A stretch of DNA of 32,000 nt from assembly GCA_964394085.1 (NCBI GenBank), contig CAYMWF010000014.1, positions 27,167 through 59,166 on the forward strand, read 5' to 3'. Shown in pieces: positions 1-32,000 of this stretch. Both the position numbers and the translations under genes were made by a program. Numbering within the stretch: the first letter of the stretch is position 1; the number at the start of each line of letters is the position of its first letter. The DNA comes from an uncultured Gemmatimonadota bacterium. GTDB taxonomy: Bacteria; GCA-2686955; CAYMWF01. The notes beneath the pieces were generated by a model that made no database searches, was not told where the DNA came from, and saw only the letters and a program-made list of their open reading frames with translations.

Positions 1-239
1 ATCCGAATATCGGCGAGCTTCTTCCCGCTATGGGGTATGGCGATAAGCAGGTCCGGGACCTCCAGGAGACGATAGCCGCAACCGAATGTGATGCGGTGAT
101 AATCGGCACGCCGATCGATCTGCGCAGAATAGTAAAAATCGATAAACCGAGCCACAGGGTCAGGTATGATATTCAGGAAATCGGCTATCCCGATTTACGT
201 TATGTGATTGATGAATTCCTGTCGAAAACCGGCGTCTGA
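1..239 (+). CDS. 3' end of a CDS that begins upstream of the window; product unassigned
   Basis: The frame is open from nt 3 (PNIGELLPAMGYGDKQVRDLQ...FLSKTGV) with TGA at 237-239. It ends 11 nt before the carbamate kinase start on the same strand. Only about 79 aa are visible. The tail 'DAVIIGTPIDL' reminds me of P-loop/cyclic-2,3-DPG-synthetase-like proteins, but that is unverified recollection. Confidence 0.45.
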   Translation, partial: PNIGELLPAMGYGDKQVRDLQETIAATECDAVIIGTPIDLRRIVKIDKPSHRVRYDIQEIGYPDLRYVIDEFLSKTGV

Positions 240-250
240 ATGTAAATAAA

Positions 251-1201
251 ATGAATAAACGAGCAGTCGTAGCCGTTGGTGGAAATGCCATCACGGGCCC
301 CGATGATACCGGGGAGATCGCGGAGCAGTTTGCGAATACGCGTCGTTCCCTCGAAGGGATTGTGAAGCTTATCCGGGAAGGATGGGAACTTGTAATAACC
401 CACGGGAACGGTCCCCAGATAGGCAATGCCCTCATTAGGGTGGAGGAAGGAAGCAGGCTGGTCCCGGTGCTGCCTCTCGGAGTTCTCGTTGCCGACCTGC
501 AGGGCGGAATAGGTTACATGATAGGGCAATCCCTTCAGAACAGGCTGCACAGAGACAGAATCAGCAAATCGGTGGCTACCGTCCTTACCCAGGTGATAGT
601 CGAAAGTGACGATCCTTCCCTGAAAAATCCGACAAAGCCTATCGGCCCGTATTTCAGCGGCCGAAGAGCCGGGGAACTGGAAAGGGAGCGGGGCTGGTCG
701 ACCAAAAGGGTGGAAAAGGAGAAATACAGAAGGGTCGTTCCGTCTCCTCATCCTTCGGTCACTGTGGAGCGTGAAACGATCCGCAGCCTGCTGGACGCGG
801 GCAATATCGTGATCGCGTGCGGCGGCGGCGGTATTCCGGTATATGTTGAAGATGACGGAACCCTGGAAGGGGTGGATGCAGTAATAGACAAAGACAAAGC
901 TTCTGCTTTACTCGCTTCGGAGATAAATGCGGATCTGCTCGTTATCCTTACGGGCGTTCCGAAAGTCTTTCTCGATTTCGAAAGTCCGGATCGCTTACCT
1001 CTCGACAAGGTCAGCCTGCCTGTCATCGAACGCTATTATAATGAGGGGCACTTTCCGGAGGGGAGCATGGGACCCAAGATAGAAGCGAGTATCGATTTCC
1101 TTAAATCGCGTGGTGGCGAGGCCAGGGTCCTCATCACTTCGTTCGACCGTCTGCCCGACGGACTCGAGGGGCGAGACGGAACTCTGATTATTAACGATTA
1201 G
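251..1201 (+). CDS. arcC: carbamate kinase
   Basis: 316-aa ORF carrying amino-acid-kinase/carbamate-kinase signatures: 'AVVAVGGNAI', 'ITHGNGPQIGN', 'VIACGGGGIPV' and 'DAVIDKDKASALLA'. The length is typical for the family. Confidence 0.9.
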   Translation: MNKRAVVAVGGNAITGPDDTGEIAEQFANTRRSLEGIVKLIREGWELVITHGNGPQIGNALIRVEEGSRLVPVLPLGVLVADLQGGIGYMIGQSLQNRLHRDRISKSVATVLTQVIVESDDPSLKNPTKPIGPYFSGRRAGELERERGWSTKRVEKEKYRRVVPSPHPSVTVERETIRSLLDAGNIVIACGGGGIPVYVEDDGTLEGVDAVIDKDKASALLASEINADLLVILTGVPKVFLDFESPDRLPLDKVSLPVIERYYNEGHFPEGSMGPKIEASIDFLKSRGGEARVLITSFDRLPDGLEGRDGTLIIND

Positions 1202-1310
1202 CTTCAGGCGATTCCCGACAGCCGTTTCAGGCCCGGGATACGCCGCGCAGTATCCGACACCCACAGCGAACGATCCGGTTCGTGCAGGGAACGGATTAAA
1301 GGAGTGCAGG

Positions 1311-2444
1311 ATGAAAATCCACGAATACCAGGCGAGAGAAATATTCGCCTCGCAAGGCATCCCGGTGCCCGAAGGCGGGATTGCGATGACGGCGGAAGAA
1401 GCCGGGGAAATCGCATCGGGTATTGATGGACCGGTGGTTGTCAAGGCGCAGGTCCATGTAGGCGGTAGAGGTAAAGCGGGAGGTGTCAAACTCGCCGCGA
1501 ATCCCGGAGAAGCGCTTGAAAAAGCAGCAGGTATTCTGGGAATGGATATTAAGGGGCTGCAAGTAAAGAAAGTGCTTGTAGCGAAGGCCGTTGACATCGT
1601 TTCCGAAGCTTATGTGGGCATTATTGTCGACAGAAAAACACAGAAACCTGTTTTGATGGTGAGTCCGGCGGGAGGGGTGGATATCGAGCAAGTGGCCCGC
1701 GAGACGCCTGAAAAGATATTCAAATGTGAAATAGAGCCGGCATACGGGTTACTGCCCAGCCAGGCTAAACACCTTGCTTTCAAACTTTTCGATGATAAGA
1801 AAAAAGCCTTTCAGACTGCTGACATAATCTCCAAGATGTATGAGGCCTTCATCAAGATCGACGGTTCGCTGGCGGAAATCAACCCTCTCATTGAAGATAC
1901 AGACGGAATAATCTGGGCAATCGATGCGAAAATCAATATCGATGACAGCGGGCTTGTCCGGCATCCGGATATCGAAAGACTGAGGGATATCGACGAAGAG
2001 ATCGGCTCGGAGGTCGAAGCGAGGAACGCCGGGCTGTCCTACGTCAAGCTGGATGGTAATGTAGGATGCATTGTGAACGGTGCCGGTCTGGCGATGGCGA
2101 CAATGGATCTGATAAAACTTCGCGGCGGAGAACCTGCGAACTTCCTTGATATCGGCGGCAGTTCGAATCCCGAGAAGGTTTTGAATGCGATGCGTATTAT
2201 CCTGAAGGATCCCAACGTGAAAGTCATCCTGTTCAATATTTTCGGAGGAATCACCCGTTGCGACGACGTGGCGCGGGGAATCGGGCAGGCTCTGGAAGAG
2301 ATCGATTGCGGCGTGCCGATTGTGATCAGGCTTGCCGGCACGAATAGTGAGGAAGCTGCAGAAATTCTGAAGACAATGAATCTAGAGTCGGCCGACACGA
2401 TGGATAACGGCGTCCGCAAAGCGATCGAGCTTGCGCAGGTTTAA
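1311..2444 (+). CDS. sucC: succinyl-CoA synthetase (ADP-forming) beta subunit
   Basis: The ORF starts 'MKIHEYQAREIF'. It has the ATP-grasp motif 'VVVKAQVHVGGRGKAGGVK' and the CoA-ligase motifs 'GCIVNGAGLAMATMD' and 'NIFGGITRCD'. An AAGGAG RBS lies upstream of the ATG. Confidence 0.93.
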   Translation: MKIHEYQAREIFASQGIPVPEGGIAMTAEEAGEIASGIDGPVVVKAQVHVGGRGKAGGVKLAANPGEALEKAAGILGMDIKGLQVKKVLVAKAVDIVSEAYVGIIVDRKTQKPVLMVSPAGGVDIEQVARETPEKIFKCEIEPAYGLLPSQAKHLAFKLFDDKKKAFQTADIISKMYEAFIKIDGSLAEINPLIEDTDGIIWAIDAKINIDDSGLVRHPDIERLRDIDEEIGSEVEARNAGLSYVKLDGNVGCIVNGAGLAMATMDLIKLRGGEPANFLDIGGSSNPEKVLNAMRIILKDPNVKVILFNIFGGITRCDDVARGIGQALEEIDCGVPIVIRLAGTNSEEAAEILKTMNLESADTMDNGVRKAIELAQV

Positions 2445-2458
2445 GGGGAGGATGACAC

Positions 2459-3328
2459 GTGAGTATCTTTCTGAACAGCGATAACAAGGTCCTGATCCAG
2501 GGTGTAACCGGACGGGACGGAGCATTTCATACACAACAGATGGTAGATTATGGTACCAAGGTCGTGGCCGGCGTCACCCCGGGGAAAGCGGGCACCGAAG
2601 TACATGGTGTTCCCGTTTTCAACTCCGTAGAGGACGCTGTAAACGCGACCAATGCCGACACATCGGTAATCTATGTGCCCGCAATGTTTGCCGCTGATGC
2701 AATCATGGAAGCTGCGGCCAACGGTATCAAACTCATAATAGCCGTAACCGAAGGGATTCCGGTTCTCGATGTATCCCGCGCAGCGAAGTTCATTTCGGAG
2801 CGCGGAGCGAGGATGATCGGACCCAACTGTCCCGGTATAATCTCGCCAGGCAAATCAAAGGCAGGTATTATGCCGGGATATATCCACCGGGAGGGTCCGA
2901 TAGGGCTGGTTTCCCGGAGCGGAACGCTCACGTACGAAGTCGTGCACCTTCTGACCGAAGCAGGCCTGGGTCAATCGAGCTGCATCGGTATTGGCGGCGA
3001 TCCGATTATCGGCACTAATTTTATCGACTGCCTCGATGCCTTCGAAAAAGATCCCCAGACGAAAGGGATAGTTTTAATCGGTGAGATCGGCGGCACCGAC
3101 GAAGAGGAAGCGGCACGCTATATCGAGGAACATATAACAAAACCCGTGGTCGGTTTCATTGTCGGACGAACCGCGCCCCCGGGAAAGAGAATGGGTCATG
3201 CGGGCGCAATCATTTCCGGAAGCGCCGGAACCGCCGAAGACAAGATAAAGGCATTGGCTGCTGCAGGAGTGCCGGTAGCGGACAGCCCGTCCGGCATAAT
3301 AACCTTGATGAAGGAGCGCCTGGCCTGA
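2459..3328 (+). CDS. sucD: succinyl-CoA synthetase alpha subunit
   Basis: GTG start preceded by GGGGAGGA, 14 nt after the sucC stop. Motifs present: '[11 protein letters not shown]', 'GPNCPGII', 'SRSGTLTYE', 'GIGGDP' and the phospho-His loop 'GHAGAII'. Confidence 0.93.
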
Positions 3329-3340
3329 TTTTTTGAATCG

Positions 3341-3373
3341 AACCGGGGGGCATCGTACTCGAGTCTCCCGGTT
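3341..3373 (+). terminator. candidate weak intrinsic terminator after sucD
   Basis: AACCGGG (3341-3347) pairs with CCCGGTT (3367-3373) around a 19-nt loop, followed by GGTTCTTT. The stem is only 7 bp and the U-tract is poor. Confidence 0.3.
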
Positions 3374-3402
3374 GGTTCTTTACATCGGCGACGGATATCC
3401 GC

Positions 3403-4323
3403 ATGAGTGAACTGTCAGCAATATTGCCGGAGGAGATGATCTTCACGGATATAAGCGCGAAAACGAAATGGAGCGCTATTCGTGAAATCTTCGACAAGAT
3501 GTCCGAAGTCATGACTTTCGTCGACCGGGAGCCGCTTGTTCAGGCCGTCGTGGAAAGAGAGCAGATTTCCAGCACATCGGTGGTGAAAGGCGTCGCTTTC
3601 CCCCACGCCCGCACTCACCTGACCGATCAGCTTGTAATCTCCCTGGGCATTTCAAAAACCGGCATCGATTTCTTTCGTGAAGACAGGACGCCGGTTCACT
3701 TGATCTTCCTGATGTTGACACCTGCGAGCGTCAGCAGGTTATACCTTAATACTCTGTCCGCACTGGCGGAATTTCTCAAAGCCGACGGTGCTCTGGAAAA
3801 TCTTGTTGATAAAGAAACGCCCCGGGAGGTCTGGCAGGCGATCAGGGATGCGAGAATCAGGCTCGAAACAAGTATGATCGCATCGGATATAATGAATTCC
3901 CGCTATTCAGTGGCGCAGCCTGATATGTCTCTGCAGGAGGCGGCGAACATCATAGCAGAGAATAATATCTCCTGCCTTCCCGTTGTGAATGAGCGAAACG
4001 AAGTGGTCGGACTCCTTTCAGAAACCGACCTGATCCGTATTGCTTTGCCGAGGCTGAAGGAATTTACAGGTGAGCTCGAGCTGAAATCGGACAAAACCAC
4101 CATCCTGGAGAAACTGCTCGGCGGCAGTAAAAGAAATGTTGGAGATGTGATGTCTACGCAGGTCCTGTGCATATCGGCGACTGCGACCCTCCAGGAAATC
4201 GCTGCGACTATGATTTCCCGGGATATCAGGATCCTTCCGGTGGTTGAAAAAGGAACCCTCGTCGGGATAGTCGGGAGCGCGGATATCCTCCGGAACATCA
4301 TCCGTCGTGTCGGGCGCGTTTAG
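3403..4323 (+). CDS. PTS EIIA type-2 (PtsN/EIIA-Ntr-like) domain fused to a CBS-domain pair
   Basis: The N-terminal ~150 aa follow the PTS_EIIA_2 pattern, including the 'GVAFPHARTH' phospho-histidine motif and 'VHLIFLMLTP'. The C-terminal half has two CBS-like repeats ('...NISCLPVVNERNEVVGLLSETDLI' and '...DIRILPVVEKGTLVGIVGSADIL'). Confidence 0.8.
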   Translation: MSELSAILPEEMIFTDISAKTKWSAIREIFDKMSEVMTFVDREPLVQAVVEREQISSTSVVKGVAFPHARTHLTDQLVISLGISKTGIDFFREDRTPVHLIFLMLTPASVSRLYLNTLSALAEFLKADGALENLVDKETPREVWQAIRDARIRLETSMIASDIMNSRYSVAQPDMSLQEAANIIAENNISCLPVVNERNEVVGLLSETDLIRIALPRLKEFTGELELKSDKTTILEKLLGGSKRNVGDVMSTQVLCISATATLQEIAATMISRDIRILPVVEKGTLVGIVGSADILRNIIRRVGRV

Positions 4324-4333
4324 TATTTAAATA

Positions 4334-4807
4334 TTGACATGGAATTCGGCTGAATTTAGATTGCGGCCTTTTATGAAAAAGCTTGTCTACGATATCCGGG
4401 AGCTTCCCGAAGGCAATACAACCATAGGTCGATCGATCGATCCCGATGAGTTGGAGTTGGGAGCTTTTGAATCGGTTCGTCTCGAACCGATCGAATTGAA
4501 TGTCCGGATTCAAAAAACAGACCATGTAATATCGATCAGCGGGAAGAGCGAAGGACGATATCAATACGAATGCAGTCGTTGTCTGAAGGTCTTTCATGAG
4601 TCGTTCGAGATTCAGGTGGAACACAGCCGAAGTACCGAGGATCTTGAAACAGCGTATTCCGGGAAACTCGATATCGGAGAGATGATTCGGGAGGAAATCC
4701 TGATAGGAGTTGATGAACGGCCACTCTGCGAACCCGACTGCAAGGGTCTCTGCGCCGGGTGCGGCGCAGATATGAATGAAGAGATCTGCAAATGCAATCC
4801 TGTATAG
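4334..4807 (+). CDS. yceD: YceD/DUF177 family protein (large-subunit rRNA accumulation protein)
   Basis: It has an acidic N-terminal part and the Cys clusters 'CSRCL' and 'CEPDCKGLCAGCGADMNEEICKC'. It lies immediately upstream of rpmF, which is the canonical yceD-rpmF arrangement. The true start may be the ATG at 4373 (MKKLVYDI...). Confidence 0.8.
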   Translation: MTWNSAEFRLRPFMKKLVYDIRELPEGNTTIGRSIDPDELELGAFESVRLEPIELNVRIQKTDHVISISGKSEGRYQYECSRCLKVFHESFEIQVEHSRSTEDLETAYSGKLDIGEMIREEILIGVDERPLCEPDCKGLCAGCGADMNEEICKCNPV

Positions 4808-4955
4808 GATTGAAATATCAATAAAGAATAACCGGTCCACAGGAAGGTCAACCCGGGATGTTGTGACAATATTCACGTATCTGCAACGATTGAATCAGAC
4901 AAGAAGAAACAACGTGGATTTGACTGCAGAGGATCGGTGACAAGGGAGAATAAAC

Positions 4956-5138
4956 ATGGCAGTACCAAAACGAAAAATCTCGAAGGCGAGAGGTGCAAAA
5001 CGCAGAACCCACTGGAAAGTCAAGGCACCCGGCCTGGCCACCTGCAGCCATTGCGGCCAGCCCGTTCAGCCCCACAGGGTTTGCCCTCATTGCGGGTTTT
5101 ACAAAGGTGAAGAGATAATTCCAGAAGAGACTGATTAG
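4956..5138 (+). CDS. rpmF: 50S ribosomal protein L32
   Basis: 60-aa ORF starting 'MAVPKRKISKARGAKRRTHWK' with a CxxC...CxxC zinc ribbon ('CSHCGQ...CPHCG'). AGGGAGA RBS upstream. Confidence 0.95.
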   Translation: MAVPKRKISKARGAKRRTHWKVKAPGLATCSHCGQPVQPHRVCPHCGFYKGEEIIPEETD

Positions 5139-5209
5139 TATATTTCAAGGTGAAACAGACAGTTTCCTGAGACGTCCTTCATCCGTAACACCTTAGAGGA
5201 CAATGCTAT

Positions 5210-6148
5210 ATGGGTAATAGATCGGTATGGTTGTTTCCGGGGCAAGGCTCCCAGCATGTGGGTATGGGGCGTGAGTTATTCGACTCTTTCCGCGACGTGA
5301 AAGATCTTTACGCTGAAGCGGATGAAATTCTCGGCTTCTCGATCTCGAAACTTTCTTTCGGCGGTCCCGATGAACGGCTGGTTGAAACGAGGAACGCTCA
5401 GCCGGCGCTTTTTGTGCTCAGCACGGCCGTTGCGGGTTTGTTGACTTCCGCGGCGCCATTGCCGGAAGCTGCAGCAGGACACAGCCTCGGCGAATACTCC
5501 GCCTTCCATGCCGCAGGGGTATTTTCTTTCGAGGAAGCCTTGAGAGTCGTCAGGTTGAGAGGTGAGTTGATGTATTCCTCCGGCATCGCCCGGCCTGGAG
5601 CTATGGCTGCGGTTATCGGGCTGGACGGAAATGCGGTTGAAGAGGTATGCAGAGGTTACCGAGGGGATGGCGAAGTCACTGTAGCGAATTTCAATTCGCC
5701 GAACCAGTCGGTTATATCGGGAGACGAAACTGCGGTAGCTAATGTGGCTGACGAGATGAAACAGGCCGGTGCGCGACTTGTGAAGAAACTCCATGTCAGC
5801 GGAGCCTTCCACAGCAGTCTCATGGAACCGGCCTCGGAAGAATTATCCAGACGCCTCGATGAGGTAGAATTCGTCACGGCCCGGTTTCCGGTGGTTGCCA
5901 ATGCGAGCGCTGAATATGTCGATACCCCGCAAGGTATCGTGGATTCTCTCAAGAACCAGTTGACATCTCCGGTGCAATGGCTTCGTTCGATGGAGAATCT
6001 GGATGTTCTTGAACCCGATGTTTTTGTCGAATGCGGTTCCGGAAATGTTCTTGCGGGGCTCATGAGAAGAATCAACGGGCGGAACAGGGTCCTGACCACC
6101 AGAACACCGGCGGAGGTAGAGACTGCGATTTCGGAGATCCTGAAATGA
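5210..6148 (+). CDS. fabD: malonyl-CoA:ACP transacylase
   Basis: Motifs 'FPGQGSQHVGMG', the active-site 'GHSLGEYSA' and 'VSGAFHSSLM'. 312 aa. Confidence 0.93.
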   Translation: MGNRSVWLFPGQGSQHVGMGRELFDSFRDVKDLYAEADEILGFSISKLSFGGPDERLVETRNAQPALFVLSTAVAGLLTSAAPLPEAAAGHSLGEYSAFHAAGVFSFEEALRVVRLRGELMYSSGIARPGAMAAVIGLDGNAVEEVCRGYRGDGEVTVANFNSPNQSVISGDETAVANVADEMKQAGARLVKKLHVSGAFHSSLMEPASEELSRRLDEVEFVTARFPVVANASAEYVDTPQGIVDSLKNQLTSPVQWLRSMENLDVLEPDVFVECGSGNVLAGLMRRINGRNRVLTTRTPAEVETAISEILK

Positions 6149-6900
6149 GACCGTCATACCGGCTGGATAATAAAACAGCATTCATCACGGGAGCATCGGG
6201 TGGCATCGGCAGAGCTGCAGCTCTGAAATTCGCTGAGGCCGGAGCGCGATTGCATCTCGCCGATCTCGATTTGGACGGTTTGAGTGAAACGGAAGAGCTG
6301 GTCAAACAGTCCGCTGCAGCATGCTTCAGTCATGAACTCGACGTCGGCGACAGCGTGAGCGTAAAAAAAGTAACTGAGACGATTCTCAAGCTGAGTGATT
6401 CCATCGATATTCTCGTGAATATTGCCGGCATCACCAGAGACAACCTGCTTATCCGTATGAAAGATACCGAGTGGGACGATGTGCTTCGCGTTAATTTGAC
6501 GGGTGCTTTCTATTGTACCCGCTCCGTTTTGCAGATCATGATGAAAAGACGTTCGGGGAGTATAATCAACGTTGCATCGGTTACCGGGATAACGGGAAAT
6601 ATCGGACAGGCCAACTATTCCTCTTCGAAAGCGGGACTGGTCGCTCTGACAAAAACCGCGGCACGGGAGGGCGCTCTGCGAGGAATCCGCGTGAACGGAG
6701 TGGCTCCCGGATTTATTGAAACAGCCATGACCGGTAAACTTTCTGAAAAAGCGCGTGAACGTGTTATTCAGATGATTCCTCTCGGTTCTCCGGGTATACC
6801 CGATGATGTCGCTGAAGCAATACTGTTTTTAGCATCCGATGCCGCCGGATATATAACCGGTCAGACTTTGCTGGTTGACGGCGGCCTGATGATGAGATAA
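6145..6900 (+). CDS. fabG: 3-oxoacyl-ACP reductase (SDR)
   Basis: The ATG at 6145 overlaps the fabD TGA (ATGA). Motifs: 'TGASGGIGRA' NAD(P)-binding, 'NIAGI' and the catalytic 'YSSSKAG' (YxxxK). The 5' extension of this ORF to 6031 in the track lies inside fabD and was discarded. Confidence 0.9.
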   Translation: MRPSYRLDNKTAFITGASGGIGRAAALKFAEAGARLHLADLDLDGLSETEELVKQSAAACFSHELDVGDSVSVKKVTETILKLSDSIDILVNIAGITRDNLLIRMKDTEWDDVLRVNLTGAFYCTRSVLQIMMKRRSGSIINVASVTGITGNIGQANYSSSKAGLVALTKTAAREGALRGIRVNGVAPGFIETAMTGKLSEKARERVIQMIPLGSPGIPDDVAEAILFLASDAAGYITGQTLLVDGGLMMR

Positions 6901-6956
6901 TTAATCGGAGCATTTTCACGAGGTAGAAATTTATAGCTCATCGAAAGGAGCAATCC

Positions 6957-7199
6957 ATGACGCTGGAAGAAAAAGTAAAGGAAATCATCGCTGAGCAGTT
7001 GAGTATCGAAGTATCACAGATTAAGGCTGAATCCTCGTTTATCGAAGACCTCGGAGCGGATTCCTTAGCCACGGTCGAGCTCATTCTCGCTCTCGAAGAT
7101 GCTTTCGATATCGAAGTGCCGGAAGAAGAGGCCGAAAAGCTGCTTACTGTTCAGAATGCAATCGACTATATTAAAGGCACCGTAGACTGGGAAGGATAG
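6957..7199 (+). CDS. acpP: acyl carrier protein
   Basis: 80-aa acidic protein with the phosphopantetheine-attachment motif '[13 protein letters not shown]'. AAGGAG RBS upstream. Confidence 0.95.
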
Positions 7200-7338
7200 A
7201 CCTCCTTAAGCCGGCCGGTGATCAGGTCAGTTTGATGAATTTCGTTTTGGAGGGTGTGTTGCGCTTTTACGCTATATTGTCGATACGTGCGATATGTCGT
7301 TATCGGATTCTTTCCGGCAGGGGAAAGGGGGGAACGGT

Positions 7339-8577
7339 ATGCGGAAAATCGTAGTCACCGGTATGGGTGCCGTGACCCCTATCGGGAACAGTGTGAATGC
7401 CTTCTGGGATTCACTGGTTGAAGGCAGATCCGGCATCGGCCCCATTACTTTGCTTGATACGAGCGACCTTCCCGCCCACATCGGGGGTGAGGTCAAGGAG
7501 CTTGATTTCAACAGTCATCTTTTGACACGCGAGGAAAAGATTTCCGACCGGTACACAAAATTCGCACTTATCGCAAGCCAGGAGGCGGTTACACAAGCCG
7601 GTTTGACTGTCGATGAGAGCAACGCCGATAGAATCGGTGTCCTTATCGGGACCGGTATCGGCGGGATGAAGACTATCGAGACGAACATCGAGAGGACTCT
7701 GAAGCGGGGCCCTCGAAAAATGTCCCCTTATGCAATCCCGATGAGCATTCCGGATATGGCATCCGGACTTGTTGCAATCAGGCTGGGCGCCCTCGGACCG
7801 AATTTCAGCATCGCTTCCGCCTGTGCTACCGGCGCCCACGCGATCGGTACATCCATGAGGATCATTCAGTACGGAGATGCTGATGTAATGATTACCGGGG
7901 GAACCGAGGCATCGATAACAGATTTCGCCGTTGCCTGTTTCGGAAACATGAAAGCGCTCAGCAGCCGTGAGGAACCTCCTGAAGAAGCAAGCTGTCCTTT
8001 CGACAAAAGAAGGGACGGGTTCGTTATAGCCGAAGGTGCGGGCGTTTTGGTGCTTGAATCGGAGGAATCCGCCTTGGCGAGAGGGGCCGATATCCTTGCC
8101 GAGCTGTCCGGATACGGTGCATCGGCTGATGCCTATCACATAACGGCGCCGGATGTCACCGGGCGCGGCGCTAAACTGGGAATGAGAATGGCCGTCAAGG
8201 ACGCCGGGATATCAGGGAATGAAATCGATTATATCAATGCGCACGGAACCTCCACTCCTTTGAATGATCCGATGGAGACCCGCGCAATCAAGGATGTCTT
8301 CGGGCAGGAAAAGGCCGCTGAACTGAAGATAAGCTCGAGCAAATCGATGATCGGTCATCTGCTCGGCGCAGCCCCTGCGGTAGAAGCAATAGCATCCATA
8401 ATGACCATCCGCAGCGGAGTTGTTCATCCGACGATCAATTACCGGGAGCCTGATCCGGACTGTGATCTCGATTACACGCCGAATGAGCCAGTTGAAAAAA
8501 AGGTTGGTGCGGTCCTGTCCAATTCTTTCGGGTTCGGCGGTCATAACGGATGTCTTATATTCAGGAATTATGATTGA
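7339..8577 (+). CDS. fabF: 3-oxoacyl-ACP synthase II
   Basis: Motifs: 'RKIVVTGMGAVTPIG', the active-site Cys in 'ASACATGAHAIG', 'NAHGTSTPLND', 'GHLLGAAP' and 'NSFGFGGHN'. The start is placed at the ATG at 7339 (conserved N-terminus) rather than 7294. Confidence 0.92.
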   Translation: MRKIVVTGMGAVTPIGNSVNAFWDSLVEGRSGIGPITLLDTSDLPAHIGGEVKELDFNSHLLTREEKISDRYTKFALIASQEAVTQAGLTVDESNADRIGVLIGTGIGGMKTIETNIERTLKRGPRKMSPYAIPMSIPDMASGLVAIRLGALGPNFSIASACATGAHAIGTSMRIIQYGDADVMITGGTEASITDFAVACFGNMKALSSREEPPEEASCPFDKRRDGFVIAEGAGVLVLESEESALARGADILAELSGYGASADAYHITAPDVTGRGAKLGMRMAVKDAGISGNEIDYINAHGTSTPLNDPMETRAIKDVFGQEKAAELKISSSKSMIGHLLGAAPAVEAIASIMTIRSGVVHPTINYREPDPDCDLDYTPNEPVEKKVGAVLSNSFGFGGHNGCLIFRNYD

Positions 8578-8701
8578 TACAGATTGAATTCCTGATAATT
8601 CAAAAATCCTGTCGTTAGGATGGATGCCGTAATTTTTTATGTTTTCAAAATTTTTTAAAACCAGGCAAGGGGAAGTTGAAGGTTTCCTGGGTAAAAGCAG
8701 G

Positions 8702-9415
8702 ATGGCAGCACTGAAGGAATTCCAGAAAAAAGCGGGATTGTCATTTAATAATCCCGCTCTTCTCAACCAGGCCCTTTGTCACCGTTCTTTCGTTCATACC
8801 ATTGGAAAATCGGGACTCGATTCGAACGAGAGGCTCGAATTCCTTGGGGATTCGGTCCTGGAACTGGCGGTAAATGAGCATTTATACCGCATTTATCCTG
8901 ATTACCGGGAGGGTAAACTCACGCAGATCAGATCACTGGTGGTGAGCAAAGTGTATCTCTCGAACAAAGCCAGAAGTCTCGGGCTTGGAGAGTACCTCCT
9001 GCTCAGCAGGGAAGAAGTGCTGTCCGGAGGTCGAAACAGGCATTCCATCCTCGGAGATACATACGAGGCCCTGATAGGCGCTATATATCTTGATAGAGGA
9101 TGGAAAACCGCTCAACAGTTCATCAATAAAGAGATCCTGTCATCCATAGAAGAGATAGATCCGGTCGATAATGTACTGAATACGAAGAATCTCCTGCAGG
9201 AATGGGCTCAGAAGCAAAAGGGCACCCAGCCCAGGTACAAACTTCGCTCGAAGGATGGGCCGGATCACAGTAAGCGGTTCATAGTGGATGTGTTTATATC
9301 CAGGAAAAGAATGGGGACGGGACGCGGTGGAACCAAGAAAGAAGCAGAGCTTGCATCCGCAAGGAGTGCACTTGAAAAGATCAATAAAAAGTATCCAGAT
9401 AGGAGGAATTCATGA
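8702..9415 (+). CDS. rnc: ribonuclease III
   Basis: Contains the RNase III signature 'ERLEFLGDSVLE' and 'GDTYEALIGAIYLD', plus a C-terminal dsRNA-binding domain ('PRYKL...GPDHSKRFIV...GGTKKEAELASA'). The N-terminus 'MAALKEFQKKAGLSFNNPALLNQALCHRS' fits the family better than the alternative ATG at 8639. Confidence 0.9.
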   Translation: MAALKEFQKKAGLSFNNPALLNQALCHRSFVHTIGKSGLDSNERLEFLGDSVLELAVNEHLYRIYPDYREGKLTQIRSLVVSKVYLSNKARSLGLGEYLLLSREEVLSGGRNRHSILGDTYEALIGAIYLDRGWKTAQQFINKEILSSIEEIDPVDNVLNTKNLLQEWAQKQKGTQPRYKLRSKDGPDHSKRFIVDVFISRKRMGTGRGGTKKEAELASARSALEKINKKYPDRRNS

Positions 9416-10191
9416 AAATAGCCGTTTGCGCAAAACAAGTACCTGATTCAGAGGTGAAGGTCGAAATTCAGGATGGGAAAATCCAGGATCAAGACTTCAC
9501 TTACATTGTTAACCCATACGATGAATTCGCGGTGGAAGAAGCGCTGAAGATCAAAGAGGCGAAAGGCGATGGTGAAGTGACCGTGTTCACAATCGGCGGC
9601 GAACGAGCCAAAGAAGCAGTAAGAACATGCCTGGCCATGGGTGCCGATAAAGCCGTATTGATAAATGATCCGCTTCTTGAGAATACTGATTCGAACGGTC
9701 GAGCCCTGGCGCTCTCGAAGGCGATCGGAAACGGCGGTTACGATCTGGTCATCTGTGGGAAACAGGCGATCGATCTCGATGACGCCCAGACCGGTATCAG
9801 GTTGGCTGAAAAACTCGGCTTCGCACATGCCGGGTCGATAAACAAGCTTGAATGGGCGGACGATTATTCCGGGTTCAATGCCCACAGGGATATCGAGGGC
9901 GGTACTGAAGTTTTGAGTGCATCGCTCCCTGCAGTCATCGTGGCCACGAAAGGGCTGAACGAACCGCGATACGCTTCTCTCAGAGGTATAATGATGGCTA
10001 AGCGGAAACCGATCGAAGAGGTGGATGCGGCGGGTCTTGAACTTTCGGAAGAAGATCTCAAGCCCAAAGTCTCGCAGGTCAGCGTGGCGAAACCCCCGGA
10101 ACGGAAGGCGGGCATAACCGTGACCGGTGATGCGGATGAAACAGTGCCGCAGCTCATGGATTTTCTCAAGAACGAAGCAAAGATTATATAG
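9412..10191 (+). CDS. etfB: electron transfer flavoprotein beta subunit
   Basis: Starts 'MKIAVCAKQVPD' with an EtfB-like fold pattern throughout. An AGGAGG RBS is present and the ATG overlaps the rnc TGA (ATGA). Confidence 0.9.
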   Translation: MKIAVCAKQVPDSEVKVEIQDGKIQDQDFTYIVNPYDEFAVEEALKIKEAKGDGEVTVFTIGGERAKEAVRTCLAMGADKAVLINDPLLENTDSNGRALALSKAIGNGGYDLVICGKQAIDLDDAQTGIRLAEKLGFAHAGSINKLEWADDYSGFNAHRDIEGGTEVLSASLPAVIVATKGLNEPRYASLRGIMMAKRKPIEEVDAAGLELSEEDLKPKVSQVSVAKPPERKAGITVTGDADETVPQLMDFLKNEAKII

Positions 10192-10237
10192 ACAAAAAAA
10201 CGTTAATACCCCGCCCGGGTGGGGTAAGGAGATAGTA

Positions 10238-11221
10238 ATGAGTGTGAAGATACTGGTTTTCGCTGAAGTAAGGAATGGAGAGATAAAGAAAGCCGCTTTC
10301 GAAGCCCTCGGCGTTGCGGGAAAGGTCGCAGGTGAAGCGGGAGGTTCCGTGGCGGCGGTGATGATCGGTTCCGGCATCGATGGTCTGCACGGCGAACTCG
10401 CGGGTTATGGAGGGACGGAAGTATTCGTCTCGGATAATCCTGTATTGAAAGACTACTCACCGGATGGATATGCTTCGATCATTGCTCAGGTCGCGGGCGA
10501 ACAGGGACACAGCATCATCATGGTGCCTGGTACCGCGATGGGCAAGGATCTGGGGCCTCGCGTGGCGGCCAAGCTCGAAGCAGGTATGGTCAGCGATTGC
10601 ATCTCCCTGGAGTTTGCGGATGGCGAAGTCGTTTATGAACGCCCGGTTTTCGGTGGAAAAGCCGTTGGAAAATACAAGCAGACGGGCGGCGCGCATATCG
10701 TTGCGGGTCTACGACCCAACGTTTTCCCGGTTCCCGATAAAGACGGATCAACGGATATTGCAAAAACCGATGTCCAATTGGATATCGCGGAAGATAAACT
10801 TCTCGCGAAAGTGACTGAAATTCTAAAACCTGAAAGTGAACAGCTCGATGTCACGGAAGCATCAATCGTAATATCAGGCGGCAGGGGGATGAAGGAGCCC
10901 GGCAACTTCAAGATAATCGAAGAACTTGCCGAACTGCTTCAAGGCGCTGTCGGAGCATCCCGAGCGGCCGTCGACGCCGACTGGATCCCTCATGCAAACC
11001 AGGTAGGTCAGACAGGTAAAGTGGTAACACCCGACCTTTATATCGCATGCGGCATTTCAGGCGCAATTCAGCACCAGGCTGGTATGCGCTCGTCGAAATA
11101 CATCATAGCTATCAACAAAGATCCTGACGCACCGATATTCAAGCTCGCGGATTTTGGCATAGTCGGTGATCTGTTCGAGGTTTTGCCGAAGATCAAAGAG
11201 CAGATTGAAGGGCTCGGTTGA
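10238..11221 (+). CDS. etfA: electron transfer flavoprotein alpha subunit
   Basis: ATG at 10238 preceded by AAGGAG. Starts 'MSVKILVFAEV' and carries the C-terminal FAD-binding signature 'DLYIACGISGAIQHQAGM'. The upstream extension to 10127 overlaps etfB and was discarded. Confidence 0.9.
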   Translation: MSVKILVFAEVRNGEIKKAAFEALGVAGKVAGEAGGSVAAVMIGSGIDGLHGELAGYGGTEVFVSDNPVLKDYSPDGYASIIAQVAGEQGHSIIMVPGTAMGKDLGPRVAAKLEAGMVSDCISLEFADGEVVYERPVFGGKAVGKYKQTGGAHIVAGLRPNVFPVPDKDGSTDIAKTDVQLDIAEDKLLAKVTEILKPESEQLDVTEASIVISGGRGMKEPGNFKIIEELAELLQGAVGASRAAVDADWIPHANQVGQTGKVVTPDLYIACGISGAIQHQAGMRSSKYIIAINKDPDAPIFKLADFGIVGDLFEVLPKIKEQIEGLG

Positions 11222-11255
11222 TCCTTGTTCAACAAGTGTTGATCTGAATCATGCA

Positions 11256-11300
11256 GGAGGGGGAGCGCTCTACCCAACCGAAACGAAGGGTTCCCCCTCC
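11256..11300 (+). other. GC-rich 9-bp inverted repeat (hairpin) downstream of etfA
   Basis: GGAGGGGGA (11256-11264) is the exact reverse complement of TCCCCCTCC (11292-11300), with a 27-nt loop. No U-tract follows on either strand, so it is not a classical terminator. Confidence 0.5.
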
Positions 11301-12194
11301 AGTCGACCTCATTCCGGAACAGCCGGTGTGTGAATGGTTGTTTGAGAATCGAATACCCGCCTCGTATTGTTTCATCAGGGCGTCTTCATAAGCTCCCCTC
11401 GTACGAGCTCTTTGCGATGCGCAGAACTGATTATATATCAGGAGGATATAGAAGCATCGCAAATCGATTTACCCCATATTTCCACCATGTTTATTGAACA
11501 TACGGCAGCGGTTTCTGTTCGAGTCGGGAAATTGACCCCATGGATACCGGCACGCTCCAGGCGGTGAGGGAGCGTCTTCCCTTCTCCCTGTTTCCGTAAA
11601 GTTGCTTTTCAACCAGGTTCAGAAGATTCGAAAGGAACATGTGTTCCTGAAAAACTCTTGTCCGAACCCCTCCCGGATGACTCCGCTATATCCGCCTGTC
11701 GGAAAGACGCTCCCTCATCGACTCCACGGTGACGGGAACTGGGTAGGGAAACTCTGTAACATATTGAAGTTGTTGCTGGAATTTGGTGGTTGGAAAAAAT
11801 AATATGGCAGCCTGAACTACAAAACCAAACTACCGGATTGGCCGGTAGAAGGAGGGAGAATCAGAATGAGCTGATGAGGAGTCTGGTCAAATCAGCTGCA
11901 TAGATTGAAGACAAAAGCAACGGAGGTCAAGCCGGAGAGAGAAACCTGTACCAAACACCACTATACATCATGATAAATGATACGTCTCCAATATTGTGAA
12001 CTTCAATATCCATGTCGCACTCATCGAATAAGCTGCAATACCGGGGAAAGAGATGACTCCCTGGATAAATCCCTTAAAAAACACCTGCAGCGCAAATAGC
12101 TCCGTACAGGTAAACCTTGACATATCCATTCAAAACTTGCGGCTTGATCAATTACAGTCGGCCAAGTCGACTTGATTTCGAGTGAACCAGGATA

Positions 12195-12521
12195 TCAATT
12201 CATGTGGAAACGACGGATGTTGAACGGAAGAGAATCATCGGTAACCGACTGAAAAGGGTCATTCTCATGAATCATTTCATCCGGTCGCCTATCCCGAAGT
12301 TTATTTTCAGGCGCTTGTCCCTGCCACACATCGGCCATGATCTGTTTGATGCGTCCCGAGAGAAAAATCCGGATTTTACGGTAATTCCTTTCAGGAGCTC
12401 GGGCCGGTGCCGGCTGGGGTAAAAAGCAGGAGGTAACAGCAATAGCAAGAAGAGACGGAAAAAACAACGGAACGAATATCCATGAAAGATATTTGTTCTG
12501 TGCATGCATGCTCGTGTTCAT
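12195..12521 (-). CDS. small hypothetical protein with N-terminal signal peptide or membrane anchor
   Basis: 108-aa ORF. GAGGA lies 7 nt upstream of the ATG (minus strand ...GCTGAGGAAAACTGATG). There is a hydrophobic N-terminus 'YLSWIFVPLFFPSLLAIAVTSC', then a Pro/Arg-rich hydrophilic tail. A sigma54-type element sits about 45 nt upstream. I recognise no family. Confidence 0.4.
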   Translation of the reverse strand: MNTSMHAQNKYLSWIFVPLFFPSLLAIAVTSCFLPQPAPARAPERNYRKIRIFLSGRIKQIMADVWQGQAPENKLRDRRPDEMIHENDPFQSVTDDSLPFNIRRFHMN

Positions 12522-12563
12522 CAGTTTTCCTCAGCACCCTGTCTCTTTTACCGTGTTAGAATA

Positions 12564-12580
12564 TTGCAACTGGCATGCCG
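12564..12580 (-). promoter_or_regulatory. sigma54-type -24/-12 promoter candidate
   Basis: The minus strand reads CGGCATG-CCAG-TTGCAA, against the consensus TGGCACG-N4-TTGCW. The GG and GC dinucleotides have the correct spacing. It points at the small ORF whose ATG is at 12521. Confidence 0.35.
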
Positions 12581-12939
12581 GAAGAGGAACGAGGTCAAGT
12601 TATGCTGTAATGCAATGATTTAAAATACGTTACGGAGAATTCGTTTAATCGCCGGGTTCATTTCCCCTGGGTGAATTGCAGATGTCAATGCATAATGCAC
12701 TATCACCCGATAACATCCTGGATGGGTCTTTTACCGCAGAAGGCTGGGTGAAACAGCCCATGCAAACCGGTTCTACCCCGGTTTGTGAGAGCGGTTTCAC
12801 ATTTGTGGATCGCGTAACCCACTTATTTACCAATGATTAAACATTCCTTAACCACTTTCTTCAGACATGTGGTATACAATTTGCACAAACTCGAGCTAAG
12901 TTGAATACTATGGGATAGTTGCCCGATGGGGAGAGCCGA

Positions 12940-13593
12940 ATGAAAATGAGAAAATTAATCACCACCTGCTTCGCCCTGATCCTTCTCCTTCCGAATGTAT
13001 CTTTGTGTGCCAACGGCGATTATGAAATTCAGGGTGGAGACAGGCTTTATATCGAAGTAATGGATCATACGGAATTGAGTAAAAGCGTAACAGTAAGACC
13101 GGATGGCAAAATATCTTTTCCTCTCATCGGGGATATCTATGCCCGCGGTTTCACTGTAACGCACCTGCAGGAAGTGCTGACGGAAAAACTCGCAGATTAT
13201 GTCCGAGGTACTCACGTCACGGTATTCGTCGAAAGATTTTTCTTCAGCCATGTGCTCGTACTCGGTGCCGTAAAGAATCCAGGCCCGCTTGAAATTTTCG
13301 GTCCTGTGGATGTCATCCAGGTACTGGGAATGACCGAATCGGAAGACAGGGAACCGAAGCGCATCAGGATAATTAGGAAAAATGGAGATGTTACGACGGT
13401 GAGCCTCACCTCCGTGTGGAAGCAGGGGGGTGTGATACAGCACCGGGAAGATTTGCTTCTGCATCCCGGGGATACAATGATCGTTTACGAGAATACGAAA
13501 CTCACCTGGGAGATGATCATGCGTGTAATTATTCTAACGACATTCTTTATGACTGCCTACAATTTCACATATACAGTTACAACCCGCGATTAA
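12940..13593 (+). CDS. polysaccharide export protein (Wza/OPX-like: Poly_export plus SLBB)
   Basis: Signal peptide 'MKMRKLITTCFALILLLPNVSLC'. Poly_export pattern: 'YEIQGGDRLYIEV...VTVRPDGKISFPLIGDIYARGFTVTHLQEVLTEKLADYV'. An SLBB-like segment follows ('VLGAVKNPGPLEI') and there is a C-terminal hydrophobic helix. The ATG at 12940 is preferred over the TTG at 12919. Confidence 0.85.
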   Translation: MKMRKLITTCFALILLLPNVSLCANGDYEIQGGDRLYIEVMDHTELSKSVTVRPDGKISFPLIGDIYARGFTVTHLQEVLTEKLADYVRGTHVTVFVERFFFSHVLVLGAVKNPGPLEIFGPVDVIQVLGMTESEDREPKRIRIIRKNGDVTTVSLTSVWKQGGVIQHREDLLLHPGDTMIVYENTKLTWEMIMRVIILTTFFMTAYNFTYTVTTRD

Positions 13594-13622
13594 ATTGAAC
13601 TTCAGATCAGAGGTGAAAAACC

Positions 13623-15758
13623 ATGACAGAAAAGACTGACAGAATGAAGAGAATCAAGGAGTTCCTGCCGGAACGAGGTGGAGAGGCGGCATCCGCGCCT
13701 AAAGATACACCTTTCGACATCCGGCAGTACTACTCGGTTCTCATGCGGCGGAAAGGGCTGATACTCCTGGTAACGGCACTTTTCTGTTTCGTATCGATTT
13801 ACCATTCACTCAGCAATGTTCCGGTATACCAGTCCACGGCAAAGCTGCTCCTCGAGTCCGGGGGCGGGCTGGTGGTTCTCAACCAGAAGCTGACCTATGT
13901 GCCGGGGTACTCGATGAACACATTCATCGAAATTATGAAATCTCCGATGGTGCTCGGTAAAATAATCGATCGGCTGAACCTGGATATGACACCCAAGCAG
14001 CTGTTGAACCATGTCCAGTACCAGCCGAATCAGAATTCGAACATTCTGAGCATATCAGTAACCCATCCTGATGACAGGTTGGCCAAGGGCATTGCCCAGA
14101 CCGCAGCCGAGCTTGCCGTGGAAGAAGTCAATAACATCTATAACGCTTCCACTACCAACGCATACAATACAATCAATGAGCAGCTCGAAATAACCAAGGT
14201 CCAGTTGATGAAGGCCGAGGAGAGCATCAAAGAATTCCTCGCATCGAAGGGTTACAGGAATATCAAGAGCGAAACGACTGCCAAGCTCTCCCGTCTGGCC
14301 AACCTTACCTCCCGATACAACGATTCAAGGGTCGAGATGAACACCAATTCCAAAGTGCTGGAATACCAGCGGACGACACTTGAAGAAACGCCGGATCTCA
14401 TTCTTAAGGAACAGACGATTACAACGCCAATCCAGATGGAAATCGTCAAGCTGGAGACCGAGCTGGCCAAGAGTCGGATAAGCTATTCCGAAAACCACCC
14501 CAAGGTGCAGTCTCTCGTCGGTAATATCGAAGCCCTGAGAGAGCTGATCGGAAACGGAGTCGAAGATGATCTGACCGTGGAAACGGTTGGTGAAAATCCG
14601 GTGAAGCAAGCACTGCTGAATGAGATTAACCTGCGGAAGTCCGAACAGGTGCAGTCTCATGCAAGACAGACTGAGCTTGCACGGTTGATCGATGAGGTCG
14701 AGTCAAGGTTGAGAAACGCACCTTCCGATGAATTGACCCTCGCCCGCCTCGAGCGTGAGAAAAAAGGACTCGAGAATACGTACTTCTCGCTTCTGTCTAA
14801 ATTCGAGGAAGCGAGAATGATGAAAGATACATCCGCCGGCAACCTGAGCATTCTCGAAGAGGCGGATCTCGTCGGCCCCATCCGTGACAATATTTTCGTC
14901 AACCTGCTGTACGCACTTATCCTCGGGCAGATCATCGGAGGGATCCTGGCGGTAATAATCGACACCCTCGACCCGAGAATCAAGTTCAGCTCCAAGATCG
15001 AGGATTCTCTCGGGATACCCGTCCTGGGTCTCATTCCCGATTTGAGAGAAGATGAGCGTTTCGTAAGGTTCGATTCACCGAAATCGAGGATTACGGAAGC
15101 TTACCATATAATAAAATCGAACATCAATAACGCCATGCCGAAAGACCGGGCATGGACCCTCATGGTGACAAGCGCCTTCCAGGGTGAAGGCAAAACGCTC
15201 ATGAGCACCAACCTGGCTACCGCGATGGCGCTTACCGGCAAACCGACCGTACTTATCGATGCGGATATGAGACGCACCTATCTCCATGAGCGCTTTAAAC
15301 TTCAAAAACATGGTGGTCTGTCGGAATATCTCTTAGGCGAGGCAGGGCTCGAAGATATACTGAAAGACACGGATGTCCCCAGCCTGAAAGTCATTACAGC
15401 GGGCAGAAAACCTCAGAATCCGGCTCAATTGCTCCATTCACCCGAGATAACCAGGCTCTTCGAAGATCTGATCAAGCGAGGTTACTATGTAATAGTCGAC
15501 TCACCGGCTCTTCTGCCGATTGTCGATTCATCCATCATGGCAACATACGTAGACGGTGTAATACTGGTATTCAAAGAAGAATCCACCAGGAAATACACCG
15601 CACAGAAGACGATTGAAAGAATGGTTCGGATCGGTGCGAACATCACCGGCTCGATTTTAAACCAGGCTTCAATCAAGGGATACGGTTACTATTACTACTA
15701 CGGATACCGGTATGGGTACGACTATGGGTATTCCGAAAAAATGGAAACCGGCGCCTGA
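13623..15758 (+). CDS. polysaccharide co-polymerase / bacterial tyrosine autokinase (Wzc/GumC/ExoP-like PCP-2a)
   Basis: Two TM segments ('GLILLVTALFCFVSIY', 'FVNLLYALILGQIIGGILAVII') flank a long coiled-coil periplasmic region (Wzz/GNVR-like). The cytoplasmic P-loop has Walker A 'SAFQGEGKT' (GEGKT at 15183-15197), A' 'VLIDADMRR' and B 'YVIVDSPALLP'. The C-terminal tyrosine cluster is 'YGYYYYYGYRYGYDYGY' (15681-15731). Confidence 0.9.
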   Translation: MTEKTDRMKRIKEFLPERGGEAASAPKDTPFDIRQYYSVLMRRKGLILLVTALFCFVSIYHSLSNVPVYQSTAKLLLESGGGLVVLNQKLTYVPGYSMNTFIEIMKSPMVLGKIIDRLNLDMTPKQLLNHVQYQPNQNSNILSISVTHPDDRLAKGIAQTAAELAVEEVNNIYNASTTNAYNTINEQLEITKVQLMKAEESIKEFLASKGYRNIKSETTAKLSRLANLTSRYNDSRVEMNTNSKVLEYQRTTLEETPDLILKEQTITTPIQMEIVKLETELAKSRISYSENHPKVQSLVGNIEALRELIGNGVEDDLTVETVGENPVKQALLNEINLRKSEQVQSHARQTELARLIDEVESRLRNAPSDELTLARLEREKKGLENTYFSLLSKFEEARMMKDTSAGNLSILEEADLVGPIRDNIFVNLLYALILGQIIGGILAVIIDTLDPRIKFSSKIEDSLGIPVLGLIPDLREDERFVRFDSPKSRITEAYHIIKSNINNAMPKDRAWTLMVTSAFQGEGKTLMSTNLATAMALTGKPTVLIDADMRRTYLHERFKLQKHGGLSEYLLGEAGLEDILKDTDVPSLKVITAGRKPQNPAQLLHSPEITRLFEDLIKRGYYVIVDSPALLPIVDSSIMATYVDGVILVFKEESTRKYTAQKTIERMVRIGANITGSILNQASIKGYGYYYYYGYRYGYDYGYSEKMETGA

Positions 15759-15789
15759 TTTATTTGAGTTCTCGATATTACACCTGTTA

Positions 15790-15819
15790 GTTCCGGTTTC
15801 CTTCGGTGGAAACCGGAAC
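15790..15819 (+). terminator. perfect 12-bp hairpin between the Wzc-like gene and the FliG-like gene (possible attenuator, partial terminator or RNA-processing site)
   Basis: GTTCCGGTTTCC (15790-15801), loop TTCGGT, GGAAACCGGAAC (15808-15819). It is the strongest stem I saw in the window. No U-tract follows, so its function is uncertain. Confidence 0.4.
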
Positions 15820-15942
15820 AAGTTATTGATAAAAGAACAGGGTCACACCAAATTGGGATTCGTCGCAAAGCGATCAAACAATTGAATTGAATACGAAATT
15901 TCTGTAGGATGCGGTTTGATCGCTGAATTCACGGGAGGAAAT

Positions 15943-17508
15943 ATGAATAGAAGGGACTGCCTGCGTATTATTTTTTCACTGGTCATACTCTCATTTACGG
16001 TCTTGACAGCGACAGCCCAGATGGTGAGCGGCGGTTCGGATGACGATAACCGGCAGGCTGAAAGAGGCAAACTCGGTCTTTTCGAAGCCGAGTATGAAGG
16101 CGAGTTCGGCCGGCAGCTCGAATCCAAATTGATGAAGCTTACCGGGAGTGAATATTTTCTGGTGCAGGTGGATATCTCACTCTATGCAGAACAGGACAGA
16201 GATCGTTTCGGCGGCATGACCTATGATAACAGGGCGTCCTTGCCCGGATTACCCGTATCACGATCGACGGAGGTGGATGAAGGCAGCGAAAATTATTTCA
16301 TCTCATCGATGAATATTCAACTTTTTTACGATGAGAGCATTGATCAGGAAATTCTAGCCGAAGCCAGAAAATGGGTGCCTTACTGGCTTCCTACGGACAA
16401 TGCCAATCTCGAATTCATTCCCGTGACCTTTAACAGAGAACTCGGCTATGCGGACCGTCTGAAAATGTTTTTCATGTCACTGGCCGGAGTCGTTTTCGCA
16501 CTGCTTCTTCTCCTGGGTTTGTTCCTTCTATTCAAAATGATTTCGAAAACTTTGAAGTCCGCGCTCAGGGAAGGGAGTGACATGGACGCCAGTCTGATCA
16601 GTGAAACAGAAGGTGGTGGAGCGCCGACGCCCGGATCCGGGGTCGGCGGCGATCAGGGGGATGGTGATGGGGCTGGTGGAGCCGGTTCGTCTTCACTCAG
16701 TGATCTGGCCGAGCAGCTGGGTGACGCCGAATCCCTTGACGGATTATCGGGAATGATGGGTGGCGGACCCCAAAAATCGCAAGCGAGGAAATCGAAAGTG
16801 AGACCATTACACGAAAAATCTTTTGCGTTTCTGCTGAACTTGTCAGACGAGCAGATACTGAGCCTTATAAGAGAGTTACCCCCACAGCACATCGCGGTTG
16901 TACTGTCAAGTTTTATTCCCGAACGGGCCAGCGCTCTTTTCAGGATGCTGGACAGCGATCAGCAAATGACGATTGCCGAGCTTCTTGCAGATGAAGATAC
17001 GATACAGAGCGAAGAGCTTCTCCAATTAAAGGAACTGCTGCAGGAGCGTCTCCGCAGCAGGTTCATAGAACCGATGGAAGTGAGCAGGGGAGGAGAAGGC
17101 TTTTTCTCTTCACTTACTTCGCATCTCGACCTGGGTCTGCTCTCCAATCTCGTGGATAATCTCAAAGATCGCAACCCGGACCTTGCGCGGCAGATACGAA
17201 AGAAGCTGTTTCTGTTTGAGGATACTGTACAGCTCGAGGATAATGCGATAAGGATGATAATACAGGCAATCGATTTGAAGGTGCTCGCATTGGCATTGAG
17301 AGATTCGTCACTGGAGGTTAAGGATAAATTCATCCGGAACTGTTCGGACAGGGTACAGGACATAATCGAGGAAGAGCTTGAGATAAGTGTCTCTCAGCCG
17401 AATGAACTTGCCGAGCTTGCGCAAATTGAAGTCGTTAAACTAGTGAGGAATCTTGCAGAGGCCGGCCGGATCGAACTTCCGGTCGCCAATGAATTACCAA
17501 TTCAGTAA
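15943..17508 (+). CDS. membrane-anchored FliG-like protein: N-terminal TM/signal, ~150-aa extracytoplasmic domain, TM helix, Gly/Asp-rich linker, then FliG middle and C-terminal (torque) domains
   Basis: ATG at 15943 behind GGGAGG. TM1 'CLRIIFSLVILSFTVLTATA' follows 'NRRD'. TM2 'MFFMSLAGVVFALLLLLGLFLLF' (about 16465-16542) is followed by 'KMISKTLK', consistent with the positive-inside rule. Linker: 'GGGAPTPGSGVGGDQGDGDGAGGAG'. FliG_M-like: 'LIRELPPQHIAVVLSSFIPERASALFRML'. FliG_C-like: 'LFLFEDTVQLEDNAIRMIIQAIDLKVLALALRDSSLEVKDKFIRNCSDRVQDIIEEELE...QIEVVKLVRNLAEAGRIEL'. The last segment aligns position by position with the E. coli FliG C-terminus as I remember it. Confidence 0.8.
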   Translation: MNRRDCLRIIFSLVILSFTVLTATAQMVSGGSDDDNRQAERGKLGLFEAEYEGEFGRQLESKLMKLTGSEYFLVQVDISLYAEQDRDRFGGMTYDNRASLPGLPVSRSTEVDEGSENYFISSMNIQLFYDESIDQEILAEARKWVPYWLPTDNANLEFIPVTFNRELGYADRLKMFFMSLAGVVFALLLLLGLFLLFKMISKTLKSALREGSDMDASLISETEGGGAPTPGSGVGGDQGDGDGAGGAGSSSLSDLAEQLGDAESLDGLSGMMGGGPQKSQARKSKVRPLHEKSFAFLLNLSDEQILSLIRELPPQHIAVVLSSFIPERASALFRMLDSDQQMTIAELLADEDTIQSEELLQLKELLQERLRSRFIEPMEVSRGGEGFFSSLTSHLDLGLLSNLVDNLKDRNPDLARQIRKKLFLFEDTVQLEDNAIRMIIQAIDLKVLALALRDSSLEVKDKFIRNCSDRVQDIIEEELEISVSQPNELAELAQIEVVKLVRNLAEAGRIELPVANELPIQ

Positions 17509-17529
17509 ATAACCGGAGGATAGTCGCCG

Positions 17530-17739
17530 ATGATCACGATTCATAGGCTGGACGGAACAGAACTGGTTTTAAATGCGGAACTTATCGAGAATCTGGAACG
17601 AAAGCCCGACACAATTATCACCTTGACCAACGGCAAACGCCTGGTTGCGAAAGAAAGTGTCGAGGATATTTGTGATCTGGTGATTGAATACAGGCGAACG
17701 GTTTACAGCCGGAAGAGAGATAAGGATGCAGGGGTCTGA
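17530..17739 (+). CDS. flbD: FlbD family protein (flagellar-operon small protein)
   Basis: 69 aa. 'MITIHRLDGTELVLNAELIENLERKPDTIITLTNGKRLVAKESVEDICDLVIEYRR' matches the FlbD family pattern (RLNG..., ..IE..PDT.ITL.NGKK..V.ESV.EV...V.EY). GGAGGA RBS upstream. It sits directly upstream of motA-motB, as in spirochaete and Firmicute flagellar operons. Confidence 0.88.
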   Translation: MITIHRLDGTELVLNAELIENLERKPDTIITLTNGKRLVAKESVEDICDLVIEYRRTVYSRKRDKDAGV

Positions 17740-17757
17740 AAAAACAGGAGCTGAGTT

Positions 17758-18504
17758 GTGGGCGTATTCAGTTTATTAGCGTTAATGATTGGGTTTGTTA
17801 TCGTAGCGGGATCGATCGTACTGAACGGAGATCCGCAATGGTTCATTTTCTGGCCGGGAGTGGCGATTACCATGGGCGGCACAGCCTGTGTGGCGATAGT
17901 AGCATATCCGATTCGCCAGATCGGGCACTCGGCGAGAGTGTTTTTCCAGATGGCCGCCAGGAGGAATCCAAAACCCGAAAAGGCTTATGATCGACTCCTG
18001 GATATAGCCCGAACGGCCCGTCGCGAAGGATTCGTCGGCCTTTCGCTGGATGAGAAAAAAGACAGTAATCTGCAATTCCTCCAGACGGGAGTAGAACTTC
18101 TGGCGGATGGAGCCGATCCCGACCAGATTACCGCGATTATGGATTCCAAGTCGGATATGGTTTCGGAGGAATACCTGGTAGGTGAAAAACTTTTTACGAC
18201 GCTGGGAACCGTCGCACCGATGTGGGGCCTGCTCGGGACCGTTATCGGTCTCATCCTCATGTTGAATAATGTCGATAATCCTGAATTGATTCCCAAATCG
18301 ATGGCGATCGCCATGGTGACGACTTTTTACGGCATTTTTCTTGCGGCTCTTTTTATGATTCCTATTGCCATGAAATTCAAAAGCTTCAGAGAGAAGGATG
18401 AAAAAATCCGGGAGATGATTATAAGAGGGGTTCTCTCAATCCAGTCCGGCGACAGTTCCAGGATCGTGCAGGAGAAACTCGAATCTTACAACCTTCTGAG
18501 GTAG
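17758..18504 (+). CDS. motA: MotA/PomA-type stator channel subunit (MotA_ExbB family)
   Basis: GTG start behind AGGAG. Four TM segments. The cytoplasmic loop is charged ('ARTARREGFVGLSLDEKKD'). TM3 is 'LGTVAPMWGLLGTVIGLILML' and TM4 is 'AMVTTFYGIFLAALFMIPIAMKF', each with the conserved Pro. At 248 aa it has no long C-terminal tail. Confidence 0.88.
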   Translation: MGVFSLLALMIGFVIVAGSIVLNGDPQWFIFWPGVAITMGGTACVAIVAYPIRQIGHSARVFFQMAARRNPKPEKAYDRLLDIARTARREGFVGLSLDEKKDSNLQFLQTGVELLADGADPDQITAIMDSKSDMVSEEYLVGEKLFTTLGTVAPMWGLLGTVIGLILMLNNVDNPELIPKSMAIAMVTTFYGIFLAALFMIPIAMKFKSFREKDEKIREMIIRGVLSIQSGDSSRIVQEKLESYNLLR

Positions 18505-18509
18505 GAATA

Positions 18510-19256
18510 ATGAGCACAAGAGGTCTTTATACTCAAAAGAAGCGAGCTGGCTCCGGAACCGCCCTCCCACCTTGGATTACAACCTACAGCGATCTCATCA
18601 GCCAGCTACTGGTTTTCTTTATCATGTTGTTTTCTCTGACAAAAGCCGGCAGGATCGTAGAGCTCCAGGAATCCCTCAAGGAGTTCCAGGAAAAAGTCGA
18701 AATGGGATACCTTGTCAAGGACGGTGAGAAGCCGGGTGAAGTGGTGCTGAGGCTGGAGGCGGAGGTCCTTTTCGATTCCGGAAAGGCTCTGTTGAAGGAG
18801 ACCGCCCGACCTGCGCTCGACAATGTATATGAAATCATCCTGGAAGACATAGATCGCAGGGGGGCCGCAACCATCAGAGTGGAGGGGCATACCGATACGA
18901 GGCCCATTCACACAGTGAGGTTCCCCTCCAACTGGGAGTTGTCGGCGGCAAGAGCCATCAGTGTCGTCAGGTATTTCCTGGCAAAGGGGCTTTTTACGCC
19001 GGATAATATGCAGGCGGTGGGCTTCGGAGAGTTCAAACCGATAGCTCCCAACGACACCTACGCGAACATGCAGAAGAACCGCCGGGTAGAGATCAAGATC
19101 ATCAGAACCAATATCACTACCGAGGATGTCGCATTTCCAACCCTTACCGAGGAAGGAATTATCACTGTCGATACACTCGGACAGGAGTTGGTAATTCCGC
19201 ATATCGATAAGAAATTCGAGGAATTTTTAGGGGAAATCGATACTGTCGAACAGTAA
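18510..19256 (+). CDS. motB: MotB-type stator subunit with OmpA-like peptidoglycan-binding domain
   Basis: The single TM 'PPWITTYSDLISQLLVFFIMLFSL' carries the conserved proton-binding Asp (YSDL). OmpA_C-like region: 'RVEGHTDTRPI...SNWELSAARAISVVRYF...NRRVEIKI'. It starts 5 nt after the motA stop. Confidence 0.9.
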   Translation: MSTRGLYTQKKRAGSGTALPPWITTYSDLISQLLVFFIMLFSLTKAGRIVELQESLKEFQEKVEMGYLVKDGEKPGEVVLRLEAEVLFDSGKALLKETARPALDNVYEIILEDIDRRGAATIRVEGHTDTRPIHTVRFPSNWELSAARAISVVRYFLAKGLFTPDNMQAVGFGEFKPIAPNDTYANMQKNRRVEIKIIRTNITTEDVAFPTLTEEGIITVDTLGQELVIPHIDKKFEEFLGEIDTVEQ

Positions 19257-19281
19257 AAAGATCTAATGGTATTGGGGAAAT

Positions 19282-22200
19282 ATGCAAACCAAAAGCAAAA
19301 CTTTACTAATCTTCACAACCATTTTTATTCTTGCTGCCCACCATGCCGTTCTCGCTCAGCAGGCGGAGTTTGATTTCAGCAGGTGGCCCGGAACCGTAAA
19401 CCTGGAAGGAGAACACTTGGGGGATCTCCTCGGTTCCACCGTCGTTGCCGGTGATTTTGACGGTGACGGGTGGCAGGATCTTGTTATCGGAGCACCCCAA
19501 TCTGATGAGCCGGGCAAAGCTTCCTGCGGCAAGGTATACGTTATTTACGGAAAAGCGGGATACGAGGGGAGCTACGTGTTAGACGATCCGTTCGTCGATC
19601 ATTTGACCCTCTCGGGTGATACAGGGAATGATGAACTCGGCAATGTTATCGATGTATGGGATGTGGAAGGAAACGGATCGGATGATCTGCTGCTGGGGGC
19701 TCCAAAGGCGGATGTCTCCGGTAAGGTTGATGCAGGAAAGATTTATCTGTTATACGGGGGATCAAGGACGACAGGGGAGTTCAATATCGGTGAATTTCCA
19801 GGTATGCTCCGGGTTGATGGAAACGAGGCTGCGGATCAGTTCGGCGCGTCGGTTGCAGCCGGTGATTTTACCGGTGATCTTGAAACCGATTTGATTGTGG
19901 GCGCTCCGCTTGCGGAGCCAGCCGGTGAAGCGTCTACAACGGGCATCGCCTATCTTCTGAAAGGACCGCTTGGAAGCGGAGTGAAAACTCTGGATGCACT
20001 TGCATCGATGGTAGTTTACGGCGAACAGACCGATGATCGCCTCGGTTCGCAGGTTCTCGGGCTTAATTTAAACGACACCGGTCCGGATGATATGGTCTTT
20101 GCCGCTCCCAACGCGGATCTGCCCGACGAGCAGAGGGAGCGAGGCATTCTTTACGTAATGTTCGGCTCAGGATCACTGCCCGCGGAGGTTGAATTGGCCC
20201 AGGGGGATTCCGCTGATGTGACGATGGCCGGAAATGCAGGCTCTTCCCGTTTCGGAACCGCACTCGATGGGGGTGATATAGACGGGAACGGGTACGATGA
20301 GATTGTAGCCGGGGCACCGGGCGGCGGAAGCGTATTGGTAATCGAAGGACGGTCGAGCTTCGACCCTTTCATCGATTTGACCTATTCCAGTCCCGCTCTG
20401 TCAATATCCGGCAGTGATTCTCTCGGGTCGGTGCTTCAGGTAAATGATTACACCGGGGATGGTCTGGCTGACATCTTTTTAGGTACACCTGCCACCGCTC
20501 CGAGCGGGAAAGCATACCTGGTAAACGGCGGTCCGTTGACAGGGGCATCAGGCTCGGTTCCCGATCTGGGCCGCTGTATTTTCAGCGGAGACAGAACCGG
20601 CGATAGACTTGGTCAGGCTGTCTGCCTGGGTGATTTTGTTAAAGACGGCAAACCCGATATGATCATCGGCGCTCCCCAGGCTGAGGGAGAAGAAGGTACA
20701 GATGCCGGGCTCGTTTATATCGTGAAGGGCGGGACGCCATACTTGACCGATCTTTATCCAGGATACGGGGAGAGTGGAATACCAGCGGATTTCGACATGG
20801 AATTCTGGATTCGGGATGACCTTACTGCAAGTGAAGAGGACATCAATCTCAACACATTGGAAGTATATCTTTCGGGGTATACCTTCACTGCAGCGGATTT
20901 CGACACCACGGGCTCAGTTGGTGCGGAGGCGATTCACGTGCTTCTCGATATAGTGCCCGGCACCTTCCTGCCCAATACAGCCGTCGACGCTGAGATAACT
21001 GGATTCGACAAGGCCGGTAACGAGATCCCGACGACACAGTACGTTTTCCATATGCTGAATGATTTCACGGGGCCTTGGCTCGAGAACATTGCTCCTCCGG
21101 ATTCTTCGAAATACCAGCCGGTTCAGCCGGAAATCGCCTTCAGCATTCTCGACGCCGCCAGCGGTGTGGATCTCGATGAAGTCTGGATGCATGTCGCCTA
21201 CGATACAACGGCGGGCATGCCCGTTACCGACACCTTCTTCCCTAAAACGGATACGTTGATCGTGGTTGACACCATTTCGGTATCCCCACTGGGATACAGA
21301 ATCAGCTATATACCGCCTGAGCCCTTTATGATGGGCGACCAGATACATGTAGAAGTCGAAGGAAAAGACTTCGCGGGTTTTCCTCTGCAGGATCCCCGGA
21401 AGTGGCTCTTTACCACGGTGGACAATGATACTTTACCGCCCATCCTACAGAATGAATTTCCCGCGAACGGCGCTTCCGGAGTAGAGGTCCAGGCTGTAAA
21501 TGTGGATGGCTTTCTGGTAGAGATCTATGATGAGCAAACAGGGGTTAATCCCGCATCCATAGATGTCACCAGGACTTACGAAGCTATTTCAGGAGACACG
21601 ACAGTATCGATCACAGATTTGATCGAAATCGGGAGAATTGATGCGAATCTTTATACTGTCTCGTATCGTCCGACCGGACAGGAAGGTGATCCTCAGTTTC
21701 AGTATGGCGAAACAGCCAGGTTCAATGTACGTGCTTTTGATCTTGCGTTCGAGCCGAACCTGATGGATACGACATATTCATTCATCCTCGAAACCGACAT
21801 AAATCCGCCGGAGATCACCGGACGGCAGCCGAACCCTGACCTGGTCGATTCGATATCGGTGTTCTCAGAAATCAAGTTCGATATCACCGATGACAAGAGC
21901 GGAGTCGATGACTCTACGATCGTTTTCAAGGTGAATAATGAAGAAATAGACATTGAGGACCTGATCTCTCCGAATGAATACCTGGGATATACGATCAGAT
22001 ACCCGAACATCCCTGACTCCCTGGAACAGGTGCCGCTCCCAGAAGATACGGTCACCGTTTCCGCCTGGGCCGCCGATAACGTCGGCAACGAGATGGTGCT
22101 GCCGGAAGAATGGAGTTTTATCGCCGTTCCGGATTCAAGAACGCCCAGGATGACATTTTCGATGGAAATGCTTCTGGTGGAGCAGTCCGACACTATAGAA

Positions 22201-22881
22201 GTCTGGGAGACAATCCCGCCTTCCGATTACCTCCTCAATAAAATCCCGCAGGACTCGATCCGTATCTCCTTTACCGTAACGGATACTATTGATGAATGGG
22301 AATCAGGTATCGACCTGTCGACGATGCTGATAATGATGGAGCTTGAGAATACCGGTCCGCCCCCGATCATTCTTCTCAGTGAGGGTGAGGAAACCCATAC
22401 CGGGTACAAAACCGGCACCATGGATATCGACGAAACTGAATCACCCGGTTTATATAACGTTAGTTTCGAACCGGACCGTCTTTCAATTGCCGAAGAGGTG
22501 ACACTGTCCGTCTCTGTCAGGGATAAGGGCGGAATCCAGGTGGTGGAGCAGTTACGGTTTAATATCAGTTACGGCGGAAGGCTCAATAAACCGTTCCCTC
22601 CTATAATCACTCCGGCTCATGGCTCAGATCCGAATAACCGAACGACAATCCTTTTCCTTGGTGAGGGTTCGGGAACATTTACGCTTTACAACCTTGAAGG
22701 ATACGCGGTTTACAGCGAGGAGAACATACCTCCTCTCAGCGGCTCCCTGTACAAAGTGACATGGGGCGGAGAATACGGCGCACCGGGGAGCAGCCAGAGA
22801 ATCGTACCGGCCGGTCTTTATGTATATCAATTCAAATCGAGCTCAAAGGTTTATAACGGCACAATCGCCGTAGCGCGTTAA
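19282..22881 (+). CDS. large secreted protein: signal peptide, seven FG-GAP repeats (integrin-alpha-like beta-propeller), about five tandem Ig-like modules, and a T9SS-type/FlgD-Ig-like C-terminal domain
   Basis: Signal 'LLIFTTIFILAAHHAVLAQQ'. Seven repeats end in ...GAP: GDFDGDGWQDLVIGAP, WDVEGNGSDDLLLGAP, GDFTGDLETDLIVGAP, LNDTGPDDMVFAAP, GDIDGNGYDEIVAGAP, NDYTGDGLADIFLGTP, GDFVKDGKPDMIIGAP (about 19399-20736). The module motif 'D..SG(V/I)D..(S/T)(I/L)' recurs roughly every 110-135 aa (about 20.8-22.4 kb). The C-terminal ~80 aa are 'FTLYNLEGYAVYSE...LYKVTWGG...VPAGLYVYQFKSSSKVYNGTIAVAR'. Confidence 0.8.
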   Translation: MQTKSKTLLIFTTIFILAAHHAVLAQQAEFDFSRWPGTVNLEGEHLGDLLGSTVVAGDFDGDGWQDLVIGAPQSDEPGKASCGKVYVIYGKAGYEGSYVLDDPFVDHLTLSGDTGNDELGNVIDVWDVEGNGSDDLLLGAPKADVSGKVDAGKIYLLYGGSRTTGEFNIGEFPGMLRVDGNEAADQFGASVAAGDFTGDLETDLIVGAPLAEPAGEASTTGIAYLLKGPLGSGVKTLDALASMVVYGEQTDDRLGSQVLGLNLNDTGPDDMVFAAPNADLPDEQRERGILYVMFGSGSLPAEVELAQGDSADVTMAGNAGSSRFGTALDGGDIDGNGYDEIVAGAPGGGSVLVIEGRSSFDPFIDLTYSSPALSISGSDSLGSVLQVNDYTGDGLADIFLGTPATAPSGKAYLVNGGPLTGASGSVPDLGRCIFSGDRTGDRLGQAVCLGDFVKDGKPDMIIGAPQAEGEEGTDAGLVYIVKGGTPYLTDLYPGYGESGIPADFDMEFWIRDDLTASEEDINLNTLEVYLSGYTFTAADFDTTGSVGAEAIHVLLDIVPGTFLPNTAVDAEITGFDKAGNEIPTTQYVFHMLNDFTGPWLENIAPPDSSKYQPVQPEIAFSILDAASGVDLDEVWMHVAYDTTAGMPVTDTFFPKTDTLIVVDTISVSPLGYRISYIPPEPFMMGDQIHVEVEGKDFAGFPLQDPRKWLFTTVDNDTLPPILQNEFPANGASGVEVQAVNVDGFLVEIYDEQTGVNPASIDVTRTYEAISGDTTVSITDLIEIGRIDANLYTVSYRPTGQEGDPQFQYGETARFNVRAFDLAFEPNLMDTTYSFILETDINPPEITGRQPNPDLVDSISVFSEIKFDITDDKSGVDDSTIVFKVNNEEIDIEDLISPNEYLGYTIRYPNIPDSLEQVPLPEDTVTVSAWAADNVGNEMVLPEEWSFIAVPDSRTPRMTFSMEMLLVEQSDTIEVWETIPPSDYLLNKIPQDSIRISFTVTDTIDEWESGIDLSTMLIMMELENTGPPPIILLSEGEETHTGYKTGTMDIDETESPGLYNVSFEPDRLSIAEEVTLSVSVRDKGGIQVVEQLRFNISYGGRLNKPFPPIITPAHGSDPNNRTTILFLGEGSGTFTLYNLEGYAVYSEENIPPLSGSLYKVTWGGEYGAPGSSQRIVPAGLYVYQFKSSSKVYNGTIAVAR

Positions 22882-22898
22882 CAACGGGGAAAATCAGG

Positions 22899-24542
22899 AT
22901 GTTTTTCAAGGCTCGGAACCAGCTCATACTCTCTGTTCTGATCATCGTCGCTGCAGCTTTGCCTTCCGAGGCTTCTTTCGAGAGGAGGGCAGGAATCCGT
23001 GCGCTGGGTATGGGGGGCGCTTTTACCGGAGTCGCCGATGATGCTTCAGCCCCTTACTGGAATCCTGCCGGAATTGGGCGGTTTTCAGCGGTTGAATTCA
23101 GAGCCGAGTATGCCCGGCCGTTTACCGGAGCTGCAAACATTGATATCAACGATGTGGATTTTGCTTTCGCGTATCCTTTCGGTAACTGGGGAACCATGCT
23201 GGGTGGTTACGACTATCTCGGTAACTACCTGTACAATGAAGGAGTCGGGATTTTTTCATACGGCTTAGGTCTTCTCAAGCGTAAACCGCTTCTTGTCGGA
23301 TTTAATGCGCGTCTTTACAGTGTCAATTACAGCGTCGGGGGGCTTTCGTCCGTGGATGCAGGTCAGGTTAAGAAGGATCTCCTGTTTTCGAATTATGGAT
23401 TCGGTGAATCGGCTTTCGGCTTTGATCTGGGTGCTTTATACAGGTACCGGAATAAATGGACGGTCGGAGTTTCACTGTTCAATCTGAATGCACCATCGAC
23501 GAGCCTGAATCCGGACGATCAAGACGAACTTCCTCTCACTGGCCGGATAGGGATATCGTATTTATTCAAAAGGCTCACGGGAGCACTCGACCTGGAATAC
23601 AGGGATCAGTACTTCATGGACAGCAAGCCTGTATATATTCATACAGGCGTTGAGCAGGAGCTGTTCAGGAAACGACTGCACCTTCGGGCCGGTGCTTTCG
23701 GTATGGTTTCCCCCGAATTCTCACCCCGCCTTACAGCCGGATTCAGCTACAACTTCCTCAGAAGGGAATGGGTCGAATTCGGCACGGATCTTCTTGACGG
23801 CAAGGAATACCAGTATCTTAAACGGCTCTGGCTCACTCTCGAATACGGCGCGGCGTTCCCAGTTGCATCAGGTTCCTTTGAAGGCTCTTTCGGAGATCAG
23901 CGTATCGGTCTCAAAATCACATTCGACACTGCCAAGGAATACAAAAAATACATGACGCGCCAGGAACTGGAAGAAATGCTGAAAGACAAGAAGATAGAGG
24001 TCGCTCTCGATATCACCGAGTCGCTTCTCGAAAAGGAATTCGAGATCATCGAAGGTGAGAAAGAGATGATCCAGCAGGAACTCCAGGAGAGGTTCGACCA
24101 GGAACGGCAGGAGCTCATGCAAGACCTCGAGATGCAGCAGGAGCTGGAACTCGAGCAAAAACGTATAGAGCAGGATCTATTGACTGCAGGACAGCAGGAA
24201 GAGCTGGAAGAACAGATTCGTCAGTTGCAGGAGATTATCAGGCAGCAGCAGCGGGCGATCGAAATGAGCACCAAGACGAATGAAGCGCTTCAGCATCTCA
24301 TGCTTGCCGTCAGATATTATTTTCTGCAGCAGTACGGGGAGGCTGAAAAGGAATGTTATATAGCCATCGAGCTCGCCCCTCATATCGCACTGGCATACAA
24401 GCGTCTGGGATCGATTTACTACAAGCAGGGCAGGTTCAGCGATGCCAGCGCCGCATGGAAGAAGGCGCTTGATATCGATCCGACCGATGAAGAACTGCAA
24501 AATTGGCTTGAAAGATTCAGGAAAGGGAAAAATCTCGAATGA
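22899..24542 (+). CDS. outer-membrane beta-barrel (PorV/PorQ-like N-terminal signature) fused to an E/Q-rich coiled coil and C-terminal TPR repeats
   Basis: Signal 'LILSVLIIVAAALPSEA'. 'RALGMGGAFTGVADDASAPYWNPAGIG' is followed by alternating aromatic/Gly-rich strands to about aa 343. The coiled coil 'QQELQERFDQERQELMQDLEMQQELELEQKRIEQD...' spans about 23934-24269. The TPR-like tail is 'AVRYYFLQQYGEAEKECYIAIELAPHIALAYKRLGSIYYKQGRFSDASAAWKKALDIDP'. Confidence 0.7.
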   Translation: MFFKARNQLILSVLIIVAAALPSEASFERRAGIRALGMGGAFTGVADDASAPYWNPAGIGRFSAVEFRAEYARPFTGAANIDINDVDFAFAYPFGNWGTMLGGYDYLGNYLYNEGVGIFSYGLGLLKRKPLLVGFNARLYSVNYSVGGLSSVDAGQVKKDLLFSNYGFGESAFGFDLGALYRYRNKWTVGVSLFNLNAPSTSLNPDDQDELPLTGRIGISYLFKRLTGALDLEYRDQYFMDSKPVYIHTGVEQELFRKRLHLRAGAFGMVSPEFSPRLTAGFSYNFLRREWVEFGTDLLDGKEYQYLKRLWLTLEYGAAFPVASGSFEGSFGDQRIGLKITFDTAKEYKKYMTRQELEEMLKDKKIEVALDITESLLEKEFEIIEGEKEMIQQELQERFDQERQELMQDLEMQQELELEQKRIEQDLLTAGQQEELEEQIRQLQEIIRQQQRAIEMSTKTNEALQHLMLAVRYYFLQQYGEAEKECYIAIELAPHIALAYKRLGSIYYKQGRFSDASAAWKKALDIDPTDEELQNWLERFRKGKNLE

Positions 24543-25753
24543 CGGATCCCCCTGTCAGAGAGCACAGTTATTTAGCCAGGAATTACTCGAAAATCCAAAA
24601 AGGTGTATACCTGCTGTTATTACTGGCCCTGAGCGTGGCTGTTATACTGGTGATTTTCGCACTTATATCCTCTCCGGAGCAGAAATCTTATCCATTCAGC
24701 CCCGATAGTGATGAAGTTGCCAAGATGGTCTCGGTAACTGTCACGGGCTCCATCCACAGACCGGGAACATTCGAATTACCGGAAGGTTCGACTGTGTATG
24801 ATGCCCTGGTACTGGCGGGTGTCAAGAATACCGCGGACCTTGGAAACCTCGTTCTCGAACAACGCTTTGCCAGCAGTGAGAATTTTATCCATGTCGACGA
24901 AATAGAAAGGGATGAAGATGCCGCTGTAGACATGAATCCGTATATCGTACCGTTGATTGACAGTGGCGAAGACAGTTTAGAATCGAACAAAGGTAGTGAT
25001 ACCGGGGATGAAACTTCCGACATAGCCTCGTTAAACGTCGTCAATATACTTTATGTCGGAGCTCCTCATGTATTCCTTCTGGCATCTGTCGCTCCGGCGA
25101 CCGGAAACGGATCGTTTCTGGTGATCCCGCCCCAGACCCGAATTTCTCATCCCAGGTCCGGAGCCGGCAATCAGCTCAGCCACCTTTACCTTCTCGGCGG
25201 CGCCGGCTCGATTGTCGCATATGTCGAACGGCTCCTGCAATTACCTGTTCACTACTACGTGGAAGACAAGCAGGAAACGTTCATTACAACCGTAGAGCTG
25301 ATCGGAGGATTCCGAGTCAAGCTTGATAATGAAATAGCGGAGCATCTCCAAAAGGAGCCGGGATATCAAACCCTCACCGGGATGGACAGTTTTCGATTCA
25401 TTCAGTATTTCGATATATCCTCCAATGCGGATACTTACAGGAGAAGCACGCAGACCCGTATGTTGAGGTGGCGCCGATTCCTGGATTCCGTCTACGCTAA
25501 TTTTCGTGGCATGGACTGGCGTCAGACCATTCTCCTTGCAAGGCACATCATTCTCAACCTCGAGACGAACCTGGCACTGCAGGATGTTTTATATCTTGCC
25601 AGGAGCGCCAGAACCCACGGAGGGTTCAACTTCGACTTCCACCTGATTCAGGGTTCATACCAGAAGATCGGTGATAAGGTCTATTGGGAAATCGATGACA
25701 GCGTCGCCAGGATCGAGGGCTTGAAGCTTATTGAAATGGTTCTGAATCGGTGA
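24539..25753 (+). CDS. membrane-anchored SLBB-domain protein with divergent LytR-CpsA-Psr (LCP)-like C-terminal domain
   Basis: The ATG overlaps the upstream TGA (ATGA). TM 'VYLLLLLALSVAVILVIFALI'. SLBB pattern 'VSVTVTGSIHRPGTFELPEGSTVYDALVLAGV'. An acidic linker follows. LCP-like layout: 'NILYVG...FLLASVAPATGNGSFLVIPPQTRI...LYLLGGAGSIVAYVERLLQLPVHYYVEDKQETFITTVELIGGFRVKLD'. The usual Arg-containing motifs are not obvious. Confidence 0.6.
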   Translation: MTDPPVREHSYLARNYSKIQKGVYLLLLLALSVAVILVIFALISSPEQKSYPFSPDSDEVAKMVSVTVTGSIHRPGTFELPEGSTVYDALVLAGVKNTADLGNLVLEQRFASSENFIHVDEIERDEDAAVDMNPYIVPLIDSGEDSLESNKGSDTGDETSDIASLNVVNILYVGAPHVFLLASVAPATGNGSFLVIPPQTRISHPRSGAGNQLSHLYLLGGAGSIVAYVERLLQLPVHYYVEDKQETFITTVELIGGFRVKLDNEIAEHLQKEPGYQTLTGMDSFRFIQYFDISSNADTYRRSTQTRMLRWRRFLDSVYANFRGMDWRQTILLARHIILNLETNLALQDVLYLARSARTHGGFNFDFHLIQGSYQKIGDKVYWEIDDSVARIEGLKLIEMVLNR

Positions 25754-27002
25754 ACTCGACATCCCGAATCTGAGCATCCTGTTCCTTCTCGCTTTTTTTA
25801 GCCCCCAGGTAGATAACAATAGCGACCATTCCGATTATTCCTATCCCCTGGAGGATTACGATCAGGGCGCCGATCGGGTCGAGGTTGTCGAGGAGGGTTG
25901 CATTTATCCCAAGGCAGAATGTCAGCAGATAGATGAATTGCACGGCCTGCGGCTGCGTCAATCCCAGACGGACCAGCTGATGCGAGAGGTGGTTCTGATC
26001 CCCGAGGAATATGGGAGCTCCCTGTTTCAGCCTGACGTAGATTACGGAAAAAGTATCGAAAAGAGGCAGCGACATGATGAGAACGGGCATGAGCGCCGGA
26101 AAGACGAAAGAACTTTCCGGTGTTGCGAAAGTGATCAGAATGGATGCCGCGGCCAGGATGAAGCCGATAAAGAGGCTGCCGGCATCACCGAGAAAAATCG
26201 TCGACGGATAGACATTGTATCTGTAGAATCCGAGCAGCGCTCCCCCCAACGCAGATAGAAGCAGAGCCACAAAGAACTGACCGTGATGGATTGTCACAAA
26301 TGCCAAGATTCCCGTTACGATCAATGCCACCCCCGAAGAAAGCCCATCCATATTATCAAGCAGATTGAACGAATTCGTAATACCGACGATCCATGTGATA
26401 CTGATCACGATGTTAACGAGGTCGAATAATGGTACACCGCTGAAAAAAGATGTTCTGATTCCCGCTGCTACCAGTATTGATGCTGCGATTACCTGGCCGA
26501 CCAGCTTCAACCTGGCCGGGAAGTAAACACCATACAGATCATCGATAAGGCCGAGCAGGACGATCAGTGTGCTCCCTATCACCAGGGCAAAAAGCTGAAT
26601 CTTGACATACCTTACACCTTGGAACAATTCGATCGTGTGAGCCATGCTCCCGTCTAACCAGCCGGTGGGAAGAATGTAGAAGAACAGGATACAGGAAAGG
26701 GGTAAGAGACAAGCCGGACAAAAGACAGCCAGCCCCCCGAGTAAAGGTTTCACGCTTACGTGAACTTTTCTCTCTCCGGGATGGTCCACTATATCGAATC
26801 TAAAGGCGATCCACTTGCAAAGTGGAATGAGCATCAGGGAGAATATGAGCGAAATGAGGAATACGCCCGTAAAGACAATAATCTGTTCAAGATCTCTCGG
26901 CATTACACTTAATAACGGAATCAAAACCTGAATTATCAAGGATTTTCCGTTATTCTTTCTGCTGAGGACCGACATGGTCCCGGAGACGCAAACCGATACC
27001 AT
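25728..27002 (-). CDS. polyprenyl-phosphate HexNAc-1-phosphate transferase (MraY/WecA/WbpL family, Pfam Glycos_transf_4)
   Basis: Polytopic membrane protein with about 10-11 hydrophobic segments. Motifs: 'GLIDDLYG' (DD) and 'NSFNLLDNMDGLSSG' (NxxNxxDGxDGL). Its location in a glycan locus rather than a dcw cluster argues for a WecA-like initiating enzyme. The start is uncertain (alternative ATG at 26903). The 3' end overlaps the convergent upstream gene by 26 nt. Confidence 0.85.
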   Translation of the reverse strand: MVSVCVSGTMSVLSRKNNGKSLIIQVLIPLLSVMPRDLEQIIVFTGVFLISLIFSLMLIPLCKWIAFRFDIVDHPGERKVHVSVKPLLGGLAVFCPACLLPLSCILFFYILPTGWLDGSMAHTIELFQGVRYVKIQLFALVIGSTLIVLLGLIDDLYGVYFPARLKLVGQVIAASILVAAGIRTSFFSGVPLFDLVNIVISITWIVGITNSFNLLDNMDGLSSGVALIVTGILAFVTIHHGQFFVALLLSALGGALLGFYRYNVYPSTIFLGDAGSLFIGFILAAASILITFATPESSFVFPALMPVLIMSLPLFDTFSVIYVRLKQGAPIFLGDQNHLSHQLVRLGLTQPQAVQFIYLLTFCLGINATLLDNLDPIGALIVILQGIGIIGMVAIVIYLGAKKSEKEQDAQIRDVEFTDSEPFQ

Positions 27003-27101
27003 ATGTTTCTGAACGTGTCAACAAAGTGCAAAACCTTTGTCCCCGGAACAGAATTATGGTAGTTCTCTCATCGAATCACAAGGGAGCGTCCGGACTCCGG
27101 T

Positions 27102-28157
27102 TTGAACCAGGATAAGCAGCCTCTGACCATGAGCGGGGATATTCTTTTTCTGAGAAAAGGTTACCTTGGCGACATAGTTCTACTGTGCCGCCTGGTTTCT
27201 TCATTAAAAGCTAGCGTTCCCGATCTGTCGGTGGGAATCGCGACTCATGATCGTTACCGCGATCTCGTCCGCCTCTTTCCGGCGGTCGATTCATGGTTCC
27301 GTTTCCCCGACCGCCTCTCTCCGGATATTTCGACGGTTTCGGCAATAACTCCACTGGCAATTTCGCGATATCGCTGGATCCTGCCGGTCAATTACGATCG
27401 CAGATACAATGTTCTCGCGCGTCTGGTCGCTTTTCTAGGGGGGGGGAAGGTATTGGCGATGCCCGGTTCGGAATCAGGCTGGAGCTGCGGGAGCCGGCAT
27501 CGGGCCGGGTTGATCGCGGACGCGCTCCTTCCGATTGCTGATATCGATTTCTCCATAGAAATCGAACCGTTGAAGCCGGACAGGGATAGTCTGAGCAGGT
27601 TGGCTGGAATATATGATCTTCTGCAACAATCTCCGGTCGTGATTTTCCCCGGAGGAGGGGATCACCGGAAGGTTCACCCCGATCCCAGGCGCTGGGCGGA
27701 AAGGCATTTCGCGACCTTGATCGACATTCTGGATGATGCCGGTGTGGGGCCGTTGATACTCCAGGGATCCGCGGAAGAAAACAAGATTCTTTCGGATGTG
27801 GCGGCTCGCTGCAAAACGGAAGTTGTGGTTCTGTCCGGAAAACTGGGATTGGTGGAGCTTGCTTCTTTCCTTTCCCTCAGCAGGCTGGTAATCGCCGTCG
27901 ACAGCGGACCGATTCAACTGGCTGCGGCCGCGGGATGTGCCACATTGATGTTAAGCGGGCCCGTTGCGCCGGAGACGAGCAATCCGGCGGGACTCAATCA
28001 CAGGTATGTAAGAGGTTATGATGAATGTATACCCTGTTTTCCGGCTCCGAGACTGGTTGAATGCCGGGAGGGTATACCATTGTGTATGAGCAGGTTGACT
28101 CCTGAAACAGTCGCTTCGACGGTTCTGGAGATGCTCGGTTGCGGAATGGAATGTTGA
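27102..28157 (+). CDS. glycosyltransferase family 9 (heptosyltransferase-like)
   Basis: 'ILFLRKGYLGDIVLLCRLVSSLK' matches the N-terminal GT9 pattern. 'RRWAERHFATLIDIL...LSGKLGLVELASFLSLSRLVIAVDSGPIQLAAAAGCATLMLSGP' matches the C-terminal GT9 pattern. The TTG at 27102 or the ATG at 27129 could be the start. Confidence 0.8.
   Translation: MNQDKQPLTMSGDILFLRKGYLGDIVLLCRLVSSLKASVPDLSVGIATHDRYRDLVRLFPAVDSWFRFPDRLSPDISTVSAITPLAISRYRWILPVNYDRRYNVLARLVAFLGGGKVLAMPGSESGWSCGSRHRAGLIADALLPIADIDFSIEIEPLKPDRDSLSRLAGIYDLLQQSPVVIFPGGGDHRKVHPDPRRWAERHFATLIDILDDAGVGPLILQGSAEENKILSDVAARCKTEVVVLSGKLGLVELASFLSLSRLVIAVDSGPIQLAAAAGCATLMLSGPVAPETSNPAGLNHRYVRGYDECIPCFPAPRLVECREGIPLCMSRLTPETVASTVLEMLGCGMEC
27438..27446 (+). 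repeat. G9 homopolymer tract inside the GT9 gene (encodes Gly-Gly-Gly, in frame)
   Basis: Direct read: TTTCTA-GGGGGGGGG-AAGG. I traced both shifts. G10 leads to a stop at 27539-27541 and G8 leads to a stop at 27511-27513. Confidence 0.9.
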
Positions 28158-29008
28158 AAGTCCAGGCTGTTGTCATCCACTATGGAGATACGAATCTGCT
28201 TCAGAACTGTCTCTTTGCGCTGGGTAAAGCAGGTATCGGAAAAGTTGTGATTGTTGATAATTCCCAGAATCTGCCGTCGCTGGAATCACAAGGACAAATT
28301 GATGTTTCCGTGATCCGGCCTGTAGTAAACCTGGGTTTCGCGGCTGGAGTCAATGAAGCGGCAGGATCGATTACCTCCCGGTACTTTCTGGTATTAAATC
28401 CCGATACCGTAATGAACCGTAATGCTCTTGAAGAGTTGACGCGCATCATGGACGCTGAGCCCGGAACCTGGGTCGCGGGTCCGATCCTCAAGGATGAAGC
28501 AGGCAAAATCCAATCATCAGGATTCAGGACACCGTCCCCTGCCTCATTTTTCAGGCAGGCTTTCAGAATACGCAAGGGTTACAGTCAGCCTTACCGCGCT
28601 CTGGCGAGAGGGAAAAGTCCCTACGATGCCGGGTGGATTCTCGGAGCGTGTTTGCTGGTGAGAAGCGACAGGTTCAGGGAAATGGGCGGAATGGACGAAC
28701 GCTTCTTCCTTTACGGAGAAGACAAGGATTTCTGTATCAGATCCGCTCGACGGGGGGGGGGTGTGCGAATGGCTCCCGCAGCGGTGGTGAACCATGCCGG
28801 AAACAGCTCGGATCTGTCGGAAGCCGCCAAGATCACGCATTTTTTCGAAAGCCAGATTCAGTATATTCGCAAACATTTCAAAGGAACGGGGAAGATTGTC
28901 GCAACACTCGGATTATTCATCGGTGCATCCGGCAGAGCTCTGATCAACCTGCATAAACCGGAGCGCCGGTCCGTTTATTCCAGGGGAGCGAGGAGGTGCC
29001 TGTTTTGA
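28151..29008 (+). CDS. glycosyltransferase family 2
   Basis: 'VQAVVIHYGDTNLLQNCLFAL', 'LVLNPDTV' (DxD-like), 'GACLLVRSDRFREMGGMDERFFLYGEDKDFCIR' (the typical GT2 'ED' region). The ATG at 28151 overlaps the GT9 stop by 7 nt (alternative TTG at 28139). Confidence 0.82.
   Translation: MLKVQAVVIHYGDTNLLQNCLFALGKAGIGKVVIVDNSQNLPSLESQGQIDVSVIRPVVNLGFAAGVNEAAGSITSRYFLVLNPDTVMNRNALEELTRIMDAEPGTWVAGPILKDEAGKIQSSGFRTPSPASFFRQAFRIRKGYSQPYRALARGKSPYDAGWILGACLLVRSDRFREMGGMDERFFLYGEDKDFCIRSARRGGGVRMAPAAVVNHAGNSSDLSEAAKITHFFESQIQYIRKHFKGTGKIVATLGLFIGASGRALINLHKPERRSVYSRGARRCLF
28752..28761 (+). repeat. G10 homopolymer tract inside the GT2 gene (in frame)
   Basis: Direct read: CTCGAC-GGGGGGGGGG-TGTGCG. Traced shifts: G9 leads to a stop at 28788-28790. 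G11 switches to the frame that ends at 28956, replacing the C-terminal ~80 aa. Confidence 0.9.
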
Positions 29009-30948
29009 TCTCCGTCCTGATTCCAGTTCGGGATGAAACAACCGGTCTCAGGAGGGCGGTGGAAAGCGTCCGCTGGATACCTGTGGAGCACAGGTATATC
29101 GCTCTGGATCCGCGAGGCGGCAACGGAATCAAGGAACTGGCATTGAACCTTGCGGGGAATGTGTCGACACATCTGTATTTTGACAGTGCGAGTTTCAAAA
29201 ACAAAGCGATCGGTGATTTTGATATAAAAACGGAGTGGCTGCTGCTGCTCGATGCGGATGAAGAAGTACCTGAAGAACTGGGCGGGGAGATCAGGGAAAG
29301 TATTGCGGGAAAGGAAGTTGACGGATTCTATATCCCTCGCCGGAACTTGATAGGCGGAAAGTGGATAAAGCGGGGCGGGTGGTTCCCAGATCATAATATC
29401 AGGCTTTTCCGCACCGGAAAGGGAGAATTCGAAAACCGGCGTGTCCATTCTGAATTAAAACTCGATGGAAAGATCGGATTCCTGAAAAACAGCATTCTTC
29501 ACCACTGCAGGGAAGATGTTTCAGAACACAGGAAGTACGTGGCCCGATATGCCCGGTTCAGGGGGCTGGATGCATATGACGGAAAGCGTCCCCTCGGAAG
29601 ACTGGATTTAATCCTGTTTCCGAAAATCCCGGGAAAACCCGTCAAGCTGATCTGGCGGTTGTCCCCCCCGGTTCTCCGGTCCGTGCTGCTGTTCATGTGG
29701 CTGTACTGGTTCAAACTCGGTTTCCTCGACGGCTCAAGCGGAATAAAACTCGCTCTTGCGGAAAGCTCCGAACCGTATCTGGCAGCCCGGTTCCGATCAC
29801 GACTCAGATTAAGGCAAAGCGGTCCGGGCACCTGTCGCACGGCTGTCAGGACACTGATTCGAGGATTCTTCAGACGTGCGGTCCGGCTCGCCATTACACC
29901 GGGGGCTTTATTCAAGACACCGCCTGATCGCAATACAATCCGCGATATACTGGTAGTTCATCTTTTCGGTATGGGCGACGTGATAATGGCGCTGCCATTT
30001 TTTGAGCGGCTTCGACGCGAACTGCCTGATGCCGGGATCACGATACTCGCGAGACCGTCGGCAGTTGAACTATTGAAGAGTTGCGGTTATGCGGATTCAG
30101 TAAGAGAATATACAGGATTGAAAACGATCACCGGTTTACGCAGGGACCTGAAAGGTGTTTCATTCGACCTGGCGCTCCTCCCCTTTACCGGGCTCTCGAA
30201 CTTTTTCGCTGCAAAAGCCCTCGGAGCCCGTGTCGCAGCCGGCTACATATCCGGCACGTCGATAGAATCCGATTTCAGGATGAGAACGCGGCCGAGCGAT
30301 CGAGGGTGGAATCATCCTGCCGAGAAAGCGCTGGACCTTCTGAATGCACTGGGAATCGGGTCTCCGGAGTTTCAACCTTATCAGCTTTCGTTATCTCTCA
30401 AACCTCCCGGGGGATTCGAGGCCCTTGTGAAGAAGGCTTCCGGAGGTAGACCGTACGTTGTTTTGTACCCTGGAGGATTTTCACCGTCAAGGCGGCTGAA
30501 ATTTGAAAAAGCGGCAGCCGTTGCGGATTACATCAGGGGTGAGCTGGGATACGGCGTAATCCTGGTGGGGGACCTGTTCGACAGACCGGACTCTGAAAGA
30601 ATCGAATCCGAGGCCGTTTGTCCCGTGATGAATCTCACCGGCATCACCGATACGGCGGAGCTCGCCGCAGTCCTTGGTGATTTGAACTGTCTGCTGGCGG
30701 TGGCCGGTGATTCCGGTGTGATGCACCTGGCGATTGCGCTCGGGAAACCGGTTGTCGCATTGTTCGGTCCGACATCCCCGGCCCTGAGATTACCCTCGGA
30801 GTTCAGCGGCACGGTTCTCCGGACTCCGAGGGATTGCGCTCCCTGTTTCGGAGGAGAACATGAGCCCGTATGCAGACAGAGAGCTTCGTGTCTGGACCCG
30901 ATACCTCTCGAACAAATCTTCGGCGCCATAAAGGGTATTACCGGATGA
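28996..30948 (+). CDS. bifunctional glycosyltransferase: N-terminal GT2 (WaaE/KdtX-like) fused to C-terminal GT9 (heptosyltransferase-like)
   Basis: N-terminal part: 'ISVLIPVRDE', 'LLLLDADEE', 'FYIPRRNLIGGKWIKRGGWFPDHNIRLFR...VHSEL...ILHHC' and the amphipathic 'WFKLGFLDGSSG'. From about aa 313 (nt ~29932): 'ILVVHLFGMGDVIMALPFFERLR' and 'VAGDSGVMHLAIALGKPVVALFGPT'. The likely true start is the TTG at 29005, which has AGGAGG 8 nt upstream and forms a TTGA overlap with the upstream stop. Confidence 0.8.
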   Translation: MPVLISVLIPVRDETTGLRRAVESVRWIPVEHRYIALDPRGGNGIKELALNLAGNVSTHLYFDSASFKNKAIGDFDIKTEWLLLLDADEEVPEELGGEIRESIAGKEVDGFYIPRRNLIGGKWIKRGGWFPDHNIRLFRTGKGEFENRRVHSELKLDGKIGFLKNSILHHCREDVSEHRKYVARYARFRGLDAYDGKRPLGRLDLILFPKIPGKPVKLIWRLSPPVLRSVLLFMWLYWFKLGFLDGSSGIKLALAESSEPYLAARFRSRLRLRQSGPGTCRTAVRTLIRGFFRRAVRLAITPGALFKTPPDRNTIRDILVVHLFGMGDVIMALPFFERLRRELPDAGITILARPSAVELLKSCGYADSVREYTGLKTITGLRRDLKGVSFDLALLPFTGLSNFFAAKALGARVAAGYISGTSIESDFRMRTRPSDRGWNHPAEKALDLLNALGIGSPEFQPYQLSLSLKPPGGFEALVKKASGGRPYVVLYPGGFSPSRRLKFEKAAAVADYIRGELGYGVILVGDLFDRPDSERIESEAVCPVMNLTGITDTAELAAVLGDLNCLLAVAGDSGVMHLAIALGKPVVALFGPTSPALRLPSEFSGTVLRTPRDCAPCFGGEHEPVCRQRASCLDPIPLEQIFGAIKGITG

Positions 30949-32000
30949 TCCTGGTTGAACTGACAGTTGCAGCCGGCCTCCTGCTGGGCTTTTCCGTATA
31001 CATCGGATATCCGTTCCTGTGTTTCGGCTCCGGTATGCTAGCGAAGACCCGGCCGACCCGGGGATCCCGAAAGCAAAAAATACCGGGTGATGGTTCGAGG
31101 GAAAAGAACGGAACCGCAATTCTTCCGTTTGTTTCCATAATCATTTCGGCGAAAGACGAAGCTGACCATATCGAACGAAAGATCGAAAATACATTCGCTC
31201 TGGAGTATCCCGGGGATCGGTTCGAGATTATAGTAGGCGTCAACGGTTCGGCGGACAGTACCGAGAAGACCGTAGCCGGGTTTGCAAAAAATGGGGTTCG
31301 GTGCTTTATTTCGAAAATCCCGGGAAAAACACGGACTCAGAACCTGGTTGTTCCTGAATCCAGGGGCGAGGTGTTATTTTTTACGGATGCGGATATGCTC
31401 CTTGAACCCGACGCCCTTCTCCGGCTGGCGGAGAAATTCGATGATCCCGCCGTGGGTATCGTTCATGGTTCGATACGCTTTCGAGGAGATCGGCATCAGG
31501 CGCTGTACTGGGATTATGAATACACTCTGAAAAGACTCGAGAGCGAATCCGGGCGATGCCTTACCGCGCTTGGAGGGATTATGGCCGTCCGGAGAACTGT
31601 ATGGCGCACACTCGACCCCTCGATTATGGAAGATTTTGCTCTTCCCATAGCCGCAGTATCGGACGGATACGACTCGGTATTCGTTCAAGATGCGCTTGCT
31701 TACACAGACTTCTATCCGGATCGCGCTGCGTGGCTCGAGAGCAAACGGAGGATCGCCGCCCAGGATATGTTCGGCTACATCAATTCGGCAAGCTCGCTTC
31801 TCGCGCGTAAACAATGGGGACTTCTCGTCTTGCTCACGCTCCGAAAGCCTTTGAGGTGGCTGGGTCTCGTGTACGTTCTGCCTGTTCAGCTCGGTCTTGT
31901 TCTGCTCGCTCTGGATGGAGGGGTGATGGTTCTGCCCGGTATGGCTGCAGTCGCCGTCGCGGTCTGGGGCGTTTTCGGCATCATTGCGGCCAGGCCGAAC
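30945..32000 (+). CDS. membrane-integrated GT2 glycosyltransferase (synthase-like), 3'-truncated by the window edge
   Basis: This ORF is absent from the supplied track because it has no stop in the window, so I translated it by hand. The ATG at 30945 overlaps the upstream TGA (ATGA). N-terminal TM 'ILVELTVAAGLLLGFSVYIGYPFLCF'. GT2 core: 'PFVSIIISAKDE', 'LFFTDADMLLEPD', 'LGGIMAVRR', 'MEDFALP', 'SKRRIAAQ'. C-terminal TM helices follow ('WGLLVLLTL...LGLVYVLPVQLGLVLLAL...'). Confidence 0.75.
   Translation, partial: MILVELTVAAGLLLGFSVYIGYPFLCFGSGMLAKTRPTRGSRKQKIPGDGSREKNGTAILPFVSIIISAKDEADHIERKIENTFALEYPGDRFEIIVGVNGSADSTEKTVAGFAKNGVRCFISKIPGKTRTQNLVVPESRGEVLFFTDADMLLEPDALLRLAEKFDDPAVGIVHGSIRFRGDRHQALYWDYEYTLKRLESESGRCLTALGGIMAVRRTVWRTLDPSIMEDFALPIAAVSDGYDSVFVQDALAYTDFYPDRAAWLESKRRIAAQDMFGYINSASSLLARKQWGLLVLLTLRKPLRWLGLVYVLPVQLGLVLLALDGGVMVLPGMAAVAVAVWGVFGIIAARPN

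Follow-up and report, generated by a model that had tools for sequence, protein, structure and literature searches.

What would a flagellar-type rotor and stator do inside a surface-polysaccharide locus that has no flagellum? The question is raised by a 32,000-nt stretch of an uncultured Gemmatimonadota genome (the window), in which an earlier note, made from the sequence alone, had proposed a seven-gene operon encoding a machine that uses the proton-motive force (PMF) to act on a large surface protein. We find that the pairing of a motor with an adhesin and its carrier, without a flagellum, recurs in several phyla, which gives the cluster the look of a proton-driven machine of the envelope that has not been described before; the function itself is inferred. 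The seven genes and their spacing are real. All seven ORFs lie on the + strand between 15943 and 25753, with gaps of 21, 18, 5, 25 and 17 nt and a 4-nt overlap (ATGA) between the last pair, and nearly all of the domains assigned to their products in the earlier note lie above Pfam cut-offs. A search for sigma-70-like promoters and terminators found no above-chance signal delimiting the operon. A single transcript is thus an inference from spacing only.

The first gene (15943..17508, +), with a GGAGG Shine-Dalgarno sequence 5 nt upstream of its ATG, encodes a 521-aa rotor protein that profile, fold and family evidence identify as a FliF(RBM3-TM2)::linker::FliG(M+C) fusion. Residues 3-28 form a signal peptide or TM1 ahead of a periplasmic RBM3-like ring-building domain (residues 35-161; 16045..16425, +), which has a short beta-hairpin where FliF has its collar insert. 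Taken alone, the RBM3 domain of the window's rotor is below single-sequence HMM thresholds. The N-domain family profile matches Salmonella FliF (6scn, residues 233-488, RBM3-TM2; E 3e-9) and also true FliF proteins of flagellar loci, and PF08345 is matched by 13 of the 19 family members. AF2 models the domain as alpha-beta-(hairpin)-beta-alpha-beta, for which Foldseek returned FliF S-ring/RBM3-collar structures. TM2 (residues 172-205; 16456..16557, +; by hydropathy) and a disordered G/A/D/S-rich linker (16573-16800, +; AF2 pLDDT <50 at residues 211-286) lead to the FliG middle domain (16849-17058, +; PF14841, FliG_M, 36 bits) and the FliG C-terminal torque domain (17155-17478, +; PF01706, FliG_C, 90 bits). 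Both scores exceed the Pfam cut-off, so that the proposal passes one of the refutation tests set in the earlier note. The FliG part also matches 1lkv (E 2.5e-26 by sequence, 2.7e-12 by fold), and in superposition its model agrees with a solved FliG structure (1qc7, TM 0.88-0.95).

The protein had been described as a membrane-anchored FliG-like element, which is correct as far as it goes; judging from profiles and models, its N-terminal half is moreover a FliF-derived RBM3 ring domain with a second membrane helix. The statement that no fliF occurs anywhere in the 32 kb holds only for a full-length gene, because FliF RBM3-TM2 sits inside the fusion. In alignment with T. maritima FliG, the torque-helix Arg and acidic pair are kept and the R297-equivalent charge is not; E477 is invariant in the 19 family members. 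FliG_N was not found in the protein (the TIGR00207 match covers only positions 110-326), nor were FliF RBM1/2, and the FliM-binding motif EHPQR is not kept, with LPPQ standing for EHPQ at a site that varies across the family. Without FliG_N, RBM1/2 and the FliM site, the fusion cannot be a flagellar rotor or replace FliF or FliG. In a crude NJ tree built on the FliG domain, the rotor family does not come out as a single clade.

The next three genes encode the stator and are of the flagellar (PomA/MotP-like) type. FlbD (17530..17739, +; PF06289, 85 bits), a small SwrD-type stator-associated protein, is present in some lineages only; among the related loci, those of classes I and III have it. 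The MotA/PomA-type A subunit (17758..18504, +; MotA_ExbB, 91 bits) matches V. alginolyticus PomA (8brd, E 5e-39) from one end to the other, keeps the equivalents of R88/K89 and E96/E97, and scores 172 bits against NCBIfam PomA, under the equivalog cut-off of 341. The B subunit (18510..19256, +) is of the MotB type, with a plug (PF13677, MotB_plug, 37 bits) and an OmpA-like peptidoglycan-binding domain (PF00691, 66 bits); the conserved Asp28 is present, and the subunit shares the motif TTYSDLISQLLVFF with relatives. As read from these alignments, the torque- and proton-carrying residues of MotA, MotB and FliG are retained.

Downstream of the stator lies a gene for a 1199-aa secreted surface protein (19282..22881, +; FG-GAP, 123 bits, 6 repeats). 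It consists of a signal peptide, an FG-GAP beta-propeller (~residues 40-480), a long stretch that no family model matches and a C-terminal sorting domain, and has orthologues in three related loci (L006, L021 and L032). The last ~100 aa (22582..22878, +), ending in GLYVYQFKSSSKVYNGTIAVAR, had been called a T9SS/FlgD-Ig-like tail. FlgD_ig is not detectable there, and for T9SS models the tail alone is sub-threshold (TIGR04183 E 0.025, CHU_C E 0.055). The orthologue tails, however, pass CHU_C at 31-41 bits, and hhalign aligns the tail of the window's protein to these CHU_C-positive tails at 96.6% (E 6e-10); because of this homology we count it as a divergent T9SS type-B-like (CHU_C) domain. The adjoining gene (22899..24542, +; PorP_SprF, TraF_2, TPR_1, AF2 and Foldseek) encodes an outer-membrane carrier-like protein with a signal peptide, a FadL/PorV-fold barrel (22986-23927, +) and two long helices (24018-24323, +) in the AF2 model, and a TPR (24333-24521, +; TPR_1). 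Its PorP_SprF score is 25.2 bits against a cut-off of 22.3, and Foldseek matched the barrel model to FadL (5e-9) and to 8gl6_F (TM 0.59). The proposed PorV-like barrel with coiled coil and TPR is borne out in its fold, helices and TPR; together with its neighbor it is best compared to a T9SS type-B cargo/carrier pair and not to PorV shuttling.

Polysaccharide genes flank this set on both sides, as the earlier note had reported. Upstream, Pfam and TIGR01007 confirm a Wza-like export protein (12919..13593, +; Poly_export and SLBB_2, PF02563 81 bits; 224 aa from a TTG start, 217 aa in the public call) and a Wzc-like chain-length determinant/BY-kinase (13623..15758, +) with Wzz, GNVR and P-loop domains and a Tyr-rich C-terminus. 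The latter scores 164 bits on TIGR01007 (cut-off 108) and is 52% identical to its L006 orthologue. The seventh gene of the cluster (24539..25753, +) encodes a membrane-anchored glycopolymer-transferase-like protein with SLBB (24734-24865; PF10531, 33 bits) and LCP (25076-25465; PF03816, LytR_cpsA_psr, 39 bits) domains. Convergent with it, with a 26-nt overlap, is the downstream gene for a WecA-like (GT4) polyprenyl-phosphate sugar-phosphate transferase (25728..27002, -; PF00953, 109 bits), also confirmed. Glycosyltransferase genes assigned to GT9, GT2 and GT9 follow (27102..30948, +), and the run goes on past the window with one GT2 and at least three GT4 genes. The Wza-like gene is linked to motor genes in L006, L005, L021 and L032, and the SLBB-LCP gene to Wza/Wzc in L006, L021 and L032.

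Gemmatimonadota, Cloacimonadota, Elusimicrobiota and unplaced bacteria, at least three phyla, together contributed more than 20 loci in which the fusion occurs with MotAB. One Gemmatimonadota MAG has the whole nine-gene series from Wza to SLBB-LCP in the order of the window (27-53% identity), and L021 and L032 hold the same parts in another order; the adjacency proposed in the earlier note is thus conserved. MotAB lies directly 3' of the fusion in four architecture classes. The other neighbors are usually a homologous barrel-TPR protein, which adjoins the fusion in Gemmatimonadota, Cloacimonadota and Elusimicrobiota-type loci (classes I-III), and a giant protein. The giants are otherwise unrelated, with bodies of FG-GAP, cadherin/Big_9 (up to 5700 aa) or GEVED type according to locus, and have in common a C-terminal domain that scores as CHU_C. 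In class IV loci, made up of the fusion, MotAB and a TPR protein, neither a barrel nor a giant lies alongside. Linkage to SLBB-LCP and Wza/Wzc is confined to the window's class of loci. The conserved unit is the fusion, MotAB, the barrel-TPR protein and the giant with its C-terminal domain, not the seven-gene operon. No other flagellar gene occurs within 10 kb of the fusion and MotAB. When proteins of a bona fide flagellar operon (FlgC, FliF, FliH, FliI, FliK, FlgE/G, FliL and FliP) served as queries, 33 related loci totalling 439 kb gave zero matches, and the 10 kb that precede the window hold no other flagellar gene either. Our reading of the literature yielded no paper describing this module.

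The cross-phylum core, the non-flagellar rotor and the lack of other flagellar genes within 10 kb support the proposal of a PMF machine acting on the surface protein. From the domain identities, retained torque and proton residues and cross-phylum synteny that we observed, we consider it somewhat better than an even chance that this is a non-flagellar machine of the envelope, with a flagellum-derived rotor and stator, which energizes the adhesin-carrier pair; the evidence comes from loci only, and flagella or a T9SS core (SprA, GldKLMN) may still be encoded elsewhere in the genomes. The 521-aa fusion would form an inner-membrane ring with a FliG torque ring built in on the cytoplasmic side, a rotor without export gate, rod or FliM/FliN switch. 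PomA-like MotA5B2 units, tethered to peptidoglycan by the OmpA domain of MotB and helped by FlbD, would turn this ring, fuelled by a proton or sodium gradient. The output would be not a filament but an outer-membrane pair: as carrier, a barrel of the PorP/SprF/PorV family that extends into the periplasm with long helices and a TPR, and as adhesin, the 1199-aa FG-GAP protein, held via its type-B-like C-terminal domain. Motor energy would serve either to shift this pair within the outer membrane, giving surface or gliding motility, or to pull out the adhesin and deploy it. In the window's lineage the module sits among Wza/Wzc/LCP/glycosyltransferase genes, so that a polysaccharide is probably made and exported alongside. 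That the ring assembles and rotates, that it is physically coupled to the barrel, and the nature of the physiological output are all inferred, with no experimental or expression evidence, and contact of the RBM3 ring with the barrel's TPR is unproven. Several signals reported above are weak or speak against this reading: the class IV loci, the sub-threshold C-terminal and RBM3 domains of the window's proteins, the lost R297-equivalent charge and the NJ tree.

Known systems offer partial parallels. With the flagellar motor the locus shares homologous RBM3 and TM2, FliG_M, FliG_C and torque-helix charges, and a PomA-like full-length stator with plug, conserved Asp, OmpA-like peptidoglycan anchor and FlbD/SwrD; it differs in lacking RBM1/2, FliG_N and the EHPQR site, and in having adhesin/carrier and polysaccharide genes nearby instead of genes for FliM/N, export apparatus, rod, hook or filament. 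Full-length FliF-FliG fusions, engineered and natural, form rings (PDB 8z4d; P0063, P0134, P0140). The Bacteroidota gliding/T9SS chain (GldLM, GldK/N, SprF, SprB) likewise sets a giant adhesin with a type-B-like C-terminal domain beside a FadL/PorV-fold carrier with a periplasmic C-terminal extension, with a PMF-driven inner-membrane 5:2 motor encoded nearby. There, PorP/SprF-like barrels anchor type-B cargo and are driven via a periplasmic tail, and the logic is likely the same, with the motor moving or extracting the carrier-adhesin pair (PMC12635249, PMC9143113). However, the Bacteroidota motor is GldL5M2 with a periplasm-spanning GldM, whereas the locus has MotAB (and FlbD) on a FliF-RBM3/FliG ring; the carrier tail is a helical segment with TPR rather than a twin-cysteine tail, the locus has no GldK, GldN or GldJ homologues, and its host phyla lie outside Bacteroidota. 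In P. gingivalis, PorP is a 14-strand barrel to which a type-B CTD protein is bound at the surface, with a TPR-containing, peptidoglycan-anchored periplasmic partner (PMC9143113). The locus has both features in another form, with the TPR as part of the barrel protein and MotB providing the peptidoglycan anchor. The P. gingivalis partner, PorE, is instead a lipoprotein of its own that carries beta-propeller and OmpA domains; the PorP-PorE-PG1035 complex is also thought to be static, unlike the machine proposed here.

It is possible, although improbable, that the motor mainly serves the polysaccharide pathway, with the FliF-FliG/MotAB unit turning or pulling to export the Wza/Wzc/LCP product, spread it or attach it to the wall, and with the FG-GAP protein and barrel as accessory polysaccharide-handling parts. 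Wza, Wzc and SLBB-LCP do stay with the motor in two differing gene orders (one in the window, L001, L005 and L006, the other in L021 and L032), and a WecA-like initiator and long glycosyltransferase run lie downstream. The closest precedent would be the Myxococcus Agl-Nfs machinery, in which Nfs works with a Wza/Wzc-type (Exo) exporter. Like the locus, Agl-Glt and Agl-Nfs couple a PMF-driven 5:2 motor to a trans-envelope complex with outer-membrane barrels and TPR proteins; AglRQS, however, is TolQR-type, of the 'GIT' clade (PMC12505986), and has no FliG rotor, and no Glt or Nfs homologues were detected at the locus. Furthermore, Cloacimonadota-type, Elusimicrobiota-type and class IV loci have the core without Wza, Wzc or LCP within 10 kb, and the partner recurring across phyla is the barrel-TPR protein and CTD giant, not the exporter. 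We also regard as unlikely a device outside motility, in which the motor powers secretion, gating or release at the barrel in the manner of TonB or a T9SS 'energy chain', and the adhesin is exported or shed once without continuous movement. Bacteroidota use one motor for both secretion and gliding (PMC12635249), and in an Elusimicrobiota MAG (L037) the homologous barrel, an adjacent giant and a large TPR protein are followed by ExbB-ExbD-ExbD-TonB in place of FliF-FliG/MotAB. These Ton genes may be mere neighbors, however, and the whole FliG torque ring and RBM3 domain kept in the fusion suggest sustained turning of a large rotor, not a TonB-like pull.

The flagellar type of MotA, MotB and FlbD could instead point to a dispersed or accessory flagellar operon, its stators and FliG paralogue acting as clutch, brake or stator reservoir for a flagellum encoded elsewhere and its proximity to polysaccharide genes being chance. 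The EpsE-FliG clutch is an established precedent. Some members of these phyla have flagellar genes, some Cloacimonadota being counted among the carriers (bioRxiv 10.64898/2026.06.11.731707), and our evidence against flagella is limited to loci, not whole genomes. We nevertheless hold this to be very unlikely: the fusion cannot stand in for FliF or FliG, the 439 kb of related loci and the upstream 10 kb are empty of other flagellar genes, and MotAB follows the fusion in four classes, with barrel/giant synteny kept across phyla. An anti-phage or membrane-stress system of the Zorya kind, also based on a MotAB-like 5:2 unit, is scarcely credible. MotB matches ZorB models (E 3e-22), only via the generic MotB/OmpA region, and this PADLOC result, with no match among the cluster's other proteins, effectively refutes it; MotA is PomA-length, without a ZorA match or the long ZorA tail, and no ZorC, ZorD or ZorE-like partner lies in the cluster.

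A further point against the main reading comes from the rotor family: some fusions carry a cytoplasmic C-terminal TPR that resembles the barrel's periplasmic TPR, and it is difficult to account for both with one model of coupling.

ORF inspection placed seven genes on the plus strand, and Pfam returned for each the domains that the earlier note had called from sequence alone: FliG_M and FliG_C (15943-17508), FlbD (17530-17739), MotA_ExbB (17758-18504), MotB_plug with OmpA (18510-19256), six FG-GAP repeats (19282-22881), a PorP_SprF/TraF_2-type barrel with TPR (22899-24542), and SLBB with LytR_cpsA_psr (24539-25753, the SLBB-LCP protein). The tight spacing noted at that time was borne out, with gaps of 21, 18, 5, 25 and 17 nt and a 4-nt overlap between the last pair. 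A plausible Shine-Dalgarno sequence precedes every one of the seven starts, including GGAGG 5 nt ahead of the ATG at 15943. Operon structure is inferred from gene spacing only. A promoter and terminator scan was uninformative, as promoter-like counts were at chance level, terminator-like counts were slightly above chance, and no site fell on the plus strand between the seven genes. The flanks also agreed with the first reading: genes for Wza-like and Wzc-like proteins lie upstream, and a convergent WecA-like gene followed by GT9, GT2 and GT9 genes lies downstream, with further GT2/GT4 genes beyond the downstream end of the window. Poly_export, Wzz with BY-kinase P-loop, and LytR_cpsA_psr domains all exceeded their Pfam cut-offs, and the Wzc-like protein reached 164 bits against TIGR01007 (cut-off 108); the equivalog-level models Wzc, pepcterm and TagU all scored below their own cut-offs. 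The SLBB-LCP and WecA-like genes share 26 nt at their 3' ends (25728-25753), which leaves no space for a terminator between the two.

The first gene encodes a 521-aa protein, here called the fusion, whose FliG-like region does score on the FliG_M and FliG_C models, as the earlier note had supposed (PF14841, 36 bits; PF01706, 90 bits). By sequence it matches the FliG structure 1lkv at E 2.5e-26, and in Foldseek searches its AlphaFold model matches FliG structures (FliG MC, E about 1e-12), with FliG_C superposing on 1qc7 at TM 0.88-0.95. The torque helix of 1lkv, SKRAAALLKDELE, aligns to SDRVQDIIEEELE in the window protein with the Arg and the acidic pair retained, and E477 is invariant among 19 family members, whose alignment has just four invariant columns. 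The charge equivalent to FliG R297 is not retained in the window fusion.

To call this protein a plain TM-anchored FliG-like protein was incomplete, because its N-terminal half is derived from FliF RBM3-TM2. A profile built from the N-terminal parts of the 19 members aligns at E 3e-9 to residues 233-488 of Salmonella FliF (6scn), which comprise RBM3, the collar and TM2, and it also matches the genuine FliF of the flagellar loci L007 and L026. PF08345 (YscJ_FliF_C) is matched by 13/19 members; the N-domain of the window fusion alone is below threshold and has no Pfam match, so that profile methods were needed. The AlphaFold model (mean pLDDT 72) displays the RBM topology alpha-beta-(hairpin)-beta-alpha-beta in a periplasmic part of only about 130 residues, followed by a disordered linker that makes up the segment ahead of FliG_M, and it matches the FliF S-ring/RBM3-collar structures 8z4d, 6sd1 and 7d84 as well.

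In the flagellar motor, RBM1 and RBM2 of FliF house the export gate, FliG_N binds the C-terminal tail of FliF, and the EHPQR motif of FliG binds FliM. For RBM1/RBM2, PF01514 (YscJ_FliF) gave no match in the N-terminal 212 aa of the fusion even at E<=10. FliG_N was not found in the fusion, TIGR00207 reaching 119.8 bits against a cut-off of 226.7 and aligning over model positions 110-326 only. The EHPQR motif is missing, with T. maritima 'SEHPQT' aligning to window 'ELPPQH', and this position is variable across family members. Because RBM1/2, FliG_N and EHPQR are absent, the fusion is a covalent mini-FliF::FliG(MC) rotor subunit with no place for export gate, rod or switch complex.

Relatives of the fusion were recovered by exhaustive HMMER search. 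Word-indexed searches were weak, the full-length protein returning four matches and the N-domain alignment a single spurious one, probably because low-complexity and transmembrane words overwhelmed them. The HMMER search yielded ordinary FliG of ~335 aa plus a distinct set of 430-715 aa with the architecture of the window protein. In these, a signal peptide/TM1 is followed by a ~130-aa periplasmic domain with motifs that include SLPG(L/I)PV and RGD..(L/I); then come another TM helix, a linker rich in G/A/E, and FliG_M and FliG_C. A neighbor-joining tree of the FliG domain did not resolve this family as one clade (best F1 0.68; monophyletic in 4/30 bootstraps). Members P0010, P0012, P0015 and P0016 have long helical linkers and a second, incomplete FliG_C-like repeat behind the first, and the cytoplasmic part of the rotor is therefore variable across the family. 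Natural FliM-FliG fusions (P0011, P0079, P0098, P0113, P0129 and L017:3062-6064, some with DUF4116 repeats or two FliG_MC copies) and natural full-length FliF-FliG fusions (P0063, P0134, P0140) were also seen, both distinct from the truncated family. Loci L009 and L017 were rejected as carrying family members, both being FliM-FliG-type flagellar variants.

The genes behind the fusion encode a stator. Residues 3-244 of the window MotA align end to end with residues 3-241 of V. alginolyticus PomA (8brd; E 5e-39), and the equivalents of PomA R88/K89 and E96/E97 are kept (window ARREG...SLDEK, PomA ARKGG...ALEEME). MotB has the plug, an OmpA-like domain and a channel Asp, D28, in TTYSDLISQLL, while FlbD scores 84.7 bits against PF06289 (cut-off 24.7) over residues 1-58. 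The NCBIfam flagellar equivalogs remained below cut-off (PomA, 172 bits vs 341; MotS, 153 bits vs 264). By sequence, this MotAB is a 'FIT' (flagellar-type) stator as named in PMC12505986, in which such stators (PomA/MotA-type) are found only with flagella and treated as exclusively flagellar. Two tandem MotB paralogues occur in Elusimicrobia-type loci (L010:14759-16148, L018:14594-15988, L019:14643-16033); in the first, Gly replaces the proton-carrying Asp (PPWYWSYTGMALL), and the second keeps it (PPWMSSMSDITTQ). These paralogues suggest a putative B2 axle that is heterodimeric and has just one functional Asp.

The barrel gene begins 17 nt past the stop codon of the 1199-aa FG-GAP protein, the large surface protein referred to here as the giant. 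The barrel protein passes PF11751 (PorP_SprF; 25.2 bits, cut-off 22.3) and scores 51 bits against NCBIfam PorV_fam, below the cut-off of 90. Its AlphaFold model, predicted with database homologues, consists of a signal peptide, a ~14-strand barrel, two long helices and a TPR; Foldseek matched it to FadL at 5e-9, and the best superposition was on chain 8gl6_F of a T9SS substrate complex (TM 0.59, rmsd 4.9). Giant and barrel genes are likewise adjacent in L006, L012, L021, L027, L035, L010, L018 and L038. The giants beside these barrels have unrelated bodies and a common ~90-aa end domain, ...W.G.D..G..V..G.Y.YQ......G.I.(V/I)A(R/K). Giant tails of L006, L021 and L032 pass CHU_C (PF13585), the T9SS type-B signal, at 31-41 bits; the window tail alone reaches 14 bits (cut-off 27, E 0.055) and matches those three tails in a profile-to-profile comparison (96.6%, E 6e-10). 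The T9SS/FlgD-Ig-like tail proposed from sequence therefore survives in part only: FlgD_ig had no match, and T9SS signals were sub-threshold for the tail alone and supported only as a profile match to CHU_C-positive orthologue tails.

No gene for SprA, GldK, GldL, GldM or GldN was seen in any locus examined. In Bacteroidota, type-B cargo is retained by its own PorP/SprF-like barrel of 14 strands, encoded next to it (PMC9143113), and SprB is propelled by a motor-driven track to which the periplasmic tail of SprF is coupled (PMC12635249). The giant-barrel pair of the window has the same logic, with motor genes attached. One Cloacimonadota-type contig with the module (L035) encodes, 5 kb away (18724-19968), a protein that ends in a genuine type-A T9SS tail (Por_Secre_tail), and its organism therefore probably has T9SS-type sorting. 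An Elusimicrobiota locus (L037:4386-17673, GCA_043810025.1) encodes a homologue of the barrel beside a 1892-aa protein whose C-terminus is Por_Secre_tail/FlgD_ig-like, then a 1002-aa TPR protein, then ExbB-ExbD-ExbD-TonB. It thus has the same outer-membrane module as the window, but a Ton-type motor in place of FliF-FliG/MotAB.

When species-representative genomes and JGI metagenomes were scanned with a 6-sequence alignment and the flanks annotated by phmmer, more than 20 independent loci were recovered, all with a fusion bearing the RBM3-like N-domain; they fall into four classes. The nearest named relatives of the window are Gemmatimonadota MAGs at 38-53% identity. Class I, to which the window belongs, includes L001 (76-94% identical to the window) and the Gemmatimonadota loci L004 and L005. 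That the gene adjacency is conserved in related genomes was confirmed by L006, a class I Gemmatimonadota MAG that keeps all nine genes colinear at 27-53% identity (Wza-Wzc-fusion-FlbD-MotA-MotB-FG-GAP-barrelTPR-SLBB_LCP); L021 and L032 have Wzc-SLBB_LCP-Wza ... fusion-MotA-MotB-FG-GAP-barrelTPR, without FlbD. Class II (Cloacimonadota; L012, L027, L029, L035) has, in this gene order, a giant cadherin/PKD/Big_9 protein of up to 5700 aa, the barrel-TPR protein, fusion, MotA and MotB. In class III (Elusimicrobia UBA5214 and relatives; L003, L008, L010, L016, L018, L019) the genes run from a GEVED giant through the barrel-TPR protein, a fusion with C-terminal TPR, an unknown protein of ~800 aa, FlbD and MotA to the two MotB paralogues. 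Barrel proteins of classes I-III are mutually homologous, and NCBI names their relatives 'PorV/PorQ family protein'. Class IV (L011, L013, L014, L020, L025) has the order fusion-MotA-MotB followed by a TPR protein of the periplasm, with no adjacent barrel, which limits any reading in which the motor is coupled to an adhesin, as does the cytoplasmic TPR that some fusions carry.

To our knowledge, FliG rings have been characterised in flagella only, and every co-option of 5:2 motors that we know of (Ton, Tol, GldLM, AglRQS, Zorya) dispenses with a FliG-type rotor. In our literature search we met no account of MotAB paired with a FliF-RBM3/FliG fusion outside a flagellar context. We give roughly even chances to the view that these loci join a flagellar rotor-stator without a flagellum to a T9SS-type-B-like cargo/carrier and lie outside known kinds of system; there are no functional data, and genome-wide flagellar and T9SS content is unknown. 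Fusion subunits would assemble through RBM3 into an inner-membrane ring with a FliG torque ring beneath it, and peptidoglycan-anchored MotA5B2 units, aided by FlbD, would rotate it. Work could then pass from the ring's periplasmic side, either directly or via the helical/TPR extension of the barrel, to the outer-membrane carrier-adhesin pair, and the adhesin would either move in a gliding-like way or be deployed with an energy input. In class I, Wza/Wzc/LCP and the glycosyltransferases may contribute a polysaccharide component. More specifically, and tentatively, at somewhat less than an even chance, we hypothesize that FliF(RBM3)-FliG with MotAB is the first flagellar rotor-stator pair working outside the flagellum. 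It would be a self-contained rotary engine of the inner membrane, distributed over Gemmatimonadota, Cloacimonadota, Elusimicrobiota and further little-studied phyla, and would drive outer-membrane carrier barrels and giant adhesins. This would be a new surface motility or energised adhesin deployment, mechanistically parallel to GldLM gliding yet independent.

An accessory flagellar operon would fit the flagellar type of MotA, MotB and FlbD, and some Cloacimonadota do carry flagellar genes (bioRxiv 10.64898/2026.06.11.731707). A query set taken from the bona fide flagellar operon L007 (FlgC, FliF, FliG, FliH, FliI, FliK, FlgE/G, MotAB, FliL, FliP) was searched against 33 loci (439 kb) and matched only FliG, MotA and MotB; on the 84.7-kb contig, the 10 kb lying upstream of the window showed no flagellar genes. 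The earlier statement that the window lacks fliF and the other flagellar genes needs amending for the partial fliF (RBM3-TM2) inside the fusion, and holds otherwise, no other flagellar genes having been found there. We regard the accessory operon as very unlikely. Zorya, or another defence system, was rejected and is barely credible, since PADLOC returned only generic ZorB/MotB matches for MotB, no ZorA and nothing else.

A machine centred on the polysaccharide is suggested by the Wza/Wzc/LCP linkage, which in class I survives gene rearrangement and is absent from the other classes; we consider it unlikely. The motor might also energise secretion or gating and not act as a mover. The L037 locus gives a hint that barrels of this kind depend on some form of inner-membrane energy; we consider a purely energising role unlikely. 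Descent of the module from a pre-flagellar rotor, predating recruitment of the type III export apparatus and axial structure, is not excluded, and we assign it only a slight chance.

If these loci do encode a non-flagellar module, they would offer a minimal rotor, without export gate, rod and switch, for structural and biophysical work, a candidate motility/adhesion mechanism in abundant uncultured phyla, and a new data point on the evolution or dismantling of the flagellar motor. They would also represent a second, independent route by which inner-membrane torque reaches outer-membrane adhesins, for which Bacteroidota use GldLM. Flagellar motility should not be inferred from 'FliG' and 'MotA/MotB' annotations in these phyla.

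The remaining genes of the window are housekeeping (sucCD, fabDG-acpP-fabF, rnc, etfBA), and Rfam and tRNA scans found nothing. Between etfA and the Wza-like gene lies a 1.7-kb stretch (11221-12918) with no ORF >108 aa and no tRNA/Rfam match. Its left ~975 nt have no counterpart in L001, and its right part (12195-12905) has 64% DNA identity to that locus, conserved best as a minus-strand frame of ~139 aa (55% aa identity; ORF 12195-12521; no Pfam family). Unrelated to the rotor finding, a PTS EIIA(2) domain fused to two CBS domains is encoded at 3403-4323, between sucD and yceD.

Follow-up and report, generated by a model that had tools for sequence, protein, structure and literature searches.

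Gene X, at positions 15943 to 17508 of the window (the whole stretch of 32,000 nucleotides analysed here), encodes a protein in which a predicted FliF RBM3-type (S-ring) domain is naturally fused to the middle and C-terminal domains of FliG, and it heads an operon containing its own flbD and motAB genes. We think it rather likely that the product is the one-polypeptide rotor subunit of a minimal, non-flagellar, ion-driven rotor-stator module of the cell envelope. The original prediction of a natural FliF-FliG chimera, with a flexible covalent tether in place of the contact between the FliF C-terminus and the FliG N-domain, is upheld by the RBM3 and FliG homologies and by the disordered linker. 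The parts of gene X are as follows.

15943-17508, + strand: gene X, RBM3-TM-linker-FliG (middle and C-terminal domains) fusion, 521 aa (open reading frame, Shine-Dalgarno, Pfam, PDB sequence search, AlphaFold model)
15943-16017, + strand, aa 1-25: N-terminal hydrophobic segment, probable cleavable Sec signal peptide, MNRRD...LTATA/Q (hydropathy, N-termini of relatives)
16018-16458, + strand, aa 26-172: periplasmic FliF RBM3/S-ring-like domain with a short insert carrying LPG(L/V)P (profile homology, model, Foldseek)
16459-16557, + strand, aa 173-205: TM helix and basic patch KMISKTLK, counterpart of FliF TM2 (hydropathy, profile alignment, models)
16558-16812, + strand, aa 206-290: disordered Gly/Ser/Asp-rich tether (composition, pLDDT, dN/dS)
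16813-17067, + strand, aa 291-375: FliG middle domain, EHPQR degraded to LPPQ (Pfam, alignment to 1lkv, motif census)
17155-17478, + strand, aa 405-512: FliG C-terminal domain (Pfam, Foldseek, charge census)
17347-17388, + strand, aa 469-482: torque helix with R470 and E477/E478 (charge census, alignment)

The ATG at 15943, which is preceded at 5 nt by a GGGAGG Shine-Dalgarno sequence, is for that reason preferred over a TTG at 15916 as the start codon, in keeping with the start assigned originally. The product has five parts, these being from N- to C-terminus a hydrophobic segment, an extracytoplasmic domain of ~150 aa, a TM helix, a linker, and the FliG middle and C-terminal domains; hydropathy and sequence bear out the proposed order through to the basic patch, and the AlphaFold model of the full-length protein has a pLDDT of 78. 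In the first hydrophobic segment (aa 5-28; Kyte-Doolittle value ~2.0) the hydrophobic core is short and leads into A-T-A/Q, and the N-termini of family members are textbook Sec signal peptides with AxA. The segment is probably a cleavable Sec signal peptide, and because of this resemblance the mature protein is probably type I single-pass rather than two-TM. The two hydrophobic segments of the FliF-like two-TM topology first suggested are thus present, but the signal-peptide features of the first make a stable TM1 doubtful. The second segment (aa 172-205; Kyte-Doolittle up to 2.8) is followed by KMISKTLKSALR, is helical in both AlphaFold models, and coincides with the part of the family profile alignment that extends into the FliF TM2 region. 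The tether contains 20 Gly, 13 Ser and 13 Asp plus Glu residues, and in the full-length AlphaFold model pLDDT is below 50 from aa 218 to 290, a disordered stretch of ~75 aa that, with the composition, agrees with the low-complexity linker reported at 16609-16770. It stands in for the FliF C-tail plus FliG_N. A few linker residues differ between gene X of the window and family member P0001.

The periplasmic domain is, judged by sequence profiles and its predicted fold, a homologue of FliF RBM3. X by itself scores below Pfam significance with PF08345 (YscJ_FliF_C), a model matched by 25 of 54 family members (best 7e-10). An N-terminal profile of the family, with X as its first row, matches FliF residues 233-473 in the PDB (E 1.2e-7), and its PDB matches are FliF and SpoIIIAG only, with SpoIIIAG (5wc3, E 1e-4) the second-best family; hhalign of the same region against the RBM3 region of full-length FliF gives 96.6% probability. 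The AlphaFold model of the domain has an alpha-beta-(insert)-beta-alpha-beta motif, the LPG(L/V)P motif is invariant within the short insert, and Foldseek with this model places FliF S-ring structures among the top matches. An OsmC/Ohr-like fold also appears in the Foldseek output (E ~3e-3 and above, mixed among the FliF matches) and was rejected, having no support from sequence. The profile and structure comparisons proposed at the outset thus find FliF, and the resemblance to YscJ/FliF-type ring-building motifs, then described as weak, can be assigned to RBM3, whereas the YscJ/PrgK-type RBM1-RBM2 is absent. PF01514 (YscJ_FliF) has no match in X and is not among the 25 Pfam families most often matched by the 54 family members, and the whole periplasmic region measures only ~150 aa. 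In FliF, RBM1-RBM2 surround the flagellar export gate as the inner portion of the MS ring. The cytoplasmic tail with which FliF binds FliG_N is also absent from X, which has the disordered linker and fused FliG domains instead. SpoIIIAG likewise has an RBM with an insertion and forms a large homo-oligomeric ring, but it is part of the sporulation machinery of Firmicutes and, unlike X, has neither a FliG fusion nor a stator.

The cytoplasmic part is related to FliG over its middle and C-terminal domains. Pfam FliG_C is matched over the entire model (aa 405-512; 1.3e-25, 90 bits) and FliG_M at aa 303-372 (6.3e-9), the closest PDB relatives are FliG middle plus C-terminal structures (1lkv, E 1e-25, aa 292-512), and the FliG_C domain superimposes on MotAB-bound FliG_C (8ucs_H) with a target-normalised Foldseek TM-score of 0.92. 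FliG_N is missing, as proposed, since TIGR00207 is matched only at profile positions 110-326 of 338; the score of 119.8 bits is below the equivalog cut-off of 226.7. A weak Pfam FliG_N match (E 0.002) overlaps the middle domain at aa 314-407. MgtE_N, the rival identity raised with the prediction, is rejected at E 1e-3 and 20 bits, under its cut-off of 25.9 and set against 90 bits for FliG_C, and MgtE is not found among the PDB matches by sequence or Foldseek search. By their FliG_MC domains, the family members cluster together, apart from canonical FliG.

X retains four of the five charges of the torque helix, using E. coli FliG numbering that we take to transfer by way of the T. maritima alignment. 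R281 corresponds to R470, D288/D289 to E477/E478 and K264 to R453, and the one charge lost is R297, which is P486; the alignment and charge census reproduce the Arg, the acidic pair and the Pro originally pointed out. Within the family the acidic pair is mostly acidic (Glu at the first position in 52/57 members, Glu or Asp at the second in 47/57), and the K264 equivalent is basic in 42/57. The Gly-Gly hinge and an [ILMV]FxF motif are retained. The R281 equivalent is kept in the clade of the window and is Gly in 44/57 members, and that of R297 is basic in none of the 57; these two positions count against a rotor. The proposed EHPQ segment does align with that motif, but ELPPQH in X carries the changes E to L and H to P, and the motif, part of the FliM-binding EHPQR of flagellar FliG, is degenerate among the 57 family members and nearly invariant in 46 canonical FliG proteins.

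The original prediction considered X in isolation, and its own FlbD-MotA-MotB, its envelope and exopolysaccharide (EPS) operon and its large family weigh more heavily. X heads a same-strand operon continuing with FlbD, MotA, MotB, an FG-GAP protein, an outer-membrane barrel-TPR protein and an LCP ligase, with the seven genes overlapping or separated by 5-25 nt. The neighboring genes are as follows.

12919-13593, + strand: Wza-like outer-membrane polysaccharide exporter (Pfam Poly_export 8e-23), in the block directly upstream
13623-15758, + strand: Wzc-like chain-length/tyrosine-kinase co-polymerase (Pfam Wzz/GNVR/P-loop; NCBIfam TIGR01007 above cut-off)
17530-17739, + strand: FlbD, 69 aa (Pfam PF06289 3.3e-24)
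17758-18504, + strand: MotA/PomA-type stator A subunit (PDB, NCBIfam)
18510-19256, + strand: MotB-type stator B subunit with plug, channel Asp (TYSDL) and OmpA-like peptidoglycan-binding domain (Pfam, PDB)
19282-22881, + strand: secreted FG-GAP repeat protein, 1199 aa (Pfam FG-GAP 2.5e-36)
22899-24542, + strand: PorV/PorP/FadL-superfamily predicted outer-membrane barrel with C-terminal TPR, 547 aa (NCBIfam, Pfam)
24539-25753, + strand: SLBB plus LytR-CpsA-Psr (LCP) glycopolymer ligase-like protein with N-terminal TM helix (Pfam; conserved in loci L001, L005 and L080), closing the same-strand block

FlbD is a small flagellar protein family, usually located ahead of motAB. The operon MotA matches PomA in the PDB (5e-39) and the NCBIfam PomA/MotP/MotA models (1e-44 to 1e-50, under their equivalog cut-offs, with 172 bits against 341 for PomA), and it keeps the rotor-facing basic and acidic residues equivalent to PomA R88 and E96. 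MotB matches Pfam MotB_plug (2.3e-9) and OmpA (5.7e-18), and MotB/PomB/MotS in the PDB. By sequence, these proteins are members of the flagellar-type MotAB/PomAB stators, divergent ones because the equivalog cut-offs are not reached. The T9SS-type matches downstream are all under curated cut-offs and weak, and this too counts against the rotor reading. The FG-GAP protein, whose signal peptide was judged by eye, has a C-terminus with a sub-threshold resemblance to T9SS sorting domains (CHU_C E 0.054; TIGR04183 E 0.039; Por_Secre_tail 13.9 bits, cut-off 23), and its L080 orthologue matches CHU_C and TIGR04131 at 4e-6 (TIGR04131 26.9 bits, cut-off 35). The prediction of an outer-membrane barrel at 22899-24542 is drawn from similarly sub-threshold matches (NCBIfam PorV_fam 1.1e-13, 51 bits against a cut-off of 90; Pfam PorP_SprF 1.4e-5), together with TPR. 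Pfam and related scans of the 32-kb window found no flagellar genes beyond X, FlbD, MotA and MotB, Rfam found no RNA families in it, and promoter and terminator scans of it gave background levels only. Among the matches to proteins of the window, FabF clusters reach 100% and 80% identity (P0179, P0194); the others reach only 52-58%, and those with names are spread over many phyla.

Clustering at 50% identity divides the family of X into at least 57 clusters, and an uninterrupted profile match spans positions ~6-500 in dozens of its proteins. It was defined by exhaustive profile search; a word-indexed search recovered four proteins only (and, with the N-terminal profile, fragments only), and a scan of genome contigs with the X sequence alone found no relative. 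Members occur in 71 Elusimicrobiota species genomes, counted by a genome scan with a 10-sequence Elusimicrobiota sub-alignment that by design recovers only that clade, and in Omnitrophota. The same architecture is present on independent ENA, Logan, JGI and NCBI contigs and in a closed 3.8-Mb genome, and the order X-FlbD-MotA-MotB is shared by Elusimicrobiota species, Omnitrophota-type loci and the four lineages of the window clade. Among 80 related loci FlbD adjoins MotA in 54, and barrel-TPR homologues, which are common to the window clade and the Elusimicrobiota loci, are present in 62-64. No flagellar genes were found near X in ~80 loci.

Other partners differ between clades, an observation that does not favor a rotor. 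Wza/Wzc/LCP/GT4 genes surround the module in the window and in L001, L005 and L080, with the position of Wza/Wzc just upstream of X shared with L001 and L005, and in L008 and L081 the module lies amid EPS loci of the exosortase type. The Elusimicrobiota loci have a TPR tail on X and a cytoplasmic proline-rich coiled-coil protein, and contain neither EPS genes nor the FG-GAP protein. Gene X of the window belongs to a TPR-less clade within an EPS operon, distinct from that of the Elusimicrobiota, and because of these differing partners the output may vary by clade or be cytoplasmic. X and its operon are under strong purifying selection. Relative to the L001 orthologue, dN/dS is 0.08 for the whole of gene X, 0.035 in both folded domains (RBM3-like and FliG) and a relaxed 0.32 in the tether; that of the operon partners is 0.05-0.09.

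X shares an S-ring-type domain followed by a TM helix, the FliG middle and C-terminal domains with torque helix, and 1:1 stoichiometry with the flagellar FliF-FliG pair of Salmonella and Vibrio and with engineered fusions of the two proteins (8z4d/8z4g), and its operon shares with the flagellar motor a PomA/MotA-type stator and a MotB with plug and peptidoglycan-binding domain. It differs in lacking RBM1-RBM2, in having a probably cleaved signal peptide in place of TM1 and a disordered tether instead of the FliF C-tail and FliG_N, and in that genes for an export apparatus, rod, hook or filament are absent from its neighborhood; unlike the engineered fusions it is natural. The engineered proteins assemble rings (PDB 8z4d; PMC10941966), a precedent for the fusion. 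A natural counterpart is the Chlamydiaceae FliF-FliG (Bergeron 2016, PMC4768692), a shortened FliF with a FliG-like cytoplasmic domain from a bacterium believed to lack flagella. By its published description that protein (~330 aa) contains RBM2 and an unassigned RBM, lacks an RBM3/SpoIIIAG-like domain and has a FliG middle-like domain only, whereas X has RBM3 and both FliG domains including the torque helix, and is encoded alongside its own FlbD-MotAB stator. The GldLM/T9SS system (SprB/SprF, Bacteroidota) and the Myxococcus Agl-Glt/Nfs-Exo systems use ion-driven motors of the MotAB superfamily to move an adhesin or lay down a polysaccharide coat, and in the window, too, a giant surface protein whose C-terminus is T9SS-like is encoded next to a PorP/PorV-like barrel and Wza/Wzc, although the T9SS matches are sub-cut-off. 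Those motors have no FliG or FliF homologue, their force passing through periplasmic proteins (GldM or Glt), whereas the window stator is of the flagellar MotAB type and would act on a FliG torque helix.

X and its stator appear to have been reused for a non-flagellar task, given the dedicated MotAB, the polysaccharide-export operon and the mostly non-flagellated family, and we infer the following arrangement. Sec export, probably with signal-peptide cleavage, would place the RBM3-like domain in the periplasm, where it would oligomerise into an S-ring-like ring as do FliF RBM3 and SpoIIIAG. The single TM helix would span the membrane and the ~75-residue flexible tether would suspend the FliG domains beneath it, so that the fusion sets FliF:FliG at 1:1 without FliG_N or a FliF tail. 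The co-transcribed FlbD-MotA-MotB stator would be held to peptidoglycan by the MotB OmpA domain, and MotAB would conduct ions and drive rotation of the ring by pushing on the torque helix at its acidic pair and basic residues. Such a motor would have no export gate, rod, hook or filament, nor, given the decayed EHPQR motif, a FliM/FliN switch. It would be coupled to the conserved PorV/PorP-like barrel with its periplasmic TPR and, in the lineage of the window, also to the giant FG-GAP protein, the LCP ligase and Wza/Wzc. The most likely output would be moving, secreting or organising a surface adhesin or polysaccharide, as in gliding-like motility or coat assembly. An RBM3 ring with neither RBM1/2, export gate nor rod offers no evident periplasmic carrier of torque.

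That missing axle or rod is one argument for X being instead a static docking platform that recruits or activates MotAB through FliG_C, with stator cycling serving as a Tol/Ton-like transducer or mechanosensor, for example to gate Wza/Wzc export. The variation in partners, the frequent loss of the R281 and R297 equivalents and the long flexible tether, a poor transmitter of torque, point the same way, as do the TPR tail and neighboring coiled-coil protein of the Elusimicrobiota type, which could hold X still. However, the strongest constraint falls on the ring-building RBM3, as a ring requires, the FliG hinge motifs are kept, and the stator, which is closest to PomA, belongs to the torque-generating flagellar type and not to the ExbB/TolQ type, and we regard a static platform as unlikely. 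A real though unusual flagellum, with its other genes elsewhere in the genome and X replacing or supplementing FliF and FliG, is a poorer prospect again. Every recognisable domain of X is flagellar, FlbD-MotA-MotB is a typical flagellar trio, a full-length natural FliF-FliG_MC fusion is known (P0091), and the window is the part of the host genome that was inspected; but the absence of RBM1-RBM2, the decayed FliM-binding motif, the ~80 loci devoid of nearby flagellar genes, the envelope and EPS partners and the report of family-carrying Elusimicrobiota without flagellar structural genes (10.1101/2022.07.08.499144) all argue against it.

Two further explanations are less probable still. Certain non-motile bacteria retain rotor genes without filament genes (PMC12199754), a precedent for X and its neighbors being functionless, decaying relics of a flagellum no longer present, but dN/dS of 0.03-0.09 over the operon, gene order and content kept in 71 species genomes and several phyla, and intact catalytic and interface residues make this very improbable. 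A chimera or assembly error joining a truncated fliG to the gene of an unrelated membrane protein draws on the unusual architecture and nothing further; the identical architecture on independent contigs from other samples and the unbroken profile match render it barely credible.

Returning to the favored rotor, a broader possibility that we raise tentatively is that the family as a whole, in Elusimicrobiota, Omnitrophota and the lineage of the window, forms the rotor of an unrecognised, self-contained rotary envelope nanomachine, consisting of an RBM3-FliG ring, MotAB/FlbD stators and the barrel-TPR protein, and serving surface motility or the extrusion or arrangement of polymers without type III export or a filament. 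It could have branched off from the flagellar motor and lost parts, or it could be a living relative of a rotor-stator core that predates the flagellum, and the latter would bear on the origin of the flagellar motor. To our knowledge, FliG and flagellar-type MotAB work together only inside the flagellum. If the rotor reading is correct, bacteria reported to lack flagella have the torque-generating core as a stand-alone module serving another role, and its separation from the type III export core is a data point on flagellar origins. X would also be a natural minimal rotor, one protein at a fixed 1:1 ratio with no switch, suited to structural and single-molecule torque studies, and a candidate engine of motility or surface assembly for Elusimicrobiota, including the magnetotactic ones.

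We found no published description of the FliF-FliG fusion family in the literature covered, from which subscription journals were mostly absent. According to a preprint (10.1101/2022.07.08.499144), flagellar structural genes are missing from most free-living Elusimicrobiota, which nevertheless have motAB, flbD and fliG. The preprint terms these orphan genes "enigmatic" with an unclear role, and states that the means of movement of magnetotactic Elusimicrobiota is unknown. It names genes at the KEGG level only, and does not describe the fusion architecture, the conserved operon or the spread beyond Elusimicrobiota. The orphan genes are of the same gene family, and in the same genomes, as the X family, and in both cases there are flagellar motor genes without flagella. 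Genome '1499', included in the preprint set, carries family member P0013.

The reading frame at window 15916/15943-17508 (+) is present, and a GGGAGG Shine-Dalgarno sequence 5 nt before the ATG at 15943 favours a product of 521 aa, referred to here as X. The original prediction that X carries the middle and C-terminal domains of FliG but lacks FliG_N is borne out. Pfam FliG_C is matched over its complete model at aa 405-512 (1.3e-25) and FliG_M at 6.3e-9, the nearest solved structures are FliG middle and C-terminal fragments (1lkv, E 1e-25, X aa 292-512), and the full-length AlphaFold model returns FliG structures as its first matches, among them FliG_C in complex with MotAB. Of the NCBI fliG equivalog model, only positions 110-326 of 338 align (119.8 bits; cut-off 226.7), and FliG_N is therefore truly absent. 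An MgtE_N identity for the cytoplasmic part was rejected, its Pfam match being no more than a sub-threshold echo. The torque-helix residues quoted previously also hold, with R470, E477/E478 and P486 at the positions of E. coli R281, D288/D289 and R297, and R453 (the equivalent of K264) is an additional retained charge; the E. coli numbering is carried onto X through the T. maritima alignment.

The arrangement at the membrane probably differs from the two-TM topology first proposed. Hydropathy identifies hydrophobic segments at aa 5-28 (KD ~2.0) and aa 172-205 (KD up to 2.8). The first has a hydrophobic core of 13 residues followed by T-A-T-A|Q, and the N-termini of relatives are textbook Sec signal peptides (such as ...APAARA|ELE and ...LPSLA|SDS). 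Judged by eye, segment 1 thus resembles a cleavable signal peptide, and mature X is probably a single-pass, type I protein. The cytoplasmic placement of the FliG part stands, with positive-inside charges behind segment 2, which is directly followed by KMISKTLKSALR, and an acidic ectodomain. The linker (aa 206-290) is rich in Gly, Ser and Asp and is predicted to be disordered (pLDDT <50 at 218-290 in the AlphaFold model). Database protein P0001, listed as 100% identical to X, departs from the window translation in two residues, each within the Gly-rich linker (GGGAPTPGSGVGG in the window and GGVAPTPGSGGGG in P0001).

The resemblance of the ectodomain to a ring-building motif (RBM), originally rated weak, becomes a solid assignment to FliF RBM3 once relatives are included. 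PF08345 (YscJ_FliF_C, 'flagellar M-ring protein C-terminal') is matched by 25 of 54 family proteins, the best at 7e-10. A family N-terminal profile, with the window protein as its first row, was searched against all PDB sequences and matches Salmonella FliF (6scn, residues 233-473; E 1.2e-7), Vibrio FliF (1.4e-7) and SpoIIIAG (1e-4); the sole further match is a chance-level chloride channel (E 0.6). Using hhalign, the ectodomain profile aligns to the RBM3 region of a natural full-length FliF-FliG protein (probability 96.6%, E 4.9e-10). Modelled by AlphaFold, aa 26-208 (pLDDT 83.6) run helix, strand, loose insert, strand, helix, strand and TM helix, and the modelled fold is that of a ring-building motif bearing an insertion, in which an invariant LPG(L/V)P sits. 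In Foldseek with this model, FliF S-ring/RBM3 structures take first place and recur all through the top matches; OsmC/Ohr folds are interleaved with them and were rejected, having no sequence support. RBM1-RBM2 (PF01514) is absent from X and is missing from the 25 Pfam families matched most often by the 54 family proteins. The proposal of a FliF-FliG chimera is right in essence, with its topology (probably single-pass) and the identity of the motif (RBM3) corrected.

At the protein level X is a variant of an already known kind of FliF-FliG fusion. Engineered fusions assemble and function (PDB 8z4d; PMC10941966), FliF and such fusions self-assembling in E. coli membranes, and a natural chlamydial fusion was described by Bergeron (PMC4768692); the latter keeps RBM2, lacks RBM3 and has a FliG middle-like domain alone, whereas X joins RBM3 to FliG middle and C-terminal domains. 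Among the database relatives, P0091 (787 aa) is a natural full-length fusion with YscJ_FliF (RBM1-2), YscJ_FliF_C (RBM3), a second TM, FliG_M and FliG_C, also without FliG_N, showing that FliG_N loss occurs in a whole-FliF fusion too. Three short proteins (P0102, P0125 and P0150; 268-323 aa) have a single N-terminal TM helix directly before FliG middle and C-terminal domains, which were Pfam-checked for P0102 alone, and P0140 (431 aa) has an N-terminal TM helix before all three FliG domains (N, M, C). It appears that FliG has become membrane-anchored on more than one occasion. Other fusions include P0027 (996 aa; FliM, five DUF4116 repeats and FliG_M/C) and P0113 (1699 aa; TPR-rich, matching MotA_ExbB weakly and FliG_C in two stretches).

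X is followed by a closely spaced set of genes, in this order.

Genes following X in the window
FlbD: 21 nt after X; Pfam 3e-24
PomA-like MotA: 18 nt after FlbD; PDB match 5e-39
MotB: 5 nt after MotA; plug, channel Asp and OmpA domain
FG-GAP protein, secreted, 1199 aa: 25 nt after MotB
PorV/PorP/FadL-like barrel with C-terminal TPR, 547 aa: 17 nt after the FG-GAP gene
SLBB-LCP (LytR-CpsA-Psr) protein: 4-nt overlap with the barrel-TPR gene

Genes for Wza and Wzc lie immediately upstream of X, and glycosyltransferases lie downstream of the block. The MotA protein retains the equivalents of PomA R88 and E96. The Wzc-like protein (13623-15758) also matches, below cut-off, the XrtA/PEP-CTERM-associated chain-length determinant TIGR03007 (2e-37) and the tyrosine kinase TIGR03018 (4e-41), echoing the exosortase genes beside an Omnitrophota-type homologue of X (locus L081).

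An exhaustive profile search aligns dozens of proteins in one stretch, from profile position ~6-30 to ~500. The family accounts for 57 of the top 150 representatives at 50% identity, counting the window protein itself and a handful of sequences truncated at the N-terminus. Most members with a complete N-terminus have a signal peptide, an ectodomain of ~170 aa, a TM helix, a linker and FliG_MC (FliG middle and C-terminal domains), and most carry a C-terminal TPR extension of 120-240 aa that is absent from the sub-group containing X (the window clade). Named members belong to Elusimicrobiota and Omnitrophota and are annotated as 'TPR protein', 'FliG C-terminal domain-containing protein' or 'FliG', with nothing further. 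Scanning one genome per species with the Elusimicrobiota sub-alignment as query gives 71 loci, nearly all titled Elusimicrobia, Elusimicrobiota or Endomicrobia, and three just 'bacterium'. Neighbour joining of the FliG_MC domains sets the family apart from 46 canonical FliG proteins, the sole intruder being a truncated member of the family. The family is recovered in 23/40 bootstrap replicates and the window clade in 38/40, and this grouping suggests that the fusion arose once.

Gene order is conserved within each type of locus. In the window clade, X-FlbD-MotA-MotB-FG-GAP-barrel/TPR-LCP is retained in four lineages, with Wza/Wzc upstream in every contig reaching that far. The Elusimicrobiota order is near-uniform (barrel-TPR, X, proline-rich coiled-coil protein, FlbD, MotA, MotB, small protein), and the barrel-TPR proteins of the clades are homologous. 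Two Omnitrophota-type loci (L008 and L081) have X-FlbD-MotA-MotB-MotB within exopolysaccharide (EPS) loci, together with a priming sugar transferase and a polysaccharide deacetylase; a Wzy_C (Wzy-type polymerase/ligase) gene is further present in L008, and exosortase EpsH/EpsI, glycosyltransferases and a flippase in L081. The tandem MotB paralogues lie behind a single MotA (L008:12995-14558 and L081:12528-14150). The proline-rich protein (L007:12010-13917, L003:6830-9289, L004:12293-14962 and about 56 Elusimicrobiota loci) lies between X and FlbD in Elusimicrobiota. It is cytoplasmic, ~600-900 aa long, starts with a poly-proline region and contains a long coiled coil, and it matched no Pfam family. 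It co-occurs with the C-terminal TPR of X, and the window clade has neither, suggesting that the TPR extension partners its proline-rich peptide. A conserved protein of ~230 aa directly 3' of MotB in Elusimicrobiota loci (L007:15766-16446, L003:11120-11836 and about 32 loci) also matched no Pfam family, and a lipoprotein signal (LAAC) is present in one copy.

Across the family the acidic pair that faces the MotA Arg is retained almost always, as are the Gly-Gly hinge and [ILMV]FxF, and the EHPQ motif for FliM binding is degenerate. No member is basic at the R297 equivalent, and the R281 equivalent (window aa 470) is Gly in 44 of 57 ('MSxGAA'); the acidic MotA residue that pairs with R281 in flagella is present in all associated MotA proteins. 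With the acidic pair and hinge kept and EHPQ lost, these residues fit a rotor that would still meet its stator and no longer meet a switch complex.

The best-supported reading is that X and its partners form a minimal non-flagellar rotor-stator module, whose ring and rotation we infer. The RBM3 domains would form a ring in the periplasm with FliG_MC tethered beneath the membrane, and this rotor would be driven by its own MotAB/FlbD and associated with the outer-membrane barrel-TPR. The main rival is that X would be a non-rotating platform for stator docking or energy transduction. A flagellar role is disfavoured; the FliG domains of X and its MotAB are flagellar in type, and no other flagellar genes were found in the 32-kb window, whose genes beyond the operon and its flanking polysaccharide genes are housekeeping. 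Nor is a relic favoured. Against an orthologue 76% identical to X, dN/dS is 0.08 overall; both folded domains give 0.035 and the linker, the fastest-evolving part, 0.32, and the values for FlbD, MotA, MotB, the FG-GAP protein and the barrel are 0.05-0.09. These figures are approximate because dS is saturated. An assembly artefact is likewise disfavoured, and one of the 71 loci lies within a closed 3.8-Mb genome, CP096137.1.

For the rotor-stator module of the window lineage, the operon and its flanking Wza/Wzc/LCP genes point to a possible role in handling a surface adhesin or polysaccharide, for which GldLM-SprB/SprF gliding and the Myxococcus Nfs/Exo coat machinery offer analogues; T9SS-type matches in the window are all sub-threshold. 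The Elusimicrobiota loci have different accessory genes. According to a preprint on magnetotactic Elusimicrobiota, most free-living members have motAB, flbD and fliG and lack flagellar structural genes, and the role of these genes is unclear (10.1101/2022.07.08.499144); the family member P0013 is encoded in one of its genomes. A survey of flagellar loss records rotor proteins in non-motile species and raises the question of a further function for them (PMC12199754). Our literature search found no description of the fusion architecture, its operon or its spread. The original observation on X is confirmed and is larger than first stated, because X opens onto a widespread, uncharacterised system, possibly an envelope motor of a new kind.

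Elsewhere in the window, the gap of ~1.7 kb that separates wza from the ETF alpha gene (11222-12918) has no + strand ORF of at least 100 aa and no Rfam match, and contains a minus-strand ORF of 108 aa (12195-12521); the syntenic loci L001 and L002 have an 83-aa gene here, and L005 a 73-aa minus-strand gene. One possibility is a long regulatory leader of the EPS/motor block. For FabF (7294-8577), matches beyond the clusters at 100% and 80% identity (P0179, P0194) are 52-58% identical, the named ones across many phyla, and the source of the window appears to be a deeply branching lineage.

What the first reader, a model, noticed from the sequence alone, without database searches (positions are those of the whole stretch)
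19282..22881. 1199-aa surface protein: exactly seven Ca-loop FG-GAP blades, five Ig-like modules and a T9SS/FlgD-Ig-type tail, encoded directly after motB
SEEN:
- There is a signal peptide.
- Seven repeats have DxDxDGxxD-like loops and end in (I/L/F)xGAP. Seven is the number needed for an integrin-alpha-type beta-propeller.
- Five ~110-135-aa modules then follow, each containing 'D..SG(V/I)(D/N)..(S/T)(I/L)'. They centre near nt 20840, 21165, 21550, 21905 and 22310.
- The ~80-aa C-terminus ('TLYNLEGYAVY...VTWGG...VPAGLYVYQFKSSSKVYNGTIAVAR') has the beta-sandwich pattern shared by T9SS C-terminal sorting domains and the FlgD Ig-like domain.

ESTABLISHED:
- T9SS CTDs target cargo such as the SprB gliding adhesin, and PorV shuttles CTD cargo.
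- FG-GAP propellers are ligand-binding or adhesive modules.

INFERENCE:
- Sitting between the stator genes and a PorV-like barrel, this is the best candidate for the cargo or moving part of the proposed machine (adhesin or fibre).
- If the tail is truly FlgD-like rather than a T9SS CTD, that would be a further flagellar-derived piece.
Basis: partly seen in the sequence, partly recalled or inferred. Interest (0 to 1): 0.62.

Follow-up and report, generated by a model that had tools for sequence, protein, structure and literature searches.

The report
Integrin-like surface adhesin beside motor genes
This gene encodes a large secreted protein with an integrin-like head, a five-unit stalk and an outer-membrane sorting tail, and in every relative found it sits between a spare set of flagellar motor genes and an outer-membrane barrel, so it is probably the surface-exposed load of an undescribed rotary machine.

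Summary
ORF 19282-22881 encodes 1199 aa:
- a Sec signal peptide;
- seven FG-GAP blades (integrin-alpha-like propeller, confident AlphaFold2 model);
- five mutually homologous Big_5-like Ig modules;
- a ~100-aa C-terminal beta-sandwich.

The tail is neither a type A T9SS sorting domain nor FlgD-derived. In this protein every model scores below threshold. In six orthologues the same tail passes the Pfam threshold for CHU_C, the type B T9SS sorting domain, while FlgD_ig never does. Profile-profile comparison agrees.

The gene directly downstream encodes a PorV/PorQ/PorP-superfamily barrel with a coiled coil and TPR end. It is the only PorP/SprF Pfam hit in the genome. That order is the known pairing of a type B cargo with its cognate shuttle.

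The genome has SprA, PorU and 52 type A cargoes. GldL and GldM were not found, but that search had no positive control.

In 8 of 8 informative loci, from at least three lineages, the orthologue follows a FliF/FliG-fusion gene, motA and motB. The polysaccharide genes are not conserved.

Most likely it is a T9SS-exported adhesin held on its barrel and coupled to that rotor-stator. Movement is inferred only.

The scan had already noted similar cassettes on other DNA.

The parts
19282..22881 (+). Whole gene, 1199 aa: signal peptide, propeller, five Ig-like modules, C-terminal sorting domain
   Evidence: A 78%-identical orthologue of the same length lies in the same gene order.
19282..19356 (+). 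Sec signal peptide, aa 1-25, predicted cleavage AVLA|QQ, no lipobox
   Evidence: Direct reading. AlphaFold2 gives a lone N-terminal helix at aa 2-22 with low pLDDT.
19369..20736 (+). Seven-blade FG-GAP (integrin-alpha-like) beta-propeller, aa 30-485
   Evidence: Pfam FG-GAP 2.5e-36. PDB integrin alpha5/alphaIIb by sequence, E 1e-12. AlphaFold2 pLDDT about 80-90 with 7 x 4 strands. Foldseek integrin alpha E 5e-21, TM 0.64-0.66 against headpiece chains.
20737..22146 (+). Ig-like modules M1-M4 (aa 486-599, 600-719, 720-843, 844-955), Big_5-like beta-sandwiches
   Evidence: hhalign pairwise probability 98-99%. pLDDT 75-85, all-beta. Orthologues carry PF13205 Big_5.
22147..22581 (+). Module M5 (aa 956-1100), a divergent copy with insertions
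   Evidence: hhalign 94-97% to M1-M4. 21 bits to an HMM built without it. Poorly modelled, pLDDT about 40-55.
22582..22881 (+). C-terminal sorting domain (aa 1101-1199, ends ...GTIAVAR) plus stop codon; a divergent type B (CHU_C) T9SS CTD
   Evidence: This protein scores 14.5 bits CHU_C and 15 bits TIGR04183. Orthologues score CHU_C 31.9-49.5 bits, above the cutoff of 27. hhalign to CHU_C tails: 97.1% alone, 99.7% as a family. hhalign to the genome's own type A CTDs: 91.2% alone, 98.4% as a family. CTD pLDDT 71-92.
22899..24542 (+). Partner gene: outer-membrane barrel of the PorV/PorQ/PorP-SprF superfamily, with a ~110-aa coiled coil and a TPR end
   Evidence: Pfam PorP_SprF 25.2 bits (cutoff 22.3) and TraF_2 28.8 bits. 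It is the only PF11751 hit in the genome. NCBIfam PorV_fam 51 bits and PorP_fam 21 bits, both below cutoff. Conserved directly downstream in the orthologous loci.
15916..17508 (+). FliF/FliG-fusion rotor-like gene, first gene of the conserved core
   Evidence: FliG_C 1.3e-25 and FliG_M 6.5e-9. Conserved upstream in 8 of 8 informative loci.
17530..19256 (+). flbD (17530-17739), motA (17758-18504), motB (18510-19256)
   Evidence: FlbD Pfam hit in the orthologous loci.
24539..25753 (+). SLBB + LytR/CpsA/Psr-like gene, overlapping the barrel gene's stop. Present in only some lineages.
   Evidence: Absent in L029 and L063.

Best explanation
The gene encodes a cell-surface adhesin.

**Route to the surface**
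- It is exported by Sec.
- It then crosses the outer membrane through the genome's type IX secretion translocon (SprA).
- Its C-terminal type B-like sorting domain directs that step.
- The sorting domain is recognised and then held by the barrel protein encoded directly downstream.

**Shape on the surface**
- The five Big_5-like Ig modules form a stalk.
- The stalk presents the seven-blade, calcium-binding, integrin-alpha-like propeller as the distal ligand-binding head.

**Link to the motor**
- The adhesin-barrel pair is hard-wired genetically to a FliF/FliG-fusion rotor and a MotA/MotB stator.
- The barrel carries a long periplasmic coiled coil and a TPR end.
- The most likely role of the pair is therefore to be the external load of that ion-driven motor.
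- The motor would either drive the barrel-adhesin complex through the outer membrane, as GldLM and the GldK track drive SprF-SprB, or energise the adhesin's release from the translocon.

**Status of each step**
- Shown: the domain architecture, the family of the tail, the presence of T9SS genes and the conserved gene order.
- Inferred: secretion route, anchorage on the barrel and coupling to the motor.
For: **Architecture.**

**Tail**
- Six orthologous tails exceed the CHU_C gathering score, while FlgD_ig and Por_Secre_tail do not.
- hhalign of the tail family against CHU_C-type tails gives 99.7%, E 1e-26 over 89 columns, including the N-terminal TPNGDG-type motif.
- Against the genome's own type A CTDs it gives 98.4%, E 1e-14 over 76 columns.

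**Partner barrel**
- The barrel gene starts 17 nt after the adhesin's stop.
- It is the sole PF11751 hit in the genome.
- Published work shows that type B cargoes need, and stay bound to, a cognate PorP/SprF-like protein that is usually encoded directly downstream (PMC12618676, PMC9143113).
- The SprF C-tail couples the adhesin to the moving GldK track (PMC12635249).

**T9SS genes.** SprA, PorU and 52 type A CTDs are present. SprA is also present in G001-G004 and G041.

**Synteny**
- The order FliG-like, (FlbD), MotA, MotB, this protein, barrel-TPR is seen in 8 of 8 informative loci.
- In L029, L063 and L069 the start and stop codons overlap.
- The wza/wzc, LCP and glycosyltransferase genes are absent around P0126, P0153 and P0154, so the core does not depend on them.

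**Stalk length.** Module number varies from 5 to 9 between orthologues, as expected for a spacer stalk.
Against: - In this protein itself the tail is sub-threshold for every model: CHU_C 14.5 bits against 27, TIGR04183 15 bits against 23. Its first motif is degenerate (IITPAHGSDPNN where orthologues have TITPNGDG).
- The barrel scores higher against NCBIfam PorV_fam (51 bits) than against PorP_fam (21 bits), and both are below cutoff. The 'type B cargo with a PorP-like shuttle' pairing is therefore not clean.
- GldL, GldM and a true GldK were not found, so a canonical T9SS motor is not demonstrated.
- No expression, localisation or interaction data exist.
- Nothing shows that the rotor contacts the barrel. 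No invariant periplasmic cysteine exists in the FliF/FliG fusion that could pair with the barrel's invariant Cys486.
Confidence: 0.6

Rival explanations
1. The protein is a static, T9SS-exported adhesin or matrix-binding protein of the surface-polysaccharide locus. The neighbouring rotor-stator serves something else, such as energising polysaccharide export or secretion. The adhesin would then be a passenger of the operon and not its load.
For: In this genome, its 78% relative and the P0020 lineage, the module is embedded among wza, wzc, SLBB-LCP and glycosyltransferase genes. FG-GAP propellers and Ig stalks are common in non-motile adhesins (one search lists thousands).
Against: The polysaccharide genes are absent around P0126, P0153 and P0154, yet the five-gene core is intact and translationally coupled there. 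The adhesin is never found away from motB in the 8 informative loci.
Confidence: 0.22
2. The tail is functionally a type A-like CTD handled by a PorV-type shuttle. The protein would be cleaved by PorU and either attached to anionic LPS or released, rather than held on a PorP/SprF-like barrel.
For: TIGR04183 is the best NCBIfam hit for this protein's tail (15 bits). The barrel scores best against PorV_fam. Distant barrel-TPR homologues (P0186, P0183) are each preceded by a large protein with a type A-like tail: 38-47 bits to the genome's type A HMM against 17-24 bits to type B. PorU is present.
Against: Orthologous tails pass CHU_C and not PF18962. hhalign favours type B both for the family and for this tail alone. 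The tail was not among the 52 type A hits of the genome.
Confidence: 0.12
3. The protein is a periplasmic structural part of the rotary machine, for example a ring, bushing or tether between peptidoglycan and the outer membrane. Its C-terminal beta-sandwich would act as a FlgD-like Ig domain and not as a secretion signal.
For: A profile of the tail finds FlgD as its best solved structure by sequence (3osv, E 3e-4). FlgD_ig gives sub-threshold hits in 4 of 6 orthologues. Beta-propellers occur in periplasmic envelope proteins such as TolB and PorE (own knowledge).
Against: FlgD_ig never reaches its cutoff, whereas CHU_C does. No solved type B CTD exists to compete in the PDB search (PMC12618676). 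An integrin-like head on a stalk of variable length (5-9 modules) is adhesin-like. Five to nine Ig modules plus a propeller would be too long for a periplasm if extended (own estimate).
Confidence: 0.06

Closest known systems
SprB with SprF of Flavobacterium johnsoniae, and other type B CTD cargo / PorP-like shuttle pairs (Fjoh_3952/3951; PG1035/PorP of Porphyromonas gingivalis)
   Same: Both are large Sec- and T9SS-type surface proteins with a CHU_C/TIGR04131-type tail. In both, the cognate barrel gene lies directly downstream. Anchorage is expected on the barrel and not on LPS. The barrel has a periplasmic C-terminal extension that in SprF couples the adhesin to a motor-driven track (PMC12618676, PMC9143113, PMC12635249).
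   Different: There is no sequence relation to SprB outside the tail. Here the barrel carries a coiled coil plus TPR instead of a short twin-cysteine tail, and it scores between the PorV/PorQ and PorP families. The adjacent motor genes are a FliF/FliG fusion with MotAB, not GldKLMN. GldL and GldM were not detected. The host is not a Bacteroidota but a small candidate phylum whose relatives NCBI labels Gemmatimonadota.
Integrin alpha subunit ectodomain (alphaV, alpha5, alphaIIb)
   Same: Both have a seven-blade FG-GAP propeller with DxDxDG-type calcium loops, followed by a leg of beta-sandwich domains. Foldseek gives E 5e-21 over about 1040 columns, and TM 0.64-0.66 against headpiece chains. 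Sequence E is 1e-12.
   Different: Identity is only 12-19%. There is no beta-subunit partner next to it, no transmembrane helix and no thigh or calf domains; the leg is built of Big_5-like modules. Anchoring is by a T9SS CTD. FG-GAP propellers are very widespread in bacterial surface proteins (30,208 hits), so this is a shared fold and not orthology.
Flagellar hook cap FlgD, Ig-like domain (PF13860)
   Same: Both have a small beta-sandwich with the same strand pattern. Sequence and fold similarity are weak.
   Different: The score is always below the Pfam cutoff. CHU_C scores 10-35 bits higher in the same tails. The genome's true flagellar genes lie on other contigs.

Membership tests
FG-GAP / integrin-alpha-type beta-propeller | Seven FG-GAP repeats scoring above the Pfam threshold | tested here: met
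   PF01839 scores 123 bits against a cutoff of 22.1, over 6 stretches. PF13517 and PF14312 are also above cutoff. The seventh repeat (aa 255-276, FAAP) was read directly.
FG-GAP / integrin-alpha-type beta-propeller | Closed seven-blade fold | tested here: met
   The AlphaFold2 model has pLDDT about 80-90 over aa 30-485 with 28-29 strands. Foldseek top hits are integrin alpha, with TM 0.64-0.66 to headpiece chains. This rests on a predicted model, not an experimental structure.
FG-GAP / integrin-alpha-type beta-propeller | Calcium-binding loops D-x-D/N-x-D/N-G-x-x-D | tested here: inconclusive
   The full ligand set is present in blades 1, 2 and 5. Blades 3, 4, 6 and 7 are partial (direct reading). 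Metal binding cannot be tested with these tools.
Big_5 (PF13205) bacterial Ig-like domain | Score above the Pfam gathering threshold | tested here: not met
   This protein scores 12.7 bits against a cutoff of 23.6. Orthologues P0153, P0154, P0155 and P0156 carry PF13205 in precomputed hits, partly marked 'faint'. The modules are best described as Big_5-like and not as members.
T9SS type B sorting domain (CHU_C PF13585 / TIGR04131) | Domain at the extreme C-terminus scoring above threshold | tested here: inconclusive
   This protein scores 14.5 bits against a cutoff of 27, which is not met. Six orthologous, alignable tails score 31.9-49.5 bits, which is met. TIGR04131 matches 3 of 6 orthologues, best 1.3e-6. 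hhalign of this tail alone to CHU_C tails gives 97.1%, E 7e-11.
T9SS type B sorting domain (CHU_C PF13585 / TIGR04131) | Cognate PorP/SprF-like barrel gene directly downstream | tested here: inconclusive
   PF11751 scores 25.2 bits against a cutoff of 22.3, and this is the only such hit in the genome. TIGR03519 scores only 21 bits against a cutoff of 90.6, and PorV_fam scores higher at 51 bits against a cutoff of 90.
T9SS type B sorting domain (CHU_C PF13585 / TIGR04131) | T9SS translocon and processing genes in the genome | tested here: met
   SprA scores 460 bits summed, PorU 430 bits, and there are 52 type A CTDs.
T9SS type B sorting domain (CHU_C PF13585 / TIGR04131) | GldL/PorL and GldM/PorM motor present | tested here: inconclusive
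   TIGR03513, TIGR03517 and PF12081 give no hit in G000, G001, G002, G004 or G041. PF12081 also found nothing in 13 other SprA-positive genomes, so no positive control exists.
T9SS type B sorting domain (CHU_C PF13585 / TIGR04131) | Secretion depends on the T9SS and on the cognate shuttle | not testable with these tools
   This needs genetics or proteomics.
T9SS type A sorting domain (TIGR04183 / PF18962) | Score above threshold | tested here: not met
   TIGR04183 scores 15.2 bits against a cutoff of 23. PF18962 gives no hit. The tail is not among the genome's 52 hits. An HMM of the genome's own CTDs gives 12.9 bits.
FlgD Ig-like domain (PF13860) | Score above threshold | tested here: not met
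   There is no hit in this protein. Orthologues score 14.5-25 bits against a cutoff of 27.

The most novel reading that the evidence does not exclude
The adhesin-barrel pair is the external working part of a previously undescribed envelope-spanning rotary machine. In that machine a membrane-anchored FliF/FliG rotor and a MotAB stator take the place of GldLM and the GldK/N track. They would propel, or energise the release of, a T9SS-type surface adhesin. This second use of flagellar motor parts would exist alongside a true flagellum in the same cell.
Probability: 0.3. Interest if true: 0.9.

Novelty: new variant of a known kind. Interest (0 to 1): 0.66.

Why it matters
Taken alone, the protein is an ordinary kind of bacterial adhesin: an FG-GAP head, an Ig stalk and a T9SS tail.

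What is unusual is its fixed genetic partnership:
- a cognate T9SS-type barrel on one side;
- a flagellar-type rotor and stator on the other;
- this arrangement recurs in several uncultured lineages and is independent of the polysaccharide genes.

If the coupling is real, flagellar torque-generating parts have been recruited to move or export a surface adhesin. That would link the flagellar motor and the Bacteroidota gliding/T9SS machinery, which are currently treated as unrelated motors.

It would also give a concrete function to the 'rotor proteins without a filament' noted in surveys of flagellar gene loss (PMC12199754).

For annotation, the result shows that very divergent type B sorting domains can be missed by single-sequence model scans but recovered through orthologues.

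Tried and rejected
1. A word-based homologue search with aa 490-1199 found only the protein itself and one 78% relative.
2. The exhaustive representative search was swamped by giant FG-GAP proteins (30,208 hits). Only five collinear relatives could be picked out.
3. Single-sequence scans of the tail against Pfam and NCBIfam gave only sub-threshold hits, and an HMM of the genome's own type A CTDs gave a similar result. This was resolved only through orthologues.
4. The Foldseek search of the M5+CTD model gave nothing with E below 0.003. It returned generic beta-sandwiches, including a T9SS NucA CTD, the RgpB CTD and FlgD, and does not discriminate between them. M5 itself is not confidently modelled.
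5. The ESM Atlas look-up scored below 0.9 and gives leads only: clusters mixing FlgD_ig, Por_Secre_tail, Big_5 and CHU_C.
6. I looked for a gldKLMN-like operon next to the best GldK-like (FGE-sulfatase) hits. The one candidate neighbourhood tested, on C103, encodes beta-helix proteins and not GldL/M/N.
7. I looked for an invariant periplasmic cysteine in the FliF/FliG fusion that could pair with the barrel's invariant Cys486, by analogy with SprF-GldK. There is none.
8. The promoter and terminator scan of 12000-27500 found nothing above chance and no terminator between motB, this gene and the barrel gene.
9. Literature searches found no description of a FliG/MotAB cassette joined to a T9SS-type cargo.
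10. 'Remnant of a lost flagellum' is rejected. The genome has FlhA and flagellins on other contigs.


Full report
**1. The gene is real**

The window is G000:C14:27167-59166. The ORF at 19282-22881 (+) is uninterrupted and encodes 1199 aa. It starts 25 nt after the motB stop. The next gene starts 17 nt after its own stop. No terminator-like site lies at either junction, and the scan of 12000-27500 finds nothing above chance. A 78%-identical protein of identical length lies in the same gene order in another metagenome.

**2. Signal peptide and propeller**

Residues 1-25 read as a Sec signal: basic residues, a hydrophobic run, then AVLA|QQ, with no lipobox.

Seven repeats of the FG-GAP type lie at aa 51-72, 120-141, 188-209, 255-276, 325-346, 382-403 and 444-465. 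Six end in xGAP or xGTP, and the fourth ends in FAAP.

| Test | Result |
|---|---|
| Pfam FG-GAP | 2.5e-36 |
| Closest solved sequences | calcium-binding blades of integrin alpha5 / alphaIIb, E 1e-12 |
| AlphaFold2, 10-row alignment, aa 30-485 | pLDDT about 80-90, 7 x 4 strands |
| Foldseek, whole model | integrin alpha ectodomains first, E 5e-21 |
| Foldseek, against headpiece chains | TM 0.64-0.66 |

Only about three blades carry the complete acidic ligand set. 'Seven calcium loops' is therefore generous, but 'seven blades' is right.

**3. The stalk**

The stalk consists of five modules: aa 486-599, 600-719, 720-843, 844-955 and 956-1100.
- Profile-profile comparison relates every pair at 94-99% probability, and none of them to the tail.
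- An HMM built from M1-M4 alone recovers M5.
- M1-M4 model as beta-sandwiches at pLDDT 75-85. M5 is poorly modelled.
- This protein does not reach the Big_5 threshold (12.7 bits against 23.6), although orthologues carry Big_5 hits.
- Orthologues have 5 or 9 modules, the behaviour of a spacer stalk.

**4. The tail**

In this protein every model is sub-threshold.

| Model | Score for this tail | Cutoff |
|---|---|---|
| TIGR04183 (type A) | 15.2 bits | 23 |
| CHU_C PF13585 (type B) | 14.5 bits | 27 |
| PF18962 (type A) | no hit | - |
| PF13860 (FlgD_ig) | no hit | - |
| HMM of the genome's own 52 type A CTDs | 12.9 bits, collinear | - |

The tail aligns end to end with those of the orthologues. 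They share P-x-I-I-T-P, W-x-G, VPxGLYxYQ and GTxxVAR. Those orthologous tails decide the matter:
- CHU_C scores 31.9-49.5 bits in six of them, all above cutoff.
- FlgD_ig scores 14.5-25 bits, never above cutoff, and PF18962 is essentially absent (summary counts).
- hhalign of the tail family against unrelated CHU_C-bearing tails gives 99.7%, E 1e-26 over 89 columns.
- Against the genome's type A CTDs it gives 98.4%, E 1e-14 over 76 columns.
- For this tail alone the figures are 97.1% against 91.2%.

The tail is therefore a divergent type B T9SS sorting domain. The FlgD resemblance (PDB 3osv, E 3e-4; weak fold hits) reflects the shared beta-sandwich. It also reflects the lack of any solved type B CTD, as stated in PMC12618676.

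**5. T9SS in the genome**

- SprA scores 460 bits summed and PorU 430 bits. There are weaker PorV-like barrels and 52 type A CTD proteins.
- GldL, GldM and GldM_1st were not found here or in four other cassette-bearing genomes.
- GldK hits are generic FGE-sulfatase proteins.
- The same PF12081 search also found nothing in 13 other SprA-positive genomes of other lineages. The negative result has no positive control, and I treat it as inconclusive.

**6. The partner barrel**

Gene 22899-24542 encodes a barrel followed by a ~110-aa coiled coil and a TPR end.
- Pfam places the barrel just above threshold for PorP_SprF (25.2 bits against 22.3) and for TraF_2.
- It is the only PorP_SprF hit in the whole genome.
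- NCBIfam gives PorV_fam 51 bits and PorP_fam 21 bits, both below cutoff. Across seven orthologues both families match all seven.
- I therefore call it a member of the PorV/PorQ/PorP superfamily and leave the subfamily open.

Published work shows three relevant things. Type B cargoes need a cognate PorP/SprF-like protein that is usually encoded directly downstream (PMC12618676). They remain bound to it at the surface (PMC9143113). The SprF C-tail links the adhesin to the moving GldK track (PMC12635249).

More distant barrel-TPR proteins (P0186, P0183) are also each preceded by a large protein with a CTD, without motor genes. This supports a general cargo-plus-barrel cassette.

**7. Conserved context**

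Eight informative loci were examined:
- the window;
- L016;
- G001 and G002;
- P0020;
- P0126;
- P0153, which lies on a 5.4-Mb contig;
- P0154.

All eight have a FliG-like membrane protein, MotA and MotB directly upstream of the orthologue, with FlbD in some. Where sequence continues, the barrel-TPR gene lies directly downstream.

In the P0126, P0153 and P0154 loci the start and stop codons overlap. The wza, wzc, SLBB-LCP and glycosyltransferase genes seen in this window are missing there. The conserved core is therefore five or six genes and does not include the polysaccharide genes.

The host belongs to a GTDB phylum with only five species genomes. Four of the five have the orthologue, and the fifth is fragmented. 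NCBI labels the relatives Gemmatimonadota. All six cassette genomes searched have SprA. The genome also has FlhA and flagellins elsewhere. This motor set is therefore a second, paralogous one and not a relic.

**8. Interpretation**

Shown:
- the architecture;
- the family of the tail;
- the T9SS genes;
- the fixed gene order.

Inferred:
- export through SprA;
- capture and anchorage by the adjacent barrel;
- coupling of that barrel to the rotor-stator through its periplasmic coiled coil and TPR end.

The main rivals are a static adhesin whose neighbours serve another purpose, type A-like handling through a PorV-type shuttle, and a periplasmic structural role. None is excluded, but each fits the data less well.

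**9. Prior notes and literature**

Earlier notes of this scan describe the fusion rotor in this window. They also describe similar rotor-stator-barrel cassettes in Elusimicrobiota, headed by a giant adhesin, and in Bacteroidota and Fibrobacteres. I did not test those.

I found no paper describing such a cassette. One survey notes rotor proteins in genomes without filament proteins and suggests they may have another function (PMC12199754).

Noticed in passing
window 24354-24356 (Cys486 of the barrel-TPR protein, gene 22899-24542): A single cysteine in the TPR end is invariant in 7 of 7 orthologues that are only 27-39% identical. SprF uses C-tail cysteines to bond to GldK (PMC12635249). No invariant periplasmic cysteine exists in the FliF/FliG fusion, so any partner is unknown.
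   Followed up: partly
G000:C25:20660-22642 and G000:C2:84554-88178: The genome encodes FlhA (911 bits) and at least two flagellins on other contigs. The fliG-like/motAB set in the window is therefore an extra, paralogous set in a probably flagellated organism.
   Followed up: partly
whole genome G000, and G001, G002, G004, G041: SprA and PorU are present but no GldL, GldM or GldM_1st hit was found. The same is true of 13 other SprA-positive genomes from other lineages in the sample. Either these models do not reach beyond Bacteroidota, or these T9SS variants use another energiser.
   Followed up: partly
L067:7020-11803 and L068:4281-12073: Distant barrel-TPR homologues (P0186, named 'PorV/PorQ family' by NCBI, and P0183) are each directly preceded by a large protein with a type A-like CTD. 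Each is followed by HAMP-SpoIIE phosphatase and STAS genes. No motor genes are present.
   Followed up: partly
P0159, P0160, P0162, P0163: Proteins of about 1290 aa combine an integrin-beta-type VWA domain (PF00362) with a CHU_C tail. They turned up as distant relatives of the stalk and tail, an integrin-beta-like counterpart to the integrin-alpha-like head seen here. Only a near relative without the PF00362 hit (P0157) was looked up, and it is not next to motor genes.
   Followed up: no
L030:25-4726: Orthologue P0151 stops after three stalk modules (849 aa). It is followed 8 nt later by a 714-aa ORF with no Pfam hit. This may be a split or frameshifted copy of the same gene.
   Followed up: no
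G000:C25:9591-9785: A 217-aa ORF near flhA gives a near-threshold CHU_C hit (26.3 bits). It is probably the genome's real FlgD, which illustrates the cross-reaction between the FlgD_ig and CHU_C models.
   Followed up: no
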